Virus record (IMG/VR): IMGVR_UViG_3300046710_000151
Location: 12,584 to 76,583 of that record
Origin: a virus
Taxonomy: Duplodnaviria; Caudoviricetes
Length of the DNA: 64,000 nt
Direction: 5' to 3' (one strand)
Shown: piece after piece, positions 1 to 64,000 of the stretch
Layout of the letters: each line of letters starts with the position of its first letter
Numbering within the stretch: position 1 is the first letter of the stretch
Notes under the pieces: generated by a model
Database searches by the model: none
What the model was told of the DNA's origin: nothing
The model's input: the letters and a program-made list of their open reading frames with translations, nothing else
Position numbers and translations under genes: made by a program

Positions 1-2
1 GA

Positions 3-335
3 AATGTTCTTAGAAGGTTCCATGGGTGTCCAGTCAGGGTACTTTTGGGAGATTCTGCCGAGATACTTCCATGGGTGTTACGGGATGTTCCGCGAGCGAC
101 TGTTTGGCTCGATGCCCACGACAGCACCGGAGAGATCCTGACAGGGGACAAATACCCGCTCAAAAGGGAACTTGAGTGCCTGGTGGGAACGCGCCACACC
201 ATTTTGATCGACGATGTGCGGTTGTTTCCACTGTACGGACTCAGCATTGAAGGTATCCGCGCCATGTTCCCCGAAAGGCACATACATTTTGAGAATGGTT
301 GCCAGCCTGACGACATTATGGTGCTGGAGCCATGA
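3..335 (+). CDS. 5'-truncated putative SAM-dependent methyltransferase-like protein
   Basis: Frame is open to the window edge; motifs GDSAEIL, WLDAH and ILIDDVRLF resemble small class I methyltransferases found beside phage glycosyltransferases. Confidence 0.5.
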   Translation, partial: NVLRRFHGCPVRVLLGDSAEILPWVLRDVPRATVWLDAHDSTGEILTGDKYPLKRELECLVGTRHTILIDDVRLFPLYGLSIEGIRAMFPERHIHFENGCQPDDIMVLEP

Positions 336-1060
336 ACTTCGTTATCTGGGCTCCGCCGTTCGATCTGGCATTCGGCGGGTCGATAGCTCTTCACCGCCTC
401 GGCCACAACCTGGCGACCTTGGGCCATCGGGTTTGGCTGTGGGCATCGAGCAAAAACCCAGAATGGTTGGGCCAACTCACCGAGGACTTCAGTGACGTGC
501 CAGACGCAATCGTGGTGTACCCCGAGGTGGTCTGCGGAAATCCGCTCCTCTCATTCGACCGCGTGGTGCGATGGATTCTCAACACGCCGGGCGTCATTGG
601 TGGTGATGGGGTCTTCGGCGACCGGGATCTGATCCTGCTTTGGTCTCGGGAATACCGGGTCGATCCAAAGTACAAGGTCTCAGGCGAACTGACCGCATGG
701 CGCGACTGGTCGCACTTTCGGGACCTCGGGCTGCCGCGGCGGGGAGCCTGCTACGCGGTGCGCAAGGGCACTGACCGGCACGCGCACCCGGCAGACGCCC
801 TCTGTATCGACGACTACGGTCTGCGCGGCGGTGACGATTATCTGATTGAAGTCTTCAACTCCCGCGAAGCGTTTTACTGCTACGACGATCACACGGCCTT
901 GGTGGAGTTGGCCCGGCTGTGCGGCTGCCGGGTCGTCCCGGCCTTTCCTTCCGCTCCATCGGACGCTGAACGCATGGCACTGGCCGATCAACAGACGCGG
1001 GAGTTCGTGGATCTCTGCTACCAACAGTGGCCGGATCTGAGGCTATCGTGCCCGGCCTGA
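332..1060 (+). CDS. putative glycosyltransferase (GT-B-like)
   Basis: N-terminal GGSIALHRLGHNLATLGHRV, IVVYPEVV.GNPL and VVRWILN motifs; ATGA-coupled to the upstream gene. Confidence 0.55.
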   Translation: MNFVIWAPPFDLAFGGSIALHRLGHNLATLGHRVWLWASSKNPEWLGQLTEDFSDVPDAIVVYPEVVCGNPLLSFDRVVRWILNTPGVIGGDGVFGDRDLILLWSREYRVDPKYKVSGELTAWRDWSHFRDLGLPRRGACYAVRKGTDRHAHPADALCIDDYGLRGGDDYLIEVFNSREAFYCYDDHTALVELARLCGCRVVPAFPSAPSDAERMALADQQTREFVDLCYQQWPDLRLSCPA

Positions 1061-1737
1061 CGCTCCTGACGCCAACCGGCGCGCGGCCAGAAGCTTTCGC
1101 CTTGTGTGAGAAGTGGCTGGAGCGGCAGACCTACCAGGGCGAGATCCAGTGGCTGGTGGCCGATGACGGCCCGGTGCCCACGCCCTGCACGATGGGGCAA
1201 ACAGTGATCCGTCCGGAGCCCTTCTGGCAACCGGGGGAGAATACGCAGTTCAGAAACCTCCTGGCGCTGTTTCCGCTCATCAAGTACGACAAGATCGTCC
1301 ATTGGGAAGATGACGACTGGTATGGGCCCGGGTATCTGGAAACCGTATCGAAGTGGCTTGACGAAGCGCCGTTGGTGGGCGAGATTCCAACCCGCTACTA
1401 CAACGTGCGCGCCCGGTCATGGAATCCATTCGGGAACGACAAGCACGCTTCGCTTTGCCAGACGGGGATGCGGCCGGAAGTGCTGCCCGTGCTGAAGCGC
1501 ATCTGCGAAGCCCGGCGCTGGGTGGATATGGCGCTATGGAAGGATTTTCCCGGAAAGATGTTTGCCGGGGAGCAGAATGTGGGGATCAAGGGCCTGCCTG
1601 GCAGGCCGGGTCAGGTGGGCGCGCATCAGAACCCGCGCACCTTGCGGCGCATGGTGGCCGACCCGAACCTGGAAACCTTGCGTAGTTGGATCGGGGAAGA
1701 CGCGGAAGCGTATCGGAAGTTTGGAGAACCCTCATGA
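1027..1737 (+). CDS. glycosyltransferase family 2-like protein
   Basis: LLTPT..RPE, QWLVADDG and WEDDDWY (DxD) motifs of the GT-A fold. Confidence 0.75.
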   Translation: MAGSEAIVPGLTLLTPTGARPEAFALCEKWLERQTYQGEIQWLVADDGPVPTPCTMGQTVIRPEPFWQPGENTQFRNLLALFPLIKYDKIVHWEDDDWYGPGYLETVSKWLDEAPLVGEIPTRYYNVRARSWNPFGNDKHASLCQTGMRPEVLPVLKRICEARRWVDMALWKDFPGKMFAGEQNVGIKGLPGRPGQVGAHQNPRTLRRMVADPNLETLRSWIGEDAEAYRKFGEPS

Positions 1738-2990
1738 AACTCAGCCGGCTTGCTTTCCTCGCTCTCGCTTCATGCCTGTCAGTGCAGGCCGCGGATTACT
1801 ACGCCGCGCCAACCGGCTCCCCGTCCTGCGATGGAACGCCCACCTGCGCGTGGGATCTCCAGACGGCCCTGACCAAGCCCCTCATCGGCGGCGACCGTCT
1901 GCTGTTGACAGAAGGCACCTACAAGGGAGCCTTCTCATCCTCGTTGAATGGCGCTGGCGTCCAGATCCAGGTGCTTCCCTATTCTGGGGCACACCCGAGA
2001 ATTGACGGATCGTTGTCTCTTGGCGGCGGATACGTCACCGTCCAGGGTCTTGAGTTCTTTTCGTCAAACACGAATAGGACCGGAGCAATTGGGACGGACT
2101 GCCTTTACACCGGAGGGCCGTTCATCAACCTGGTCCACAACGTCATCCACGACTGCGGCGGAGATGGAGTAGGCTTCTGGTCTGCTGATCCGAACGGGGT
2201 CGCCTATGGGAATCTGGTTTACTACAACGGGTACAACGACGTTGACCGAGGCCACGGGCACGGGTTCTACACGCAGTCGAATCCCGGCGACACGAAGCTG
2301 TTGCAAGACAACGTGGTGCTCAATCAGTTCGGCTGGGGGCTGCACGGGTATACCGAAGGCGGGTTTATTGACGGCATCACGTACCGTGGGAACGTTGCGG
2401 CGAACAATGGCAGTTTGGCGACGGTATCGTGCGCCAAGGGCGGGAACAACAATATCCTTCTCGGTGGCGCTCCTGTAGCTTTCGGTGCGGCGTGGGACAG
2501 CAATTATTCGTACTACCCGTCGAACGGTTGCGTGAATGCGAACCTGGGGTACATCGGCGGGACGAGCGGAGCCCGCTTGACGAACAATTGGCTCATCGGT
2601 TCGACGCCTTTGCAGGTTGTCGCTGCTACTGGGCTGGTGCAAACCGGAACCGTCTCGTATAACTGGAAGGGCAAGAAGTATCCGGTTTCCACTTGCATCG
2701 TGCGTCCTGATCTCTATGAAGCTGGCCGCGCACTCCTGGTGGTAATCAATCTGAGCGGGTCAACCGCTGCGCTGTCTTGCGACGTATCGGCGATCGGCTA
2801 TGCGAGCGGGGCGCAAGTGCAAGTGGCATCGGCTGAAGATTACTTCGGTGCGCGTCGCACCTTTACCGTGAGCGCGGGCAAGATCAGTCTGTCTGTGACT
2901 GGCTGGACCGTGGCCGCTCCTATTGGATGGGCTAAGCCCGCGAGCATGCTGCCCAAGTTTGGGGTCTTTATTTCGAGAGCGAGTTTCTAA
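1734..2990 (+). CDS. secreted right-handed beta-helix (pectate-lyase-like) protein
   Basis: Signal peptide MKLSRLAFLALASCLSVQA from ATG 1734; YYAAPTGS...DG start and Asn/Gly-rich parallel beta-helix repeats. Confidence 0.65.
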   Translation: MKLSRLAFLALASCLSVQAADYYAAPTGSPSCDGTPTCAWDLQTALTKPLIGGDRLLLTEGTYKGAFSSSLNGAGVQIQVLPYSGAHPRIDGSLSLGGGYVTVQGLEFFSSNTNRTGAIGTDCLYTGGPFINLVHNVIHDCGGDGVGFWSADPNGVAYGNLVYYNGYNDVDRGHGHGFYTQSNPGDTKLLQDNVVLNQFGWGLHGYTEGGFIDGITYRGNVAANNGSLATVSCAKGGNNNILLGGAPVAFGAAWDSNYSYYPSNGCVNANLGYIGGTSGARLTNNWLIGSTPLQVVAATGLVQTGTVSYNWKGKKYPVSTCIVRPDLYEAGRALLVVINLSGSTAALSCDVSAIGYASGAQVQVASAEDYFGARRTFTVSAGKISLSVTGWTVAAPIGWAKPASMLPKFGVFISRASF

Positions 2991-2991
2991 C

Positions 2992-5028
2992 ATGGCCTTC
3001 ACTGCATCTACAGTTTGGGAAGTGCAGACCGGCGGCCTGGATGATTTCCAGACCGTATCCTCTGTAGTTGCGGGCGCTGGGTCCGGCTACACGAATGGTG
3101 ACATCCTGACGCTCTCTGGCGGCACTTCCACCACGGCGGCTACCTTCACGGCTATAGTAGCGGGTGGAGTGCTCACGGGTGTTACGCCGCTGAACACCGG
3201 CCACTATACCGTGCTCCCCGCAAATCCGGTGAGCGTGACGGGCGGTACCGGAACGACGGCGACTCTCACCGTGACCTGGAACGCAGGCGGCAACGGCGGT
3301 GGCTTTGATGCGGGTGTGGCGGGGTTCCCCACGGATGGTGCGATCAGTTCTGCCAACACGGCCTCGCCGGTGCTTTCCAGCGCCAGCTACAACTTCGTGA
3401 CCGGCGACGCGACCGCTGGCGCGTGGGCATATTTGAAGGCGGGCACGGGTGTGATCGCGGGTTGGTACAAGATCGTGTCTTGCGCTGGGAACGCTGCCAC
3501 GCTTGACGCCGCGATAGGTCACGTGGTGCTTGCCACTGGTGCCCTGAATACGGTAGCTGGGTGTTCCGCTTCGGCCTCGCTTACCAGCATCACCTGGGGC
3601 TGCGACTACTCGCAATCCGCCACCCCGATTCTGTCTTTCACTGATTTAGTGATTGACGGGACGACTGACACCAAGTTCACCAGCGCGGCGCATCCGGTCG
3701 GAAAGAACTTCATTGGCAATATCATTAACGTAACTGGTGGCACGAACGTTACCGTTCAGCGGGTCGCGGTGGTTTCTACGGTTACAACGACGGCGACGTG
3801 CGATAAGTCCCTGGGCACGTTGAGCAGCACGGGCGGAATTGCGAGTATGGCCGGGTGCTTGAAAAGCGTCGGCGCGGCAGGCGCTTTGACAACGTCTAAC
3901 GGTCAATCGGTGTGGGTTAAATCGGGCTCTTACAGTATCACTTCGGCAACTGCAAATATTCCAGGCGGATGTTATGTGCCATCTTCAAACAGATATTTTA
4001 TAGGTGGCTACCAGACACTAAGATGGGACTTTGGAACGGCCCCCGTGTTGACGGCCTCTGGGATCAGTACGGCGACTTTAGTAAACAACAGCTCGTCATC
4101 CTCTTCGTTGACGGTAAATCTGTCCGTAGATGGAGCCTCTCTGACAGCAATTAACGGAATAACCTCCGGGAATATCTACAGATGTAAAGCGTCGAATTGC
4201 TCAAATGTGGGAATCGATGCTGTCGGTTTTTCGATACTATGTTCCGCCACTGGATGTTCGGGGACTGCTCCAGCGCTCCGTCTTAGGGGCGGCTCTATTG
4301 CTTGTGAGGCGTACTCAAATGCCACTACAGGGGCCGGCATTGATAGCTACGGTTCGACTGCGCTTTACTGTGTATCTTTCCTCAACTCCGGGCCTGGTTT
4401 CACTTCAGGGTCGAGTCCATCGCATCATGTTGGGTGTGTAGCTTACGGGAATGGGGGGAATGGTTTCATAAACCCAAATAATGCGAACGGCTCTTTTGTC
4501 AATTGTATAGCGGAATCAAACCTGGCAGCCGCGTTTAGCAATGGTCAATCCGGGACTCAAATCATTAACTGCGCAACTTTCAACAACACGTCAGGATCGG
4601 GACTCACACCAGGGTTTACGTCTGGATCGCTTACAGCGGGTAATATCGCTTATCTCGCCACCGCCTTTGTCAACGCCGCCGCAGGCAACTTCGCCCTGAA
4701 CAACAACAACCCCGGCGGGGCGCAACTGAGAGCAGCAGGCATCCCCAGAGTATTCCCCGATGGTCTGACCACCGGGTATCTGGACATCGGGGCGGCGCAG
4801 CACGCGGACCCGACCATCTCATACCCCGCCGCGTCAAAGGTCTATGCCGGGACGGATCGTGGAGACGGAGTGACCGGCACGCTGCACGCGAGCAATATCT
4901 CCACGGCGGCTGGGTCGGGAAGCAACTTGAGCGCCGGGATACTGGCGACGGGAAACACGGTTGATGACGTAGTGGGATCGTTGGCGGGCGGTGGAGCGCA
5001 ACTTATCGGCGGAGGGAAACTGTCATGA
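2992..5028 (+). CDS. virion/tail-associated Gly-Ser-Thr-rich protein with a C-terminal beta-helix-like region
   Basis: ATG 2992; GSGY-type beta repeats, NC.A..N repeats and DIGAAQH motif; lies in the late operon. Confidence 0.55.
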   Translation: MAFTASTVWEVQTGGLDDFQTVSSVVAGAGSGYTNGDILTLSGGTSTTAATFTAIVAGGVLTGVTPLNTGHYTVLPANPVSVTGGTGTTATLTVTWNAGGNGGGFDAGVAGFPTDGAISSANTASPVLSSASYNFVTGDATAGAWAYLKAGTGVIAGWYKIVSCAGNAATLDAAIGHVVLATGALNTVAGCSASASLTSITWGCDYSQSATPILSFTDLVIDGTTDTKFTSAAHPVGKNFIGNIINVTGGTNVTVQRVAVVSTVTTTATCDKSLGTLSSTGGIASMAGCLKSVGAAGALTTSNGQSVWVKSGSYSITSATANIPGGCYVPSSNRYFIGGYQTLRWDFGTAPVLTASGISTATLVNNSSSSSSLTVNLSVDGASLTAINGITSGNIYRCKASNCSNVGIDAVGFSILCSATGCSGTAPALRLRGGSIACEAYSNATTGAGIDSYGSTALYCVSFLNSGPGFTSGSSPSHHVGCVAYGNGGNGFINPNNANGSFVNCIAESNLAAAFSNGQSGTQIINCATFNNTSGSGLTPGFTSGSLTAGNIAYLATAFVNAAAGNFALNNNNPGGAQLRAAGIPRVFPDGLTTGYLDIGAAQHADPTISYPAASKVYAGTDRGDGVTGTLHASNISTAAGSGSNLSAGILATGNTVDDVVGSLAGGGAQLIGGGKLS

Positions 5029-6758
5029 TTCATCTTGGCTACATGCCAGTCAACGGCGCGGCTTATCTGCCGTTCTCAACTAACGACGCCAACGGGGCAG
5101 CCATCACCTTCACCGGGACGGTTTCGAATTTCAAGGTCTACAAGAATGGCAGCGTCACAGAGCGAACCTCCACGGCTGGTATCACGCTCTCCAAGGACTT
5201 CGACGGGGCGACCGGATCCCACCTGATTACCTTGGATCTTACAGACAACACCGATGCCGGATTCTGGGCTGACGGGGCGGTCTACACCATTGCGGCCAAC
5301 GGGATCACGGTGGACGCGAAGACGGTCACGGCCTGGGTAGGGGCTTTCAGGATTGGGACGGCAGCGGCGAACACAACGCAGGTAAATGGTACGGCACAGA
5401 CGGCGCGGGACTTGGGCCTGAGCGTACTCCTCTCTTCTGGCACTGGCACCGGGCAACTGGACTTCACTGCGGGCGTGGTCAAGGCCAATTTGGCTCAGAT
5501 TCTCGGCTCGGTTATCACGGGTACGGCGGCGTTGCTCGTGGCCGCGTTCACGAAGTTCTTCAACGTTGCGGCCCCGACTGCTACCTGCCTTAGCCTGCCC
5601 GATGCGGTACCGGGTGCTAACGGTGGTCTGCCAACAACGAACGGGACGAAAAATAACCAAACGGTGGACCTGACAGCAGGTCAGAGCATCGCAGCTTCCA
5701 GCGTCCCCGCCGTCACGCTCGCTAACGGAGCGCATGGCGGGGCGGTGGCGACCATTACGTTGCAGGCCCCAATTGCAGCGACCGTACCGGACAGCCAAAA
5801 GGTGGATGTGCACACCATTAAGACCGAGGCGGTCACGTGTGCTGCGCCCGTCACGGTGCTTGCGAGCGTGGGGACAGCGGCGGTCAGCACGGCGCAGACC
5901 GGAGACGTGGAGACGTTGATTACCACAGTAGGAGTGGCGGGCGCTGGCTTGACGGCACTCGGCGACACGCGGCTGGCCAACCTAGACGCTACGGTCGGCA
6001 GTCGCTCCACTTATGCAGGAGGGGCTGTGGCATCAGTCACGGGCTCCGTTGGGTCGGTGGCGTCCTTCGGAACCCTGGTCGCCGATATCGCTACAGCGAT
6101 CTGGGCAGCGGGAGCCAGGACCTTGACGGCCTTCGGCTTCTCGGTTACGGCCAGTTCGGTTGCTGACAAGACAGGCTACTCGCTGACGACCGCACCTCCC
6201 ACAGCTTCGGACGTAGCGACGGCGGTATGGGGTGCGGGCACGCGTACGCTCTCCAGCTTTGGGACGCTGGTAGCAGACGTGGCTACGGCGGTGTGGGGGG
6301 CTGGGACACGGGTCCTGACAGCTTTTGAATTCACGGTGGCGGCGACTCCCGATGCCAACGTGGCGCTGATTAAGGCCAAGACCGATTTGATCCCAGCAGT
6401 TCCGGCAGCAGTGGGGTCTGCGATGACCTTGGATGCCGCCTACGACCCAGCCAAGAGCGCGGCTCCCACCGGCGCTGCCATGACGCTCACCGGTGCCTAT
6501 GACGCGGCGAAGACGGCAGCGCCCACCGTGGCGCAGATTTTTGCGGCGCTGATGGGGGCAGACACCAGCGCGATCACTACTCTGGCGGATGAGAGCCTGT
6601 TGACGGCGCTGCGGTTGCTCGGCGGAATGAAAAACTGGTCGGTCAAGATGGAGGCCGGGCACGTCAACCTGTACGCACCCGGTAGCGGCACCCCGGCGGT
6701 ATCTCGCGCGATAACGACGGATGTTGGAGCGTTGCCGATTACGGAGGTTACCGCGTGA
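5025..6758 (+). CDS. virion structural protein with Ala/Thr-rich internal repeats
   Basis: 577 aa; repeated VA(T/D)AVWGAG(T/A)RTL and AYD.AK.AAP units; ATGA coupling. Confidence 0.55.
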   Translation: MIHLGYMPVNGAAYLPFSTNDANGAAITFTGTVSNFKVYKNGSVTERTSTAGITLSKDFDGATGSHLITLDLTDNTDAGFWADGAVYTIAANGITVDAKTVTAWVGAFRIGTAAANTTQVNGTAQTARDLGLSVLLSSGTGTGQLDFTAGVVKANLAQILGSVITGTAALLVAAFTKFFNVAAPTATCLSLPDAVPGANGGLPTTNGTKNNQTVDLTAGQSIAASSVPAVTLANGAHGGAVATITLQAPIAATVPDSQKVDVHTIKTEAVTCAAPVTVLASVGTAAVSTAQTGDVETLITTVGVAGAGLTALGDTRLANLDATVGSRSTYAGGAVASVTGSVGSVASFGTLVADIATAIWAAGARTLTAFGFSVTASSVADKTGYSLTTAPPTASDVATAVWGAGTRTLSSFGTLVADVATAVWGAGTRVLTAFEFTVAATPDANVALIKAKTDLIPAVPAAVGSAMTLDAAYDPAKSAAPTGAAMTLTGAYDAAKTAAPTVAQIFAALMGADTSAITTLADESLLTALRLLGGMKNWSVKMEAGHVNLYAPGSGTPAVSRAITTDVGALPITEVTA

Positions 6759-6952
6759 GGTTTTTACGATTCCTGCTGGGATGGTGGGGAGCGCCCGAAG
6801 TCATCCCCAATGTTCCAGGCCGGGTATGCCTCTCCGACACGCGGGCCTTCCGCATCGTCACCGAGGATAAAGATTCTTCGATCACAGCTATTCGGGACCG
6901 TTCCGCCTGCGTTTGTGTCGTGACCGTTCGCCCCTTGAGGTGTTCCGCATGA
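6755..6952 (+). CDS. hypothetical protein
   Basis: Overlaps stop and start codons of both neighbours. Confidence 0.45.
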   Translation: MRFLRFLLGWWGAPEVIPNVPGRVCLSDTRAFRIVTEDKDSSITAIRDRSACVCVVTVRPLRCSA

Positions 6953-7245
6953 GAAGCAACGAATACTATCCCGGTCAGGAAGTGCGCATCTCGGCGTCGT
7001 TCTCCAACTTGGCCAACGTCGCGACGGACCCGAGCTCGGTGACGATCAAAGTGAAATCACCATCGGAATCCGTTGAGACTTTCGTTTACGGAACGGACAG
7101 CGAACTGGCGAAGGACGGAACTGGATTGTATCACCTCAATTACACGCCGGATATTCACGGAGTTTGGTTCTACCGGGTGGAATCGACCGGGCCGGCGACT
7201 GCGGCAAAAGAAGGCACCTTCGTGGTCAAGGAGAGCGCCTTTTGA
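6949..7245 (+). CDS. small Ig-like virion protein (head-tail region)
   Basis: ATG 6949; all-beta pattern with GLYH..Y.P...G.W.YR motif. Confidence 0.55.
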   Translation: MRSNEYYPGQEVRISASFSNLANVATDPSSVTIKVKSPSESVETFVYGTDSELAKDGTGLYHLNYTPDIHGVWFYRVESTGPATAAKEGTFVVKESAF

Positions 7246-7580
7246 GCCGCTTCGATGACGCCTTGGCCAGAGCGGATGCGGCGCAACTGGCGACCCATGG
7301 GGACTCGGTTACCTTCCGCGATCCCACTGGAGATAAGCCGGATTGCGATGTGGTGATCGTTTTCGGGGAGCGTGATGTGCCGGAACCACCCAACAGCATG
7401 GGCGTTTCTAAGGGTCAGTACAGTTCGGCATGGACGCGGCTTTCGCAGTTTCCTGTAGAGAATCCCACAGGCTATCAACTGCTGATCTCCGACCTGGAAG
7501 TTTACTGGATTCGGGAAGCCACGGCAGACGGCGGGGGCGCAGTCAATATGAAACTGCATAAGGTAAAAGCGCCGGCATGA
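7242..7580 (+). CDS. putative head-tail joining (stopper-like) protein
   Basis: TTG start overlapping the previous stop; size and position match lambda gpFII-like genes. Confidence 0.5.
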   Translation: MSRFDDALARADAAQLATHGDSVTFRDPTGDKPDCDVVIVFGERDVPEPPNSMGVSKGQYSSAWTRLSQFPVENPTGYQLLISDLEVYWIREATADGGGAVNMKLHKVKAPA

Positions 7581-8089
7581 TCCAGCTCTCAAATCCCGTA
7601 CGTCTGGCCGTGCGTCAGGAGTTCGCTAGCCAGTTCAACGCGCAACTGGCACTCGCCTGCGCCCCGCTGGGATTGACGCCATTCGAGATCGACTTCGCCA
7701 CTCCCGGCAAGAACTACTTCGATGGCCCGCTGGACCTGAACGATTTCCTCAGTTACTTGGAAGAAAACCCGGATGCCGTTCCCGCGCTGTGCCTATACGG
7801 GATAAAACTCGGAACGGACAGGCGCACAGTGGCAAGGTTCTCTGGCAACGTCGCCATCGGCGGCGCAGTCTTCCTCCGATACCCGGTGGATGCTACGGAC
7901 TTCGAATCGCTGAAAGAAGCGGTGGAAGCGGCGATCACCGGGATCATTCACGAATCGGACACAGACGACTGGGGACATGGCACCTATGAGAACGATCTGC
8001 GCTTCACCTCGTCTGGCCTAGTATTTCACAACGGCAGTTTCTACCGCACAATCTCGTTTTCAATGAGTTTTCAAATTACCGCAAATTAA
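7577..8089 (+). CDS. putative tail terminator/completion protein
   Basis: Position immediately before the tail tube gene; about 170 aa. Confidence 0.45.
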   Translation: MIQLSNPVRLAVRQEFASQFNAQLALACAPLGLTPFEIDFATPGKNYFDGPLDLNDFLSYLEENPDAVPALCLYGIKLGTDRRTVARFSGNVAIGGAVFLRYPVDATDFESLKEAVEAAITGIIHESDTDDWGHGTYENDLRFTSSGLVFHNGSFYRTISFSMSFQITAN

Positions 8090-8103
8090 AAGGAGAGCAC
8101 CAA

Positions 8104-9099
8104 ATGGCAAACTATTCCAGCACGCGCCTGCAACGCGGCTACGTCACGAAAGAAATCACGTGGGGGCAGGCGGTCGCGCCGAGCAATGGCGACGCCTTCC
8201 TCTTCACAGACCTGACAATGGACGATATCCAGACGGTCGAGGACCGTCCCGACAAAACGGGGTCCTTATCCCGCGTGGTGGGTCAGCGCACGCGGCGCAA
8301 CGGTACCTGGTCCATGAAGGCTTCGCTGGCGAATGGCGGTACGGTCCCGGACATCGACGCCTTCCTGGAATCGCTGATGGGCAAGCCGGCGGCAGGAAGT
8401 ACCTACCAGCCGGAAGACCTCGACCCGAGCATGACCATCTGGGATTTCAACCGCCCCTCCGGCATGAATCAGCGGTGTGCTCCGGGCTCGATCGTGTTGG
8501 GAATGCAAATCTCGTTTGGCAAGACGTTCGCCGATGTCAGTTTCAACGGCGAGTGCAAATGTGTCCTGGGGTCCAAGACCTTTTCCGTCGAATCGGATGA
8601 AGCCAAGAGCGGCCTGGGATCGTTCCCCGCCGAGCCGTCTTCTCCCACAGTAGTAGGCGCGACCTTGGCATCGGTGGTCACCGGCTACAAGGGCATCATC
8701 ACCCTGGCCGGACAGGAGTTCACCTCCATCCGCGACGGACAACTGGAAATCAAGGTGGAACGCGAACTGAAAAAGGATAGTTGGAACAACGATCTTCCGA
8801 CCGGCATCATGAGCGGCGTTCGTACCGCGTCCATCCCTCGGGTGACGATGGACGATGACGACAGCACGGAACTCGCTACCTTGATTGCCAACGCCTACAG
8901 CGGGACGGCGGTGGTCGATTTCGGTTTCCAGCTTGGCAAGGTGGTGGGTGGCATCTACACGCTGACCTACCGCAATATCGTCCTGCCTAAGCCGAAATAC
9001 GATTACAGCCAGAAGCGCCGCGGTATCGTGTTCGAGAATCTCCAGGCCGCCGCCACCGACATCACCAGCAAGGACGAAGTACAGATCGTGGTCGGCTAA
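8104..9099 (+). CDS. major tail (tube) protein
   Basis: Strong RBS (AAGGAG); beta-rich 331 aa; precedes chaperones and tape measure. Confidence 0.7.
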   Translation: MANYSSTRLQRGYVTKEITWGQAVAPSNGDAFLFTDLTMDDIQTVEDRPDKTGSLSRVVGQRTRRNGTWSMKASLANGGTVPDIDAFLESLMGKPAAGSTYQPEDLDPSMTIWDFNRPSGMNQRCAPGSIVLGMQISFGKTFADVSFNGECKCVLGSKTFSVESDEAKSGLGSFPAEPSSPTVVGATLASVVTGYKGIITLAGQEFTSIRDGQLEIKVERELKKDSWNNDLPTGIMSGVRTASIPRVTMDDDDSTELATLIANAYSGTAVVDFGFQLGKVVGGIYTLTYRNIVLPKPKYDYSQKRRGIVFENLQAAATDITSKDEVQIVVG

Positions 9100-9107
9100 A
9101 AACGCTT

Positions 9108-9656
9108 ATGATCTCCCTCACTACCACCAAAATTACGATGGACTCGCTCCTCCTCAAAGGGGCGCGGGTCCATCTCCGCAAGTTCACCGTGGATCGTCAT
9201 ACCCACGTCACTATAGCGCTCGCAAATCCTCGGGCCAAGCTGGGCAGTCTCTACCGCGAGTGGGGCCAGTATTCTCTTGTGCCGGATGAGACTGACGAAA
9301 CCGGGAAGGTCACGAAACCGGGAGATTCGGCTGAGATTCGTGAAGACAAAATCGTCCAACGGATGCGTCTACAGGGAGAGATCGATGCCTTAACTCAGAT
9401 CAACCTCAAGGCGGCAATCCTGTGCGAATACGTGGAGTCCATCGAGGGGGTGGAGCTGGACGGTGAACCGATGACGCCGGAAATGCTGGTGACCACTGGG
9501 CCGCCGACGTTCGCCGATGAGGTCTACGCCTTCCTGGAGGCCAACAACGGCCTGCCCCCTTTCGTCGCCATCAAATCTCCGTCGCCGCCGCCTTCACCGA
9601 CAGCGGAGGATGGGAACATCCCAATCCCGGCCCCGATACCAAGCCAGGCGCCCTAA
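9108..9656 (+). CDS. tail assembly chaperone (gpG-like)
   Basis: Follows the tail tube gene; contains the slippery heptamer C CCT TTC at 9557-9563. Confidence 0.7.
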   Translation: MISLTTTKITMDSLLLKGARVHLRKFTVDRHTHVTIALANPRAKLGSLYREWGQYSLVPDETDETGKVTKPGDSAEIREDKIVQRMRLQGEIDALTQINLKAAILCEYVESIEGVELDGEPMTPEMLVTTGPPTFADEVYAFLEANNGLPPFVAIKSPSPPPSPTAEDGNIPIPAPIPSQAP

Positions 9657-10036
9657 ATCCACTCTACGATTGCGACCAGTGCCGCCTGCACAAGATCTGG
9701 AAGATAGAGGATCGGAATTGCCACAAGTATTTCCCGTTAAAGCATTCGAACTCATATCGCTGGAACCCGGAGTGGCACACCGATAAGGGCACTCCCTGGA
9801 CCATCGACGTGGAATCGGAAGAGTGCCCGCGGTCGCTGATTGACGAGCAGTCGATGGTTCTCCTGGTGCTGGTGAGGCAGGACCGGCATGCCAAAGAAGC
9901 AACCGGGGCCACGATGTACGGACCGAACCGCGGCAAGTGGCCGGTCGCGTGGGATGACGCGGTGCAGATATGCGAGCGGGTGAGAATCATGGAACATAAC
10001 GCCGAGATTGAAGCGATGAACAAGGATCGGAAATGA
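9557..10036 (+). CDS. -1 frameshift extension of the chaperone (gpGT-like T part)
   Basis: The -1 frame is open from the slippery site (PFRRHQISVAAAF...LYDCDQC...) to 10036 without its own ATG/RBS. Confidence 0.65.
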   Translation, partial: PFRRHQISVAAAFTDSGGWEHPNPGPDTKPGALNPLYDCDQCRLHKIWKIEDRNCHKYFPLKHSNSYRWNPEWHTDKGTPWTIDVESEECPRSLIDEQSMVLLVLVRQDRHAKEATGATMYGPNRGKWPVAWDDAVQICERVRIMEHNAEIEAMNKDRK

Positions 10037-10296
10037 CGATAGGGCAAATCACCCAGCTTTCCGCTAATTTCACCCCTGCTATGCCGAGGCCAAACTTGGA
10101 GGCAATCATGCTGGCCGCGCTCATATCGGATAAAGCTGGTGACGTACCATCGAAAGACCAGGCGGATTTGGCATTTCTCCGTTGGCTGGAAATCAAAGCG
10201 CCCTGGACGATGCAATGGTGGCGCGCAAATTACCAGGCGGCTTCGGTGTTGGCCGTAGGCGAGTGGGCTCTGGTGATTTCCAAGGCGACGGATTAA
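10033..10296 (+). CDS. hypothetical protein
   Basis: ATGA-coupled 87-aa ORF. Confidence 0.45.
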   Translation: MTIGQITQLSANFTPAMPRPNLEAIMLAALISDKAGDVPSKDQADLAFLRWLEIKAPWTMQWWRANYQAASVLAVGEWALVISKATD

Positions 10297-10321
10297 CCCA
10301 TGGCGCGTGAAGTCGTAGCGG

Positions 10322-10513
10322 TCACGGTGCAACGCGCGATCCTGACGCCAAATCCAGGACGCAGAGCAACGTAACCAGAAAGCATATCACCGCAACGATC
10401 CTCACGGACGCATGTGCCGAATGTGAAGAGAATCGAGTCTCCGCGCTGCCGACCAGTTCAAGGCATCGGAGCAAAATGTATCCGCCAACCATCACGCCAA
10501 TTGTAGGAATCAT
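10322..10513 (-). CDS. small two-TM membrane protein (antisense moron)
   Basis: MIPTIGVMVGGYILLRCLEL...VAVICFLVTLLCVLDL, two hydrophobic segments; opposite strand to the tail operon. Confidence 0.5.
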   Translation of the reverse strand: MIPTIGVMVGGYILLRCLELVGSAETRFSSHSAHASVRIVAVICFLVTLLCVLDLASGSRVAP

Positions 10514-10569
10514 AAACGGAATCAGTATCTCACGATTCTGGCCGCCGGTGGTATCGCTGGAGAGTTTCC

Positions 10570-11010
10570 ATGGCGCGTAAACGGTTTGCAACCAAGATCA
10601 CCCACGCCCGGTTCGTTTACGGCCCTTTCAGTAGTGAGGTCATGGCCCATCTTGCTGGAGGCTTGCGGGATTCCATGAGAGGCCGCATTGCACAGGGGTT
10701 GAACGCCAACGACCAGCCAGCGAAAGAACTGTCGCCCGGTTGGGCGAAGCAGAAGGTGGCTAAGGGGAAGATCCCTATCCGCAATTGGACGATGACGGGA
10801 AACACGATGCGCTCCATGGTGGTGCTGTCGGCCAATGAAAATCGTGCCGTGATCGGATTCAATAATCCCGTAGCGGGAAGAATCGCGCGTTTTAACCAAC
10901 GTCGTGAAGACGCTTTCGGCGTATCGTCGCACGATAATCAGAACCTTATGGTGGACGTTCGCGCCACAATGCAACAGGTCAAGGTTGTTACGGTAAGGAA
11001 AATCGCATGA
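10570..11010 (+). CDS. basic tail-completion-like (HK97 gp10-like) protein
   Basis: Basic; TG.TMRS and VIGF motifs typical of neck/tail completion proteins. Confidence 0.45.
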   Translation: MARKRFATKITHARFVYGPFSSEVMAHLAGGLRDSMRGRIAQGLNANDQPAKELSPGWAKQKVAKGKIPIRNWTMTGNTMRSMVVLSANENRAVIGFNNPVAGRIARFNQRREDAFGVSSHDNQNLMVDVRATMQQVKVVTVRKIA

Positions 11011-14000
11011 ATGATCCAAACAACCCGCAGGTGGTTCTTGAAATCGACGAATCGCAGGTCGTCCAAGGGACCGCGAATGCGAACACTGCGCTCGACAACT
11101 ACGACAAGAAAACCGCCGCGTCTGTGGGGAGAGCTGGGAAGGCGTTCGAAGAACACGGCGGTCTGGTGGTCAGGACCTCCGACCGGACGCGGACCGGCCT
11201 GAAGCGTCTGATCGAGACGTTCGAGCAACAAAATGCCGCCTTCGGAAGATCGCCGGTAGAGCAACTTGGCGCGAAATACGATCTACTCACCAAGCGCCTG
11301 GCGGGCAATGTGGATATGCTCAACCGGGCGGCCAAGGCCCACACCGAGTTGAGGGACAAGATGCTGGCGGCACAGAAGGCCGAGTCGTCCATCTTGAGCC
11401 CCCAGGGTCCTGCCGGGATGTCAATACGCGCCGTACGCGACATCGCGGAAGGGCGGATCTCCTACGGCATCGCTACTGGCGCTGGGGCCGTTGCTGGAAT
11501 GAGCGGTGCCCTTGGCGTCGTCACCGGTCTTGGTATCGCACTGGGAGCCCTGACGATTGCCGGATATAAGGCTGCCGAATCTCTCGCAAGAACTGCGGTG
11601 GAAATCCGCGACGTGCAGGCGCGTACCGGTTTCACTGTGCCCGAGGTAAACCAGTTTAGCTTTGCGGCCAAAGCCGTAGGCCAAGACATCGGCGTCTTTG
11701 AGAAGGGAATGCGCGGTCTTTCTCAGGCGGCGGAAGATCAATCCTCCGCTGGTGACAAGGCGCGATCCTGGATGCTCAAGTTCGGCATCGACATCCGTGG
11801 CGTACGCGACGGTTCAGTCAGCACCGCTGAGGTCATCAAGCAACTCGCCACTGGCCTAAATGGTATCCCCAACGTCCTTGAGCGCAACAAGGCCGGGATG
11901 GACATCTTCAAGCGCGCGTGGCTGGAGATGGCCCCGGCGATCTTGCACGTGGCGGACAATATCGAGACGGCCAAACAGCAAGGATTTGGCCCGAGCGAAA
12001 GCGACGTGGCGCGATTCATGGAGCTGAATCGGCAGATCAATATATACCAGGGCCATTGGGCCGATCTGATGCGCGATTTCAAGGAAGGACTGGTAATTGA
12101 GGTAAAACTGATTGGCAGTGGTGCAAAGTTGCTGCTGGGAGGCATGCCGGGCGAAGCTGGAATCAGCGACGCGGCTTACGAGAAATTTCAACGCGACTCC
12201 GCTCTATCGAATGAGATCAAGGCCGCCAAACCTGTCCTCGGGAACTGGGGTACACACGTTCCGCCAGATGAAATCGGACGTCTGACAATGGAGCGCACTC
12301 ACGCTCTGGCAAGGCTCGATTCTGGTACGGCTTTCGACCAAGAAAACGCGACCGGGCAGCAGGCGGACGATCTTAAGTATGCGGCTAAACTCCAGAAACA
12401 AATCGAGGATCTTCGCAAAGGGACCGATGCGGCAAGTTTGGCGCGCAAGAAGGCGGAGCGAGATTCGGAAGATGACGCTATCCGCGCTTACGAACGCAAC
12501 CAAGGCCCGGAACGCAAACTTAAAGAAGCTGAGAAACGGTTGAGTGGGCTCCCGGAGATTCAACTCAATGTGAGCAGTCCACAGGACAGGATAGACCGTA
12601 TAAAGGCAGAGCATGATGTCGAAAGCGCCAAGGCGGCGGTCAAAGCGTTTGACGAGCAGAAAGCCATTCGAGAGAAACTTCGCAAGGCGAGAATCACGGC
12701 GGCCGAAGAGGACGCGAATCCGTTTGGTATGCTCCCCACTGAACGCCTGCGGATGGAGAATGCGAAGGAACCAGGGGCAACCCCGGCTTCAATCGCCGAG
12801 TTCCGCAAGATCACCCAGCCCCAACTCGACAGGGATCAGCAAAAACGCGACGATGCCGCCACCACATTGGCCCGTCAGGAAGAAATCTCCACCGCCCGCG
12901 AACTGCTGCATATCAAGCAGGCGGTGGGCGCCGAAACGCCGATAACCGATTTGGGTAAGAATGGCGTGACCGCGCTTGACGTGGAGAAGAGCATCAACGA
13001 GCAATACGACCGGCGCGTGAAGGACGCGGCGGAACTGCGCCAGCAGGAAATTGGATGGGCAACGGAGAAGAAACTGGACCTCCGGGATGAGGCAAGTTGG
13101 ATCGCGCGCAATCTGGCGATTCAGAAAGCCTGGAGTACGGAAGACATTCAGAACGCCAAGTCCCGCGCCGATCAGGAGAAGCAAATCTCCGATCTCCATG
13201 ATAAGGACCGGGACAAAACGCGCCAGTTCAATGAGTCGATGAGCAAGGTCCTGGCCGGCGACAAAGAGGCGGAGATCAAGCACGCTGCCGATCTGGCCGC
13301 GCGCACGGCGGAGTTGCGATTCAGGGGCGATAACCCTGCTGCCGGGATCATGGCGGACCTGGCCATCAGGAAGCAGGAAGCGGTGGCGCTAAATGCCGAG
13401 ACGGAACGGCAGCTTGCGCAGGACTACGCCGACAAGCTCATCAATTACGACCAACTGAGATTGGGAAACGCCAAGGCGCTGAAGGACCTTCACGACGCGG
13501 ACGGCAAGGCTCAAGAGGAAGCGCAGTATAAGCTGCTGGAAATGCAGCAAAAGCAACTCGACGCCATCAAGGGCACAACGCAAGGGCTGCTGCACGGCTT
13601 ATTCACCTCGCCGTCCACCTTTGGAAAACAACTCGGCGACACGCTCCGCGACGCGGCATTGAAGCCGATAGAAAGCGGGTTGAGCGAGATAATCGCCAAA
13701 CAGTTGCATCCGGTGATCTTCGGCTCGACTGGCACGGGAGGCATCGCCGGCGGGATCTCCGCCAGGCTGCACGGCCTCTTCGGCACCTCGGGCACGGGAG
13801 GCATCGCGGATGTCCAACTGACACCGCTGGGCTATGTGCCGGTGGTTGTCATGGGCACCGAAGGCGGCTTGAGCCTCGCTGGGGCCTTCAGTCCCGCCGT
13901 CAGCACGTTCAGCCGGTTGACCGCGGAACTCGCTGCAAAACGAACCACCGCGCTCCCAAGCGCAGGGCTGGGCATTCTTTCGCCTTTCCTCAGCCTTATC

Positions 14001-15548
14001 CAACTCTTCAAGCGGGCTCAATCGCCCGTAGAGCAAATCGGTCTCGGCAAGATCGACGCTGCTGGTATGGCGCGCGATTCCTCCGGTTTGGTCCTGAGAG
14101 GATTGGAGCAGAGTGGCGGATTTAGTAGCGCAGCGAGCACGTGGGCGCGGCTGGCGGACGCGGTGTCTGGTTCAAAATTCGGAGGGAGCCCGAGCGATAC
14201 CGCTGGAATGATTACTGCTGGGAATATTGATCTAACAAAACGACCAGTCGTCACCAACGCTGACGGATCAATCAGTACGGTACGCTCCATTTCCGTCAAC
14301 ATCGACGGAATGGAAACTCTCATTCCTACCGTTACCGATGCGGGCCGGATCGTCTCGAACGCAAAAGCGATTGACATCTTTCGGCAGACAGGGCAGCATC
14401 TTGGGCAATTCGCTACATCCGTTGCGGCGGACGCATATGCCCAGATATTACATGAACGGCAGGCGGCGCTGTATCTCCCTACGCCGCCTACTGAGCAAAT
14501 CGGCCTCGGCAAGATCGACGCCGCTGGACTGCCGCGCGATTCCTCCGGCCTAGTGCTGAGAGGGCCGGGACAGGCCGCCCTCGATCCACTGAGCAGCGCC
14601 ACAGGGTTGAACACTACGGCTACGGACTTGAATACCAAAGCCCTCGACGATCTGACGGCGCTGTTGGCTGAAGCGCGAGCCAATGCGGTTTCGGCATCGA
14701 GCGGCGGAGGCGGGTTCAGCAACGTGGGCGCGGGCTTCAGCAGCGCGGCATCCACCTTTGCCCGGATCTTGGCGGGCGGGGGTTCGGGTGGCGAAGTGAT
14801 TGGCGGTGGGGATTCCACGGCTGGGCTAACGCAGTTACCGGGCGGTCTGTGGCAACGCGGTCCGGTGGGCGGCGGCGCGGATGTTGGGTATACCCCTACG
14901 AACTGGGGATCTGGTGAGGGTAATGGTTCGGAAACCTACGGCCTGCCCACAGATAATCAGCGAAGCGGCGGCAACAGCGGAGAGGGCGGCGGTGGGATGA
15001 CGCTGGGCAAAGGGGTTGGCCTCGCTGGTATGGCTGTGGCTGGCGGCTTCGGCATCTACTCTGGTATCCACGCCGGCGGGGCGCAGGGCGCGCTTACAGC
15101 AGCGGGGAGCGCGGCGGCTATGGCTGGCGGAATCACTTCCCTGCTTATCCCCTCTCTGTCTGCCACCCTCGGACCGATTGGCATGGCACTCGGTATGGGG
15201 CTCGGCATTGTGAGCACGCTCCTGGGAGATCCGAAAAAGAACCGGGCAGCGGAGATGGACACTTGGCTCCAGCGTCATCAATCCTCGCTGCCGGACCCGG
15301 TGTCGATCGAGCGGGATACTCGAGGGCGGGATGTTTCCTACAATATGCAGGGGAACTTGCGGCCCATTCAGCAGTACACCACCAACAACAATACAACCAC
15401 CACGAACAACGTCTCCGCAATCGACTCTCAGGACGTGAGCCGATTCTTTGCGAATAACGCGGCCGCGGTGAACAAGGGTGTGGCGCGGGCCATAGACGAA
15501 GGCGGGGAGATGGTGCCGAAGCTGGCGAGCGCGATGGGGCTGCAATGA
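11007..15548 (+). CDS. tape measure protein
   Basis: 1513 aa, helical/coiled-coil, Gly/Ala-rich hydrophobic C-terminus, follows the chaperones. Confidence 0.85.
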   Translation: MNDPNNPQVVLEIDESQVVQGTANANTALDNYDKKTAASVGRAGKAFEEHGGLVVRTSDRTRTGLKRLIETFEQQNAAFGRSPVEQLGAKYDLLTKRLAGNVDMLNRAAKAHTELRDKMLAAQKAESSILSPQGPAGMSIRAVRDIAEGRISYGIATGAGAVAGMSGALGVVTGLGIALGALTIAGYKAAESLARTAVEIRDVQARTGFTVPEVNQFSFAAKAVGQDIGVFEKGMRGLSQAAEDQSSAGDKARSWMLKFGIDIRGVRDGSVSTAEVIKQLATGLNGIPNVLERNKAGMDIFKRAWLEMAPAILHVADNIETAKQQGFGPSESDVARFMELNRQINIYQGHWADLMRDFKEGLVIEVKLIGSGAKLLLGGMPGEAGISDAAYEKFQRDSALSNEIKAAKPVLGNWGTHVPPDEIGRLTMERTHALARLDSGTAFDQENATGQQADDLKYAAKLQKQIEDLRKGTDAASLARKKAERDSEDDAIRAYERNQGPERKLKEAEKRLSGLPEIQLNVSSPQDRIDRIKAEHDVESAKAAVKAFDEQKAIREKLRKARITAAEEDANPFGMLPTERLRMENAKEPGATPASIAEFRKITQPQLDRDQQKRDDAATTLARQEEISTARELLHIKQAVGAETPITDLGKNGVTALDVEKSINEQYDRRVKDAAELRQQEIGWATEKKLDLRDEASWIARNLAIQKAWSTEDIQNAKSRADQEKQISDLHDKDRDKTRQFNESMSKVLAGDKEAEIKHAADLAARTAELRFRGDNPAAGIMADLAIRKQEAVALNAETERQLAQDYADKLINYDQLRLGNAKALKDLHDADGKAQEEAQYKLLEMQQKQLDAIKGTTQGLLHGLFTSPSTFGKQLGDTLRDAALKPIESGLSEIIAKQLHPVIFGSTGTGGIAGGISARLHGLFGTSGTGGIADVQLTPLGYVPVVVMGTEGGLSLAGAFSPAVSTFSRLTAELAAKRTTALPSAGLGILSPFLSLIQLFKRAQSPVEQIGLGKIDAAGMARDSSGLVLRGLEQSGGFSSAASTWARLADAVSGSKFGGSPSDTAGMITAGNIDLTKRPVVTNADGSISTVRSISVNIDGMETLIPTVTDAGRIVSNAKAIDIFRQTGQHLGQFATSVAADAYAQILHERQAALYLPTPPTEQIGLGKIDAAGLPRDSSGLVLRGPGQAALDPLSSATGLNTTATDLNTKALDDLTALLAEARANAVSASSGGGGFSNVGAGFSSAASTFARILAGGGSGGEVIGGGDSTAGLTQLPGGLWQRGPVGGGADVGYTPTNWGSGEGNGSETYGLPTDNQRSGGNSGEGGGGMTLGKGVGLAGMAVAGGFGIYSGIHAGGAQGALTAAGSAAAMAGGITSLLIPSLSATLGPIGMALGMGLGIVSTLLGDPKKNRAAEMDTWLQRHQSSLPDPVSIERDTRGRDVSYNMQGNLRPIQQYTTNNNTTTTNNVSAIDSQDVSRFFANNAAAVNKGVARAIDEGGEMVPKLASAMGLQ

Positions 15549-15763
15549 TTCAACTACTTCTGGCTTTCTCCCTTGGAATTGTAGTGGGCTTTTTTATCGC
15601 GCGCAACACGCGTTCCCCGTTTCCACAGGAGCGGGAGCCGTGCAGGGTCACGAATAACGTCTGTGCTCTCGACGCCGAGTCTGTCAATGCGGCGGTGGCG
15701 CGTGCTGTCGATGTGGACGGTGAGATGGTGCCGAAGCTATCGAAGGCGCTGGGGCTGCAATGA
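15545..15763 (+). CDS. small protein whose C-terminus copies the tape measure C-terminus
   Basis: Ends VARAVDVDGEMVPKLSKALGLQ versus TMP VARAIDEGGEMVPKLASAMGLQ. Confidence 0.5.
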   Translation: MIQLLLAFSLGIVVGFFIARNTRSPFPQEREPCRVTNNVCALDAESVNAAVARAVDVDGEMVPKLSKALGLQ

Positions 15764-16035
15764 CGAACCTGTTGCTATTTGGAAAAGGCTTTTCGACCTG
15801 CCCGCAGACGGACCATCCGTACTGGCACTGCACCTGTGAATCCGTGCTCGCCTTCGAACTACAGCGTAGCGAGCGGGCCGTTACTTTCACTTGGCAGATC
15901 CGGCTATTCGGGTACGGCTGCTGGGGATATTTCCGGTGGCTGGTGCGGAAAGGCAGATGTGCGCGAAAGCCGGATGTCACTTACCTTCGGTGGATGCTCC
16001 GGGACGGTCTGGTTATTCTGCCGCTGAAAGCGTAA
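15760..16035 (+). CDS. hypothetical protein
   Basis: ATGA-coupled 91-aa ORF. Confidence 0.4.
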   Translation: MTNLLLFGKGFSTCPQTDHPYWHCTCESVLAFELQRSERAVTFTWQIRLFGYGCWGYFRWLVRKGRCARKPDVTYLRWMLRDGLVILPLKA

Positions 16036-16036
16036 C

Positions 16037-17251
16037 ATGGCCGGCGCCTTCCCCACTCTCGCGCACGGGCAGACCACGCAATCGGGTCTGGTGCATAAAC
16101 TGGAAATCCGTGCGGACATCCAGCAGTTCCGCTCCGGCGCAGAGCAGCGGTACGCGATCTCGGGACTCCTGAACGCCTTCACTATCGGCCTGTCAAACCT
16201 GCGCTGGTCGGAAGTCCAGGACATCCGGGATTTCTTCATCCTCCAACTGGGTGCCTTCGATTCGCTCTGGTCAATCACCCTGACGGACCCGGCCACTGGC
16301 ATATCCAGGCCCTATTTGAACATGGCGCTGGATAGCGATGAACTCTCTGTGAGTGAAACCAAGCCGGCGCGCTATTCGGTCTCGTTCGATGCCGTGCAGA
16401 CCGTGGGGGAGACCGTAAGCGTCAGCTTGCAGCCGATGTTTCCACTGCTCGCCACGGGAGCCAAATGGCAGTTGCCCTCCAGTTCGGTGCTGAAGTTCAA
16501 AACCGACCGCAACGACCTGGAAGCGGGCAAGCGCATCAGCTATTACGTCTGGCCAGGACCGGCGCACAAGTGGACGCTCGACTTTTCGCTCATCACGGAC
16601 GCGGAACTGGCGACGTACGTTTCGCATTACTTGGGGCAGGGTGGCCCGGTGAACCCATTTAGCTTCGCCGATCCTGACACGCTAGAGACATACGAAGGCT
16701 GCCGTTACGCCCTTGGCGGTATCGAGATCACGCGCCGGTCTCGTGATGCGAACCGACTGAGGCTGACGATTGAGGGGCCTCCCGGCCCGCCGCTGCCTGA
16801 AGCGGAACCCATGTCGGCAAACCTGGGTTTCTCGCTGACTACCTCGTGCCCGGACCCAGCCACGTGGGCCACGCTTTGGGGGCCAGATGCTTTATCGTGG
16901 GGTGCCGGGAGCGGTGGTACATCCGCGTCGGTGAATCTGTCGGTGTCGCCTTCCGGACTGAGGGCTTTCGTACTCAATTTGGCTTTTGGACACTCAGAGT
17001 TCTGGTGGGCGCCAGGTTTTTTGGAGACCGGATCGCTTGCCGAAGCGGCGCATGCAACCGTGTCCGGAATTCACCTCGAATGCACCTACGCAGATGGCTC
17101 CGTCAGGATCAAACGGCCTCGTCATTCATCCTCAAGTTCGGCGGGAGCTTGGGGGACCGCATCGGCGTCTAGGACTGGAGCAACGTTCGCTATCTGGCAC
17201 ACGAGCGGACTGAGTAATATGGTCGGCGCCCAATTTAGAGATTTTGCATAA
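16037..17251 (+). CDS. distal-tail (Dit/gpM-like) protein with two similar domains plus a C-terminal extension
   Basis: Two MFP-type beta domains (FF....G....F...DP pattern) directly after the tape measure; last ~155 aa are duplicated at 22110. Confidence 0.55.
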   Translation: MAGAFPTLAHGQTTQSGLVHKLEIRADIQQFRSGAEQRYAISGLLNAFTIGLSNLRWSEVQDIRDFFILQLGAFDSLWSITLTDPATGISRPYLNMALDSDELSVSETKPARYSVSFDAVQTVGETVSVSLQPMFPLLATGAKWQLPSSSVLKFKTDRNDLEAGKRISYYVWPGPAHKWTLDFSLITDAELATYVSHYLGQGGPVNPFSFADPDTLETYEGCRYALGGIEITRRSRDANRLRLTIEGPPGPPLPEAEPMSANLGFSLTTSCPDPATWATLWGPDALSWGAGSGGTSASVNLSVSPSGLRAFVLNLAFGHSEFWWAPGFLETGSLAEAAHATVSGIHLECTYADGSVRIKRPRHSSSSSAGAWGTASASRTGATFAIWHTSGLSNMVGAQFRDFA

Positions 17252-17373
17252 CGTCTGAATCTTTCCAAGGAGCAACACATGTTTACGCACAGTATCCAGC
17301 GCACCTACAACGACGGCATCACAAACACCGGCGGCGTGGAAACGGTCACCGCCGATAGCACACGCAACTTTGA
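16786..17373 (+). repeat. 588-bp direct repeat, copy 1
   Basis: About 12 mismatches versus 22110-22697 by manual alignment. Confidence 0.95.
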
Positions 17374-17677
17374 CGGTACCGTGCCGGGGTCCGGTACTCC
17401 CGACTACGAGATCGATTTCCCTCTCACCCGTGCGAACCTTAAATCGGTCTGCATCTCGACCGACAAGGCGCTGACCATCTGGATCAATCACTCCAGCGAG
17501 GACGTGGGTGAGGACATCGCGGTCCCGGCCGGGCAACCGGTGATCTGGAGTCTCGCGGCCAACGGGCTCGATAGCTGCCCGTTCGTAGACGACGTGACCA
17601 AACTGTACGTCACCGTCGTGGGAACCGCCCCGGCCATCCTGAAGATCCGGGCCTTGAGCGATCAGACGCCGGCGTAA
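17279..17677 (+). CDS. conserved hypothetical tail-region protein
   Basis: RBS AAGGAG; 132 aa beta-rich. Confidence 0.6.
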   Translation: MFTHSIQRTYNDGITNTGGVETVTADSTRNFDGTVPGSGTPDYEIDFPLTRANLKSVCISTDKALTIWINHSSEDVGEDIAVPAGQPVIWSLAANGLDSCPFVDDVTKLYVTVVGTAPAILKIRALSDQTPA

Positions 17678-17886
17678 GGAAAGAGCGCCCGGCATTCGTC
17701 AATTGTCATGGGGTACTCCGAGTTATAGCAGCCTTCCATCGCGCAACTCTGCCAATGATGCGCCCCTTCGTGGCCTGCGGGGCGGTTGCAATAGCAACTC
17801 AGCTTTCGGGGGTCGGGGTCCGTCGGCTTCCGGTGATCCTTTCCGCACGTCGCCCCGCATGTTCGCTTGTCCTTCTGATCGTCCAT
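17662..17886 (-). CDS. small Cys/His-rich antisense ORF inside the inverted-repeat segment
   Basis: MDDQKDKRTCGATC...CYCNRPAGHEGAHH...; reads through the left repeat as MTIDEC. Confidence 0.4.
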   Translation of the reverse strand: MDDQKDKRTCGATCGKDHRKPTDPDPRKLSCYCNRPAGHEGAHHWQSCAMEGCYNSEYPMTIDECRALFPYAGV

Positions 17887-17926
17887 AAACCCAAGTTTAC
17901 TACACCTAAATGACAATTGACGAATG
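17693..17926. repeat. perfect 17-bp inverted repeats flanking a 200-bp segment
   Basis: CATTCGTCAATTGTCAT at 17693-17709 and ATGACAATTGACGAATG at 17910-17926. Confidence 0.9.
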
Positions 17927-20900
17927 TAAGGAACTGGTAGCTACCCACCAACCGCTGCTGCTAATCACGATCACCTTCCGGTCGGGTCTGGCCTCGGCGA
18001 CGGCTACCATTTCCTCGGGCGGCGCAATCGACTCCATTGGGGTCGATAACGGCGGGGACAGCTACGTCTCCCCGCCCTACGTGACCATCCTGGGCGATGG
18101 AGGCGGGGCCATGGCAACCGCAGTCGTCACCGATGGCGTGGTCACAGGGGTGACCGTCGATGAGGGCGGGGTCGGCTACACGTTCGCCTTTGTCGTCTTC
18201 GGTGACGTGCTCTTTCTCAGTACGAAGGATGTCACGTACAACGGCATCGACTACCAGGGCCGGTTGAGCGATTTGGACTTGGAAGCGGTGCAGATGATGT
18301 CCGAGTCGGGGGTGGACGTGCCCGCTTCTCTCACCCTGCACATTGCCGATGCAGATGCGGCGCTTTACCTGAATTGGGAGGAAGGCGACGGCCGTGGGTT
18401 CCGGGGCGCCAAGGTGGAAGCCCGCATCGTCTTCTATGACGTGCTCAGTGGGACGTTCTCCGAGGATTCCGTTGTCCGGTACACCGGCATTTGCGACCCG
18501 GCGACGCCAGCCGACGAAGCGATCCTGGAAGTCCGAAGCACCAACCGGCTGAACGCCGGGATGAAGATGCTTCCCACGGAACTGATCCAGAAGTACTGCT
18601 GGAAGATCCGCCCGCGAACCGCCTGCCAGTGCGCCGAAGCCGACACCCCCGGCTCCCAGTATTATCCGTGCGGTATCACCGACCCGAATGCGGCGGAGTG
18701 CAACACCACGAAAACAGGATGCGCCGCTGCTAACAATTCCCCCCGATTCTCCGGCGTCGCGTTCGCTCCCCTGCAAAATGGCGGGTATGGCCGGGAATAT
18801 ACCTCTGGTGCCTGGGTCCAGTTGTTCAACAACGCCAACGTGGCCAAGTACGGGCAGCCGTGGCCATTGGTGCTGGGCCGGGGTTACGTGGAGCCCCCCG
18901 TTCTGAACATGCGGCAGGACGGAAATTATACACGAATGGATGTCGGCCTGTGCGTCGGGCACATCGACACCGGCCGTGATGCGACGGTTGCCATGATTGT
19001 CGCAGTCAACGGCGTGCGCCTTCCGCCGGGCGGGTATGACGATCCGAGCCTGGGATGGGTGGCTCTGAATCCCGGCAATGTCGGCTGGTGGAACTGGGTC
19101 GGACGGGGCTGGCGCGATGGAGTTATCAATCCGGGGACCGATCCATACGGTTCCGAGGCCACGATTGAATGTGTCATTCCGCAAAAGGCGGCTGGCGGAA
19201 ACACCGTACCGCAGGTGTCCGTACTCTTCACCGGACCGATGCCTGGCGCCCCGTTTCAGGGGCCCACTCCCGACGTTCCGGTGGACAGTCCGGCATGGCA
19301 TCTCTACGACATCCTGCGGCGCACAGGCTGGGATGCGAGCGAACTCGACTACGACTCTTTCGCGGCGGCCGCCCACATCTGCTCCGAATTCATCGCCTAT
19401 AGTTCCCAGTACGGAACCACGCCAGGCGGGTCTGGAGTCACTGGGATTACGCTGACCAACCATGGAACCCGCTACACGTTCAGCCCGACGGTGACCATTG
19501 TCGGTGGCGGCGGGACGGGTGCCACGGCGGTGGCTTACGTGGTTGATCCGCAAAGCTATAACCACAACGGAATTGGCATCATCCAATATATTGAGGTCAC
19601 CGATCCTGGCTGGGGGTATACCAGCCAGCCCTCCGTCGTCATCACCGATCACTATGGATCGAATGCCGCGGCCACCGCCAGTTTTTCTGCCGATGCCGCC
19701 AACCCGCTGCACGTTCGCTATCGATCGAATCTCATTATCCGCGAACGCCGCCAAGCGTCGGAGATTATCCGGGGAATCCGAGGGAACTTCGCGGCGCTTT
19801 TGCAGCCGAACAGTGCCACGGGGCAACTCGGCGTGTTGGTGAGGGGAACGCTGGCCGCGCAGCAGCCGATCCCTCAGCCTGGTTCCAATTACAACGATGC
19901 CATCATGAGTCAGTTGCGCGATGGCACGCCAGCTAACGGGTATCCGGCCTATCATTTCACGGAAGACAACACCATCTCCATCAAGGGCATTCCCCGGCCG
20001 ATCAGCGGCACGCCAAACCGGCTGGTTTTCCAATACCAGGATGCCGAAAACCAGTTTGCCGCGACCTCTATGGGGCTGGTCGAGTCCGATGACGTGGAGC
20101 GTATCGGGCAGGAGGTGGCGGCAACCGCACAAATCCTGGGTTGCGCCAATACCGACCAGGCAACCCGGCTTGACCAGATGGCGCTGAAGGAAAGCCTGCG
20201 GGGTAATGCCAACGGGGATACCCGTGGTACCCGCTACTTCGAAATCCAGACATCGATCCGTGCGATCCGCGTGGGGCTCGGCCAACTGGTCATTGCCACA
20301 TGGGTGAAGCGAAATCTCGATCAGCAGCAGCTGCGCGTGATGGGTGTGCAGGGGCCGAACAAGCGCGGTGTCATCACCATCACGGCGGCATGGCATGACG
20401 ATTCCTGGTACGTGGATGCGCTCCTTCAGAAGCCCGCAGACGGATATTCCAATCCTGGAAGGAACAAACTGGCGCGGGCCTCTTATCCGGTGTGTCCGGA
20501 TATGGTGGGGCCGCGGGCGGCTTCCGGTGGAGAACTTCAGGGCGATCCCCTGGTGGATGAAACCGACCGGACCTTTGCGGTCCTGCCGATCTACGACGTT
20601 TCGACAGACGGCGTGGTGCTGGCAAAGATGCGGATTCGGACCAAGATCGGCGTCAACCAGTTCGGGTCGGCCCATCCGCCGCAGACCGGAATTCAAGCCT
20701 CTACCTCGGATTCGGGCGGAACGCTTGCCTCGGGGCTCTATTACCTGGCACTATCCGCCCGCGATGGAAACGGAAAACTCTCCACTCTCTCCCTGATCGC
20801 TTCAAGGCACATGCCGGAGGGTGTAACGACGGGCTCCATTATTCTGCCCGTCCAGTGGTGGCACGCAAGCACTGCGGGGTGGGAACTCTTCGCCGGCCGG

Positions 20901-22001
20901 ACGCCGTTCCGGTTGAGCCATCAACTGAGCGGAACCGAAACACCCGACAGGGTCACCCTCCAGGATTACAAGGTCTGCTCGTGGGGAGCGCCGGATCAGG
21001 AGTTGGACGCTTTGGTGGCGGTGGGAAAGGTAGTGCGGCACTCGGGGATCACAGGCACCCCTCTGCTTGACGTGGCAGCGGACACCCTCACAATCTCTGG
21101 CGATTGGACTGGGGTCGATCTCGCCGGCCGGAAGTGCTCGATTTTGGCGAAGGGTGACGAAGTATCCGAAGTCCCGATCCTCAATTACACGATCACCGGG
21201 CACTCGGCCACCTCGTTGGGCGTTACCGACCTGATGGTGACCCCTGATCCCGTGCTGGACGGGGTGGTCAAGGGCGACGTGCTGACGATTCGACTGAAGC
21301 CGACCATCACCGACAGCGGGCAAACGCTGACCGATGCCGCCTGGGATAACCCGCTGGAGAACAATGGCGGCGGTTTGGCGCCGGCAGAAGAGGTCGGCCT
21401 GCTTTGCCGCATCCTCTACGGCACCGGGCAGGGACTCACCAACACGGTAGCGTCAGCGACGGCCACGAGTCACACCATGGCGCGGGCGTGGCTGGTGGCC
21501 CCGGACAGTACGTCCATTTTCATCTTCGAAGAGGCAAGCTGGCTTCCCCTGGACACCCCCATCCGGCCGATCAACAATGCGGACCCGGAAACCGTGTTGA
21601 CGTTGACCTTCCCGGTCGAAAACTACTGCAAGCGCACCATGCTGGTGGGCCTGCAAACCGAGGATGGCAGCGAAGCGGTCAGCGTGGAAGCGCTCATGCC
21701 GGTGCGGGAAGTTTACGTGTACGGGCAACCTGAAACCACGGTCACGATCACGGAGAGCGACAGCCCCTACCAGTGGCGCTGGTCAGACATGAACGTCTAT
21801 GCGGACTGTTCGGATGGCCCGGTGGAAATCGACTTGCTTCCGATGGTTTCCTACGCAGGAAGACCAGCGTTCATGAAGAAAATCTCCCTCGATTCCTTTA
21901 CCGTCACGATCAAGCCGTTCGCGGACGAACGAATCGACGGGGAATCGGAAGTCATCCTAGCCGATCAGTGGGAATCGTTGCACATCAAATCAAATGTCTG
22001 A
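17910..22001 (+). CDS. tail tip / host-specificity (gpJ-like) protein
   Basis: 1363 aa; PNRL...YQDA.N.F and GC.N..QA.RL motifs of phage-tail_3-like domains; inserted GGSGY-type beta repeats. Confidence 0.75.
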   Translation: MTIDECKELVATHQPLLLITITFRSGLASATATISSGGAIDSIGVDNGGDSYVSPPYVTILGDGGGAMATAVVTDGVVTGVTVDEGGVGYTFAFVVFGDVLFLSTKDVTYNGIDYQGRLSDLDLEAVQMMSESGVDVPASLTLHIADADAALYLNWEEGDGRGFRGAKVEARIVFYDVLSGTFSEDSVVRYTGICDPATPADEAILEVRSTNRLNAGMKMLPTELIQKYCWKIRPRTACQCAEADTPGSQYYPCGITDPNAAECNTTKTGCAAANNSPRFSGVAFAPLQNGGYGREYTSGAWVQLFNNANVAKYGQPWPLVLGRGYVEPPVLNMRQDGNYTRMDVGLCVGHIDTGRDATVAMIVAVNGVRLPPGGYDDPSLGWVALNPGNVGWWNWVGRGWRDGVINPGTDPYGSEATIECVIPQKAAGGNTVPQVSVLFTGPMPGAPFQGPTPDVPVDSPAWHLYDILRRTGWDASELDYDSFAAAAHICSEFIAYSSQYGTTPGGSGVTGITLTNHGTRYTFSPTVTIVGGGGTGATAVAYVVDPQSYNHNGIGIIQYIEVTDPGWGYTSQPSVVITDHYGSNAAATASFSADAANPLHVRYRSNLIIRERRQASEIIRGIRGNFAALLQPNSATGQLGVLVRGTLAAQQPIPQPGSNYNDAIMSQLRDGTPANGYPAYHFTEDNTISIKGIPRPISGTPNRLVFQYQDAENQFAATSMGLVESDDVERIGQEVAATAQILGCANTDQATRLDQMALKESLRGNANGDTRGTRYFEIQTSIRAIRVGLGQLVIATWVKRNLDQQQLRVMGVQGPNKRGVITITAAWHDDSWYVDALLQKPADGYSNPGRNKLARASYPVCPDMVGPRAASGGELQGDPLVDETDRTFAVLPIYDVSTDGVVLAKMRIRTKIGVNQFGSAHPPQTGIQASTSDSGGTLASGLYYLALSARDGNGKLSTLSLIASRHMPEGVTTGSIILPVQWWHASTAGWELFAGRTPFRLSHQLSGTETPDRVTLQDYKVCSWGAPDQELDALVAVGKVVRHSGITGTPLLDVAADTLTISGDWTGVDLAGRKCSILAKGDEVSEVPILNYTITGHSATSLGVTDLMVTPDPVLDGVVKGDVLTIRLKPTITDSGQTLTDAAWDNPLENNGGGLAPAEEVGLLCRILYGTGQGLTNTVASATATSHTMARAWLVAPDSTSIFIFEEASWLPLDTPIRPINNADPETVLTLTFPVENYCKRTMLVGLQTEDGSEAVSVEALMPVREVYVYGQPETTVTITESDSPYQWRWSDMNVYADCSDGPVEIDLLPMVSYAGRPAFMKKISLDSFTVTIKPFADERIDGESEVILADQWESLHIKSNV

Positions 22002-22098
22002 GAAATCTGAGTGGCTTAAAGTCGGCAACGCTTACGCTGCAACATCAAATCAAATGTCTGAGAAATCTGAGTGGCTTAAAGTCGGCAACGCTTACGCT
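21982..22098 (+). repeat. tandem duplication, 57-bp unit at 60-bp period
   Basis: ACATCAAATCAAATGTCTGAGAAATCTGAGTGGCTTAAAGTCGGCAACGCTTACGCT at 21982 and 22042. Confidence 0.95.
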
Positions 22099-22575
22099 AT
22101 AGGCCGCTGCCCGCCGCTGCCTGAAGCGGAACCCATGTCGGCAAACCTGGTTTTCTGCCTGACTACCTCGTGCCCGGACCCAGCCACGTGGGCCACGCTT
22201 TGGGGGCCAGATGCTTTATGGTGGGGTGCCGGGAGCGGTGGTACATCCGCGTCGGTGAATCTGTCGGTGTCGCCTTCCGGACTGAGTGCTTTCGTACTCA
22301 ATTTGGCTTTTGGACACTCAGAGTTCTGGTGGGCGCCAGGTTTTTGGGAGACCGGATCGCTTGCCGAAGCGGCGCATGCAACCGTGTCCGGAATTCACCT
22401 CGAATGCACCTACGCAGATGGCTCCTTCAGGATCAAATGGCCTCGTCATTCATCCTCAAGTTCGGAGGGAGCTTGGGGGACCGCATCGGCGTCTGGGATT
22501 GGAGCAACGTTCGCTATCTGGCACACGAGCGGACTGAGTAATATGGTCGGCGCCCAATTTAGAGATTTTGCATAA
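21994..22575 (+). CDS. chimeric ORF: duplicated N-terminal peptide fused to a copy of the 16037-17251 C-terminal domain
   Basis: MSEKSEWLKVGNAYA twice, then PPLPEAEPMSANL...QFRDFA. Confidence 0.55.
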   Translation: MSEKSEWLKVGNAYAATSNQMSEKSEWLKVGNAYAIGRCPPLPEAEPMSANLVFCLTTSCPDPATWATLWGPDALWWGAGSGGTSASVNLSVSPSGLSAFVLNLAFGHSEFWWAPGFWETGSLAEAAHATVSGIHLECTYADGSFRIKWPRHSSSSSEGAWGTASASGIGATFAIWHTSGLSNMVGAQFRDFA

Positions 22576-22697
22576 CGTCTGAATCTTTCCAAGGAGCAAC
22601 ACATGTTTACGCACAGTATCCAGCGCACCTACAACGACGGCATCACAAACATCGGCGGCGTGGAAACGGTCACCGCCGATAGCACACGCAACTTTGA
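22110..22697 (+). repeat. 588-bp direct repeat, copy 2
   Basis: See copy 1. Confidence 0.95.
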
Positions 22698-23434
22698 TGG
22701 AAGGCAGCAACGATGGCGTTACATGGGACACGCTAGACACGGTAAGCAGCGAAACCGGATGGTCTGATGGAGAGATCAGAACGTACACCTGTGACGTGGC
22801 AACCACTGCTTACTGCATGTTCCGCCTGAATGTGACGGCGATCCAAACAGGCGGCGACTTGTTGCTGATCGGAGAGCTATATCTAATTGGTGATGCGGAC
22901 GCAACACGAGAACTTACCATCCATGACATGACCACCAACAGTAGCCACGCTCCACAGGTGGCTTCTGCTTCCACGCACTTTGGCACCTTTGACGCTTTCC
23001 AAGTTTTTGATGGAAATGCAGACTTCATACACCCTTGGGTTGGAACCAATACGGGCGTCGATTGGATCAAAGTGGATTTTGGCCCCGGCGTTGCAAATGT
23101 GGCAAGCGGATACCGAGTCCTTGGTCCCGCAGGTTATCCGCTGCGGGCTCCCAAAAACTGGACCTTCCAGGGCAGTACCGATAACTTGTCTTGGGATACC
23201 CTGGATACTCAGACGAATCAGACCGCGTGGCTCGCTGGAGAGATCCGATTTTTCCCAATCACTCCGGGATTGGGATACCGCTACTTCCGGCTGAACATCA
23301 CGGCGAATAACAACAGCGGCGGAGATGCGGCCTACACGGAAATCGCGGAATTCTACATTATTGGAACAATCGGTGCAGCGCCATCAAGCACCGCCCGTGG
23401 CTACATCTCCGGCCCCGGATGGGCGTATCGGTAG
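22694..23434 (+). CDS. discoidin/F5-8 type C (galactose-binding-like) domain protein, probably N-truncated
   Basis: EGSNDG..WDTLDT half-domain followed by a full domain (FDG...W...DFG...APKNWTFQGSTD..SWDTLD...YRYFRLNIT). Confidence 0.7.
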   Translation: MMEGSNDGVTWDTLDTVSSETGWSDGEIRTYTCDVATTAYCMFRLNVTAIQTGGDLLLIGELYLIGDADATRELTIHDMTTNSSHAPQVASASTHFGTFDAFQVFDGNADFIHPWVGTNTGVDWIKVDFGPGVANVASGYRVLGPAGYPLRAPKNWTFQGSTDNLSWDTLDTQTNQTAWLAGEIRFFPITPGLGYRYFRLNITANNNSGGDAAYTEIAEFYIIGTIGAAPSSTARGYISGPGWAYR

Positions 23435-23514
23435 GAACCGCTGCAAGGTGGGATGAACGAGTTGGTATTTGTGCCGCGCGCCCGTGCGGAGAAAACGGGC
23501 GGAAAAGGAGCATT

Positions 23515-23958
23515 ATGATTCAACGCAGCTCAGACGGAAATACCCTTACTGGTGTGGATAACGGGAAGTCGTTCTCCCACAACAAGATGGAGGGCGCACC
23601 ATTCGACGAAATGCTGGTTACCCTCGACGCGCAGATGCAAGCCGAGAGGGAGAATACCCAAACGCTCCTGGACTACAACCAGAAGCTCGGCAACGTGCAG
23701 GGGCCACTGGACGCCGGACAGGCACCAGCGGGGACGCCAGTCGCGCCGCCGAAGCCGCAGGCAAAGATCGTGAGCGATACGGGCGTGGTGAGTTCCGCGC
23801 CATTCGACCCGCCGCTGGCCGATCTGGTGATACCGAAAACTACCCCCAGCCAGGTCAACACGGGGGCCGGCGGTGGACTCAGCGACCACGATATGCTGCT
23901 GAGGCTGTACCAGGTGGCCTTCCCGAACGGTGACCCGGCTTACCCAGCCAAAGGCTAA
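23515..23958 (+). CDS. hypothetical protein
   Basis: RBS AAGGAG before ATG 23515. Confidence 0.55.
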   Translation: MIQRSSDGNTLTGVDNGKSFSHNKMEGAPFDEMLVTLDAQMQAERENTQTLLDYNQKLGNVQGPLDAGQAPAGTPVAPPKPQAKIVSDTGVVSSAPFDPPLADLVIPKTTPSQVNTGAGGGLSDHDMLLRLYQVAFPNGDPAYPAKG

Positions 23959-23981
23959 CGCGTTATACCCAAAGTTCTGCC

Positions 23982-24590
23982 ATGCGCCGCAATCTTCTTA
24001 TCCTTGTCTTGTCCGGTGCTTGCTACGCGCAGGCACCGGCCGCGCCCTCAGCGCCGGTCAAGGTAAGCATCCAGTTCGTTCCCGAGCCGATGGAGGTGCT
24101 GAAGGCGGTCGGCATCGCGTCCCGACTCGGCCTGTGGCGCATAGGGATCTGCAACGATAGCGCCATTGCGGTGCAGATCCCGCCGGAGCGCATCTACATG
24201 GCCGCCGGATCTGTCCGGATCGTCTCCCCCGCGCGGGCGTCCCTGGTGCTTAGCCAGCGCCAGAAGCAGAGCGTGAAGGCGGTGATGGTCGAGGTCATCG
24301 AGTATGCGCTGATTGGGGCATCGGTGATCGGAGGCGGCGGGATGTTCTCGATCAGCACGAAGGGTTTGGGTGAGTTGGCGCTGGCGACCGGGGTGGCGCA
24401 CACGGTCCACGACAAGCTACAAGGCCAGATTCCTTCTCTGGCCGCATTCACCGAGGATGCCCTGACCGGTCCAGTGGCGCTGGCTCCGGGGCAGTGTGCG
24501 ACTAAATCCGCCTTTGCAGCCAAGATGAAGAATCCTCAGGTGGTCACAACCGAGATTTCTTTATCCTATGTGGCCGGACCGCTCAAATGA
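23982..24590 (+). CDS. secreted/membrane protein
   Basis: Signal peptide MRRNLLILVLSGACYA; internal hydrophobic segment. Confidence 0.6.
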   Translation: MRRNLLILVLSGACYAQAPAAPSAPVKVSIQFVPEPMEVLKAVGIASRLGLWRIGICNDSAIAVQIPPERIYMAAGSVRIVSPARASLVLSQRQKQSVKAVMVEVIEYALIGASVIGGGGMFSISTKGLGELALATGVAHTVHDKLQGQIPSLAAFTEDALTGPVALAPGQCATKSAFAAKMKNPQVVTTEISLSYVAGPLK

Positions 24591-24769
24591 GCCCCGCCCG
24601 TCTGGCCCAGTTGATGGAGAAATACCGCGAGATCGAAGCGCGCGGCTGGCCAACGTATGCCGATAATCCCGCGCGCTGTATCGAGTGCGCGGCGGAGTTT
24701 CTGACGCGGCGGGATGAACTGCTGAGAGAAGAAAAGGAGACCAAGCAATGCCAGACATACTCGGCATAG
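24587..24769 (+). CDS. hypothetical protein
   Basis: ATGA-coupled. Confidence 0.4.
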   Translation: MSPARLAQLMEKYREIEARGWPTYADNPARCIECAAEFLTRRDELLREEKETKQCQTYSA

Positions 24770-25044
24770 AGGCCATTGAATATAAGGTGATCGATTCGTT
24801 ACTCGACCGGCTGAAGGCCGAGATTATCCCGGCGTTGGAAGCGGTGATAAAGCGGCGGGTGGACGATGCAATTGAGCAAGTTTCCAACACGATCCACGGG
24901 GCGCTGGTGGGCGCGCAGGGGATCGAGGACAAGGCTGCCGCCGATATTAAGATGGTCATCGGCGCGCTCGATGGGTGGATGGTTGTGCTCGACCCTCCAA
25001 TCGTGATCCGGGCCATTCGGTTGAGCAAGCCGGGGGCCGCATGA
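24748..25044 (+). CDS. hypothetical protein
   Basis: RBS AAGGAG; overlaps neighbours. Confidence 0.5.
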   Translation: MPDILGIEAIEYKVIDSLLDRLKAEIIPALEAVIKRRVDDAIEQVSNTIHGALVGAQGIEDKAAADIKMVIGALDGWMVVLDPPIVIRAIRLSKPGAA

Positions 25045-26150
25045 GATTCGCAATTGCCCTCCTATTTCTCCTCAGCCTTTCCGCCCATTCCGCCACGCTG
25101 CTGCGCATTCAGTGCGGCGGTCCGGGCGGGCTGGACGCCGCGGGCAACGTGTGGGCGCCAGACGCCTACTTCACCAGCGGCGCTCGGTGGGGCGCGGCAG
25201 AGCAAGCGGTGGCTGGTGGGTTGCCGCTTCCGGCGCTGCCCTACAACACGCTGAGGTACTCGGCACCCGCAGGCACGCCGATCTTCTACGCGATTCCTTT
25301 GCCTGCGGGATCGTACACGCTGAAACTGTTCTTCGGCGAGCCGAACAAAACAGGGGTCGGCCAGCGCGTGTTCTCTGTTTCGGCCAACGGCGCGGCCCTC
25401 ATCACGAACCTGGACCTGTTCGCTATGGCTCCCGGTGCCCTGAAGCCCTACACCGTGAGTTTCCCACTGGTCACCACGGGGACGACGCTCCGGATCGTCC
25501 TGACGCCATCAGTGGGTAATGCCGACATCTCGGGGATTCAGGTGGATGACGTGACGCCTCCGCCGATACCTGTGGGTTACAAAGGACAATGCGAGGACGG
25601 GATTAGGAGTCAGCTTATAGTTGGTAGCCAGGGGGGATTATTTCCTGCACCTTATAGCATGTTCTCCTGTAAAAATATGAGTGGGGGGTCACTGCGCATC
25701 ACGAGGTTCAACTGTCAGGCGGATGTGGCTGGACAGATTGCTGATTTGCAGGCGAGAGGATCGGATGGTCTGCTCCACTCACTGCTGACATCTCCAGTTG
25801 TATGCACGACAGACGGCGCGGAAGGTTCGGTATTGCCGGGGGCGTCTTACGCCGATGGAGAGGTACTGTGGTGGTTCATCCGGATTGTCGATTCGACAGA
25901 TCCCGGTCTTCCTTTAGTGAACCAGGTATCGTTGGTGGCGGTTCTGGAACAAGCATCTGTAACTGTACCGCAGGCACAACTACTCGGGCTGGAGAAATGC
26001 TCTGGCACGGGTACTGGCCGGGATTGCACCGGGATGCTGCGCGCCAAGGTTAGTTTAGGAGACGGCAGTCTACTGTCGTTTTGGGGCATACCGGCTCCGG
26101 AGGCATGGACGGTTCCGTTGCTGGGGATCACATGGACAACTGTTAAGTGA
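25041..26150 (+). CDS. secreted malectin-domain protein
   Basis: Signal peptide from ATG 25041; RIQCGG...GNVWAPD.YF, Y.TLRY, Y.LKL.F.E....G.RVFSV..NG motifs of malectin. Confidence 0.8.
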   Translation: MRFAIALLFLLSLSAHSATLLRIQCGGPGGLDAAGNVWAPDAYFTSGARWGAAEQAVAGGLPLPALPYNTLRYSAPAGTPIFYAIPLPAGSYTLKLFFGEPNKTGVGQRVFSVSANGAALITNLDLFAMAPGALKPYTVSFPLVTTGTTLRIVLTPSVGNADISGIQVDDVTPPPIPVGYKGQCEDGIRSQLIVGSQGGLFPAPYSMFSCKNMSGGSLRITRFNCQADVAGQIADLQARGSDGLLHSLLTSPVVCTTDGAEGSVLPGASYADGEVLWWFIRIVDSTDPGLPLVNQVSLVAVLEQASVTVPQAQLLGLEKCSGTGTGRDCTGMLRAKVSLGDGSLLSFWGIPAPEAWTVPLLGITWTTVK

Positions 26151-26335
26151 GCATTATGCCTGACAGTTTGGCGCTCAATCAAAAACCCATCCGTCCTAGA
26201 AGTGACGAGCCGAGGTTCGGGCAGAAATTGTGCCCCGAATGCGATCGTTCATTGCCGTTTGAGACCAAAGCTCAGAGACACCCGGCGTGCAAGAAAAAGC
26301 ATGACGCCGAGCGTGCAGCCGAGCGGAAGCGATGA
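26147..26335 (+). CDS. small Cys-containing hypothetical protein
   Basis: CPEC motif; coupled to neighbours. Confidence 0.4.
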   Translation: MSIMPDSLALNQKPIRPRSDEPRFGQKLCPECDRSLPFETKAQRHPACKKKHDAERAAERKR

Positions 26336-26595
26336 GAGCCGGTGAGCATACCGGGCGCTGCCGGTACTGCGGACATCCCCTGCGGGGTCGTTTGCAGATG
26401 TGCACACGGTGCCGGGTGCCGTCTCAGCAGTATGACGCAGCTTTCAAAAGCGCGCGGGTGCGGTGGCAGACCAAGATGCGCCACCTACTCTGTAGGACTT
26501 GGCTGGAACTGCGGCGCATCCGGATCGATTTAGCAGGACCGCAAGGCTGGGTGCCGCTGGATCTGCTGATGCGCCTCGATGGGCGCGCGGCATGA
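26332..26595 (+). CDS. small zinc-ribbon protein
   Basis: CRYC...CTRC. Confidence 0.45.
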   Translation: MRAGEHTGRCRYCGHPLRGRLQMCTRCRVPSQQYDAAFKSARVRWQTKMRHLLCRTWLELRRIRIDLAGPQGWVPLDLLMRLDGRAA

Positions 26596-26623
26596 TTTGC
26601 AAAAAAGACTGGAAGGCCAAACG

Positions 26624-27187
26624 ATGTATCAACTCTTGGTAAATCTCTGGACGGCGGTAACTATCGCAGTGGCGCTGCTGAAGAGCATCGTTGCCGCGCA
26701 AGTCACCGAACAAATTGCGATCCAAGTTCTCAACGGAAAGCTGGATCATGTCATCGACCTCCTGACGCCCAAGCCCGCGGTGAAGTTTATCATCATCGCG
26801 GAAGTGGATGGCTGGATAACCTACGGAGCAAAGGAAATTCAAATGACGGACACACAACAAGCGATACTGACGATCGAGCCGGTGGACAAGAAGGGCAACC
26901 CGGCGCAACTGGACGGCCCTCCCGAATGGGCGTCGTCCAACACGGAAGTCATCACGGTCACCGCGGCAGCGGATGGCCTCAGCGCGGTAGCCCTGGCAGT
27001 CGGTCCCTTGGGGACGGCGACCGTTTCAGTCAAGGCCGATGGCGACCTGGGACCGGGGGTTACCACGATCTCGGGGACCATCGACATCACAGTAACAGGT
27101 GGTGGTGCGGTGACTCTCAAGATTGCGATGGGCACGCCCACCGAGCAGGGCCCGGTGGCGCCGCCGATCGCACCGAACGTACCGTAA
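26624..27187 (+). CDS. membrane-anchored Ig-like protein
   Basis: N-terminal hydrophobic helix; W.SSN.EV.TV Ig-like (Big_2) motif. Confidence 0.55.
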   Translation: MYQLLVNLWTAVTIAVALLKSIVAAQVTEQIAIQVLNGKLDHVIDLLTPKPAVKFIIIAEVDGWITYGAKEIQMTDTQQAILTIEPVDKKGNPAQLDGPPEWASSNTEVITVTAAADGLSAVALAVGPLGTATVSVKADGDLGPGVTTISGTIDITVTGGGAVTLKIAMGTPTEQGPVAPPIAPNVP

Positions 27188-27244
27188 CGCTCTGATCTTC
27201 CTCCGCCGGCGTCGAAAACTCCGGCGGAGACCCTGGAATAGCAG

Positions 27245-27667
27245 ATGGAAATAAGCCAACCACTCGCCAATCAAGGTGCGCGGATGCCGACCTATCGACC
27301 TCTGCCGGTTGCAAGGCGGCCAATCCATCTGACGAAGAGAGAACAAACGGTGGAGAGGGAGTTGGACTCGGGAAAAAACAATAAGGAAATCGCCGCGGTA
27401 TTAGGTATAGCGGTGGGCACCGTGAAGGCCTATCTCGTGCATCTCAAGGCGAAAGATCCCGCATGGGCCAATAGGTACACCACCGGGAACCGCTTGGTAA
27501 GGGGACGCGAGCGAGTCATGGCGATTCGGCTCAATAGCTGGATTGTTGCGTGGGGTGATGCTTTACCGACTCCGGCTCTTTCAGAAATCAAAGGGATTAT
27601 GGCCGATCAGGTCTGCCAGACGCTCTCAGGGATTGAACTTCCCTCGGGGAACTTGACATGCCCATAA
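27245..27667 (+). CDS. LuxR/GerE-type HTH protein
   Basis: LTKRE.......G..NKEIA..LGIA..TVK.YL motif. Confidence 0.75.
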   Translation: MEISQPLANQGARMPTYRPLPVARRPIHLTKREQTVERELDSGKNNKEIAAVLGIAVGTVKAYLVHLKAKDPAWANRYTTGNRLVRGRERVMAIRLNSWIVAWGDALPTPALSEIKGIMADQVCQTLSGIELPSGNLTCP

Positions 27668-28089
27668 AATGTTTTCTGATCGAGCCGATTTACGGTGATG
27701 GCGATATCGGGTACGAGGCTTTTGATCGGCGACCGATCGTCGGCTGGGTCCGGTCAGACACCGGCGAGCGGCATGAGCGCAACTGTGAATTCGGCGCAGG
27801 CGCTATGTGGTTCGCAACATGGTACGGCCCAAAATACAGCGAATGGCAGAATCAGGCCGGGCCACCACTGATCGTACGTTGTCCGGGAGAGCGCGACTGG
27901 AATATCGATTCCAGATGCAGTAATTGTGGACTTCCGGACGACAGACTCCATCGTTGCTGGGTGCGCCACGGAGAGCCGCCGAACATTACCGTTGATAAGG
28001 CTGGCGTGACTTGCTCCGCTGGGGCCGGGAGCATTGTACTCCCCAACTGGCACGGTTTTCTCAGAAACGGCGAATTGGTGGTGGCCTAA
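27658..28089 (+). CDS. conserved Cys/His-rich phage protein
   Basis: CSNC...HRCW and C.AG.GSI....WHGFL.NG motifs. Confidence 0.55.
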   Translation: MPIKCFLIEPIYGDGDIGYEAFDRRPIVGWVRSDTGERHERNCEFGAGAMWFATWYGPKYSEWQNQAGPPLIVRCPGERDWNIDSRCSNCGLPDDRLHRCWVRHGEPPNITVDKAGVTCSAGAGSIVLPNWHGFLRNGELVVA

Positions 28090-28256
28090 TGCTATTGCAG
28101 CCCGAAGTCCTGAAGTGCTAATGTCCCTGTGGCAAGACCCACGTCCTGCCCGCCGATACCACGGAGTTCGTATGCTCCTGTGGCCGGCCAGGAACCGTGC
28201 AGTGGGGAGAAGTCATGCAGTTGGTTGAGCCGGCGCATGCGGAGCCGCGAATATGA
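28089..28256 (+). pseudogene. zinc-ribbon mini-gene with in-frame TAA at 28119-28121
   Basis: MLLQPEVLKC*CPCGKTH...VCSCG...; start and end both overlap neighbouring stop/start codons. Confidence 0.55.
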
Positions 28257-28486
28257 AACGCGTCCAGCGCGAGACTCGCCGCCGGCAAATCGCCATGGGT
28301 ATCTGCCTGGGCATGTCAGTACGCCAAATGGCAGAAGCGCTTGATCTCAACATCCCGACTGTTTACAAATCTCATTATCGGGTAATCCGCGATGCCGGAA
28401 TGAGTGATCGTGTTGAATTTGCATTGCTTCAAAATGCGGGAGTGCGAGAGGTTCTCCGCCGAACTTTCCCAGGTGCCGGAACGTGA
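28253..28486 (+). CDS. LuxR-type HTH protein
   Basis: G.SVRQMAEALDL.I.TV.......RDAG...RVE motif. Confidence 0.6.
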   Translation: MKRVQRETRRRQIAMGICLGMSVRQMAEALDLNIPTVYKSHYRVIRDAGMSDRVEFALLQNAGVREVLRRTFPGAGT

Positions 28487-28640
28487 AACTCCCTCCCTAC
28501 TTGCGCGCCGTCCCCGTCGGTCGTTGTGGTCTGACACTTGAGCCCCGCTGGTGGGGCGGTCCAGTAGCCGCGGTTCGCACGTTGTATCAGGCTTGGATGG
28601 TCAGGCCGAAATGGAAGAAGAAGAAAAAGGAGCATTCCCA

Positions 28641-28910
28641 ATGACCTGGGGCCAATCGCAGTTCGACAAACTCCTGATGGCATTCTTCGTACTTGCGCTC
28701 ACTGGACTCGCTACGGCATCGAATGACAAAGTGGCCGCCTTCGCGCTTCAGGGAGCTGCCGGGTGCTTGGGATGCCTGCTAACCCTCGTCACCGCGCGGC
28801 GAACCACTGGGCCGGAGCCTACGTCTTCAGTGACCACGACCACATCTGAAACCGTCACGCCCGCGCCTCAGACGAAGGCGGAAACGCCAAAGGAGATCCC
28901 CGCCGCATGA
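28641..28910 (+). CDS. two-TM membrane protein (holin candidate)
   Basis: ATG 28641 with RBS; two hydrophobic helices followed by RR and a hydrophilic tail. Confidence 0.45.
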   Translation: MTWGQSQFDKLLMAFFVLALTGLATASNDKVAAFALQGAAGCLGCLLTLVTARRTTGPEPTSSVTTTTSETVTPAPQTKAETPKEIPAA

Positions 28911-29512
28911 TTCCTCGCTTGATTTCGGCGTACTTGCTGGGCGTCGTTGTGATCGCCGCCTTTTTCACATGGGGCCAGTCTCCAAAAGAGGTTTCCCCAG
29001 AAATTGTGAAGCAGATGACCAGGGAGGCGCAGGGGCCGATTCCGTACGATGCACAGCGGGAAGATTCTGTCATCCTGCGGGCATTGGCCGTGCTCACACA
29101 GCAGGTTGCCGATCTGGAAAAGACCATTGACGTGCATCGCGTGGAAATCGATTCGATGGATCCGCAAAAGAATGCGGAGCGGATCTTCAGCCTGGAGCGT
29201 GACCGCGACGAGCGCCGCGAAGCCGAGAAGAGACAGGCGGCGGCGAATGACAAACAATGGGACCGGGCATGGAACGCCTTTCTTGCAATCATACTACTAC
29301 TGGTGGGTATTGCGGCTCACATGGGAGAAAGGCGCTGGGCTGACTGGAAGCGGCGCACAGCGCGGGACGCCGTGGTGGACACGAAGCTGAACGATATCAA
29401 GCGCACTGCCGATGGATTGAGCGATAAGCGCGCGTCGGTCTCGAGGGAGCTTGGCCACACTGAGGGGGTTGCCGAGGAAAAGGCCGCCGAGAAGTTGCGC
29501 AGCGAGAACTGA
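28907..29512 (+). CDS. membrane coiled-coil protein
   Basis: Two TM segments separated by a coiled coil; last gene of the rightward late block. Confidence 0.55.
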   Translation: MIPRLISAYLLGVVVIAAFFTWGQSPKEVSPEIVKQMTREAQGPIPYDAQREDSVILRALAVLTQQVADLEKTIDVHRVEIDSMDPQKNAERIFSLERDRDERREAEKRQAAANDKQWDRAWNAFLAIILLLVGIAAHMGERRWADWKRRTARDAVVDTKLNDIKRTADGLSDKRASVSRELGHTEGVAEEKAAEKLRSEN

Positions 29513-29566
29513 GCGATTTAGTGCCGCCCGCTTCCGCCACTCCGCGCTCAGTCGTGCCACGTCCGG

Positions 29567-29887
29567 TTATGCGCTCTTCGCCAGCCGCAATTCATACGCT
29601 TCGTTGAATCCCCGGATCAACGCCGGGATATCCAGCCCGTGCAGTTTGGCGAAGCCGCGCGGATCGGCGTCGTACTGATCGTGCTCTTTCCGTGTCAAAG
29701 GAATTGCTGAGAGATCCGATGACTTCTGAGACGTGGCGTGCGGTCCGGTGTGGCAGGGATCGCAGGGGCCAAGCCCGGAAACGACCGATGCCTGCCGGCG
29801 GATGAAGCGCAGGTAAGCCGGATCTCGCACCGGCGCGGAGCCAGAGTACATGCGCTCACTGCGGATTCGCTTGGGTTGGACAATCAT
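29567..29887 (-). CDS. DUF968/NinG-Rap-like protein (degenerate)
   Basis: RD.AYL.FIR, D..H and KSSDL.AIPL...H motifs; usual Cys ligands partly replaced. Confidence 0.55.
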   Translation of the reverse strand: MIVQPKRIRSERMYSGSAPVRDPAYLRFIRRQASVVSGLGPCDPCHTGPHATSQKSSDLSAIPLTRKEHDQYDADPRGFAKLHGLDIPALIRGFNEAYELRLAKSA

Positions 29888-30138
29888 TTCGGATCACATT
29901 GGTAACGAGAACAGATCATACGGAAGCGGGCGCAACGGTGCGCAGGGGTTGAGTATGGAACTCGCGCAGACCACCTGCACGTCGGTCTGTTCGCGCCCGC
30001 ATCCGCCGCAGTGGTAAAAGAAGCCCCCCGTCAACGTGGCTGAATCGATGGCGTATTCAGAACCCACGGCGATGCCGTCATCCAACACAGGAAATCCGCA
30101 TGGGCAGATCGATAGACGCTGCAACTTGGCGTTTTTCT

Positions 30139-30384
30139 TCATGCGCCCGCCGCTCCCTGCGCTCTGCGGCACCCCAGGCTCTTCTCGCAGGCCGCGGCAA
30201 CGGACAGATTCGAGCCTGCGCAGCGCTTCCAACGCTGCGCCGCGAAATGCCAGATCAGGATGCGCTCCCCAGTCAGGTCGGTGCCGATGGCCTGGAACTG
30301 CACGGTGCGGAGGCAGACCGGGCAGATGACCGGGGTGGGCTTCGGCGGCGCTTCGTCGCGGTAGGGAATGCAGGTGAGTTTCAT
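30139..30384 (-). CDS. small Cys-containing hypothetical protein
   Basis: CPVC...H...RC motif; leftward early operon. Confidence 0.4.
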   Translation of the reverse strand: MKLTCIPYRDEAPPKPTPVICPVCLRTVQFQAIGTDLTGERILIWHFAAQRWKRCAGSNLSVAAACEKSLGCRRAQGAAGA

Positions 30385-30400
30385 ACCGGTTCCTTTTTCA

Positions 30401-30730
30401 TTAGATGCAGTATTCTGGAGCGGCTTCCCTGGTTTTCACCAAGTAATGCCATTCCTGATCTCGGATCACAGGTGCGGAGAGTGCTACTACGACATCGCGG
30501 CTCGAAGCGTAAGGCGGTGATCCAATGCGAGGAAAACGAGGCGAACGTAACTCTCTCGTGAGTTCCGCCTCGGTCCTGAATCTGATTTCCACCTTGCTAG
30601 CGTGCGTGGGAACGGAATCTCGTAATTGCTCCGGCTTGCGTCGGCAGTCGAGACAGTAGCATGCCCGCGTTTCCTCCGATTCAAACGTCATCGAAAGCAG
30701 GAATGGACTCGGATGATATGCTTTGCTCAT
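30401..30730 (-). CDS. hypothetical protein
   Basis: Leftward early operon. Confidence 0.4.
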   Translation of the reverse strand: MSKAYHPSPFLLSMTFESEETRACYCLDCRRKPEQLRDSVPTHASKVEIRFRTEAELTRELRSPRFPRIGSPPYASSRDVVVALSAPVIRDQEWHYLVKTREAAPEYCI

Positions 30731-30974
30731 TCGGCTTCCTTATCCAACTCCGTCCGGCCCTGGGGCTGGCGTAGGCAAGAGGGTGTTTCCCGGTTCGCGC
30801 AGAACGAAGCGGTAGTCGTCGATGCGGCCAGCCCACAGCGCGCCGAGGTCACGCGCCCGGTTGTATTCGGGGCTGTCGTATGGGCTGGCGGCGCGTAGTG
30901 CGTCTTCTGCGATCAGCCGTTTCTGGGCATGGCGGAAGGGGGCTTCGATCTGTTTGCGGGGGAGCATCCGGGGC

Positions 30975-31247
30975 TTAGGCATGGATGTCTCCATCGGTTG
31001 ACGCTGCTTCGGCGTCCTCTTCGGCGTGTCCCTGACACCCCGTCTGGTAATCAAAGTTGTCACATGGAGTGCATGGGATGACCTTGTGGCCTTTGGCAAT
31101 TTCATCCATGAGAACGTCTTTTGCTTCGCGGGCCGTCATTGTTCGCCCGTCATCGTGTAGGAATACCCCTTTCATCTGGCGGTCACTCCAATTGTGAAGC
31201 GCCCCGCGAAGATCAAGGCAGAGGTGGTACATGGTGGTCTTAGGCAT
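30975..31247 (-). CDS. conserved phage hypothetical protein
   Basis: C.NFDY..GC.GH motif. Confidence 0.5.
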   Translation of the reverse strand: MPKTTMYHLCLDLRGALHNWSDRQMKGVFLHDDGRTMTAREAKDVLMDEIAKGHKVIPCTPCDNFDYQTGCQGHAEEDAEAASTDGDIHA

Positions 31248-31283
31248 AGGTGCCTCCCTCCGCTAGTGTCCGCATCCGGGGCT

Positions 31284-31523
31284 TCATCGTTGGCTTACTG
31301 GTTTGATGTGCGTCCATTTTTCACCATCCCATTCGTCGCGGCCCGACACGTGTTTAATAAACCGCTGTGCGGTGCCGTCCGGGTAGCAAGTGTAGGTCAT
31401 ATCGTTGGCCTCGAAGTCAACGTATGCGAGCCTCAAGCGCAGGGCGATATCGCAGCCGTTGCGCACGGCGTCGTCCAGATCGGAGCCGATCACCGCATTA
31501 AGCGTCAGGGATAGATTGTTCAT
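31284..31523 (-). CDS. hypothetical protein
   Basis: Coupled to the upstream gene. Confidence 0.45.
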   Translation of the reverse strand: MNNLSLTLNAVIGSDLDDAVRNGCDIALRLRLAYVDFEANDMTYTCYPDGTAQRFIKHVSGRDEWDGEKWTHIKPVSQR

Positions 31524-32095
31524 GCCGCCGCCCTCTTGCCACTCTGAATATAGGATGTGATGAAAAGTGCCCGGATTTCATCCGGTTTTACACGACCGTC
31601 GTGCTTGGTCAGCGAGTGGGCCAATACCATGGCGTACGCATCCACAAGGGCCGAAGCCTCGATCACAAGGCGGTCGGCAGCGGTTACGATGCGTTCGGGA
31701 GCGGTGGCGCTGACCGGCGGCTTGGGCTCCGGGAGTTTGGCCACGGCGAACGTTCCATCGGGCTGCTCACCTACGGCTGGTGCGATCCGCGCCACTTCCC
31801 AGGTACGAGTGCCCTTGCCGTCCTGTCTCATGCAGAGGGTAAACGATTCGCGGACGTTGACGCCTGCCGCTTCGATCTGTCCGGCGACTTCCGGGTCGAG
31901 GAAAAGCACACGGTTATCCACGGTCGAGTACATCACACGGTCGCCAAAATCGTTGACGATGTGCTTGCCCTGGTTGTACTTCAGGGCGAGCGTTACGGGC
32001 ACATTTGGCGCGAATTCAACCACGTCGCGCAAGGTTCGTTGCTGAGCTGCTGCTGCCATTTCGGGTTCCTCCGACGCCTCGCGGCGTTTCGGCAC
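31520..32095 (-). CDS. hypothetical protein (true start probably ATG 32059)
   Basis: RBS GGAGG in the 68-bp repeat precedes MAAAAQQ. Confidence 0.55.
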   Translation of the reverse strand: MPKRREASEEPEMAAAAQQRTLRDVVEFAPNVPVTLALKYNQGKHIVNDFGDRVMYSTVDNRVLFLDPEVAGQIEAAGVNVRESFTLCMRQDGKGTRTWEVARIAPAVGEQPDGTFAVAKLPEPKPPVSATAPERIVTAADRLVIEASALVDAYAMVLAHSLTKHDGRVKPDEIRALFITSYIQSGKRAAA

Positions 32096-32516
32096 GTTAC
32101 CAGCGCGCCTTCATCAGGGAGGTCAGAATCCGCAGTCTTCAATGAACGAGCGGATATGGGTGCCAAGCCGCGTCTGCGTTTCGTCCGCAGCGCGTTTGCA
32201 TTCGGGGCACAGTTCCCCAAACTGGTTCGGCTTCTCGCAATCCGGGCAGCAGAGAACCGCGTCGTCATAGTCCGGCTCTTCCGGGCGTTCAAGTTCCCTA
32301 CCGGGCAGCAGCAGCCCCAACGCGCGGGCTCCCGTAACGAGATGTTGCACAGCATTGTGCAGATCGCGGTTCTGTTCGTTTTCCGATTCGGTGATGTGCA
32401 GCTTAATCAGGTGCAGCGCCTTCGAAAATTCCGTGTTTGCGTCGATTGCCATTTTCGGTTTCCTCCGACGCCTCGCGGCGTTTCGGCGCGTTACCAGCGT
32501 GCCATCGTCAGGGAGG
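32055..32516 (-). repeat. two ~68-bp direct repeats carrying hairpin, RBS and ATG
   Basis: 32055-32122 and 32448-32516. Confidence 0.85.
32123..32452 (-). CDS. small protein with C-terminal CPDC..C.EC zinc ribbon
   Basis: Start MAIDAN supplied by the repeat. Confidence 0.5.
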   Translation of the reverse strand: MAIDANTEFSKALHLIKLHITESENEQNRDLHNAVQHLVTGARALGLLLPGRELERPEEPDYDDAVLCCPDCEKPNQFGELCPECKRAADETQTRLGTHIRSFIEDCGF

Positions 32517-32531
32517 CTAAACGGCTTTGGC

Positions 32532-32840
32532 TTATGCGCCTTCGGCTTTTGCCAGGGCGGCCCGCATTTCGGCATGGTACGGAGCGCGGCAGTTCGCTCC
32601 CACCGAGCAAAACGGGCAGTACTGAATCATGTTGTGGACTACGGCGTACAGGTCTGGCGCGGCGGCGATCAGATTAGCATTCGCCGCTTGTTGTTCTCGC
32701 CCCATCCAGGTGCGGATCTCGGCAACGCCGGACATTCGATTATCCGCATTGCCAGAGAGAACAACCGTATAGCGTGAATTCGCTTTCCACGGTCCCGGTG
32801 TCCATTTCGGCGTGTTATCAGACATGAGAGTTTCCTTCAT
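32532..32840 (-). CDS. conserved phage early protein (TPGPW family)
   Basis: TPGPW...ANANLIAAAPDL motif. Confidence 0.7.
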   Translation of the reverse strand: MKETLMSDNTPKWTPGPWKANSRYTVVLSGNADNRMSGVAEIRTWMGREQQAANANLIAAAPDLYAVVHNMIQYCPFCSVGANCRAPYHAEMRAALAKAEGA

Positions 32841-33295
32841 GCAACTTCACTTCGTTCGGTCTTTGGCGCGCGCGCCGCGCCCATCGGTTTCGGCGCCACG
32901 GCCCGGCGTGCCTGTTCGTAGCGGATCATGTGCAGCTCCGCCAGTTGCGTCAGCGGGAAGCCGGATCGGCCGTAGCGCGCAACGAGCGTGGTCAGGCGGT
33001 CGGCCAGTTGGGCGTTGGTGCTGGCCTGGGTTTGTTCCAATTGGATATCGCGCGTCATGGGCTTGCGGGCAGGCTGGCAGTGGACGCACTCGGCTTCATG
33101 CGCCCGGAGCGCCAGGCGCATATGGTCGATGGTCTGCGCTTGGCAGATCAAAGCGTCGCGGACGGAGCAGCGTGGGCCGAAGATCGCCAGTTCTTCCGCG
33201 TCCTGGGCGGCCAGGTCGGCTTCGGTGACTTCGTTCTCCGGCTGCGGGGCGGGTTCGGTTTCCTCGAAGGTGGTTCGTTCGGTGAAGCGGTCCAT
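32837..33295 (-). CDS. hypothetical protein, first gene of the leftward operon
   Basis: Directly downstream of a predicted promoter. Confidence 0.55.
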   Translation of the reverse strand: MDRFTERTTFEETEPAPQPENEVTEADLAAQDAEELAIFGPRCSVRDALICQAQTIDHMRLALRAHEAECVHCQPARKPMTRDIQLEQTQASTNAQLADRLTTLVARYGRSGFPLTQLAELHMIRYEQARRAVAPKPMGAARAPKTERSEVA

Positions 33296-33301
33296 GTAGA
33301 T

Positions 33302-33399
33302 ATAGTAGCGTATCGCTAGGCTAATTGCAAGAGAAAAATGCGGTGCTTGCGAAAATAATTGTGTGGCGCTTGCAAATCTGATTGATTAGCGGTACGCTA
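33302..33399. promoter_or_regulatory. divergent sigma70-type promoters with two palindromic operators
   Basis: Leftward TTGCAA(33325-30)-N17-TACTAT; rightward TTGCAA(33370-75)-N17-TACGCT; TAGCG-N3-CGCTA at 33306-33318 and 33387-33399. Confidence 0.65.
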
Positions 33400-33405
33400 T
33401 CCGTG

Positions 33406-33558
33406 ATGGCAAAAAGAAAGAATCCAGCCGCAGTGGCTCTAGGTAAGCGTGGCGGGAAAGCCCGCAAGCGAAATCTTACGCCGGAACAGTTGAGCGAGAT
33501 CGGGCGCAAGGGCGGCAAGGCGGGCGGGCGCGGGCGGAAGAAGGACGGTAAGGAATGA
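33406..33558 (+). CDS. 50-aa basic KGG-type protein (below the ORF-track cutoff)
   Basis: MAKRKNPAAVALGKRGGKARKRNLTPEQLSEIGRKGGKAGGRGRKKDGKE. Confidence 0.75.
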   Translation: MAKRKNPAAVALGKRGGKARKRNLTPEQLSEIGRKGGKAGGRGRKKDGKE

Positions 33559-33740
33559 CGCAGACCGGCTTTTATCCCGAAGTATCGGCGATTATCACGG
33601 AATTCGGATGCCGCATGATCCTGCTGTGCGAAGCAACGGAGCGCGCTACGGCCGCAACGACACAGTTTTCCGAGTCGGCACAATGGCTCGACACGCTGAT
33701 AAAGGCAGAGGCGCAAGAGAAGAAGGCCGGCAAGGAGTGA
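33555..33740 (+). CDS. cassette mini-gene 1
   Basis: Starts and ends in linker repeats. Confidence 0.5.
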   Translation: MTQTGFYPEVSAIITEFGCRMILLCEATERATAATTQFSESAQWLDTLIKAEAQEKKAGKE

Positions 33741-33937
33741 GTATGGATGGCAAGGTGCCGTGCGTCAAGGTGACGCGTCCCGACACACACGGTGAAGACT
33801 GGTGTCTCTACCGGATGGCTGGGTTCTCCGTGGCGGATGAGTTCGATGGAGCGGAAGTCGGCGAGCGGATCACGCTTGAACTCTGCGAGATGACTGAGGA
33901 AGAGATCAAGGCTCTCCCTGACTTCCAGGGGTGGTAG
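33737..33937 (+). CDS. cassette mini-gene 2
   Basis: GTG 33737 (or ATG 33743) after AAGGA. Confidence 0.55.
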   Translation: MSMDGKVPCVKVTRPDTHGEDWCLYRMAGFSVADEFDGAEVGERITLELCEMTEEEIKALPDFQGW

Positions 33938-34005
33938 CGTAGCGAGATCGCACGGAAAGCGGGCAAGGCGGACGGGCGCGGGCGGAAACGGAAGGACGGC
34001 AAGGA

Positions 34006-34203
34006 ATGAGCGAGCGGCAAACCATATACGAACTCATCGAGCGCGCCCGTCGCCACGTCATGACTGATCAGGAGCGTGAGGCACAGCGCCGCAGCTTCGC
34101 GTACAGCAACGCGCATCTGGACAATCCGGCGATTACAAGGGCTGATATCGATCACGCGGCTGAAATGCTGGCGGGCAAGGCGGCCGCGGAAGAAGGACGG
34201 TAA
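34006..34203 (+). CDS. cassette mini-gene 3
   Basis: EQR.SFAY.N motif; start within a linker. Confidence 0.55.
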   Translation: MSERQTIYELIERARRHVMTDQEREAQRRSFAYSNAHLDNPAITRADIDHAAEMLAGKAAAEEGR

Positions 34204-34206
34204 GGA

Positions 34207-34554
34207 ATGAGCGTTATGGAAAAAGCCGTATGGAAGCAAAAGCAAATAGACGATGCCAAGAGGAACCTCGAAATCATCGCGATGTATAACGCAAGACTCA
34301 GACAGTTGCGCCAAGTGATGCTTTCTCAGTTCTACCAGCCGTTCTGGAACGCGTGGCTCGATGCTGTGGTGAAGGCTGGTACCTTGACTTTGCCGGGATA
34401 TGCCCAAAATCCGGAACCCTACCGCCGGGTGGACTGGCACCCTCCGCCTTGGTCCGAACTCGATCCATTGCGGTCGGAAGAACGCATCGAGATCGCCCGG
34501 AAAGCGGGCAAGGCCGGCGGCAGAGGGCGGAAGCGGAAGGACGGTGAGGCATGA
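34207..34554 (+). CDS. cassette mini-gene 4, contains a lambda-type portal-like fragment
   Basis: FYQPFWNAWLDAVVKAG.L.LPGY...P..YRRVDW.PP.W..LDPL. Confidence 0.5.
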   Translation: MSVMEKAVWKQKQIDDAKRNLEIIAMYNARLRQLRQVMLSQFYQPFWNAWLDAVVKAGTLTLPGYAQNPEPYRRVDWHPPPWSELDPLRSEERIEIARKAGKAGGRGRKRKDGEA

Positions 34555-34788
34555 TTGCCCTGGGGAAGAAGCAACTGAATGACCCGAATGCTCTGCGGGA
34601 GCGTCGTGCCTGCGTGGAGTCATTGCTGGGAGAAGACCGATCCATTGCTGGGAGAAGACCGATCATCAGTAAGTCCTTCCAGCCAGGAATGGGTAAGCGC
34701 GGCGTACTTTGCTGGTCACAGGCAGCTCCAGCTAAACGAGATTGCAGAGATTGACCGGCTTCTCATCGACTTGCTTCCCGTTCGATGA
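34551..34788 (+). pseudogene. cassette mini-gene 5 frameshifted by a 22-bp tandem duplication
   Basis: CATTGCTGGGAGAAGACCGATC at 34621-42 and 34643-64. Confidence 0.55.
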
Positions 34789-34797
34789 ACTCAGCCG

Positions 34798-35187
34798 CTA
34801 CTTCACCACGCCAACCGCCGGCTTTGCAGTTTTCTCCGATTGTCGCATGACGAAGACGCCGGATACCACCAGGGCCGCCCCGCTTCCCATCGCACTTCCG
34901 CCGATCACGTTCTTGTTCTTCTCCATCCATGACGATCCGCATTGGCCTGCGGTCACCTGGATACCGAAAAAGCTGGATATCTGCTGCGCGCGGTCCTGTG
35001 CAGGGCAGGGCTTGGTGAATGCAACGGTGCCCAATGCCATCAGGCCGACGCCGCCGGCGACCATGATGGCGCCGAGCACGCGGTGGTGATGCCGGGCCGG
35101 GACGGGAGTGGGCTGGACTTGGGGGCTCGCAATGGTAGCTGTCAGTAGGAGCCACATGGTGGTGGCGAGAATGTTTCGTTTTTGCAT
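34798..35187 (-). CDS. secreted/membrane protein (superinfection-exclusion candidate by position)
   Basis: Signal peptide plus two hydrophobic segments; downstream of the putative repressor. Confidence 0.55.
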   Translation of the reverse strand: MQKRNILATTMWLLLTATIASPQVQPTPVPARHHHRVLGAIMVAGGVGLMALGTVAFTKPCPAQDRAQQISSFFGIQVTAGQCGSSWMEKNKNVIGGSAMGSGAALVVSGVFVMRQSEKTAKPAVGVVK

Positions 35188-35260
35188 CTTTTGGGTTTCC
35201 TTTTTACTGTTTAATTTTCTGAATCGCGTTTCTCACACGATCCTTCCGCTGGCCTCGATC

Positions 35261-35662
35261 TCAGCCCCGTGTGCCAGTTCCGCCAGAATCATGTCGCGGT
35301 CGGCGTCCCAATCCCTTTCCGCGTCTTCCAAGCTCGCCCGAATCTCGATCAAGAGCCTTCTTCGTTTGATGAAGCTGCGCCACCGCACGGAGCTTATCGG
35401 TCGCGGCCTGATCGGCGGGGTTGCCAAGTGCATTGCTGAATTCTACAACCTTAGCGGTGGATTCTTCCACGCCTGCCGGTACGGAGATAGTACTGGTTAA
35501 CAGTCCCTTATATGCTCTCCATGCCGCTAACAACAAGGCCCCCCGGGATGGTCCCTTTTCTCCGCGTGCCAGGTACGGCGCTATCTCGCGTCTCAATTCT
35601 TCCTGTAATTCCTGGGGAAGTTTGATCGATTCACCCTGTTTTTTACGTTTTGAATCAGTCAT
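35261..35662 (-). CDS. putative repressor with RHH-like N-terminus
   Basis: SIKLPQELQEELRR...SRGALLLAAW; divergent from 35747. Confidence 0.45.
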   Translation of the reverse strand: MTDSKRKKQGESIKLPQELQEELRREIAPYLARGEKGPSRGALLLAAWRAYKGLLTSTISVPAGVEESTAKVVEFSNALGNPADQAATDKLRAVAQLHQTKKALDRDSGELGRRGKGLGRRPRHDSGGTGTRG

Positions 35663-35699
35663 TTAGTCTAAACTCCAACCTTTCAACCAAAAAAACCTC

Positions 35700-35728
35700 T
35701 TGACCTTTGAAGCACCATTGGTTACACT
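35700..35728 (+). promoter_or_regulatory. sigma70-type promoter
   Basis: TTGACC-N17-TACACT. Confidence 0.7.
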
Positions 35729-35746
35729 TCATCACAGATAAACGAG

Positions 35747-35977
35747 ATGCCACAAACACAACATACCGCAAAAGAAGAAGGCAAGGGCAACGGCGCGTCC
35801 GGTGCCAATGAGCCCCACCCTCCTGCGGGATGGGCTCCGATGTCCATGATCCGCATTCCCCGCGCCCTGAAATGGCGGTTACGGGCAATCGCGGCATCCA
35901 GGGAAACTACGTTGGATCGCCTGGCGACCTCAGTATTGCAGGACTTTGCAACGCGCGAAAAAGGAGCTGCGGCATAG
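35747..35977 (+). CDS. ribbon-helix-helix (Arc/CopG-like) regulator
   Basis: MIRIPRALKWRLRAIAASRETTLDRLATSVL pattern. Confidence 0.65.
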   Translation: MPQTQHTAKEEGKGNGASGANEPHPPAGWAPMSMIRIPRALKWRLRAIAASRETTLDRLATSVLQDFATREKGAAA

Positions 35978-36301
35978 GTGCCCGCAACGAGAACCATGAA
36001 CCACGATTCCATCAAACCCGTAAACCCGCAACACCAGGCGCGGAAACCTATTGTCACGGAAAGGAAAAGCGCGGCGCGGCCCTATGAGTACTTGAGCAGT
36101 CTCATGCCCTGCCTGCGCCAGCAGATCATCGATAGCCTGCGGGCTGGCCGGGGCCTGAAACAGGTCGCAGCGGAGTACGGCGTGACGCGGGACCTTGCCC
36201 TTGAGCTGTGGGTCCGCGCCGATCTTCGGCGCATGGAACTCCGCCTCGCGGCTCTCGAAGATCGCTTCGGACCTCCTACGCGGCTCAGGATGGTGGCGTG
36301 A
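35978..36301 (+). CDS. HTH-containing protein
   Basis: LRAG.GLKQVAAEYGVTR. Confidence 0.55.
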   Translation: MPATRTMNHDSIKPVNPQHQARKPIVTERKSAARPYEYLSSLMPCLRQQIIDSLRAGRGLKQVAAEYGVTRDLALELWVRADLRRMELRLAALEDRFGPPTRLRMVA

Positions 36302-36540
36302 TGCCGATGAATTTTCCAGACATGAAGTCGTTAAAGATGGCGGCTAAAGTGCATAAATTCCGGCAGCCCATGGAAGACGAGCCAGAAATTGAATACCGCA
36401 GGCTGCTGGCAGAGCATGTGCGTCCGATTGATTTAATCGAGTCGGAAGAAATCCGGAATGGGGTCGGATGGGACCGGTGGAATGACGCGGAAAACCGAGG
36501 GATGTTGGCTCGATCAGCGTTGGGCCGGGGGAAGTCGTGA
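36301..36540 (+). CDS. hypothetical protein
   Basis: MPMNFPDM... coupled start. Confidence 0.45.
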   Translation: MPMNFPDMKSLKMAAKVHKFRQPMEDEPEIEYRRLLAEHVRPIDLIESEEIRNGVGWDRWNDAENRGMLARSALGRGKS

Positions 36541-36719
36541 TAACTCAAATGCCCCACACGCCCGATCCCTCCGGCAACGCCCTGCGCGCCCACATGCTGA
36601 GGCAGCAGCGCAACTTGCTGGTGGTCTTGTGGGCCTTCGTGTTTTCTATGCTGGCCTTGGCCGCTCTGGGATGGGTCGGGTATAAGATTTTCGAATGTGT
36701 GAGGTCGTTATGGTTCTGA
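36537..36719 (+). CDS. small membrane protein
   Basis: One long hydrophobic segment. Confidence 0.45.
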   Translation: MITQMPHTPDPSGNALRAHMLRQQRNLLVVLWAFVFSMLALAALGWVGYKIFECVRSLWF

Positions 36720-36982
36720 ATGCGTCCGTGTCCTTCCCCTCCTCCACTCCGGGGCCGGCCGACACCGGCTCCGGAGCCCATCGGGGCAGTGACTATCGGA
36801 CAGCGCCCACCGGCTGGCCCGAGGCGCAACTGGAAGCCTCGCGCACTCTGGTGGAGATGTACCGCGAGTCGATGGTTGCGGAACGACTGGAAGCTTTGCG
36901 CTGGCGGCGAAGCTTTGAAGACCTGGCCGTGGCCGTGGTACTGTGCCTCGCCGCGCTTTTGATTATTTGGTGGATGAGGTGA
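36695..36982 (+). CDS. small membrane-anchored protein
   Basis: C-terminal TM helix. Confidence 0.4.
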   Translation: MCEVVMVLNASVSFPSSTPGPADTGSGAHRGSDYRTAPTGWPEAQLEASRTLVEMYRESMVAERLEALRWRRSFEDLAVAVVLCLAALLIIWWMR

Positions 36983-36989
36983 AGCGGGG

Positions 36990-37223
36990 ATGCCGTGGAA
37001 TCCCCACTGGCGGCGCAAGCGGCCTTCGGCCAAGGCGTGCGACGCGGTGCTGTGGGCACTGCGCGGCGGAATCGAATTGAGCCCGCACGAACTGGCGTGT
37101 GAAACGGAATTGGCGTGGCGGCGGGTGTGCGCGGCGCTGAATGATTTGCTGAGGCGTGGGGAGTTGGACGTGGAGAACGGCAAGTACCGGCGAACGGACA
37201 GGGTGGAGAGGCGGAGCGCATGA
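36990..37223 (+). CDS. winged-helix-like small protein
   Basis: LSPHELAC...L.WRRV.AAL..L...GEL. Confidence 0.5.
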   Translation: MPWNPHWRRKRPSAKACDAVLWALRGGIELSPHELACETELAWRRVCAALNDLLRRGELDVENGKYRRTDRVERRSA

Positions 37224-37558
37224 CGGACATTCTGGCATTGCTTTTCGATATGCGAAATGGCGAGGTCGCGGCGGATATCGCGCGCCACTTCGACGAACTG
37301 AAAACAGCCGTACTGGAGACGCGCGGCAAGGGGAAACTCACCATCGAGTTGAACTTGGAGCCGAGCAAATGCGCGATCGGTGGCGCGGTGCTGGAAATCA
37401 AAGCCGAGCACTCATGCAAGGTGAAGAAACCAGAATTGGCTGTTGGCGCGGCGCATTTCTTCGTAACGGAACAGGGTGACTTGACGCGCGATGACCCTGC
37501 ACAAGCGGCGATGTTTGCGGAACCCAAGCAGGCTGGACAGGAGCAAAAACGTGGCTGA
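37220..37558 (+). CDS. YfdP-like partner of DUF2303
   Basis: GKGKLTIEL.LEP and FFVTE.G.L.R.DP.Q motifs. Confidence 0.7.
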   Translation: MTDILALLFDMRNGEVAADIARHFDELKTAVLETRGKGKLTIELNLEPSKCAIGGAVLEIKAEHSCKVKKPELAVGAAHFFVTEQGDLTRDDPAQAAMFAEPKQAGQEQKRG

Positions 37559-38402
37559 CGGAATCGAAACACCAACGGCGGAGGTGATCCGCGAACTTAC
37601 GACGCTCGGCATTGGTGCCGAGACCCCGGAGGGCGGCAACACGCCCTACGTAATAGTGCCCAGGGGGTGCGAAGTCAGGACCCTGGAAGCGCTCATCTAT
37701 AACGACCGGAGCGCACGGCCCAACCGAATCAAGCAAGCCATTGAGGTCTGGGACGCGGAGAGCTTCATCGCGTACTTCCTTGCCTTCCGCGACGCCAGTT
37801 CGCGTGTCTTTGCGGATGTGCAGGCGGCCACGGTAACGGCGATTCTGGACTATCACGAATTCCGGGAATCCGTCGAAGGTCAGGAAGTGAACGCGCCCCG
37901 CTGGGGATCTCACAAGGTCACGCTCGCCTTGAAGAAGTCCCCCGAATGGCTGCTTTGGATCGCCAGTAACAAAAAGACGATGGATCAGGACGCATTCGCC
38001 ACGTTCATCGAGGACAACAACCCGGACATCTTGGAACCCAACGCGGGCACCATGCGGGAAATCGCCAGCGATCTGCACGAAACCCACGAGATGACCTACG
38101 CGGGCACCACGAAGGCACCGAACGGCTCGCAGCGGTTGAACTACACCCAGGAGAACAAGAGCACCTTCGGGAAGTCCGATGCGAGCGTGCCCGAATCTTT
38201 CCGCGTGGGTATTCCGGTGTACGTAGGCGGCGGCCTTGTGTCTCTCGTAGCCCGACTTCGGTGGCGTGTGGCCGGCGGCAAGGCGAGTTTCTGGTACGAT
38301 CTGCTGCGCGCCGATGCGGCAGAGCGAGCGGCCTTTGACGCCACGCGGGCCACGGTCACAGATGCCATCGGGGTCCCGGTGATTAGCGGAAAGATCGGCT
38401 AG
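37551..38402 (+). CDS. DUF2303 (YfdQ-like) protein
   Basis: SFI.Y, AILDYH, SPEW..W, Q..FA.FIEDN and IPVY.GG motifs; start GTG 37551. Confidence 0.8.
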   Translation: MADGIETPTAEVIRELTTLGIGAETPEGGNTPYVIVPRGCEVRTLEALIYNDRSARPNRIKQAIEVWDAESFIAYFLAFRDASSRVFADVQAATVTAILDYHEFRESVEGQEVNAPRWGSHKVTLALKKSPEWLLWIASNKKTMDQDAFATFIEDNNPDILEPNAGTMREIASDLHETHEMTYAGTTKAPNGSQRLNYTQENKSTFGKSDASVPESFRVGIPVYVGGGLVSLVARLRWRVAGGKASFWYDLLRADAAERAAFDATRATVTDAIGVPVISGKIG

Positions 38403-38678
38403 GCGTCATGAGGCAACCAAAACCAGAACGGAATCCGGATCACGCCACCTTGAACCGGTGGCAGTTCACCCGCGTTTGGCACATTCGCCCCGCCTCGATG
38501 AGCCGTAGACGCTGGCGCGGTCTCGGCAGCCCCGCGCGGCGTGCAATCCGGAGTGCGGCATGACCATCTGGCAAACATTGCGCAGCGGGCTGTTCGGTAA
38601 GAGCAAGTACGGTCAGCATCAGATCGAGCCCACGCGCAGTAAGCCCACGGAAGTTGCATAGACGAAAGGAACCGGAAC

Positions 38679-38993
38679 ATGAACGCCTCACGCCAAGACA
38701 TGCGCCGCGCGATTGACTTCAGCGCCGTCAGGGAGCCTGACGGCGCCCTCACCAACGCGATTATCGGCCTGCTTTCGCGGCGGAGTGGCCCCATGCGCAC
38801 CCTGGAGGGCGATCAGACTCGCCAGCGCATCCGCCACGCCGCCTACCCAGTAGCGGTAGCGGCGGTCAAAAAGGCCAATCCCGAAATGCGGCGCTGGTGG
38901 TGGCGCAAGTTGGCGCGAGCCTACGCAGTCAAGATGGCGCGCGAGGCGATGGCAAAGCAGGCAACGAAGCGGCGGAGTGAGGTCTCGGCATGA
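38679..38993 (+). CDS. basic hypothetical protein
   Basis: RBS-preceded ORF. Confidence 0.45.
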   Translation: MNASRQDMRRAIDFSAVREPDGALTNAIIGLLSRRSGPMRTLEGDQTRQRIRHAAYPVAVAAVKKANPEMRRWWWRKLARAYAVKMAREAMAKQATKRRSEVSA

Positions 38994-39310
38994 CCCGTCA
39001 ACGTATGGAGATCGAGCGCCAGGTGAATGTGGGACGCGCCCTGATTATGCTCCTGGTCGCGCTCGGAATGTTTGCGGGTGCGCTGTGGTTCGCTCATTCG
39101 CGGGGTGGCGTCTGATGGCTGGGACTGAAAGTAGCGTGTCACTCGATGTGGCGGTCTTGCACGATGCGGACTGCACTTGGGAAAGCTATAGAGAACCCGC
39201 GCCGGGAACCACGGTTTGGGGCCAACTCAATTATGAATGGTGTCGGGTCTTCTGTCATTGGGGTCCGCTTGCGATGGGCCGGAGAATAATTCCGAGTGAG
39301 GAGCTATCTG

Positions 39311-39607
39311 ATGGCCGCCCCTGAAAGCGCCGCGGTCCTGGCCGCGTTGAGTCGCGCCGCACGGTTGCGCGATGCCATGGAGCGGTCCGATCCGTTGGTG
39401 CGTGCGGTTGCGGTGGCTCGGGAAGCGCTACGGCATTGCGATCCACGAAGCGCGGCGTACAAGGCTGGCATGGTGGAACTGCTGCGCCGAAGGTTCGGCG
39501 GTTCGCGTGGCGATTGTCCATACGTGGCTGGGTCGGCAGAGTTTGATGCCTACTGCTCAGGTATCGAGTGCGGGTGGGGCGTGTGGCGGGAATGCGAATC
39601 TTTATGA
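39311..39607 (+). CDS. hypothetical protein
   Basis: CPY..GS..FDAY..G motif. Confidence 0.5.
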   Translation: MAAPESAAVLAALSRAARLRDAMERSDPLVRAVAVAREALRHCDPRSAAYKAGMVELLRRRFGGSRGDCPYVAGSAEFDAYCSGIECGWGVWRECESL

Positions 39608-40899
39608 AATCTGATTTAACGGTTTTGCCTGTTCCGGCTGAATCCTTCCTTTCATCCGCCCACTCGGGCGGTCGAGGCGATCTTCAGTCGCCGCATACAG
39701 CGTCGGGGGCAGGCGATGAGGGCGAGCATGTGCGACAGCGCGTGCTCGCCATTAAATTGAATTGTGATGACGACACCTATCGTCTGGTGAAAGAGTTAGG
39801 ATGGCAGGCGGCGCGCTACCGCAATCTTTTTCTGCGGGCACGCTGGGCCGAAGCGAAACAGCTTTGCGTCGATCCGGTGAAGGCGGTTCCGCACGATGTC
39901 ACTAAGCACATCCGCGCTACCGAAAAGATGGATCTCGGCTGGTGTGTTTCTAGCGCTTGCGAACGCGAGTCCCAGGTGGCATGGCAGTGTCACTGTCGGC
40001 GCATCCTAGCGGGTGGGCCGCTGCCTGAATCGAGCCCAAATGCGGCCCTCACGATTCGCGGCGACAAGCGCCGCATGGAATCGGGCGTACAACTGGTGGA
40101 GACGGAGCCGGATCGGTTTGTCGCGCGGTTGCGGGTATTAAGTGAGAGATTGGCGGATGGTGCTATGCGCGCGGAGGGCTGCTGGATTGAGGTTCCGGTG
40201 GCACTGGGGACGGCGAAGGATTGGCAGATCGATCTGATCCGCCGTATGAGCGCGGGCGAAGTTCCGATCCTGAAGGGTGCCCTTGTCATTAAGCCGTTTC
40301 GGCATCAGGTGATCTTGCAACTATGCTATCCAGTCACCATTGCCCTGCCGCGATTTGGCAACCGCTGCGCCACCTTGGGTCCGGTCGGCCAGGGCGGCAG
40401 ACTGTTTCTGCGCACAGAATGCGAGACGCGCGATTACTCGGGGCGGCTGCACGCGATTCTGGACCGCAAGGAACACTGGGGCGGTATCCGGCGGCGGGTC
40501 ATGGCGCAGATCGGACGGCACAAAGGTGCCTCCCGGACCAAGCGGGAAGTGCTGGCGCGGATGACTTGGGCCGACTGGCTGAAGACCGAATTGCATCAGT
40601 GGACTTGCGAGATTGCGAAGTGGCTGGACTCGCAAGGCATCGCCAAATTGACCGTGATGGGCTTGGGCAATGCGGATTGGTCAATCTTCGAATTTACACG
40701 AATGCTCACGTACAAGTGTGAAGCGCTGGGAATCACTTTGACCAGCGAAGCGGACTTAGCCGATGTGGGAACTGAACGGTCGGTGAAGCAGGAGATTCAG
40801 CGTGAGCGGCGCAAAACAACCAAACGGGCCGGGGCGCTGCGTACGCTTACGGCCTCAGTCAACGCGCCGTTGGCCAATGATACGACAGGAAAAGGATAA
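39568..40899 (+). CDS. Cas12f/TnpB-like protein with degenerate RuvC (probable start GTG 39730, about 389 aa)
   Basis: Colinear resemblance to Cas12f1 blocks recalled from memory (RRILAGG.PLP, FVARLRVLS, RRMSAGE, LHQW..EIAK.....GI..L, W...EF..ML.YKCE..GI); RuvC-I reads ATLGPV and RuvC-II reads TVMGL; no CxxC finger or RuvC-III. Confidence 0.75.
   Translation: MRVGRVAGMRIFMKSDLTVLPVPAESFLSSAHSGGRGDLQSPHTASGAGDEGEHVRQRVLAIKLNCDDDTYRLVKELGWQAARYRNLFLRARWAEAKQLCVDPVKAVPHDVTKHIRATEKMDLGWCVSSACERESQVAWQCHCRRILAGGPLPESSPNAALTIRGDKRRMESGVQLVETEPDRFVARLRVLSERLADGAMRAEGCWIEVPVALGTAKDWQIDLIRRMSAGEVPILKGALVIKPFRHQVILQLCYPVTIALPRFGNRCATLGPVGQGGRLFLRTECETRDYSGRLHAILDRKEHWGGIRRRVMAQIGRHKGASRTKREVLARMTWADWLKTELHQWTCEIAKWLDSQGIAKLTVMGLGNADWSIFEFTRMLTYKCEALGITLTSEADLADVGTERSVKQEIQRERRKTTKRAGALRTLTASVNAPLANDTTGKG
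39608..39729 (+). ncRNA. putative tracrRNA-like RNA
   Basis: Anti-repeat TCCTTCCTTTCATCC (39643-57), hairpin CCGCCC/GGGCGG, and hairpin GGCGA-TCTTCAG-TCGCC whose loop complements the repeat end CTGAAG. Confidence 0.5.
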
Positions 40900-40904
40900 A
40901 GAAT

Positions 40905-41228
40905 ATGGACAATCAAACGACTACTGCATTAAACGATCTGGCACCGCAAGCGGTCGCTGAGATCAAGAACTATTTTCAATCGACGGTGGACAGCGAGGAC
41001 AGCGCCTACAAACGTGCCGACCTCGGGCTCAAGGTCTTGGGGCGGGTCAACGGCAACGATTCCAACCGAATCAAAGTGCTGGCACTCCAATTCCAGGTGG
41101 CCCGCATGATGGGCGTCAAGGGAGATATGCTGCGTCCGCTGTTGGCGGAACTGAATCCGGCTCTTGCGACTGCCGGGGTAATTGCTGCTCCTCAACCCGT
41201 TGTTGGGGCTTTGTCTCCAGCGGCATAG
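40905..41228 (+). CDS. 107-aa helical accessory protein of the Cas12f-like locus
   Basis: 5 nt after the Cas12f-like stop; the array begins right after its stop. Confidence 0.65.
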   Translation: MDNQTTTALNDLAPQAVAEIKNYFQSTVDSEDSAYKRADLGLKVLGRVNGNDSNRIKVLALQFQVARMMGVKGDMLRPLLAELNPALATAGVIAAPQPVVGALSPAA

Positions 41229-41852
41229 GACTTTGTGGAAGGAACTGAAGGGAACCGACACCAACCCCGGACCCACGGCGCAGCGAGTAGGGACATGGAA
41301 GGAACTGAAGGTTGTCGAGCCCGTGTGCTGGTTTGGGCGCAGCATGTAGGGAATGTAGAAGGAACTGAAGGGTGCAAGGCCCGTCTGCCTTATGCCGCCT
41401 GGGCGCAGCAAGCACGGAATGCGGAAGGAACTGAAGGCAATAAGGCTTTCACACTGCGTCGGCGCAGCAGGGAATGCGGAAGGAACTGAAGGACTGATGA
41501 ACTCCGCGCCCATTCGGGGCACGCCGGGGGAAGGAACTGAAGGGACTCGACAGCGCTCTCTACCGGCGCAGGAAGTAGGGAATTCGGAAGGAACTGAAGG
41601 GCATCGGGTCCGAACAGCCCGCGCCAGTCGAACGGAATGCGGAAGGAACTGAGGGTTGCAAGGCGGCAACACGGTAGGTTGCGGAACCGCCTCGAATGTG
41701 GAAGGAACTGAAGGAAGCATAGATCCGGTTCCGAATCGACTGAACCAGCCGTAGCGCAGCGAGTTGGTGAATAGGAAGGAACTGAAGGCGATACTCTTCA
41801 TCCGCGGCGTTCTTGGCGCAGCGGGTTAGGTGAATAAGGAAGGAACTGAAGG
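41229..41852 (+). CRISPR. non-canonical CRISPR-like array, 11 repeats
   Basis: GGAAGGAACTGAAGG at 41237, 41297, 41357(A), 41423, 41478, 41529, 41586, 41641(GAGGG end), 41700, 41774, 41838; degenerate 5' part GGCGCAGC..GGAAT; unique ~19-40-nt spacers. Confidence 0.75.
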
Positions 41853-41896
41853 TGGCCGCCGTACAGTCCGAGAAGGTTGGCACCGTGCCGTGAAGT

Positions 41897-41997
41897 CAGA
41901 GCCACCGCAGCGCCGGGGTCTTCCCCGGCGACGGTTGCGGCGGCGGGAGAAGGAATCGTGTCTGACTGACGGCGCAGAAATCGGCAAGCCTTCTCAG
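41897..41997 (+). repeat. CAGAGCC...CCTTCTCAG hairpin element (intergenic copy)
   Basis: Same layout as copies at 52980, 55173, 56385 and 57954. Confidence 0.7.
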
Positions 41998-42272
41998 TGA
42001 GTAAAGAACAAGTGGGAAAGAACATGATACATCCGGTCTACCAGCAGCGCATCGCAGTCGCAGTCGCAGCATCGCAAAAGCAGGCGGTCACACTCCGTGT
42101 GGACGGAGACGGCGACACGGCCTACGTGGTGTGGATGGACCGTAACCGGCATGTCATCGCGTCGGGATCGGAAAAGGGCATGAAAGCGCTGCTGCCGGAT
42201 GTGCAGGCGGAGTTCAAGCGGCAGATGGACGCACAGAAGGTGGAAGGTAGAGGCATGAAGGCATGGCAGTAA
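41997..42272 (+). CDS. hypothetical protein
   Basis: Overlaps the start of the next gene. Confidence 0.45.
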   Translation: MSKEQVGKNMIHPVYQQRIAVAVAASQKQAVTLRVDGDGDTAYVVWMDRNRHVIASGSEKGMKALLPDVQAEFKRQMDAQKVEGRGMKAWQ

Positions 42273-43216
42273 CATTTGAATCGAAAACACCGATCAGCCG
42301 GGGCGATGCGACATACCGAATCGCCACCCACGATATTGATATTGACGCGGAGAACAACGGGCGGCATGTTCTGCCGGACATAGCGTGGTTGGAGAAGTCC
42401 ATCGAGGACCGCGGTCAGGACGTTCCGTGCATCGTCACCAAGGATGGAAGCCGCGCCAGAATGGTTGAAGGCCACTCGCGTTGGAGAGCTATCGTCAATA
42501 TCAACAAGCGCCGCGCTCCCGAAAATCAGTTGTTGGTCTGGTGTGTTTATTCCAGAGGCAACCCGGTGGATGCGCTCATTACCGGATTTGTCACTAACCG
42601 GGAACGTAACTCGCTAACGCCTGTTGACGAAGGGTATTTCGTCAATCGCATGTTGAAGTTCGGTAAGACCATCGAAGAGATCGCCGCCATCTGCCACGAA
42701 GATGTGCCATGGTGCAAACAGCGACTCGCACTGGTTTCTCTGACCCCTGAAGCGCAGACCGCCGTATCGGCCGGCACTGTCAAGGTACCAGCTGCTGTTG
42801 CGCTGTCGAAGCTCGCTGCCGAGGAACAGCGGCGCTATCTGAAGAGCGGCGGGAGGATGACTGCGGCGGCGATCAAGCACTCATCGGCCCCGGTGATCGT
42901 CAGGGCGAAGAAGCTGGGACTACCGGAACTCAAGGAGATTCTGCGGGCCGTCGTGGAAGACGGAGAGTTACCGCCGGCATTCCGGGAAGAGATGCACTCC
43001 AAGAAGGGGATCGTGGCCGGTGAGCCGCTGCACACGTTCTGTGGGCTGATCCTTGACATGTTGAATCCGCCCAAGGCGGCGTCGCCGGCAAAAGAGAAAG
43101 GTAAGCCCGGTCCAAAGCGAAAGCGGAAGGCTGCGGAACCTCCGGTTGCGCAAGTGCAGCAACTGCTGGATGCTGTGGTTTCGGAACCGCATTACGAATC
43201 AATCGATCAAGTTTGA
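42263..43216 (+). CDS. ParB/Spo0J-like protein
   Basis: L..SI...GQ..P..V........EGH.RWRA and N.ER..L.P.DE followed by an HTH. Confidence 0.8.
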   Translation: MAVTFESKTPISRGDATYRIATHDIDIDAENNGRHVLPDIAWLEKSIEDRGQDVPCIVTKDGSRARMVEGHSRWRAIVNINKRRAPENQLLVWCVYSRGNPVDALITGFVTNRERNSLTPVDEGYFVNRMLKFGKTIEEIAAICHEDVPWCKQRLALVSLTPEAQTAVSAGTVKVPAAVALSKLAAEEQRRYLKSGGRMTAAAIKHSSAPVIVRAKKLGLPELKEILRAVVEDGELPPAFREEMHSKKGIVAGEPLHTFCGLILDMLNPPKAASPAKEKGKPGPKRKRKAAEPPVAQVQQLLDAVVSEPHYESIDQV

Positions 43217-43247
43217 AAGGAGCGCCGCGTAGAGAAAGAGCCTCACT

Positions 43248-43291
43248 CTGCGGTCTCGCTGGCTTAGTGAATCGGCGGGACCGCTCTTTTT
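43248..43291 (+). terminator. intrinsic terminator
   Basis: GCGGTCTCGCTG...CGGCGGGACCGC stem followed by TCTTTTT. Confidence 0.6.
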
Positions 43292-43402
43292 GCGAAGTCT
43301 TTTCGTGCGGCCATCGGAACGGCGTTTCGTGACTCGGGGGAGGAATGGAGCAACGGCCCGGTGGTCACACGGAAAGATTTGACGAAGCTATAAGGAGAAC
43401 GA

Positions 43403-43675
43403 ATGAATAAGTACATGAGATTCCTCGGTTTGAGAGTGAAGGATCGGGTCACCGGCTTTACGGGAGTGGTCTCCTCAATCTGTTTTGATCTTTACGGCTG
43501 CGTGCAGGCGGCTGTCAGCCCGCCGGCCAAAGACGAGAAGCTGGAAGACGGTCGCTGGTTCGATTTGAAGCGGCTTGATATTCAAGATGAGACGCCAGTG
43601 ATGGAATTGCCGAGTTTTTCAAACGTCCCTGGCGGCGCCGAGAAATCACAGCCGCCTGACTCGCCCATCGGATAA
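43403..43675 (+). CDS. conserved phage SH3-like protein
   Basis: LG..V.D.VTGF.GV........GC motif. Confidence 0.7.
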   Translation: MNKYMRFLGLRVKDRVTGFTGVVSSICFDLYGCVQAAVSPPAKDEKLEDGRWFDLKRLDIQDETPVMELPSFSNVPGGAEKSQPPDSPIG

Positions 43676-44132
43676 CGGAGTTTCCCGCCGGTTCGGGCAG
43701 GGGCATGGAGGCGATTGCGCGAATTACCAGTGAGCAGCAACCTTGGAGGCCCGATGCAATCCGGCGGGTTCGAGTTCGTGAGCAACAAAGGGAAATGGAG
43801 GCGTTATGCGCCTGGGGGAGTAGCGGCGACGCTTTGCGCGGAGATGGGAATTCGCGTTATGTGTCACGCGGCCCAAGCGCCGGTGCTGGTTTCGGCGCAA
43901 ACACCGGGCTATAAACATTGAACGGTTCAGGATTCACTCACGCGGGTTTAGCCGAGAGCAGCGCCGCAATCGCGGACGGTTCGACTGCTGGCTTAATTGG
44001 TTTGTGCCGCGAAAGGGAGGGTTCAGCGCCATGTGCGTGGCCCACGAAATCGGTATAAGCGGCGACAGATTGCCGCACGTTCAGGCGGGCGTCTTCGGAT
44101 GCCCGCCCAAGGGTTGGTAAAAGGAGCATTCG

Positions 44133-44423
44133 ATGGAACGCAAAATGGAAGTGGTTTTGGGGTCGGTATACACGGACAAGGTAACGGGCTTCAGCGGCGT
44201 GGCACTTTCACGCCACCAGTATATGAACGGCTGTGTGCGCATCTGCATCCAGCCGCGCGGACTGCGAGAGGGGAAAATGATCGAGGCTCAGACGTTCGAT
44301 ATTGAGCAACTCGCACCCCCACTTGAGACCAAGCGTCCCGGAAAGTCAGTGATTGACGTAAATCCTCGCGCTACCGGTGGCCCTGGCGACATACCGAAGC
44401 CGCGAATGATCCCCCGGCGATAA
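44133..44423 (+). CDS. paralogue of 43403-43675
   Basis: LG....DKVTGF.GV......MNGC motif. Confidence 0.7.
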   Translation: MERKMEVVLGSVYTDKVTGFSGVALSRHQYMNGCVRICIQPRGLREGKMIEAQTFDIEQLAPPLETKRPGKSVIDVNPRATGGPGDIPKPRMIPRR

Positions 44424-44435
44424 AGGCGTGCTCCC

Positions 44436-44789
44436 ATGCAAACAACCCTAACGACCGCAATCTCATTTCTGCTGCTCTCCGCCGCGATTCTGCTCTGCAT
44501 TTCGCCTGAGGCCAAGCACTGGGCGGCAGAGGTCCTTCATCGCTTGGACGTTTTCCTATGCTCAGAGTTGGAAGCAAGGGCCAAAGCGCAAACGGCAGCG
44601 CGTTCCGCGTGGGATCGCGTCTACCGTGAGCAACGGGGCGCGTGTCCCTGGAACACGGCGGCTCCTTCGTCACACCTAATGGATGGCCTCGCGGCGGTGG
44701 ATTATGCGCGCGCCGGCACCGCTGGCGGGGTGCCGGATGAAAGGTTGGTTTATGACCGGCGGGACGCGCCTCCGGAGGCAGGGCTGTGA
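44436..44789 (+). CDS. hypothetical membrane-anchored protein
   Basis: N-terminal hydrophobic helix. Confidence 0.45.
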   Translation: MQTTLTTAISFLLLSAAILLCISPEAKHWAAEVLHRLDVFLCSELEARAKAQTAARSAWDRVYREQRGACPWNTAAPSSHLMDGLAAVDYARAGTAGGVPDERLVYDRRDAPPEAGL

Positions 44790-44825
44790 AGACCGACCCG
44801 CGCACTGGCCACCGCTACGCGAAAG

Positions 44826-45029
44826 GTGCATTCGATGCCGAACAAGGTTGATAGCCTGCTCCTGCTGGCCGATGCTCCGGTTCCAATGGAAACTATCCTG
44901 GGATGGAGCGTAGGGCAACTTCGGGCGGCGGGGGATTGGGCCTTGCGAACGTATCTGCGCGCGGCGGACAACGCGCATGTGCGTGTGCCAGTGAAGCCAG
45001 CGCATGTGATCGCGGGACAGGTGAAGTAG
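44826..45029 (+). CDS. hypothetical protein
   Basis: AGDWALR..L.A.DN motif. Confidence 0.45.
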   Translation: MHSMPNKVDSLLLLADAPVPMETILGWSVGQLRAAGDWALRTYLRAADNAHVRVPVKPAHVIAGQVK

Positions 45030-45032
45030 AAA

Positions 45033-45260
45033 ATGCCGAAGGAAGTGTTGAGTTCTGAGGAACGGTACGTCATGCGGATTACGTTCAAGGTGGCCATGAT
45101 TCGTGCGGCCGAGATCGTGGAAAGCATCACTGCTGGCGACGTTCTGGACATGCAAGCGCGGCTTTTGGCCAAAGGTATAAGTTTGGAGAACGTAGCGAAG
45201 CTTGACCGCGCAATGCTTGGGGCAACCCATTTGCGGGCCATTGCAGCGGACTTGGAGTAG
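45033..45260 (+). CDS. hypothetical protein
   Basis: RBS-spaced ORF. Confidence 0.45.
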   Translation: MPKEVLSSEERYVMRITFKVAMIRAAEIVESITAGDVLDMQARLLAKGISLENVAKLDRAMLGATHLRAIAADLE

Positions 45261-45263
45261 AAC

Positions 45264-45488
45264 ATGCCGACCCTGGTCAAAGCCGATGAGCGGCACTATA
45301 CACCCAAGGAAATCGCGCAGATTTTGCGCCTTGATCCCAAGTCGGTCCGGGATCTGTTTCGAAAAGAGGAAGGCGTGGTGCGTATCGGGAATCCAGACAG
45401 CACATTCCGGAAGAGAGCGCATACCACGCTGAGGATTCCAGAGAGCGTGTTTGAGCGGGTGCATAGAAGGATGAGTGTGAAGGGGTAA
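45264..45488 (+). CDS. excisionase-like HTH (MerR-like) protein
   Basis: HYTPKEIAQILRLDPKSVRDLF...GV.RIG. Confidence 0.7.
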   Translation: MPTLVKADERHYTPKEIAQILRLDPKSVRDLFRKEEGVVRIGNPDSTFRKRAHTTLRIPESVFERVHRRMSVKG

Positions 45489-45492
45489 AGGC

Positions 45493-45744
45493 ATGGACGA
45501 ACTGAATCCGAACCATCCGGTGACGCGCGAACTCCGTGAGCAGTGGTACAAGTTGTGCGCCATCCTCCTGTGGAAGTCTGGAGCCACTGAAGTCCAGATC
45601 ACCAGCGACGATATTGACGGGTTTATGAAAAGCGGCCTGGCCAATATCACGATGCACCCAAAAGACGACGTAATCACGCTGGGGCTGGTGAGTGATGCGG
45701 AAACCGTGCGGTTGTCGCGCAAGGAAGGGGGATTGCCAATATGA
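45493..45744 (+). CDS. hypothetical protein
   Basis: RBS AAGG; coupled to the next gene. Confidence 0.5.
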   Translation: MDELNPNHPVTRELREQWYKLCAILLWKSGATEVQITSDDIDGFMKSGLANITMHPKDDVITLGLVSDAETVRLSRKEGGLPI

Positions 45745-46289
45745 GTGAGAAGGCCGAAGGCTTTTTGGAAGTTGGCCTGAATGAGCAAGGCGAGATCGTG
45801 GTGAACCATCCTGATCTGAAGCCTGACTCCAACGGCGTGGGGCATATCGTGTTCTCCTCCGTGCAGGCACGCGAACTGGCCCGTTTACTGCTCAAGCACG
45901 CAACGCAATCCGAAAGGGAGGCAATGGAACGTATCTCAGTGGAACGGTACAAGGCGGCTGAGGCGATTCCCGTGGATCGTGATTGCCGCGTGTTGACCGA
46001 CGGCTCGCCGGTCACCGAAGACCACCGCGAGATAAACCCCGCCACCGGCCAGCAAAAAGGCTACGTGGTGCTCTGCGAGGCGGAACGTCGTAAGGGATTC
46101 GTACGGCCGGTTCGCAGAGCATACCTACACAAGACTTGCGGCTCAGTCACGACAATGGGCCTGACATTGGCGGAAACCTACGCTCGCGATCCGACGTTCT
46201 ACAGCGGCACGTTCTGCTGCGCGTGTAGGGCTCACTTCCCGCTCGATCAATTCGTGTGGGAAAGGACCAATGAACTAGTAGGCTCCTAG
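45741..46289 (+). CDS. conserved phage protein with Cys motif
   Basis: GFVRPVRR.Y.H..CG..T.M....AETYARDP.FY.GTFC..C..HFP. Confidence 0.65.
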   Translation: MSEKAEGFLEVGLNEQGEIVVNHPDLKPDSNGVGHIVFSSVQARELARLLLKHATQSEREAMERISVERYKAAEAIPVDRDCRVLTDGSPVTEDHREINPATGQQKGYVVLCEAERRKGFVRPVRRAYLHKTCGSVTTMGLTLAETYARDPTFYSGTFCCACRAHFPLDQFVWERTNELVGS

Positions 46290-46296
46290 AAGCCCG

Positions 46297-47460
46297 TTAT
46301 CGATGCCACATCCCCATCACCTCGCGTATGAGCATATCGGCTCTGCTTCGGACCCACGGCGCATAATGCTGCTCGGTAGTCTTGATCGAACTGTGCCCCA
46401 AGAGCATCTGCACGGTTTCGAGCGACCGCCCGGCTTCCAACAGCCGCACGGCGAAGGTATCGCGGAATCGATGGGCGTGGATGTTAAAAACGCCGGAAAG
46501 CGTGGAGAGCGGGCACAGGTACGAAGAATAGAAGCCGTTGGCGATAGACCGCGCATCGGTCTGGTACCGGGAAGCGACGGGAGGAATGAACGCGCCAGCC
46601 TCGCTCAATCGCGGTGCCTGCCGGATGACTTCGGCTACATCGGGCGGCAAGGGGCACATCACCCACTCCCCGGTCTTGGTCTGGTAGGTCTCATAGACCG
46701 CCACGCCATGGCCGCCGAGCGTGAGCGTTCGGATCTTGCGCGGCTCAAACAGCACGGCATCGCTGGCGCGCAGGCCGGTCCATCGCAAGACCAGCAGCAG
46801 AGCACGGGCGGTTTCGGGATGGGCACTCCACAAGCCACCGAAATGCCGGCGGTTGCCAAACTGCTCAGCCGTGGCGAAGATCCTGGCTTCCTCTTCGATC
46901 GTGAACGGCAAGGTCGGCTCCCGGTTGTCACTGGGTTTCAGCAGTCCCGAGGCCGGATTGTCACCGATCCATTTCCGGGTAAGGCAGAATTTGAAGAAGG
47001 AACGTGCCAAGTCGATGCGGCTCCGGTGCGTCGTGCTGGCATAATCCCAGGTGCTCACCCACTTGTCCAGGAGTCCGAGATTCAATTCGGAGAGGTACTG
47101 GAGACCGGCATGGGCGCACCAGGCAGCGAGAGAGGCCGTCATGGCGCCGTGGACCTGGCGTACCGTGCGCGGCTGGCGCTTGGCGGCCAACAAGGCGTTT
47201 TTCCAGGCATCGAGGGCGCTGGCGATTTCAACGCGCGGGACTTCGGGCGTACCCAGTTCGATAGCGCGTTTCAGGTGCTCGGCAACCTGCCAGCTTGTGG
47301 TGTTCAGCGAATGCCGATGGTAGGCGCCGTGGGGATCGAGGCCGATCAACCAGACCGGGCAGCCGCAACGCCGATGTGTGCGGAGCTCGCCCGTGGTCAT
47401 GCCCTTGGCGCGCAGCTTCTTTTCGCAGATTCTAAGGTGACGGCAGTAGAGGGAGAGCAT
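46297..47460 (-). CDS. int: tyrosine integrase/recombinase
   Basis: TGLR.SDA, HRFRDTFA and LLGHSSIKTTEQHY catalytic motifs; N-terminal MLSLYCRH..C...RRCGCPVW arm. Confidence 0.9.
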   Translation of the reverse strand: MLSLYCRHLRICEKKLRAKGMTTGELRTHRRCGCPVWLIGLDPHGAYHRHSLNTTSWQVAEHLKRAIELGTPEVPRVEIASALDAWKNALLAAKRQPRTVRQVHGAMTASLAAWCAHAGLQYLSELNLGLLDKWVSTWDYASTTHRSRIDLARSFFKFCLTRKWIGDNPASGLLKPSDNREPTLPFTIEEEARIFATAEQFGNRRHFGGLWSAHPETARALLLVLRWTGLRASDAVLFEPRKIRTLTLGGHGVAVYETYQTKTGEWVMCPLPPDVAEVIRQAPRLSEAGAFIPPVASRYQTDARSIANGFYSSYLCPLSTLSGVFNIHAHRFRDTFAVRLLEAGRSLETVQMLLGHSSIKTTEQHYAPWVRSRADMLIREVMGMWHR

Positions 47461-47926
47461 GGGGATGATTAGGGCAATTAGCTTATGGCAGCCTTGGGCC
47501 ACTCTGTGGCTCTTGCGTAATCCGGATGAGAAAATCTACGAGACGCGGCACTGGTATACCGGGTACCGCGGTGAGTTGGTTGTACACGCGGCAAAGAAAA
47601 GCGATGGCGAGGTACGGGCGGCTCTGAGCGATCCGTACATGCTGGAGCGGCTTGCTGCGCATGACATCGAGCATGTCACAGATCTGGCCTTCGGCGCCCT
47701 GATTGGCCGGGTGCGCTTGGTCGGCTGTTGCCAGATGTCTCTGATTCCGGAACCTAGCGAGCGAGAGCGACTGGTAGGTTGCTGGGAGCCGGAGCGATAT
47801 GCCTGGGAGCGCGGGGCACTCACCACAATTTTTTCGCGGCCCATTCCATGGAAGGGCTCGCAGGGGTTCTTTGACGTACCAGCACTCACGGAAGGCGTGG
47901 CGGCAATAGAGGGAGAGCATCAGTGA
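47459..47926 (+). CDS. ASCH domain protein
   Basis: AISLWQPWA...K.YETR.W...YRG.LV.HA..K and P.KG.QG.F. Confidence 0.85.
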   Translation: MGMIRAISLWQPWATLWLLRNPDEKIYETRHWYTGYRGELVVHAAKKSDGEVRAALSDPYMLERLAAHDIEHVTDLAFGALIGRVRLVGCCQMSLIPEPSERERLVGCWEPERYAWERGALTTIFSRPIPWKGSQGFFDVPALTEGVAAIEGEHQ

Positions 47927-48495
47927 CGCCTCGTATGGATAGCCGTTTGATGCAAGCGCGTTTCACATTGGATGAAGCGCAGCGCGCTGGCGATGAATGG
48001 GGTCTGAACTGCGGTCCTGCGGCCATCGCTGCAATGACCGGCTTGACGCTGGAGCAAGTACGTCCGCACCTTGGAGACTTCGAGCGGAAGCGCTATACGA
48101 ATCCGACTTTGATGTGGGAGATTCTGCGCAGCATCGGCGTGCGCTGGCACTGCGGAGCCGCGCAGCATAGCAGTGAGAATCAGGGCATGTTGGCGTGGCC
48201 GGAATTTGGTCTGGCCCGTGTGCAGTGGGAGGGGCCATGGACTGCCCCTGGAGTTCCGATGCGCGTCCGGTATCGGCATACGCACTGGGTTGGGTCGATG
48301 AAGGTAGACGGCGAAGAGCAGAACATCTTCGACGTGAACTGCATGTGCGTTGGCGGCTGGGTGCCGCTGTCTGAATGGGCCGGCAGCGTCGTCCCCTGGA
48401 TTTTGGAGCAGTGCGAGCCGAAGGCCAGCGGCAGATGGCACCTGACGCATTCGGTCGAATTGGAAAAGTTTTGCGACATACCACATGAACAGTAA
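47923..48495 (+). CDS. conserved hypothetical protein
   Basis: NCGP.A.AA and THW motifs (papain-like Cys/His pattern possible). Confidence 0.55.
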   Translation: MTPRMDSRLMQARFTLDEAQRAGDEWGLNCGPAAIAAMTGLTLEQVRPHLGDFERKRYTNPTLMWEILRSIGVRWHCGAAQHSSENQGMLAWPEFGLARVQWEGPWTAPGVPMRVRYRHTHWVGSMKVDGEEQNIFDVNCMCVGGWVPLSEWAGSVVPWILEQCEPKASGRWHLTHSVELEKFCDIPHEQ

Positions 48496-48771
48496 CAGTC
48501 GGGCTACGAGGCGAAAACCGCAGGTTCGGTGTGCTTCCCCACGAGGCGATGGGATGGGGACTCCAGCGTGGTACCGCGCTGGCCGGAATGCTTCAGGCAT
48601 ACGGAGATTATGCTTAAGATCGTCAATTTGCGGCGGGCTATCGTACATCGGTGTAAATGGCTGTGAAAATAAGCACGCAGTACAGGCCGAAAGCAAGGGG
48701 CGGGATGGTGCGTTGCTGCATCCTGAACGTGGATTCCGCCCCTCGGTCTGCGCGGTTGTGGGAGAGTCCTT

Positions 48772-49098
48772 GTGACCCGAGTGGTGAATCGCCGCCGCGA
48801 ACCGTTCGACGTGTACATCGGCCGGCCCGGACCGTGGGGTAATCCCTTCAGCCATAAGCCAGGGACGTTGGCTCAATTCCAGGTGGCAAATCGCGCGGAG
48901 GCCATCGATCGGTTCCGCGAATGGTTTCTGGCCCAGCCGCAATTGGTAGAGCGTGCAAGGCACGAGCTGAAAGACAGGGTGCTCGGCTGCTGGTGCAAGC
49001 CGGCGACGTGTCACGGCGACGTGATCGCGGAGATCATCGACGGAACTGAAAAGCCCGCTCATGGTACGCAGGAATCGCTATTCGAGGTAACTACTTGA
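48772..49098 (+). CDS. DUF4326 protein
   Basis: VYIGRP..WGNPF and LGCWCKP..CHGDV. Confidence 0.85.
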   Translation: MTRVVNRRREPFDVYIGRPGPWGNPFSHKPGTLAQFQVANRAEAIDRFREWFLAQPQLVERARHELKDRVLGCWCKPATCHGDVIAEIIDGTEKPAHGTQESLFEVTT

Positions 49099-49264
49099 TA
49101 ACACTACCAATTGCCTCACCCATCGACATACGCATTATACCTACCTGCACTCCAGGGCCTCGTTTCGTTTCACAAAGAAACAGGGCAGCAGATGGGAATG
49201 AAGAGAAAAAGGGCACTAAAGCACGGGTCGGCGTACGCTCACAGCCCGTCAAAACGGAGGCTTC

Positions 49265-49510
49265 GTGAGCCTGTTCTCGGACCATATAAACAAAGTTGTC
49301 GCCGACCTCGGGCCACTCGCCTGCGATGAGGTGGCGAAAGCCCTGATCCGGGAGCGCGTCATGGAAGCGCGGCACATAGCGGAACGGATTCGCACGAAGG
49401 GGGGCCATCTTCCGGCGTTGGCGGCGATGGTCGATCAGTTGGAGGATCGGGCCAGCCACCTGGACAAGATTGCAAACAACTGGCCGGAGAAGACCGGAGC
49501 GAAACGATGA
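49265..49510 (+). CDS. hypothetical protein
   Basis: Coupled ORF. Confidence 0.45.
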   Translation: MSLFSDHINKVVADLGPLACDEVAKALIRERVMEARHIAERIRTKGGHLPALAAMVDQLEDRASHLDKIANNWPEKTGAKR

Positions 49511-49887
49511 AGACGCCAACGATGTCCATTCTTCGCCGCCTATTCCCGCAGGCCCCGGAGATCGGCAGCACTGCCATGATCTATCTCGGTGTGGGAAAGA
49601 CGGCCGGGAGGATTCACCACACGGTAGTGGCCGGCCCGGACGACATCGCCCGGCCGTGCGTCGTGCTTGGCTACACGATCCGCATTGGAGACAACGGACC
49701 AGCCAGGCAGGCTGGGGTCTTGGTGACGGTACGGTTACTGAATCGCTGCCGGCTGATACCAGACAAGATCCACATGGCATACGCGGATTGCCTTCAGGTG
49801 GCAAGCGATGAAGACGCCGCCCGAAACCATCCCTCGTGGCTGAAACTTCCAATTGGAAGGTTATCAGCCGCAAACAACGGAGCCTAA
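49507..49887 (+). CDS. hypothetical protein
   Basis: ATGA-coupled. Confidence 0.45.
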   Translation: MKTPTMSILRRLFPQAPEIGSTAMIYLGVGKTAGRIHHTVVAGPDDIARPCVVLGYTIRIGDNGPARQAGVLVTVRLLNRCRLIPDKIHMAYADCLQVASDEDAARNHPSWLKLPIGRLSAANNGA

Positions 49888-49893
49888 CACCTG

Positions 49894-50184
49894 ATGCCCG
49901 ATCCTAAAATCCGATTCACTCCCAAAGATCACCGCGAAGCGCGCAAGCTCGGCATCTCGCTCGAAGATCCGCTCGACGGGCACCAGCCCGCGGTCGAGCG
50001 CCTCTACAATACGCTGACGACCGCCTACCAGCGTCTCGACGATGAGTGCGCGCACGTTCACCGGGCGCACCGCGACGTGTGCCGGAAACTGGATGAGACG
50101 CGCGCCCAGGTCAGGTGGCTGATTTGCGTGCTAATTGTGCTGCTGGGGCTTGCGCTCGGCGAAGCATGGGTGATCGGCAGATGA
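49894..50184 (+). CDS. membrane-anchored coiled-coil protein
   Basis: C-terminal TM helix. Confidence 0.5.
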   Translation: MPDPKIRFTPKDHREARKLGISLEDPLDGHQPAVERLYNTLTTAYQRLDDECAHVHRAHRDVCRKLDETRAQVRWLICVLIVLLGLALGEAWVIGR

Positions 50185-51341
50185 GAGATCCAATCACAGC
50201 AATTGCGGCGACCGCCGCACGCCGGATCTGCGGCATGTTCGGGACGATGGATTACTACCGTGATGACATCGCGGCGCAGGTGGCTATGGCTGTTTCGGAG
50301 GGATTGCCTCGATTGCTAAGAGAGCAAACAGCAGGCAGCGCTTGCGGGTATCCAGCCGCACTGGAAGAGATGCGGAAGGACGGGGAGCGGCTGGCGCGGC
50401 TGACAACCTTACATCCTGCGGCGGATTGGCACGAGGATTTCGGAGCAGTGCTTTGGTGGCATCTGCCAATTTGTGAGCCCCCATCGGTCGGATGCGGCGA
50501 GGGGATGAACGAAACGGACCGGCACGGGAAGCCTACCTCATGCGCCCTAGGTCAGCGTTCCGGCTGGCTTACTCATTGGTCGAGGATTCCTATAGGTGGT
50601 GAGAAGGAAGGAGGTGATGCCCCGGTGCCAGAACGCAAACCTAGTGCAGAGGCGGCAGCGAGAGCCGAATGGGGTGATATGGTGCCAACCGAGCAGCAAG
50701 GTGCCGGGGCCTACGCGTTTCTCGCCGGTCGGGGTGCGCGCACCGACCTCAAGCGTCTGATCGACCATCCGCACCCTCGCGAAAGTCAGGAAGCGAACGA
50801 TTGGGAAGATGGATGGAAATCGAAGCACTACGAAATGCTGCGTCCTCCCACGACGCCAGAGAAGCAGCAAGGTGTCGGGGCTGTCGATCTCTCCAGCGAC
50901 CCCGACACGCCGCATTGGGTAGCGAGAGAGGAACTGATAGGCACGGCGCCAGTAGCGCAATTCATGGGCCTGCCATTCTCCACCTTTACTCAATTGGTCT
51001 GCCAACTCCGTGCCAATCTGGCAGCCGCCAACCAGCGCATTGAGGGATGGCAACTTGAAGCTGCGACGCTCCGCGCTGACCTGGAAGCCGCAGCCACCAG
51101 ACTGGCTGTCGTGAAAGCAGAGGCACTAATTGAGATCACGATGGCTAACCGGCGCGCGGAGAAGGCGGAGGCCTATCTACAGAAGGCGCTGTTGATGTTG
51201 GAACGGGCAGCAAAGGCGCTACGTTTTGCAAGCGAGCCAGAGGCGCGTATGGTTCACTTCTACGACATTGCAGCCGAGATTGATGACTTACGTGCCGCCG
51301 CCCTGCTGGCGAAGCACCCGGAGGCGAAGCGTGAAGGCTGA
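50181..51341 (+). CDS. mosaic phage early protein
   Basis: Contains WHED.G.VLWW..P..EPP motif and a C-terminal coiled coil. Confidence 0.55.
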   Translation: MRDPITAIAATAARRICGMFGTMDYYRDDIAAQVAMAVSEGLPRLLREQTAGSACGYPAALEEMRKDGERLARLTTLHPAADWHEDFGAVLWWHLPICEPPSVGCGEGMNETDRHGKPTSCALGQRSGWLTHWSRIPIGGEKEGGDAPVPERKPSAEAAARAEWGDMVPTEQQGAGAYAFLAGRGARTDLKRLIDHPHPRESQEANDWEDGWKSKHYEMLRPPTTPEKQQGVGAVDLSSDPDTPHWVAREELIGTAPVAQFMGLPFSTFTQLVCQLRANLAAANQRIEGWQLEAATLRADLEAAATRLAVVKAEALIEITMANRRAEKAEAYLQKALLMLERAAKALRFASEPEARMVHFYDIAAEIDDLRAAALLAKHPEAKREG

Positions 51342-52440
51342 AAAGGTCTACGGTGTTGCCGACAAGGCCTGGCAGTGCGTGGTGGGTTGCGACCCGCACA
51401 TGCAGTGCGCACCTCGCTGCTGGGCCCGCAAGACGGTAGCGCGCGTGGTGGCGTGTCAGAAGGCGGAACATCCGAAGCGCGCGGAGTTCTTTCGGGTCGC
51501 GCTGTCACCGGACGGTAAGCAGTGGAGCGGACAGACGTACCTCGACGAAGCGCATCTTTTGGACCCGCTGAGGTGGCGGAAACCGGCGGTGATCGCTACC
51601 GGCTTCCATGGGGACTGGGGGAGGCTGGCGGAAGTTGACCAGGACCGAATATTCCAGGTAATTGCGCTCTGCGAGCAACATGAGTTTATGCTGCTAACGA
51701 AGCAGCCGGAGAGCGTCCGTCTGTATTGCGAATTCCGCGCGCACAGGCAAGGGTACGTTGAGGGGAATCTGGCTTTACACCCCGGAACCGAATACCCCGC
51801 CAAGCCATTGCGGAATGTCACGATGGGCTGCTCGGTCATGAGCCAAGTCGAGGCCGACAAGCACCGCGAACCCATGGCCGCGCTCGCCACGCTGGGCTGG
51901 AAGACGCACGTCTGGTACGAACCAGCGATTGGGCCGGTGAATTGGAAGGGCTGGGAGTTCCTGACGCAATTGATTATGGGCGGAGAGAGCAACTGCGGTG
52001 GGCTCAAAGCCCGGTCTTGCGATCTGGCATGGTTGCGGGATTCCCTCGCATGGTGCCGAAAAATAGGCGTGGCGCCATTCGTGAAGCAGTTGGGAGCGCG
52101 GCCTATTGATTCGGAGCTTGGGGCTTCACCTGTTCCGCGCGAGAACGTCCAGATTGTCAAAGTCAAGCACCGTAAGGGCAGTGATCCTGAAGAGTGGCCG
52201 CGCGATCTCCGCGTGCGCCAGATGCCGGGGGCCTGCCGCGTGAGAATCCCCGGCACAAGCCGTAGAGGCGAGCCTGGATTGACCGAGGAATCCTTGGAGT
52301 GCTCGGAGTGCCCATGGACTGGCGAGGAAGGGACGGCGGTGTTTGTGGACGCTCCCGAGGATTCCTACTACAACTGCCCGGAATGTGGCGAGATGTGCGC
52401 CCATGTGCCGATGGATGAATTGCCGGGGGCCGACGCCTGA
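51331..52440 (+). CDS. DUF5131 (phage Gp37/Gp68) radical-SAM-like protein
   Basis: GC.....C..RCWA, LLTK.PE, EP.IGPV, I.GGES and FVKQLG; start GTG 51331. Confidence 0.85.
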   Translation: MKAEKVYGVADKAWQCVVGCDPHMQCAPRCWARKTVARVVACQKAEHPKRAEFFRVALSPDGKQWSGQTYLDEAHLLDPLRWRKPAVIATGFHGDWGRLAEVDQDRIFQVIALCEQHEFMLLTKQPESVRLYCEFRAHRQGYVEGNLALHPGTEYPAKPLRNVTMGCSVMSQVEADKHREPMAALATLGWKTHVWYEPAIGPVNWKGWEFLTQLIMGGESNCGGLKARSCDLAWLRDSLAWCRKIGVAPFVKQLGARPIDSELGASPVPRENVQIVKVKHRKGSDPEEWPRDLRVRQMPGACRVRIPGTSRRGEPGLTEESLECSECPWTGEEGTAVFVDAPEDSYYNCPECGEMCAHVPMDELPGADA

Positions 52441-52663
52441 TGAGGCAATGGATTTCAGGCGGGAGTGGCGCGTAAACGATGCCGGGCAGTTTGCTGAGGA
52501 TGTCAAAGTGGAACTTTGCCGCGAAGGCGAAGACGGCAGCACGCCGTTGACGCGGTTGCTGGACGCTATGTGTCTTGCCGCGATTGAGGCTGGCAGTGCT
52601 GGTATCAAGGTAGACGGTCGCATGCACCGGGATATCGAGAAAGCACATGGGGGAATCCGATGA
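52440..52663 (+). CDS. hypothetical protein
   Basis: Coupled ORF starting near MDEAMDF. Confidence 0.4.
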
Positions 52664-53091
52664 TTGACTTAGACGAATTGGAGCGGCTGGAGAAGGCGGC
52701 GACGCCAGGACCGTGGCGCACGGGGCCTATCAATTATGCCAACATCTATGCTCAGGACGGAGATTTGATCCTCCTGGCAATCAAGGATCGCCCGCGCACA
52801 GTAGAAGATGTGCAAATACTCATTACTGTTCGCAACGCCTTCCCGCACCTTCTCACCATCGCACGGGCGGCGGACGTGCTGGCGAATTGGTTTGCATGGT
52901 CGGCGGTAACTACGGATTGTGATGAGGCGCGCGTCTACCTTCAAGGGCTGATAGACCGCCTTCGCGCGGCGTTGGACCTCAGAGCCGCTGCTGCGCCCGG
53001 TCTTCCGTGCGACGGTAGCAGCGGCGGCGAAGAGCAAGCGGCCACGCGCACGGAACAGAATGGCTCGGCACCTTCTCAGGAATCTTTATGA
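52660..53091 (+). CDS. Ead/Ea22-like early protein (ATPGPW family)
   Basis: IDLDELERLEKAATPGPW; 3' end contains a hairpin repeat. Confidence 0.65.
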   Translation: MIDLDELERLEKAATPGPWRTGPINYANIYAQDGDLILLAIKDRPRTVEDVQILITVRNAFPHLLTIARAADVLANWFAWSAVTTDCDEARVYLQGLIDRLRAALDLRAAAAPGLPCDGSSGGEEQAATRTEQNGSAPSQESL

Positions 53092-53480
53092 TGGCCTTGT
53101 TACCAGAGCCCGTATCCCTAACCCCCATCCCATGGACTCGACGCGATGAAAGGGCTTATGAGCAAGCTCGACAGAGACTTCTGGATGAATGGGGAGCGGA
53201 ACTCCGCGAGCACCTGGCGCTCAATGAGCGAATCGAAGCCCCGCGAAGATCGGATCGCATCGGCCCCATGGAGCAGTTGGTCACCACGCTACTGCCCGCG
53301 CCATCGAGCAAGCAGAAGCGCTACGAGCCTCCACCACTGCACAGGTGCATGAACTGCCCCACGATGATCGACGGCCACTGGCAACGCTGTCCGGAATGCC
53401 GGAAGATGCGCAAGCGGGGGTTGCAACGGGAGAACCGTAGAGCGGCGGGTGGAAGAGCGGGTGCGCAAGCTCATGCCTAG
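53088..53480 (+). CDS. zinc-ribbon hypothetical protein
   Basis: CMNC...CPEC. Confidence 0.5.
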   Translation: MMALLPEPVSLTPIPWTRRDERAYEQARQRLLDEWGAELREHLALNERIEAPRRSDRIGPMEQLVTTLLPAPSSKQKRYEPPPLHRCMNCPTMIDGHWQRCPECRKMRKRGLQRENRRAAGGRAGAQAHA

Positions 53481-53564
53481 CCTCCAGCGCTCCCTCCGCT
53501 TCCCCGCGCCTGCGGGCTCATCCGCGCGCCCGTCACGTGCACCACGGACTGACATGCACACCAC

Positions 53565-53921
53565 ATGGAGGCTGGAATGTTGACCACGAACGTATCTACT
53601 ACAATTCTGGTTCGGTCAAAGGTCGGGCCGAGTCGCCTGCGGGAATTGGCGGAACGATTCCACGCAGACGCGATAGATCCTATCGAGTGCAAGTGTCTCA
53701 GATGTGGCTGCGAATGGGGAGATATTCTCACAACAGACTGGCGCACGGTCACCTGTTCGAACTGCTATTCCGAGCGGGTAATCATCACGATGGTACGGCT
53801 AGGATTCGAGGACTGGGGAGAGCAGAACGGTGGGGTCCAAGAGCAAAGCGCGAGATATGAGAACGCCAAAGATGCCGCCGCGAAGGCGATCACCGCGCTG
53901 GAACGGATCAAGGCGAAATGA
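53565..53921 (+). CDS. zinc-ribbon hypothetical protein
   Basis: CLRC...CSNC. Confidence 0.5.
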   Translation: MEAGMLTTNVSTTILVRSKVGPSRLRELAERFHADAIDPIECKCLRCGCEWGDILTTDWRTVTCSNCYSERVIITMVRLGFEDWGEQNGGVQEQSARYENAKDAAAKAITALERIKAK

Positions 53922-54133
53922 CAACCCTTCAGCGCTCCCTTTGCTTCCCCGCGCCTCCGGGATCATCCGCGCGCCCGTCACGTGCGCCACGCTCTGACCC
54001 GCATGCCGCACGCAACCGTGAAACCGCGGCGCTCATCCTGGCCGATCTGGAGCGGTACGGCGGAGAGGGGTCGCTGATGGTGAGATGGGCGCGGGCGGTT
54101 GCGGAACGAGGAGCAGAATGCCAGAGAAGGTGA
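53918..54133 (+). CDS. hypothetical protein with fragments repeated at 53473 and 56507
   Basis: ATGA-coupled. Confidence 0.55.
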   Translation: MTTLQRSLCFPAPPGSSARPSRAPRSDPHAARNRETAALILADLERYGGEGSLMVRWARAVAERGAECQRR

Positions 54134-54250
54134 CAAGCCATTCCAGGCGATTGAGCGGGGCGAATCGTACTCCGCCGCCGAATCGAACCGTCGCCGGGGA
54201 AGACCCGGCGCTCGATTCGGCTCTGAGGGAATTAAAAGGGAATTATATAG

Positions 54251-54490
54251 ATGACTACACGGATGGACTGGAAGCCGATCACGAAAAGAGCAATCGAGGC
54301 AGCCGAAAGGTTAGGCCACAAAATCGGAGTCTTCGAGGGGCGGAGAAGTACCCTGTCGGTCAAGACTGCGATGTGTGAAACCTGCTACGGCTGCTGCTGG
54401 ATAGGCTACAGCTCGTCGCGCGGATTCAGTGCTGGTGGACGGGTATTGGCCTACCGCTGTGGGACGAAAGAAGCCATGGGCGTTTTATGA
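54251..54490 (+). CDS. small Cys-containing protein
   Basis: C.TC.GCC. Confidence 0.45.
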   Translation: MTTRMDWKPITKRAIEAAERLGHKIGVFEGRRSTLSVKTAMCETCYGCCWIGYSSSRGFSAGGRVLAYRCGTKEAMGVL

Positions 54491-55293
54491 ATGTAGCCAA
54501 GTATATAATTCCCTTCGATTACGCATGTGGAGGTGGCCTGATGTTCCTTTGTCGCCCGTGTTTTGAAAATCGGATGGAGGACGCGGATACCGCGAGTCCG
54601 TTCCTCTACGTGTCCCGCGGCAGGTGCGAGGACTGCGGCGAGGTTGCGAATTGTGCCGATCCTCCGTCTTCGTGGCTGCCCATACCAAGCCCGAAGTTTC
54701 AGATACGCCAGAAGCAGGCGAGTCCTGAGAAGGTGACGGCCCCGCACGCACTCCAGGGTGAGCCGCCCGCTCCCCCCGCCGCTTCAACCGTCGCCGGTAA
54801 GACCGGCGCGGAAGCGGCTCAACCGTTATATGTGACAACAGCGCACCAAACAATCGAGGCGGCGTTGGGGGAATTACCGCACCGTCCCGGATGCGCTTCT
54901 ATCGTTTCCTGCCCTTGCACTTGCAGACGAAAGGAATCCACCGCGCTCGAAGCAATTTGGGGCGCCCTCGAAGCCGCCAGTGGGCGCGCTGTATATGCCG
55001 AATTACTGGCCAAGGATGCCACATTCGACGCAGACCGGTTGCGCTGTGCCGAATTCAAAGCAAGGAAGCGCGCGGAGGCCTTCCGTGAGGCGTTGGAGCC
55101 GTTCGCGGACTGGCGCTCGATCAGCGACATGAGCCGCCGTATCGCGGCTTTACTGGCGGTGCACCCTGACACCAGAGCCAGCGCAGCGCCGTCTTCGGCG
55201 ACGGTTGCGCAGGCGGCGGAGAACGCGCAGCCCGGTTCTCAGAGTGAGAACCCGCAAGCCTTCAAAGGAGAACAACAATGTGGCAATGGCTGA
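54487..55293 (+). CDS. hypothetical Cys-rich protein
   Basis: CRPC and CEDC motifs; ends in a hairpin repeat. Confidence 0.5.
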   Translation: MNVAKYIIPFDYACGGGLMFLCRPCFENRMEDADTASPFLYVSRGRCEDCGEVANCADPPSSWLPIPSPKFQIRQKQASPEKVTAPHALQGEPPAPPAASTVAGKTGAEAAQPLYVTTAHQTIEAALGELPHRPGCASIVSCPCTCRRKESTALEAIWGALEAASGRAVYAELLAKDATFDADRLRCAEFKARKRAEAFREALEPFADWRSISDMSRRIAALLAVHPDTRASAAPSSATVAQAAENAQPGSQSENPQAFKGEQQCGNG

Positions 55294-55475
55294 AATCCAT
55301 GTTTTGTAGTCACCCTAACCTGGAGTTTTCCAGAAACATCTACGGCGATGAAATCAACCAATGTGGAGGAAACCGCTCCATCTGGGTATGCCCCAGCTGC
55401 GGAGCCAAGGAGTATAGGCCTGATCCTCACTACCCGTCAGTACCTCTGGCTAAAAGTAGGGGAGCGAGAAGGTGA
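55278..55475 (+). CDS. small zinc-ribbon protein (prophage family)
   Basis: FC.H......NIYGDEIN..GG.RSIW.C..CG. Confidence 0.65.
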   Translation: MWQWLKSMFCSHPNLEFSRNIYGDEINQCGGNRSIWVCPSCGAKEYRPDPHYPSVPLAKSRGARR

Positions 55476-55813
55476 TGCCTGAGAAGGGTTCGAACCGTTC
55501 CGTACTGAAGAGCGGCGCCCGTGTTCCCCGCCGCCTGGGCCAACCGTCGCCGGATGCCGGAGCTGGCCCGGCTCTGAGGCGGGGTGCGCGCGTGCTCTAC
55601 CTCCCAGCATTCACCCAACAGGAGGCGGATTCGCTGGTCCAGGCTGGTTACGGACATGATACCCGCGAGGAAGCCGAGAAGCACCTCACGGGGATCAAGC
55701 TGCCGCCGACCGACCCGTTCTATGGAAACCAATATCACGTGTACCGATGCGTGGTGTACCCGAGGGTCGATTCCATTAAGGTCACCATGCGGCCACAAAG
55801 GAGGACGAGGTGA
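55472..55813 (+). CDS. hypothetical protein
   Basis: Coupled ORF. Confidence 0.45.
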   Translation: MMPEKGSNRSVLKSGARVPRRLGQPSPDAGAGPALRRGARVLYLPAFTQQEADSLVQAGYGHDTREEAEKHLTGIKLPPTDPFYGNQYHVYRCVVYPRVDSIKVTMRPQRRTR

Positions 55814-56523
55814 GCGTCAAGATAATGAATGCTGAGCAATTGCTGGTAGATGTTACCAATCACAAACTCACGGTTCGGCTGGACAGTGGGGTGTACCGTC
55901 ATCTTGTTTTTCGCCAACCGAGCAACTCCTGGAATATGTGGTTTGAAATCATCACGTGGCCAGGCAGTTTGACTATTCACGGCGACATGGGGACGTGGTC
56001 ATTCTCCCGAGTGAATGACATGTTCACGTTTTTTCGTTCAGGCCAACTAAGGATCAACGCATCCTACTGGTGCGAAAAGATCAGTAGCGAGAGCCGTTTT
56101 GGAGGCCCATCCGAGAAATTCAACGCCGACACGTTCAAGGTAAATGTGCTTTCCAGCCTGGACGGGTACGGGTTAAGTGACCAGCAGAAAGCGGACATCG
56201 TAGAAGCTTTGGAGGAAGAAGTATTCGGCGAGGAAGATGAATCAGCCGCACGACGGGCTCTTTCGGATTTCAAGCACGAAGATTTCACTTTTTCCGACTC
56301 GTGGGAGATCGGCGGCAAGGGCTATGCGTACCACTATCTGTGGTGCCTACACGCGATTGTTTGGGGGATTCAGCAGTACGATGCCAGAGCCGATGCCAGC
56401 GCCGGGTCTCCGGCGACGAATGGCATCGGCGGCGGGGAGCAAGATGGCACGGACACGGCCACGGAGGCTCGGAACCTTCTCAGGCCAACTCCAGTTGATG
56501 ATTTAGCGGAGAGGGGTCGCTGA
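55810..56523 (+). CDS. conserved phage protein
   Basis: F.IITWPG.L.I.GDMG.W.FSR..DMF.FFR...IN..YW.EK and HYLWC..AI.WGI..YD. Confidence 0.75.
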   Translation: MSVKIMNAEQLLVDVTNHKLTVRLDSGVYRHLVFRQPSNSWNMWFEIITWPGSLTIHGDMGTWSFSRVNDMFTFFRSGQLRINASYWCEKISSESRFGGPSEKFNADTFKVNVLSSLDGYGLSDQQKADIVEALEEEVFGEEDESAARRALSDFKHEDFTFSDSWEIGGKGYAYHYLWCLHAIVWGIQQYDARADASAGSPATNGIGGGEQDGTDTATEARNLLRPTPVDDLAERGR

Positions 56524-56563
56524 TGGTGAGATGGGCGCGGGCAATTAGGGAGAAGGGGCGCAG

Positions 56564-57673
56564 ATGAGCCTTAAAGCACCCTTCCCGTGGTTCGGTGGAA
56601 AATCGCGGGTTGCCAATCTGGTCTGGGACCGGCTCGGGGACTGTGCCAACTATGTCGAGCCGTTCTTTGGCTCTGGCGCGGTGCTGCTGGCGCGTCCCAC
56701 GGCGCCCGGTATCGAGACGATAAACGACCTCGATTGCATGGTGGCGAACTTCTGGCGTGCGTTGCAGCATGATCCCGACGGGGTAGCGCATCACGCGGAT
56801 AACCCGGTCAACGAAGCCGACCAGCACGCGCGGCACTTGTGGCTGTGCAGGCAGGAAGACTTTCGGGAGCGGATGAAGGTTGACCCGGAATTCTACGACG
56901 TGAAGATTGCGGGTTGGTGGGTTTGGGGCCAGTGCATTTGGATTGGCTCCGGCTGGTGCGCCAGCAAGCTACCTCACTGCGGGGACGCGGGGACGGGCGT
57001 GCATCGCCAGCTACCTCACCTCGGGAACGCGGGGACGGGCGTGCATCGCAAGCTACCTCACCTCGGGGACGCGGGGAAGGGCGATGAATTGGAAATCGCA
57101 AGCGACCTCACCTCGGGAACGCGGGGAAGGGATCTCGCCGGCTATCTGACGGCGCTGGCCGAACGGCTGCGCAAGGTGCGCGTGTGTTGCGGTGACTGGG
57201 CGCGCGTCTGCGGGCCTTCGCCCACATTCAAGCACGGGGTAACGGGCGTATTCTTGGACCCGCCGTACTCCGATGAAGCGGAACGGCAGAACGATCTGTA
57301 CGCCACCGACAGCGGAACCGTGGCGCAGGACGTTCGCGCCTGGGCCTTGGCAAACGGGGACAACCCGCTGCTTCGCATCGCGCTCTGCGGCTATGACGGG
57401 GAGTACCAGATTCCCGATACCTGGGAAGCGGTGGCATGGAAAGCGCGCGGCGGGTATGGATCGCAAGGAGACGGGAGGGGCAGGGAGAACGCGCCCCGGG
57501 AAACCATCTGGTTCAGCCCGCATTGTCTCAGGCCGCAAGGGAACCTGTTTCACTTCAGCGCACCGGACCCGCCGATTCCGCAGAATAGCGAACTGTTCGG
57601 GCGCGTGCTCGGAGAAATCGATCACTGCAAAGACATGGCGCTTTTGACCGCGCCGAAGGACGTGGAAGAGTGA
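56564..57673 (+). CDS. DNA adenine methyltransferase (Dam/D12 class)
   Basis: PFPWFGGK, YVEPF.GSGAV, NDLD and FLDPPY. Confidence 0.9.
   Translation: MSLKAPFPWFGGKSRVANLVWDRLGDCANYVEPFFGSGAVLLARPTAPGIETINDLDCMVANFWRALQHDPDGVAHHADNPVNEADQHARHLWLCRQEDFRERMKVDPEFYDVKIAGWWVWGQCIWIGSGWCASKLPHCGDAGTGVHRQLPHLGNAGTGVHRKLPHLGDAGKGDELEIASDLTSGTRGRDLAGYLTALAERLRKVRVCCGDWARVCGPSPTFKHGVTGVFLDPPYSDEAERQNDLYATDSGTVAQDVRAWALANGDNPLLRIALCGYDGEYQIPDTWEAVAWKARGGYGSQGDGRGRENAPRETIWFSPHCLRPQGNLFHFSAPDPPIPQNSELFGRVLGEIDHCKDMALLTAPKDVEE
56966..57133 (+). repeat. 42-bp in-frame tandem repeats inside the methylase
   Basis: KLPH(C/L)G(D/N)AGTGVHR at 56966, 57008, 57050, plus a partial copy near 57108. Confidence 0.9.
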
Positions 57674-58086
57674 GCCAACAAATGCCGCTGATTGATATTT
57701 CGGAGTATGAGGTCCAAGCCGAACCAGTACCGGTCCCAAAGCCGAAACCGGACATCATTTATCTGGTGGTGGCCTGGTCCGAATCCGGAGGTTACTGGAA
57801 AGTTCATCGCGATAGCATGCACGATCAGCATTGTGAATCGGATGATAGCAAGCGGTTCACTGAAGGAACGGCACGCGAGCGAGCTATTGCCGCGGCAAAG
57901 AAGCTAGCGGTGCAGTGGACGCATCGCGGCATTGTGCGCCTCCCGGTGGGCCCCAGAGCCGATGCCAGCGCCGGGCACCCGGCGACGGTTGGCATCGGCG
58001 GCGGGGAACAAGCGGCCTCGGACACGGCGACAGAGGCTCGGAACCTTCTCAGGCCAACTCCAAAGGAACATAATGCCGCTGACTGA
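57670..58086 (+). CDS. hypothetical protein ending in a hairpin repeat
   Basis: GTGA-coupled. Confidence 0.5.
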   Translation: MSQQMPLIDISEYEVQAEPVPVPKPKPDIIYLVVAWSESGGYWKVHRDSMHDQHCESDDSKRFTEGTARERAIAAAKKLAVQWTHRGIVRLPVGPRADASAGHPATVGIGGGEQAASDTATEARNLLRPTPKEHNAAD

Positions 58087-58699
58087 ACCGGTGCGCAGGC
58101 TGGATAGAGAACGAAAGATCGCAGCGCTTCGCCGCCTTGCGGAGCGTCCCGGTACCGAAGCTGAAGGCATAGCCGCCCGTGCCGCCCTGGAGCGCCTTGG
58201 GGCATCGGATCTGTCTACTACGGACCCGTGGGAGTTGTTCCGCCAGTTTTTACGCACGGGCGACATGGAGACGCTGTGGGAAGCTACGAAGGATCACCAC
58301 ATCTGCGCATGTGGATCAGCCTATGCGCGTGGGACGCCGTACTGCTCCAAACTCACAAAGCACTGGGATATTCAGGCTGAAATCAAACGGCGTTTCCCGT
58401 TGGGAACCCGTGTCTATTACAACAAGTGGGCCTATACTGCAAACGACCCGGCCACAGTTGTCGGTTACTCCCAAAAGCCATCGAACTGGAACTGTATCCG
58501 CGTCCAATTTGACAATCTGAAAACGAAGCGCAGCATCCCGATCTTCGAGTACGATAACTGGCATCTTTCGACGGAGCCAATACCGGAAGGCCCACAGGCT
58601 GATCTGCTTCGCGGCATCACGGAAGCAATGCGGACATCCACAGAGGCTCGAACCCTTCTCAGGCCAACTCCAGAAAGCGCCGAAGGCGCGCAAAGCTAA
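58073..58699 (+). CDS. hypothetical protein (DUF2786-like N-terminal helix pair)
   Basis: KIAALRRLAERPGTEAEG.AARAALERL. Confidence 0.55.
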   Translation: MPLTEPVRRLDRERKIAALRRLAERPGTEAEGIAARAALERLGASDLSTTDPWELFRQFLRTGDMETLWEATKDHHICACGSAYARGTPYCSKLTKHWDIQAEIKRRFPLGTRVYYNKWAYTANDPATVVGYSQKPSNWNCIRVQFDNLKTKRSIPIFEYDNWHLSTEPIPEGPQADLLRGITEAMRTSTEARTLLRPTPESAEGAQS

Positions 58700-58705
58700 T
58701 CTCTC

Positions 58706-58933
58706 ATGCTCATGCTCATCTGTCCTTGCGGTCGCCGTACACCCTTGCCGGAGTCTACCGGCTCCTACCGGTGTACGGAGTGCAGCCACATCACGTTATT
58801 GACCTGGTTCGAAGGGCCAGACCCACTCGCCGCATTCCGCGCCGTTGCTGCACGCCGCGCCCTCGCTCGGATCACGGAACGTGTAAACGTCGAATTTTTT
58901 GTCACGTCACAGGAAGTCCCATCTTGCCAGTAG
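58706..58933 (+). CDS. small zinc-ribbon protein
   Basis: CPCG...CTEC. Confidence 0.5.
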   Translation: MLMLICPCGRRTPLPESTGSYRCTECSHITLLTWFEGPDPLAAFRAVAARRALARITERVNVEFFVTSQEVPSCQ

Positions 58934-61473
58934 AACAACCCGCGCCAATGCTCGATTGGGCTCTGCGCTACATCCGTATGGGCTGGCCCGTGATCCCCTT
59001 GCGAGGCAAGATCCCACTCACCAAGAACGGATCGCACGATGCCACACTCGACGAAAAGCAAGCGCTGGAATGGTGGACGAAGTGGGCTGAAGCCAACATC
59101 GGGGTAGCTACGGGCCATCGCTTTTTCGCCTTGGACGTGGATATCAAGGGTGGCGGGGAAGAGAGTTTCGACTTCCTGCGCCACCAGCACGGTGCCTTCC
59201 CTGATACGGCGGAGCAGATCACTGGCACGGGCGGCCGGCATTTGCTTTTCTTGCCGCCGGATTTTCCGGTCAGAAACTCAACAAGCGCGATCGCACCGGG
59301 AATCGATATCCGGGGCGTGGGTGGCTACATCGTGGTGGCTCCCAGTATTCACCCGGAAACGAAGCGCGCCTACGATTGGGACGGCCTCCGTGAGATCGAG
59401 GAGCAGCCTATTGCCGCAGCGCCGGCCTGGCTGCTCGACAAGCTGCGCGCAGGTCCGGCAGCGCAGATCCAAGCGAAGCCTGCCCCTGCAAACATCAGCG
59501 AGGGCAACCGCAACACCCAACTCTACAAGCTCGCCTGCTCACAACGGCGCAAGGGTCTGTCCGAATTCGAGATCCTGGCCACCTTGCGGGCTAGCAATCA
59601 GGTCCGATGCTCCCCGCCGCTGCCTGATGCCGAACTCGAAACCATTGCCAAATCCGCCGCCCGTCACGCCCCCGATGCGCGGGCGCTGTTCGTCGTGGGT
59701 GACCGGGGTGACAAATCGTCAAAGGACGCACGCCCTGACGAACAGACGAATGAACTCCGGCTGAAAGCTGTAGACGTGGAAGCGGCGATAGACGACGCGA
59801 TCACGCGCAACGATCTGGTGGGCGCAATCAAGCTCGCGCCGGAAGTGGCCATTCTGCGGCCCATGATGCGGGCCGTCGTGGCGGTCAAACTGCGCCAGCA
59901 CTTCGGGCGGGAATTTCCAGCCCGCGACTTTGATCGGGCGGTGAAGGACGCAGTTGGGGGAGAAGAGAACCCGCCCGCGCCGCCGAATGCCCCGCCTGAT
60001 GCTGGACAGCCTCTTGGGGGCGGCCCCGACCTCCGCTGGTATCCGTTGACCGATGCGGGCAACGGGGAGCGTATTGCGGCTCTGTTCGGCGCGGACATCC
60101 GCTATTGCGTCGAGATGCGGCGCTGGCTGGTGTGGGACGGCAAACGTTGGGCAGTGGACGATTTCAATGTGATCCGGCAACGGGCGAAACAAATGGCGCG
60201 GATGCTCTACCTGCAATCGGCAGGGATGACGCAATTAGAGAAGCACGCGCGGGCCTCGGAGTCCTTCGCCATGGGAACGGCCGCGCTGGGGTATGCGGCG
60301 ACCGAAAAGGGCATCCCGGTATCGGCTGCGGATCTCGACCAGCAGCCATATCTATTGAACTGTCCCAATGGCGTGATCGATCTGCGCACCATGGGGCTGC
60401 TACCCTTCGACCGGGGCTTTCTGATTACAAAGCTCTGCCCGGTGCCTTTTGATCCCAAAGCGCAGGCGCCACGCTTCCAGGCATTCGTCGAGTGGGCCAT
60501 GGGCGGCGGCGCGAATCCCGACGCTGAACTGAGCGAGCATACTGTGCGCTTGGTGGGTTTCCTGCAACGGGCCTTCGGTTATGCACTCACTTCAGACGTA
60601 TCGGAGAAAGCCATTTTTGTTTTACACGGAGAACAGGGCAACAATGGCAAGACGACGCTCTTGACGCTCTTCCGAGACCTGTTGGGCAAAGACTACTCTG
60701 GCCAGCTTTCCATTGACACGGTGATGACGATGAAGAATCAGGATGCGACCGCACGGGCGGATCTGGCGGATTTGCGTGGGACGCGGCTGGTGGTCACATC
60801 CGAAGTCGAAAAGGAGCACAAACTCGACGAAGGAAAAATCAAATACATCACTGCGGGGATGGGTGAGATCAAGAGTTGCCGCAAATACGAGAACCCCATC
60901 GAGTTCAAGGCCACCCACAAGCTATTTATGGATTGCAACCACCGACCCAGGGTCCGGGGGACGGACGACGCCATCTGGCGGCGTTTGAAGTTGGTCCCCT
61001 TTGAGATCACGATCCCCGACGAGCAGAAGGATTTGCAACTACCGGACAAGCTACGCACGGAACTGCCAGGCATTCTTGCTTGGGCCGTGCGTGGCGCTAT
61101 GGCGTGGTTCAAAGATGGGCTCGGCGATCCGCCCGAGGTCGGGCAGGCCGGCATCGAATGGCGGGAGCATGACGACCCGCTCAAAGAATTTCTCGAAGAC
61201 TGCTGCGAATCGGGTGAGGACCTGTTTATCCACGCTTCCGAATTGGCCGCCGGCTACGAATGGTGGGCCAAGCAGAACCGCGAGCGCTACCCACTGGGGC
61301 GTGAAGCCTTTAACGAACGGTTGCTCGCCAAGGGCTACAAGCAAAGCCGCGGGCGGCGCAATGAGCAGGACAAGCAATTCCGTGCCTGGGAGGGGATTGA
61401 ACTGAAAAACGAGGTGACGGTGGCGCTGCAAAAGCGCAGCGGGCAGCCGTCACGGTGGGACGGCCAGGAATAG
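58924..61473 (+). CDS. bifunctional primase-polymerase fused to PriCT and a P4/D5-type SF3 helicase
   Basis: GWPV.PL.GK.P, NIG.ATG, LDVD, TG.GG.H, DIRG.GGY.V.PS.H; EG.RN; TD.GN; Walker A GEQGNNGKTT; start TTG 58924 or ATG 58948. Confidence 0.92.
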   Translation: MPVEQPAPMLDWALRYIRMGWPVIPLRGKIPLTKNGSHDATLDEKQALEWWTKWAEANIGVATGHRFFALDVDIKGGGEESFDFLRHQHGAFPDTAEQITGTGGRHLLFLPPDFPVRNSTSAIAPGIDIRGVGGYIVVAPSIHPETKRAYDWDGLREIEEQPIAAAPAWLLDKLRAGPAAQIQAKPAPANISEGNRNTQLYKLACSQRRKGLSEFEILATLRASNQVRCSPPLPDAELETIAKSAARHAPDARALFVVGDRGDKSSKDARPDEQTNELRLKAVDVEAAIDDAITRNDLVGAIKLAPEVAILRPMMRAVVAVKLRQHFGREFPARDFDRAVKDAVGGEENPPAPPNAPPDAGQPLGGGPDLRWYPLTDAGNGERIAALFGADIRYCVEMRRWLVWDGKRWAVDDFNVIRQRAKQMARMLYLQSAGMTQLEKHARASESFAMGTAALGYAATEKGIPVSAADLDQQPYLLNCPNGVIDLRTMGLLPFDRGFLITKLCPVPFDPKAQAPRFQAFVEWAMGGGANPDAELSEHTVRLVGFLQRAFGYALTSDVSEKAIFVLHGEQGNNGKTTLLTLFRDLLGKDYSGQLSIDTVMTMKNQDATARADLADLRGTRLVVTSEVEKEHKLDEGKIKYITAGMGEIKSCRKYENPIEFKATHKLFMDCNHRPRVRGTDDAIWRRLKLVPFEITIPDEQKDLQLPDKLRTELPGILAWAVRGAMAWFKDGLGDPPEVGQAGIEWREHDDPLKEFLEDCCESGEDLFIHASELAAGYEWWAKQNRERYPLGREAFNERLLAKGYKQSRGRRNEQDKQFRAWEGIELKNEVTVALQKRSGQPSRWDGQE

Positions 61474-61499
61474 GCTGGTAGCCTAGTTTCGCGCGATTG

Positions 61500-61800
61500 A
61501 CTAGCGCGGCGTGACAGCCGTGACGTGCACGATAAGTGTGCCTATTGAAAATGAATGGTAAGTCGTCACATTGTCACCCTGCCTGTCACAATCTCGTCAC
61601 ATCTGTCGTAAGCCTCTCATACCACTTAACTTACACTATATGTACCGAAGAATCTGTGACAACCTATCTATAAGATAATAAAAGGCTGTGACGCTGTGAC
61701 GCTGTTTTGAGTAATAAAAATCGACTACGATCTCGTAAGGAGTAAGTTTTCCGGTGTGACTGTCACGCTTGTCACAGCGTCTTTTTGGGAACATTTCCAC
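61500..61800. other. putative replication origin (iterons plus AT-rich tract)
   Basis: 12 GTGAC/GTCAC pentamers in both orientations (61511-61775), directly after the primase-helicase. Confidence 0.6.
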
Positions 61801-61991
61801 TTGACAACGTTTGGGAGTTTAAGGCACAATTGCTATCGACTGGAGTGCTCACGAAAGCGCCCCGGCGTAGCAAGACACTTTGAGGCTTGTAGAATCCCGG
61901 TCGTAGTGAAGCGGCTTCGCTTTTCTCTTCCGCCCACCTTGCCGAACGTTCGGCAGTCCAAACCTTAGGCCACCGCCAGAAGTGTCCCCTA

Positions 61992-62432
61992 ATGTCTCAA
62001 TCCCAAGTACGAATCCATAATCCCAAGTCCTGTAATCCGTACACGTCCTTAAGATCCGCTCGTCGGGCAGTGGAACGGAGCCGCGCATATTGGCGGGATC
62101 GTAGCGGTCAGCGTATGGCGGAGATTCCGCAATGTGCGAAGCACCGCGCCGGAGGATCGATCGAATACATCGACGATGCCGACTACCGCGCGGCGAGCGT
62201 TGCCCGTGCTTTAGAGCGCCAACGTCAAACGGGCTACGACCGCGATGTAGCGGATGGTGAGATGGCGTCTCTCGAAGCACTCGAAGGTTTGCCTATGGTT
62301 GGCGATGTCATGAAGGTATTCACGCGTCCCGGCTCGGGTCGCGCGATCCAGAGCCATCTGCATATCAGGCTGTTGACGCGTATTCTGATGCAAGATGGCC
62401 AAGCCTCTTCCGTAACCAGTTCAAATCCATGA
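61992..62432 (+). CDS. hypothetical protein
   Basis: First ORF after the origin region. Confidence 0.5.
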   Translation: MSQSQVRIHNPKSCNPYTSLRSARRAVERSRAYWRDRSGQRMAEIPQCAKHRAGGSIEYIDDADYRAASVARALERQRQTGYDRDVADGEMASLEALEGLPMVGDVMKVFTRPGSGRAIQSHLHIRLLTRILMQDGQASSVTSSNP

Positions 62433-62629
62433 AGGGCGGCAAATATCTTGCGGAAATGCGCGGCGCCTTCGAGCAAGCGCCGGAGCAAGCGTCGGTGATG
62501 ACAGTGGAAGACGTGGTAGAACTTGCCCGCGCGCCGTTGTACGCGTTCGCGGCAACGCACGATGGGCAACCACCGCTTCCTTGGCTGGAACGATTTGTTA
62601 GCATGTTCCGCCACCAGGAGCCCGCATGA
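62429..62629 (+). CDS. hypothetical protein
   Basis: ATGA-coupled. Confidence 0.45.
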   Translation: MKGGKYLAEMRGAFEQAPEQASVMTVEDVVELARAPLYAFAATHDGQPPLPWLERFVSMFRHQEPA

Positions 62630-62811
62630 GAAATGGATTGTGCGATTTCTCGCCGCGATTGCAGGTCGCTCCAGGTGACCATGTGGTGATCTCCAATCCG
62701 CACTTGGTGGATACGGATGGCCAAACCGCTACGGTCGTACGGTGTGCCTTGTCTGTACGGGTAAGGCTCGCCAGCGTCATGGAGCGATATGTAGGGGAAT
62801 TATATAGATGA
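62626..62811 (+). CDS. hypothetical protein
   Basis: ATGA-coupled. Confidence 0.4.
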   Translation: MRNGLCDFSPRLQVAPGDHVVISNPHLVDTDGQTATVVRCALSVRVRLASVMERYVGELYR

Positions 62812-63074
62812 CTACCTCTACAGACGGAAAGACCATTGTTTACATAGTCTTCAATGCGGATGGATATGAGTGCAAGGATTTTGTAGGAGCCTTTGAATCA
62901 GAAGCGGCAGCACTCGCTGCTGCACAACGCATCGAAGGGCTAATCCGGCGCTTCTACGCTGAACGCATGGAAGGGCGGCTGGAGTGGGCGGGAGCCGTAA
63001 CGGTTGAGCCCGTAGTGCTCGGTGATTACGATCTGCCTGGGGTCGCCTTTGCGATGGAAGACGTTGCCGGGTAG
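62808..63074 (+). CDS. hypothetical protein (DUF7336-like)
   Basis: VYIVF...GYE...FVG.F.SE..A. Confidence 0.5.
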   Translation: MTTSTDGKTIVYIVFNADGYECKDFVGAFESEAAALAAAQRIEGLIRRFYAERMEGRLEWAGAVTVEPVVLGDYDLPGVAFAMEDVAG

Positions 63075-63303
63075 TCAAGTATATAATTCCCATATGTAGA
63101 CTATCGTGATTTACGGATCGCGCCGGCTGCTCTTTCCGTCCCGTCTCCCGGCCCTCGGAGAGCATCGCGCCCCGCGTTGATGGATGCTGTCGGGAGCGGG
63201 GCGGTTTTGCTTTCCGGCAAAACAGCAACCGGAACCGATTTCCCAAATGTGGATCTCTTCTGTCCTGCTGAACGCGTGGCGCGCGTCCTGCGCTTGCCTG
63301 CTC

Positions 63304-63816
63304 CTACAGGCTGGCCAGGTAGGCCAGGTGTTGGGTGTAGGTGTAGCATCGCCTGGGTGTCGGCAGTGCGATAGCGGCCAGGCGTGCATCAATCTGGTCC
63401 TGGTACTCGGCAGTGCGATATACCCGGTATCCGATGTACGCCCATACCGGCGTGGTCACGGCTGCCAGTATGCCGGCTGCGGGCGACTGGGCCAGCTCCG
63501 GGACGGTGATCGCCAGAGCGGTAATGGCCATGCCTGCGACAGCGCCAAATGCGGTGTAGGCGAGCTCCAGTGTGGGGATGTTCTCGATTCGTGCCACCAC
63601 GCGTGCCCATAGGCTGGGCTGGGCTGGCTGCGCAACGGCAGCCATGCACTCGGAGCAGATCAGCTCGCCGCGTGCTGTAGAGCGATTGCAAGAGCGGCCG
63701 GCGAAGGTGTAGCCCGATTTACAGCGTGCGGTCCAGGTCGGTCTGCGCGTGATGCTGGACTGATTATGCCAGTGTATGGCTGGTAGTTTGATCCCGATGT
63801 CTATGGTCTGCGTCAT
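63304..63816 (-). CDS. membrane protein (moron)
   Basis: Two TM segments; upstream TTGACA-N17-CACGAT on the minus strand (about 63856-63884). Confidence 0.55.
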   Translation of the reverse strand: MTQTIDIGIKLPAIHWHNQSSITRRPTWTARCKSGYTFAGRSCNRSTARGELICSECMAAVAQPAQPSLWARVVARIENIPTLELAYTAFGAVAGMAITALAITVPELAQSPAAGILAAVTTPVWAYIGYRVYRTAEYQDQIDARLAAIALPTPRRCYTYTQHLAYLASL

Positions 63817-63959
63817 CTGATTTTTCCTCCGATCCGGCTTCCCGAATCTGAGACCATCGTGCGGCCTATCCGCCGTGGTGTCAATGGTTTAACGGTTAGC
63901 TGCGGGGTACCTGGTAGGTACCCACTCTGCCCGCGTGGGAGTGCTGGGAGGGGGTGCTT

Positions 63960-64000
63960 GGGTCCTTCCGGGGGGGTCAAAAGCGCGCGGGTGTTTAGGT
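63960..64000 (+). other. cos-like packaging site
   Basis: GGGTCCTTCC...GGGG...CGCGGGTG resembles lambda cosQ (GGGTCCT)/cosN layout; lies after the last early genes. Confidence 0.5.

Follow-up and report, generated by a model that had tools for sequence, protein, structure and literature searches.

A candidate multi-guide RNA array beside a predicted nuclease-dead Cas12f-like protein in a peat-soil phage

The window analyzed here is a 64,000-nt stretch of a 76.6 kb viral record (73% complete) whose phage source is peat soil. From ~37.5 to 44.3 kb every gene lies on the + strand, and within this block sits an array of short, irregularly spaced repeats. Upstream of the array are a 431/443-aa ORF (39604/39568-40899), which encodes a Cas12f-like effector, and then a 107-aa ORF (40905-41228); on its other side it is followed by a 170-nt structured spacer, then a small ORF and a gene for a ParB-like protein. 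A structured, tracr-like element is additionally present within the 5′ coding region of the effector. The features of the locus, in window coordinates, are as follows.

39604..40899, + strand: effector gene, 431 aa; the ATG at 39604 is the start of database protein P0003, and the mechanical ORF begins at a GTG at 39568
39625..39716, + strand: tracr-like scaffold element, outer limits approximate, overlapping codons ~8-38 of the effector ORF
39643..39649, + strand: anti-repeat segment A, TCCTTCC, the reverse complement of GGAAGGA in the repeat end
39676..39692, + strand: hairpin GGCGA-TCTTCAG-TCGCC, the loop of which (39681-87) is anti-repeat segment B
40905..41228, + strand: 107-aa protein, all-helical, its stop codon inside the first repeat
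41216..41852, + strand: guide array made up of 11 repeats, each ~35-37 nt long, that can be aligned in register with canonical repeats
41237, 41297, 41357, 41423, 41478, 41529, 41586, 41641, 41700, 41774 and 41838, + strand: starts of the invariant 3′ 15-mer
41853..41885, + strand: last spacer, after repeat 11, its 3′ limit uncertain; unique sequence ahead of a structured element at ~41897
42263-43216, + strand: ParB-like gene (phrog_1033, E 7e-21), 400 nt downstream of the array

The key feature of the array is a 15-nt segment, GGAAGGAACTGAAGG, that occurs in 11 + strand copies between 41237 and 41852, nine of them exact and two with a single mismatch (the copy at 41357 begins with A, and that at 41641 ends GAGGG). 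Only 0.13 copies are expected by chance from shuffled sequence, 11 copies were reached in 0 of 100 shuffles, and the rest of the 76.6 kb record contains no further copy. The copies recur at periods of 60, 60, 66, 55, 51, 57, 55, 59, 74 and 64 nt. The 5′ parts of most units are semi-conserved, displaying the blocks GGCGCAGC and GGAATGC / GTGAATA, and a 5′ G(G/T)CGCAGC is present in seven of the 11 units (2-5, 7, 10 and 11). The mid-repeat stretch has drifted and contains indels, and only the 3′ 15 nt are invariant across units. The intervening spacers, ~15-38 nt in length, are all unique. A first-pass annotation of this DNA had listed the same count and the same irregular periods, and its descriptions of a variable 5′ repeat part and of unique spacers are borne out by the blocks and intervening sequences recovered here.

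A promoter and terminator scan returned nothing above shuffle expectation, and no promoter-like leader was found, in agreement with the first-pass annotation. Tandem Repeats Finder reports just 1.9 copies across the array, which is consistent with the earlier expectation that repeat finders would miss it, and the constant-length, near-identical direct repeats of a canonical CRISPR are lacking. No single + strand ORF runs across the region, the fold of the whole array on the + strand is not distinctive (z = +1.2), and Rfam and tRNA scans gave no match.

Similar arrays accompany related effectors elsewhere. Homologous loci were taken from IMG/VR, JGI and ENA metagenomes and from long contigs, and wherever the flanking sequence sufficed, an array sharing the repeat end and the strand was present, with 11-30 different guides per locus in the family. 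Some of these arrays are perfectly regular (L018, L020, L022/L023, L024, L026, L132 and L133), consisting of 35- to 37-nt repeats and ~36-nt spacers at periods of 71-75 nt. Others are minimal (L009-L011, L013 and L015-L017), with 11-17 nt of the repeat 3′ end left and periods of 27-75 nt. The units in the window can be placed in register against the 36-nt canonical repeats seen at L018, L020, L022, L024, L026, L046, L132 and L133, and their conserved end touches the 5′ side of the spacer, as it does in type V crRNAs. Since these units are homologous in register to canonical repeats that lie beside homologous effectors, the window array is, as judged from sequence comparison, a genuine but decayed CRISPR-type array, as the first-pass annotation had proposed, and of type V-like character; by the same comparison it appears intermediate between the regular and the minimal arrays. 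The effector of L024 is 64% identical to that of the window and its array is regular, which indicates that decay occurred repeatedly. In L009, solitary repeat ends are also seen in intergenic gaps directly before other genes. The L133 locus lies on a conjugative element, where the system adjoins VirB4/B8/B9/B10, and the neighbors seen across the homologous loci include an integrase, RecT or T4SS genes.

The protein encoded by the large ORF has the fold of the Cas12f and TnpB families. Modeling with AlphaFold2 from the family alignment gave a pLDDT of 79.5, with a disordered N-terminal stretch (pLDDT below 50), and Foldseek matched the resulting model in the PDB to AsCas12f (E 4e-17), to the dCas12f structure 9n9c (E 4e-13) and to TnpB (E 2e-8). 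All of the top 15 matches are Cas12f, and Cas12m (E ~1e-7) and Cas12k also match. At the sequence level, the family profile retrieved AsCas12f from PDB sequences with hmmsearch (E 1e-5; 9n9c, E 0.08), and NCBIfam gave a weak guided_TnpB match (E 0.0024); no Pfam or PHROG family was assigned. The most distant hits of the profile search are genuine OrfB_IS605 and Cas12f1-like_TNB proteins, and these match the profile only as far as position ~367, where their TNB begins.

The WED, REC and RuvC core of the fold are recognizable, and the D-E-D triad of the RuvC active site is not. In an alignment with AsCas12f, the position of the RuvC-I Asp is occupied by the invariant Gly of an ATLGP motif throughout the effector family, and that of the RuvC-II Glu by V or M, with no acidic residue aligned there. 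The C-terminus continues through the YK..G..V strand that precedes the TNB in Cas12f into a long basic helix, where the protein ends; the zinc finger (TNB, PF07282) and RuvC-III are absent. With the RuvC-I and RuvC-II acids gone and a basic helix standing in for both the zinc finger and RuvC-III, the effector is predicted, from its sequence and modeled fold, to bind DNA without cutting it. A word-indexed search of metagenomes yielded 25 homologs, and when 1.84 billion proteins were searched exhaustively with the profile, 142 cluster representatives emerged, from which the family can be considered rare; relatives are absent from 185,579 species genomes.

Between the effector and the array lies the 107-aa protein, whose AF2 model (pLDDT 80) contains helices only. 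It has no Pfam, PHROG or NCBIfam match and no fold match in the PDB. Homologs occupy the same position in 15 fetched loci, a ~100-aa gene is found there on three long contigs as well, and a helical protein of ~100 aa is kept in every complete locus. It is presumed to be an accessory subunit; a complex prediction with the effector scored 0.00, which weighs neither for nor against binding. Adaptation genes are missing from this arrangement: a search of the 76.6 kb record (73% complete) turned up no Cas1, Cas2 or Cas4, in keeping with the first-pass view of an old array that Cas1-Cas2 no longer feeds, and none was found near three homologs on 39- to 71-kb contigs. Neither sigma nor HTH domains were detected among ten ORFs flanking the array, and the neighboring proteins have no Nop domain.

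The repeat end has a counterpart at the other end of the operon. Across 15 loci, the tracr-like element near the start of the effector gene shows conservation of the nucleotide sequence itself, and in the window it folds more stably than its shuffled versions (z = -4.4). It contains a two-part anti-repeat that is complementary to the 3′ 15-18 nt of the repeat, with segment A matching as listed above and the segment B loop complementing ACTGAAG(G) of the repeat end. Both segments (39643-39692) lie within the first ~30 codons of the effector. A contiguous anti-repeat of 11-16 nt, with G:U pairs and at most two mismatches allowed, was not found. Segment A, which would pair with the 5′ half of the handle, is located 5′ of segment B, which would pair with its 3′ half; unlike this order, the duplex of Cas12f1 is continuous, and the architecture of the RNA would therefore have to differ from that of V-F1. 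The tracrRNA and anti-repeat that characterize type V-F are accordingly represented here, as computational predictions.

This predicted pairing is supported by covariation between the element and the repeat of the same locus. Segment A tracks the local repeat in every locus, the element and repeat versions including TCTCCTCG with CGAGGAGA, TCCTCTCACC with GGTGAGAGGA, TCCTCTCCGA with TCGGAGAGGA, TCCCCTCCG with CGGAGGGGA, TCCCTCTC with GAGAGGGA, and CCCTCTCAA with TTGAGAGGG. Loop B covaries likewise (loop/repeat: CTTCAG/CTGAAG, CCTCAG/CTGAGG, CCTCAA/TTGAGG, TCTCAA/TTGAGA and CTCCAAT/ATTGGAG). Overall, complementarity holds in 15 loci that represent at least eight distinct repeat variants, and its mean extent is 13.5 of 17 nt with the repeat of the element's own locus, as against 7.9 with repeats of another class and 4.4 when the element is shuffled. 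The relationship also proved predictive. For L020 and L026, in which no array was known, the loops TCTCAA and CTCCAAT predicted the repeat ends TTGAGA and ATTGGAG, and both were then found there, recurring at periods of 71-73 nt; the loci added later (L046, L132 and L133) are consistent as well. Details differ from locus to locus: one clade carries a long insertion in the hairpin, its loop, CTTCAC, would form only 5-6 bp with the repeat, and a third anti-repeat-like segment within the insertion tracks the local repeat (CAGTTCTCC versus GGAGAACTG in L010). The hairpin stem itself displays compensatory variants (GGCTG/CAGCC, GGTGA/TCACC and GGCCC/GGGCC), and RNAalifold identifies two stem pairs that changed on both sides, in 5-6 sequences. 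The first-pass annotation had held that the repeat is under selection only where it pairs with the tracr-like RNA; the conserved 3′ end does complement the anti-repeat and both sides covary across loci, so that this proposal now appears well supported by comparative sequence analysis.

In most loci the element seems to serve as coding sequence too. In all 11 of the 11 loci compared, it lies a multiple of 3 nt from the conserved protein core, and there is an ATG ahead of segment A, which together imply that the element is also translated in most loci, where it may contribute an N-terminal peptide. Nevertheless, synonymous positions are constrained: four-fold degenerate sites inside the element are frozen (CGA in 10 loci, GGC in 10 and CCG in nine), whereas mean third-position identity elsewhere in the effector gene is 0.35 at 71 sites, the excess in the element being significant at p<5e-5. 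In L011, L016 and L046, an array has been inserted downstream of the element, ahead of the ORF, and a handle and guide directly follow the element, an arrangement resembling a natural single-guide RNA. The element is non-coding in L046 and L132, residing in the 5′ UTR in the latter. The frozen synonymous sites, together with the copies that are separated by an array or non-coding, argue for a conserved function at the RNA level.

The spacers were compared with several collections of potential targets. Within the phage's own 76.6 kb genome, spacer matches occur at chance level only, and an anchored-prefix test was null (8.5 versus 8.6 nt). A comparison of 196 spacers with all fetched loci gave no convincing match, GenBank phages were matched only at E ~1-8, 20-mers from five window spacers lacked an exact counterpart in IMG/VR, and one 22-mer from the window spacers had no match in a prokaryote genome collection. 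Most likely, the guides are aimed at host or rival-element DNA outside the sampled sequence. Elsewhere in IMG/VR, no pair of copies of the window-specific 15-mer is found at the spacing of the array. The effector relative taken as nearest for comparing spacers is 60% identical to that of the window, too distant for such a comparison, and all of its spacers differ from the window's. The only other sample that contains this DNA is also of peat, and as the phage in it is identical, it is uninformative with regard to spacer turnover; among the public runs listed for this DNA, none is of RNA. The guides may be fixed regulatory guides, as the first-pass annotation had further proposed, and these comparisons weigh neither for nor against it.

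Taken together, the phage probably carries a self-contained RNA-guided system, type V-F-like and nuclease-dead, whose multi-guide locus is the array. For the working of such a system, we infer transcription and processing, RNA pairing, DNA binding, a repressive outcome and a role for the small protein along the following lines. The operon, comprising the scaffold element with the effector, the small protein and the array, would be transcribed on the + strand. Each array unit would then give rise to a crRNA in which a 5′ handle of ~15 nt (GGAAGGAACTGAAGG) is followed by the guide, and the 5′ end of the effector transcript would provide the scaffold RNA. Handle and scaffold could associate through two short helices, one formed with segment A (39643-49) and the other with the hairpin loop (39681-87). 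The Cas12f-fold protein would bind this RNA pair and subsequently DNA complementary to the guide, without cleavage, possibly with the 107-aa protein as an accessory. Targets outside the phage genome, whether host genes or rival mobile elements, would thereby be silenced or blocked; DNA binding by the effector and its outcome are predicted here by analogy with Cas12m, TldR and dCas12f. The irregularity of the array is also accommodated. If only the handle and the guide are needed, the remaining parts of repeat and spacer would be free to erode, with the dispensable 5′ and middle repeat parts and the distal spacer parts drifting or being deleted, giving rise to the irregular periods.

The same complementarity might be put to a different use. 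Transcripts of the array, each with many copies of the handle, could anneal near the start of the effector mRNA and exert feedback on its translation or stability, or direct processing of the operon by RNase, the effector binding crRNAs without needing the element as a scaffold. The location of the anti-repeat 10-60 nt downstream of the effector start codon in most loci would suit such regulation, as would the solitary repeat ends that L009 carries ahead of other genes, and autoregulation of cas genes by cr-like RNAs has been described (10.1101/2023.03.03.530964). In L011, L016 and L046, however, the element lies upstream of the inserted array and outside the translation-initiation region of the effector, and leads directly into a handle and guide in the manner of a single guide. 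Moreover, no other conserved RNA was found at the locus that could act as a scaffold, and to our knowledge, all characterized Cas12f/TnpB-fold proteins so far need one of ~100 nt. Purely regulatory pairing is therefore considered unlikely. Conceivably, a dead effector and a supply of handle RNAs could instead act against host defense by soaking up or misdirecting the tracrRNA, crRNA or effector of a host V-F system. Phage carriage, loss of catalytic residues and the many copies of the repeat end are compatible with a decoy of this kind, and phage RNA mimics of Cas9 guide RNAs are documented in two preprints (10.64898/2026.06.03.729762, 10.64898/2026.06.01.729453). Yet a unique spacer is kept beside every handle, canonical relatives possess long arrays with diverse spacers, and the system also occurs on a conjugative element. 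In addition, each lineage has its own covarying scaffold, which points to private specificity rather than mimicry of a host repeat, and we regard a decoy function as highly improbable.

Two further readings do not involve CRISPR-type guides at all. The 15-mers could be DNA sites for a protein, such as iterons or a centromere bound by a ParB-like partner. Some centromeres do consist of tandem short motifs at variable spacing, and a ParB-like gene is located 400 nt downstream of the array. Across the homologous loci, though, the motif always accompanies the Cas12f-like gene and not ParB, shares homology with the final 3′ part of canonical CRISPR repeats, and covaries with a same-strand complement 1.5 kb away, which would be unexpected of a protein-binding site. 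The chance that the array is a centromere is very remote, and the linkage and covariation lead us to discard it. Still closer to nil, in our estimation, is the chance that the array is translated into a repetitive peptide, whether EGTEG or collagen-like, or belongs to a TIGR-Tas system. The triplets GGA ACT GAA GG would read Gly-Thr-Glu-Gly, and the same 11-mer is found in phage collagen-like genes. A scan of IMG/VR for two 11-mers recovered ~100 such genes with periods that are all multiples of 9, giving a negative control, whereas the window periods of 55, 59, 74 and 64 break the frame, in keeping with the lack of a + strand ORF across the array. This rules out the peptide, which the first-pass annotation had named beforehand as one outcome that would overturn its reading. 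TIGR arrays resemble the window array in being poorly conserved and phage-borne (PMC12045711); here the neighboring protein has a Cas12f fold rather than a Nop domain, and the units show neither the dual-spacer 36-nt organization nor the stem-loop architecture, and TIGR-Tas is likewise rejected (PMC12045711).

The preferred reading, a nuclease-dead guide system, invites comparison with the known relatives of the effector. Type V-F Cas12f1 shares the fold, profile homology and purine-rich repeats of ~36 nt without an internal hairpin, and in both cases the guide lies 3′ of a repeat whose 3′ end pairs, by prediction in the window, with a separate scaffold RNA. Unlike Cas12f, the window effector lacks the RuvC acids and the zinc-finger TNB/RuvC-III module, and its anti-repeat is split, embedded in the effector 5′ coding region and arranged in the opposite order. 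The decayed, handle-only arrays, the ~100-aa partner, carriage by phages and a conjugative element, and the absence of adaptation genes are further points of difference. Cas12m (type V-M) offers a parallel as a CRISPR-associated type V effector that acts by binding rather than cleavage (PMC11013384), which is predicted in the present case; Cas12m is distinguished by its size (~600 aa), a retained zinc finger, canonical arrays and the lack of a tracrRNA. TIGR-Tas systems likewise feature phage-borne guide arrays with weak repeats that defeat CRISPR finders (10.64898/2026.09.09.750476), and their arrays are occasionally located near ParB genes (PMC12045711), but they employ a Nop-domain effector and two spacers per unit and have no homology to the window system.

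Functional counterparts may be found among derivatives that have lost nuclease activity. The dCas12f-sigmaE systems and a briefly described cluster of CRISPR-associated dCas12f proteins (PMC13472631) share the Cas12f fold and a C-terminal truncation that removes part of RuvC, and by analogy with these dCas12f homologs, RNA-guided DNA binding would be expected of the window effector. The sequence similarity is marginal (9n9c, E 0.08), and the window locus has no sigma or HTH neighbor. These dCas12f systems use single RNAs combining scaffold and guide, have no tracrRNA that was found, and reside on Bacteroidota chromosomes (PMC13472631), whereas the window system has a separate scaffold, multi-guide arrays and a different small partner, and belongs to mobile elements of peat and soil. 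TldRs are similarly miniature proteins with a TnpB/Cas12 fold and a dead or truncated RuvC, and are sometimes phage-encoded; they use short guides to repress transcription, with one omega-RNA-like guide and a fixed target such as fliC (10.1101/2023.11.30.569447, PMC13418256). In contrast, the family described here has 11-30 guides per locus, in CRISPR-derived arrays, and a scaffold supplied in trans; in place of a single omega-RNA guide with a conserved target, the window has 11 guides, for which no target was found in the collections searched. Given the multi-guide arrays with a separate scaffold and the lack of a sigma or HTH neighbor, the window system does not belong to the sigmaE or TldR groups. 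By analogy, it would act in the manner of nuclease-dead type V/TnpB derivatives, and it may be identical to one of the unnamed V-U* groups of the TnpB/Cas12 census. That census offers an evolutionary scenario for nuclease-dead Cas12f homologs and describes CRISPR arrays minimized to a "half DR" (PMC10691335), a close evolutionary parallel to the handle-only repeats of the window family.

No description was found in the literature searched of a scaffold with a split anti-repeat embedded in the effector 5′ coding region, of a continuum of arrays down to the handle-only form, of the conserved small partner, or of carriage by phages and on a conjugative element. It is quite possible, if still somewhat short of probable, that these loci represent an undescribed clade of programmable, multi-guide DNA-binding systems, in which the scaffold is dual-coded, the arrays shrink to handles of 11-17 nt, and the partner protein gives the output. 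If so, they would constitute a third way in which Cas12f has departed from nuclease immunity, alongside the sigmaE activators and TldR-type repressors, and a very compact natural module for multiplexed, CRISPRi-like control, whose arrays of bare handles with short guides would be invisible to CRISPR finders.

Nuclease-dead derivatives of TnpB and Cas12f have only lately been recognized as natural RNA-guided transcription factors, and the present locus adds a lineage on mobile elements that retains multi-guide arrays instead of one guide. Its series from canonical to handle-only arrays illustrates what selection keeps once spacer acquisition has ended, and why annotation misses such arrays. The putative scaffold RNA lies within the effector coding sequence, its two pairing segments, delineated by natural covariation, provide a ready mutational map, and the conserved small partner, as yet unexplained, is a further addition from this locus. 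If functional, an effector of ~430 aa, a scaffold of ~100 nt and handles of 15 nt would together rank among the most compact multiplexable DNA-binding platforms.

The 5′ end of the effector gene, which encodes a predicted nuclease-dead Cas12f-like protein, carries two kinds of information. Its initial stretch (window 39604-39730) is dual-coded, specifying both the N-terminal peptide of the effector (residues 1-42) and the predicted tracr-like scaffold RNA. Within this peptide the motif AES..RG.L(Q/H)..PHTA is kept in frame among homologs, even where overall identity falls to 31%, and the segment is disordered in the predicted structure despite that conservation.

Other loci encode homologs of the effector. 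In two of them, L011 and L016, the effector gene is flanked by arrays on both sides, and in L017 a second small array lies 5′ of the effector in inverted orientation. Single copies of the repeat end, the conserved 3′ part of the repeat, are also found outside arrays.

L017:1767-1948, - strand copies: second small array, inverted, 5′ of the effector
L009:2700, 2916, 3644/3670 and 4309, + strand: solitary full repeat ends (GGTGAGAGGAACTGAAGG)

The L009 copies reside in intergenic gaps of the operon 5′ of the effector, with the next start codon 2-45 nt away, and L010 has comparable single copies ahead of its small-protein and integrase genes (7712 and 8016); none of this kind occurs in the window. 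Such copies may act as solitary guide units, as processing sites or as ribosome-binding mimics. In L046, the same spacers are repeated within arrays (10330-10400 and 12212-12358), and one duplicated block also contains the 3′-terminal part of the small-protein gene. This recurrence suggests either that the arrays grew through segmental tandem duplication or that assembly at the end of the contig produced an artefact.

Two matches involving spacer sequence fall within the phage. Over 15 nt, window 46349-46363 (CGGACCCACGGCGCA) is identical to the sequence where spacer 1 passes into repeat 2. This match exceeds chance matches elsewhere in length, but part of it is repeat sequence. Read from its position 1, the second spacer of the L011 array agrees at 17 of 18 nt with window 45115-45132 (- strand), inside the ORF at 44676-45845. 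This is the best cross-locus match; its E value of 0.005 per query is not significant with 196 spacers tested.

Several other features lie around or downstream of the array.

Window 37491-38402: DUF2303 protein gene, upstream of the array (PF10065, E 3e-52)
Window 41897-41990, ~52980, 55173, 56385 and 57955, partial at ~58631: structured elements of ~100 nt, a dispersed family located at the ends of genes
Window 42044-42069: short tandem repeat of the hexamer GCAGTC, 4.7 copies, where the ORF following the array begins
Window 42263-43216: ParB-like protein gene, downstream of the array (phrog_1033, E 7e-21)

One copy of the structured element (41897-41990) directly follows the array. The copies have in common CAGAGCC, GGCGGCGG and a CCTTCTCAG tail, and are built of an outer stem, covarying from copy to copy, and an inner GCGCC..GGCG hairpin. 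The array transcript may be bounded by the element just 3′ of it.

The ParB-like and DUF2303 genes are ordinary phage early-region genes, and neither is conserved beside the system in other loci. In L133, a type IV secretion operon (VirB4, TrbL, VirB8, CagX/VirB9 and TrbI/VirB10; 1-7200) is followed directly by a homologous system whose effector and small protein are accompanied by a regular array of five units (8001-9950). Because the system adjoins this operon, the module is not restricted to phages.
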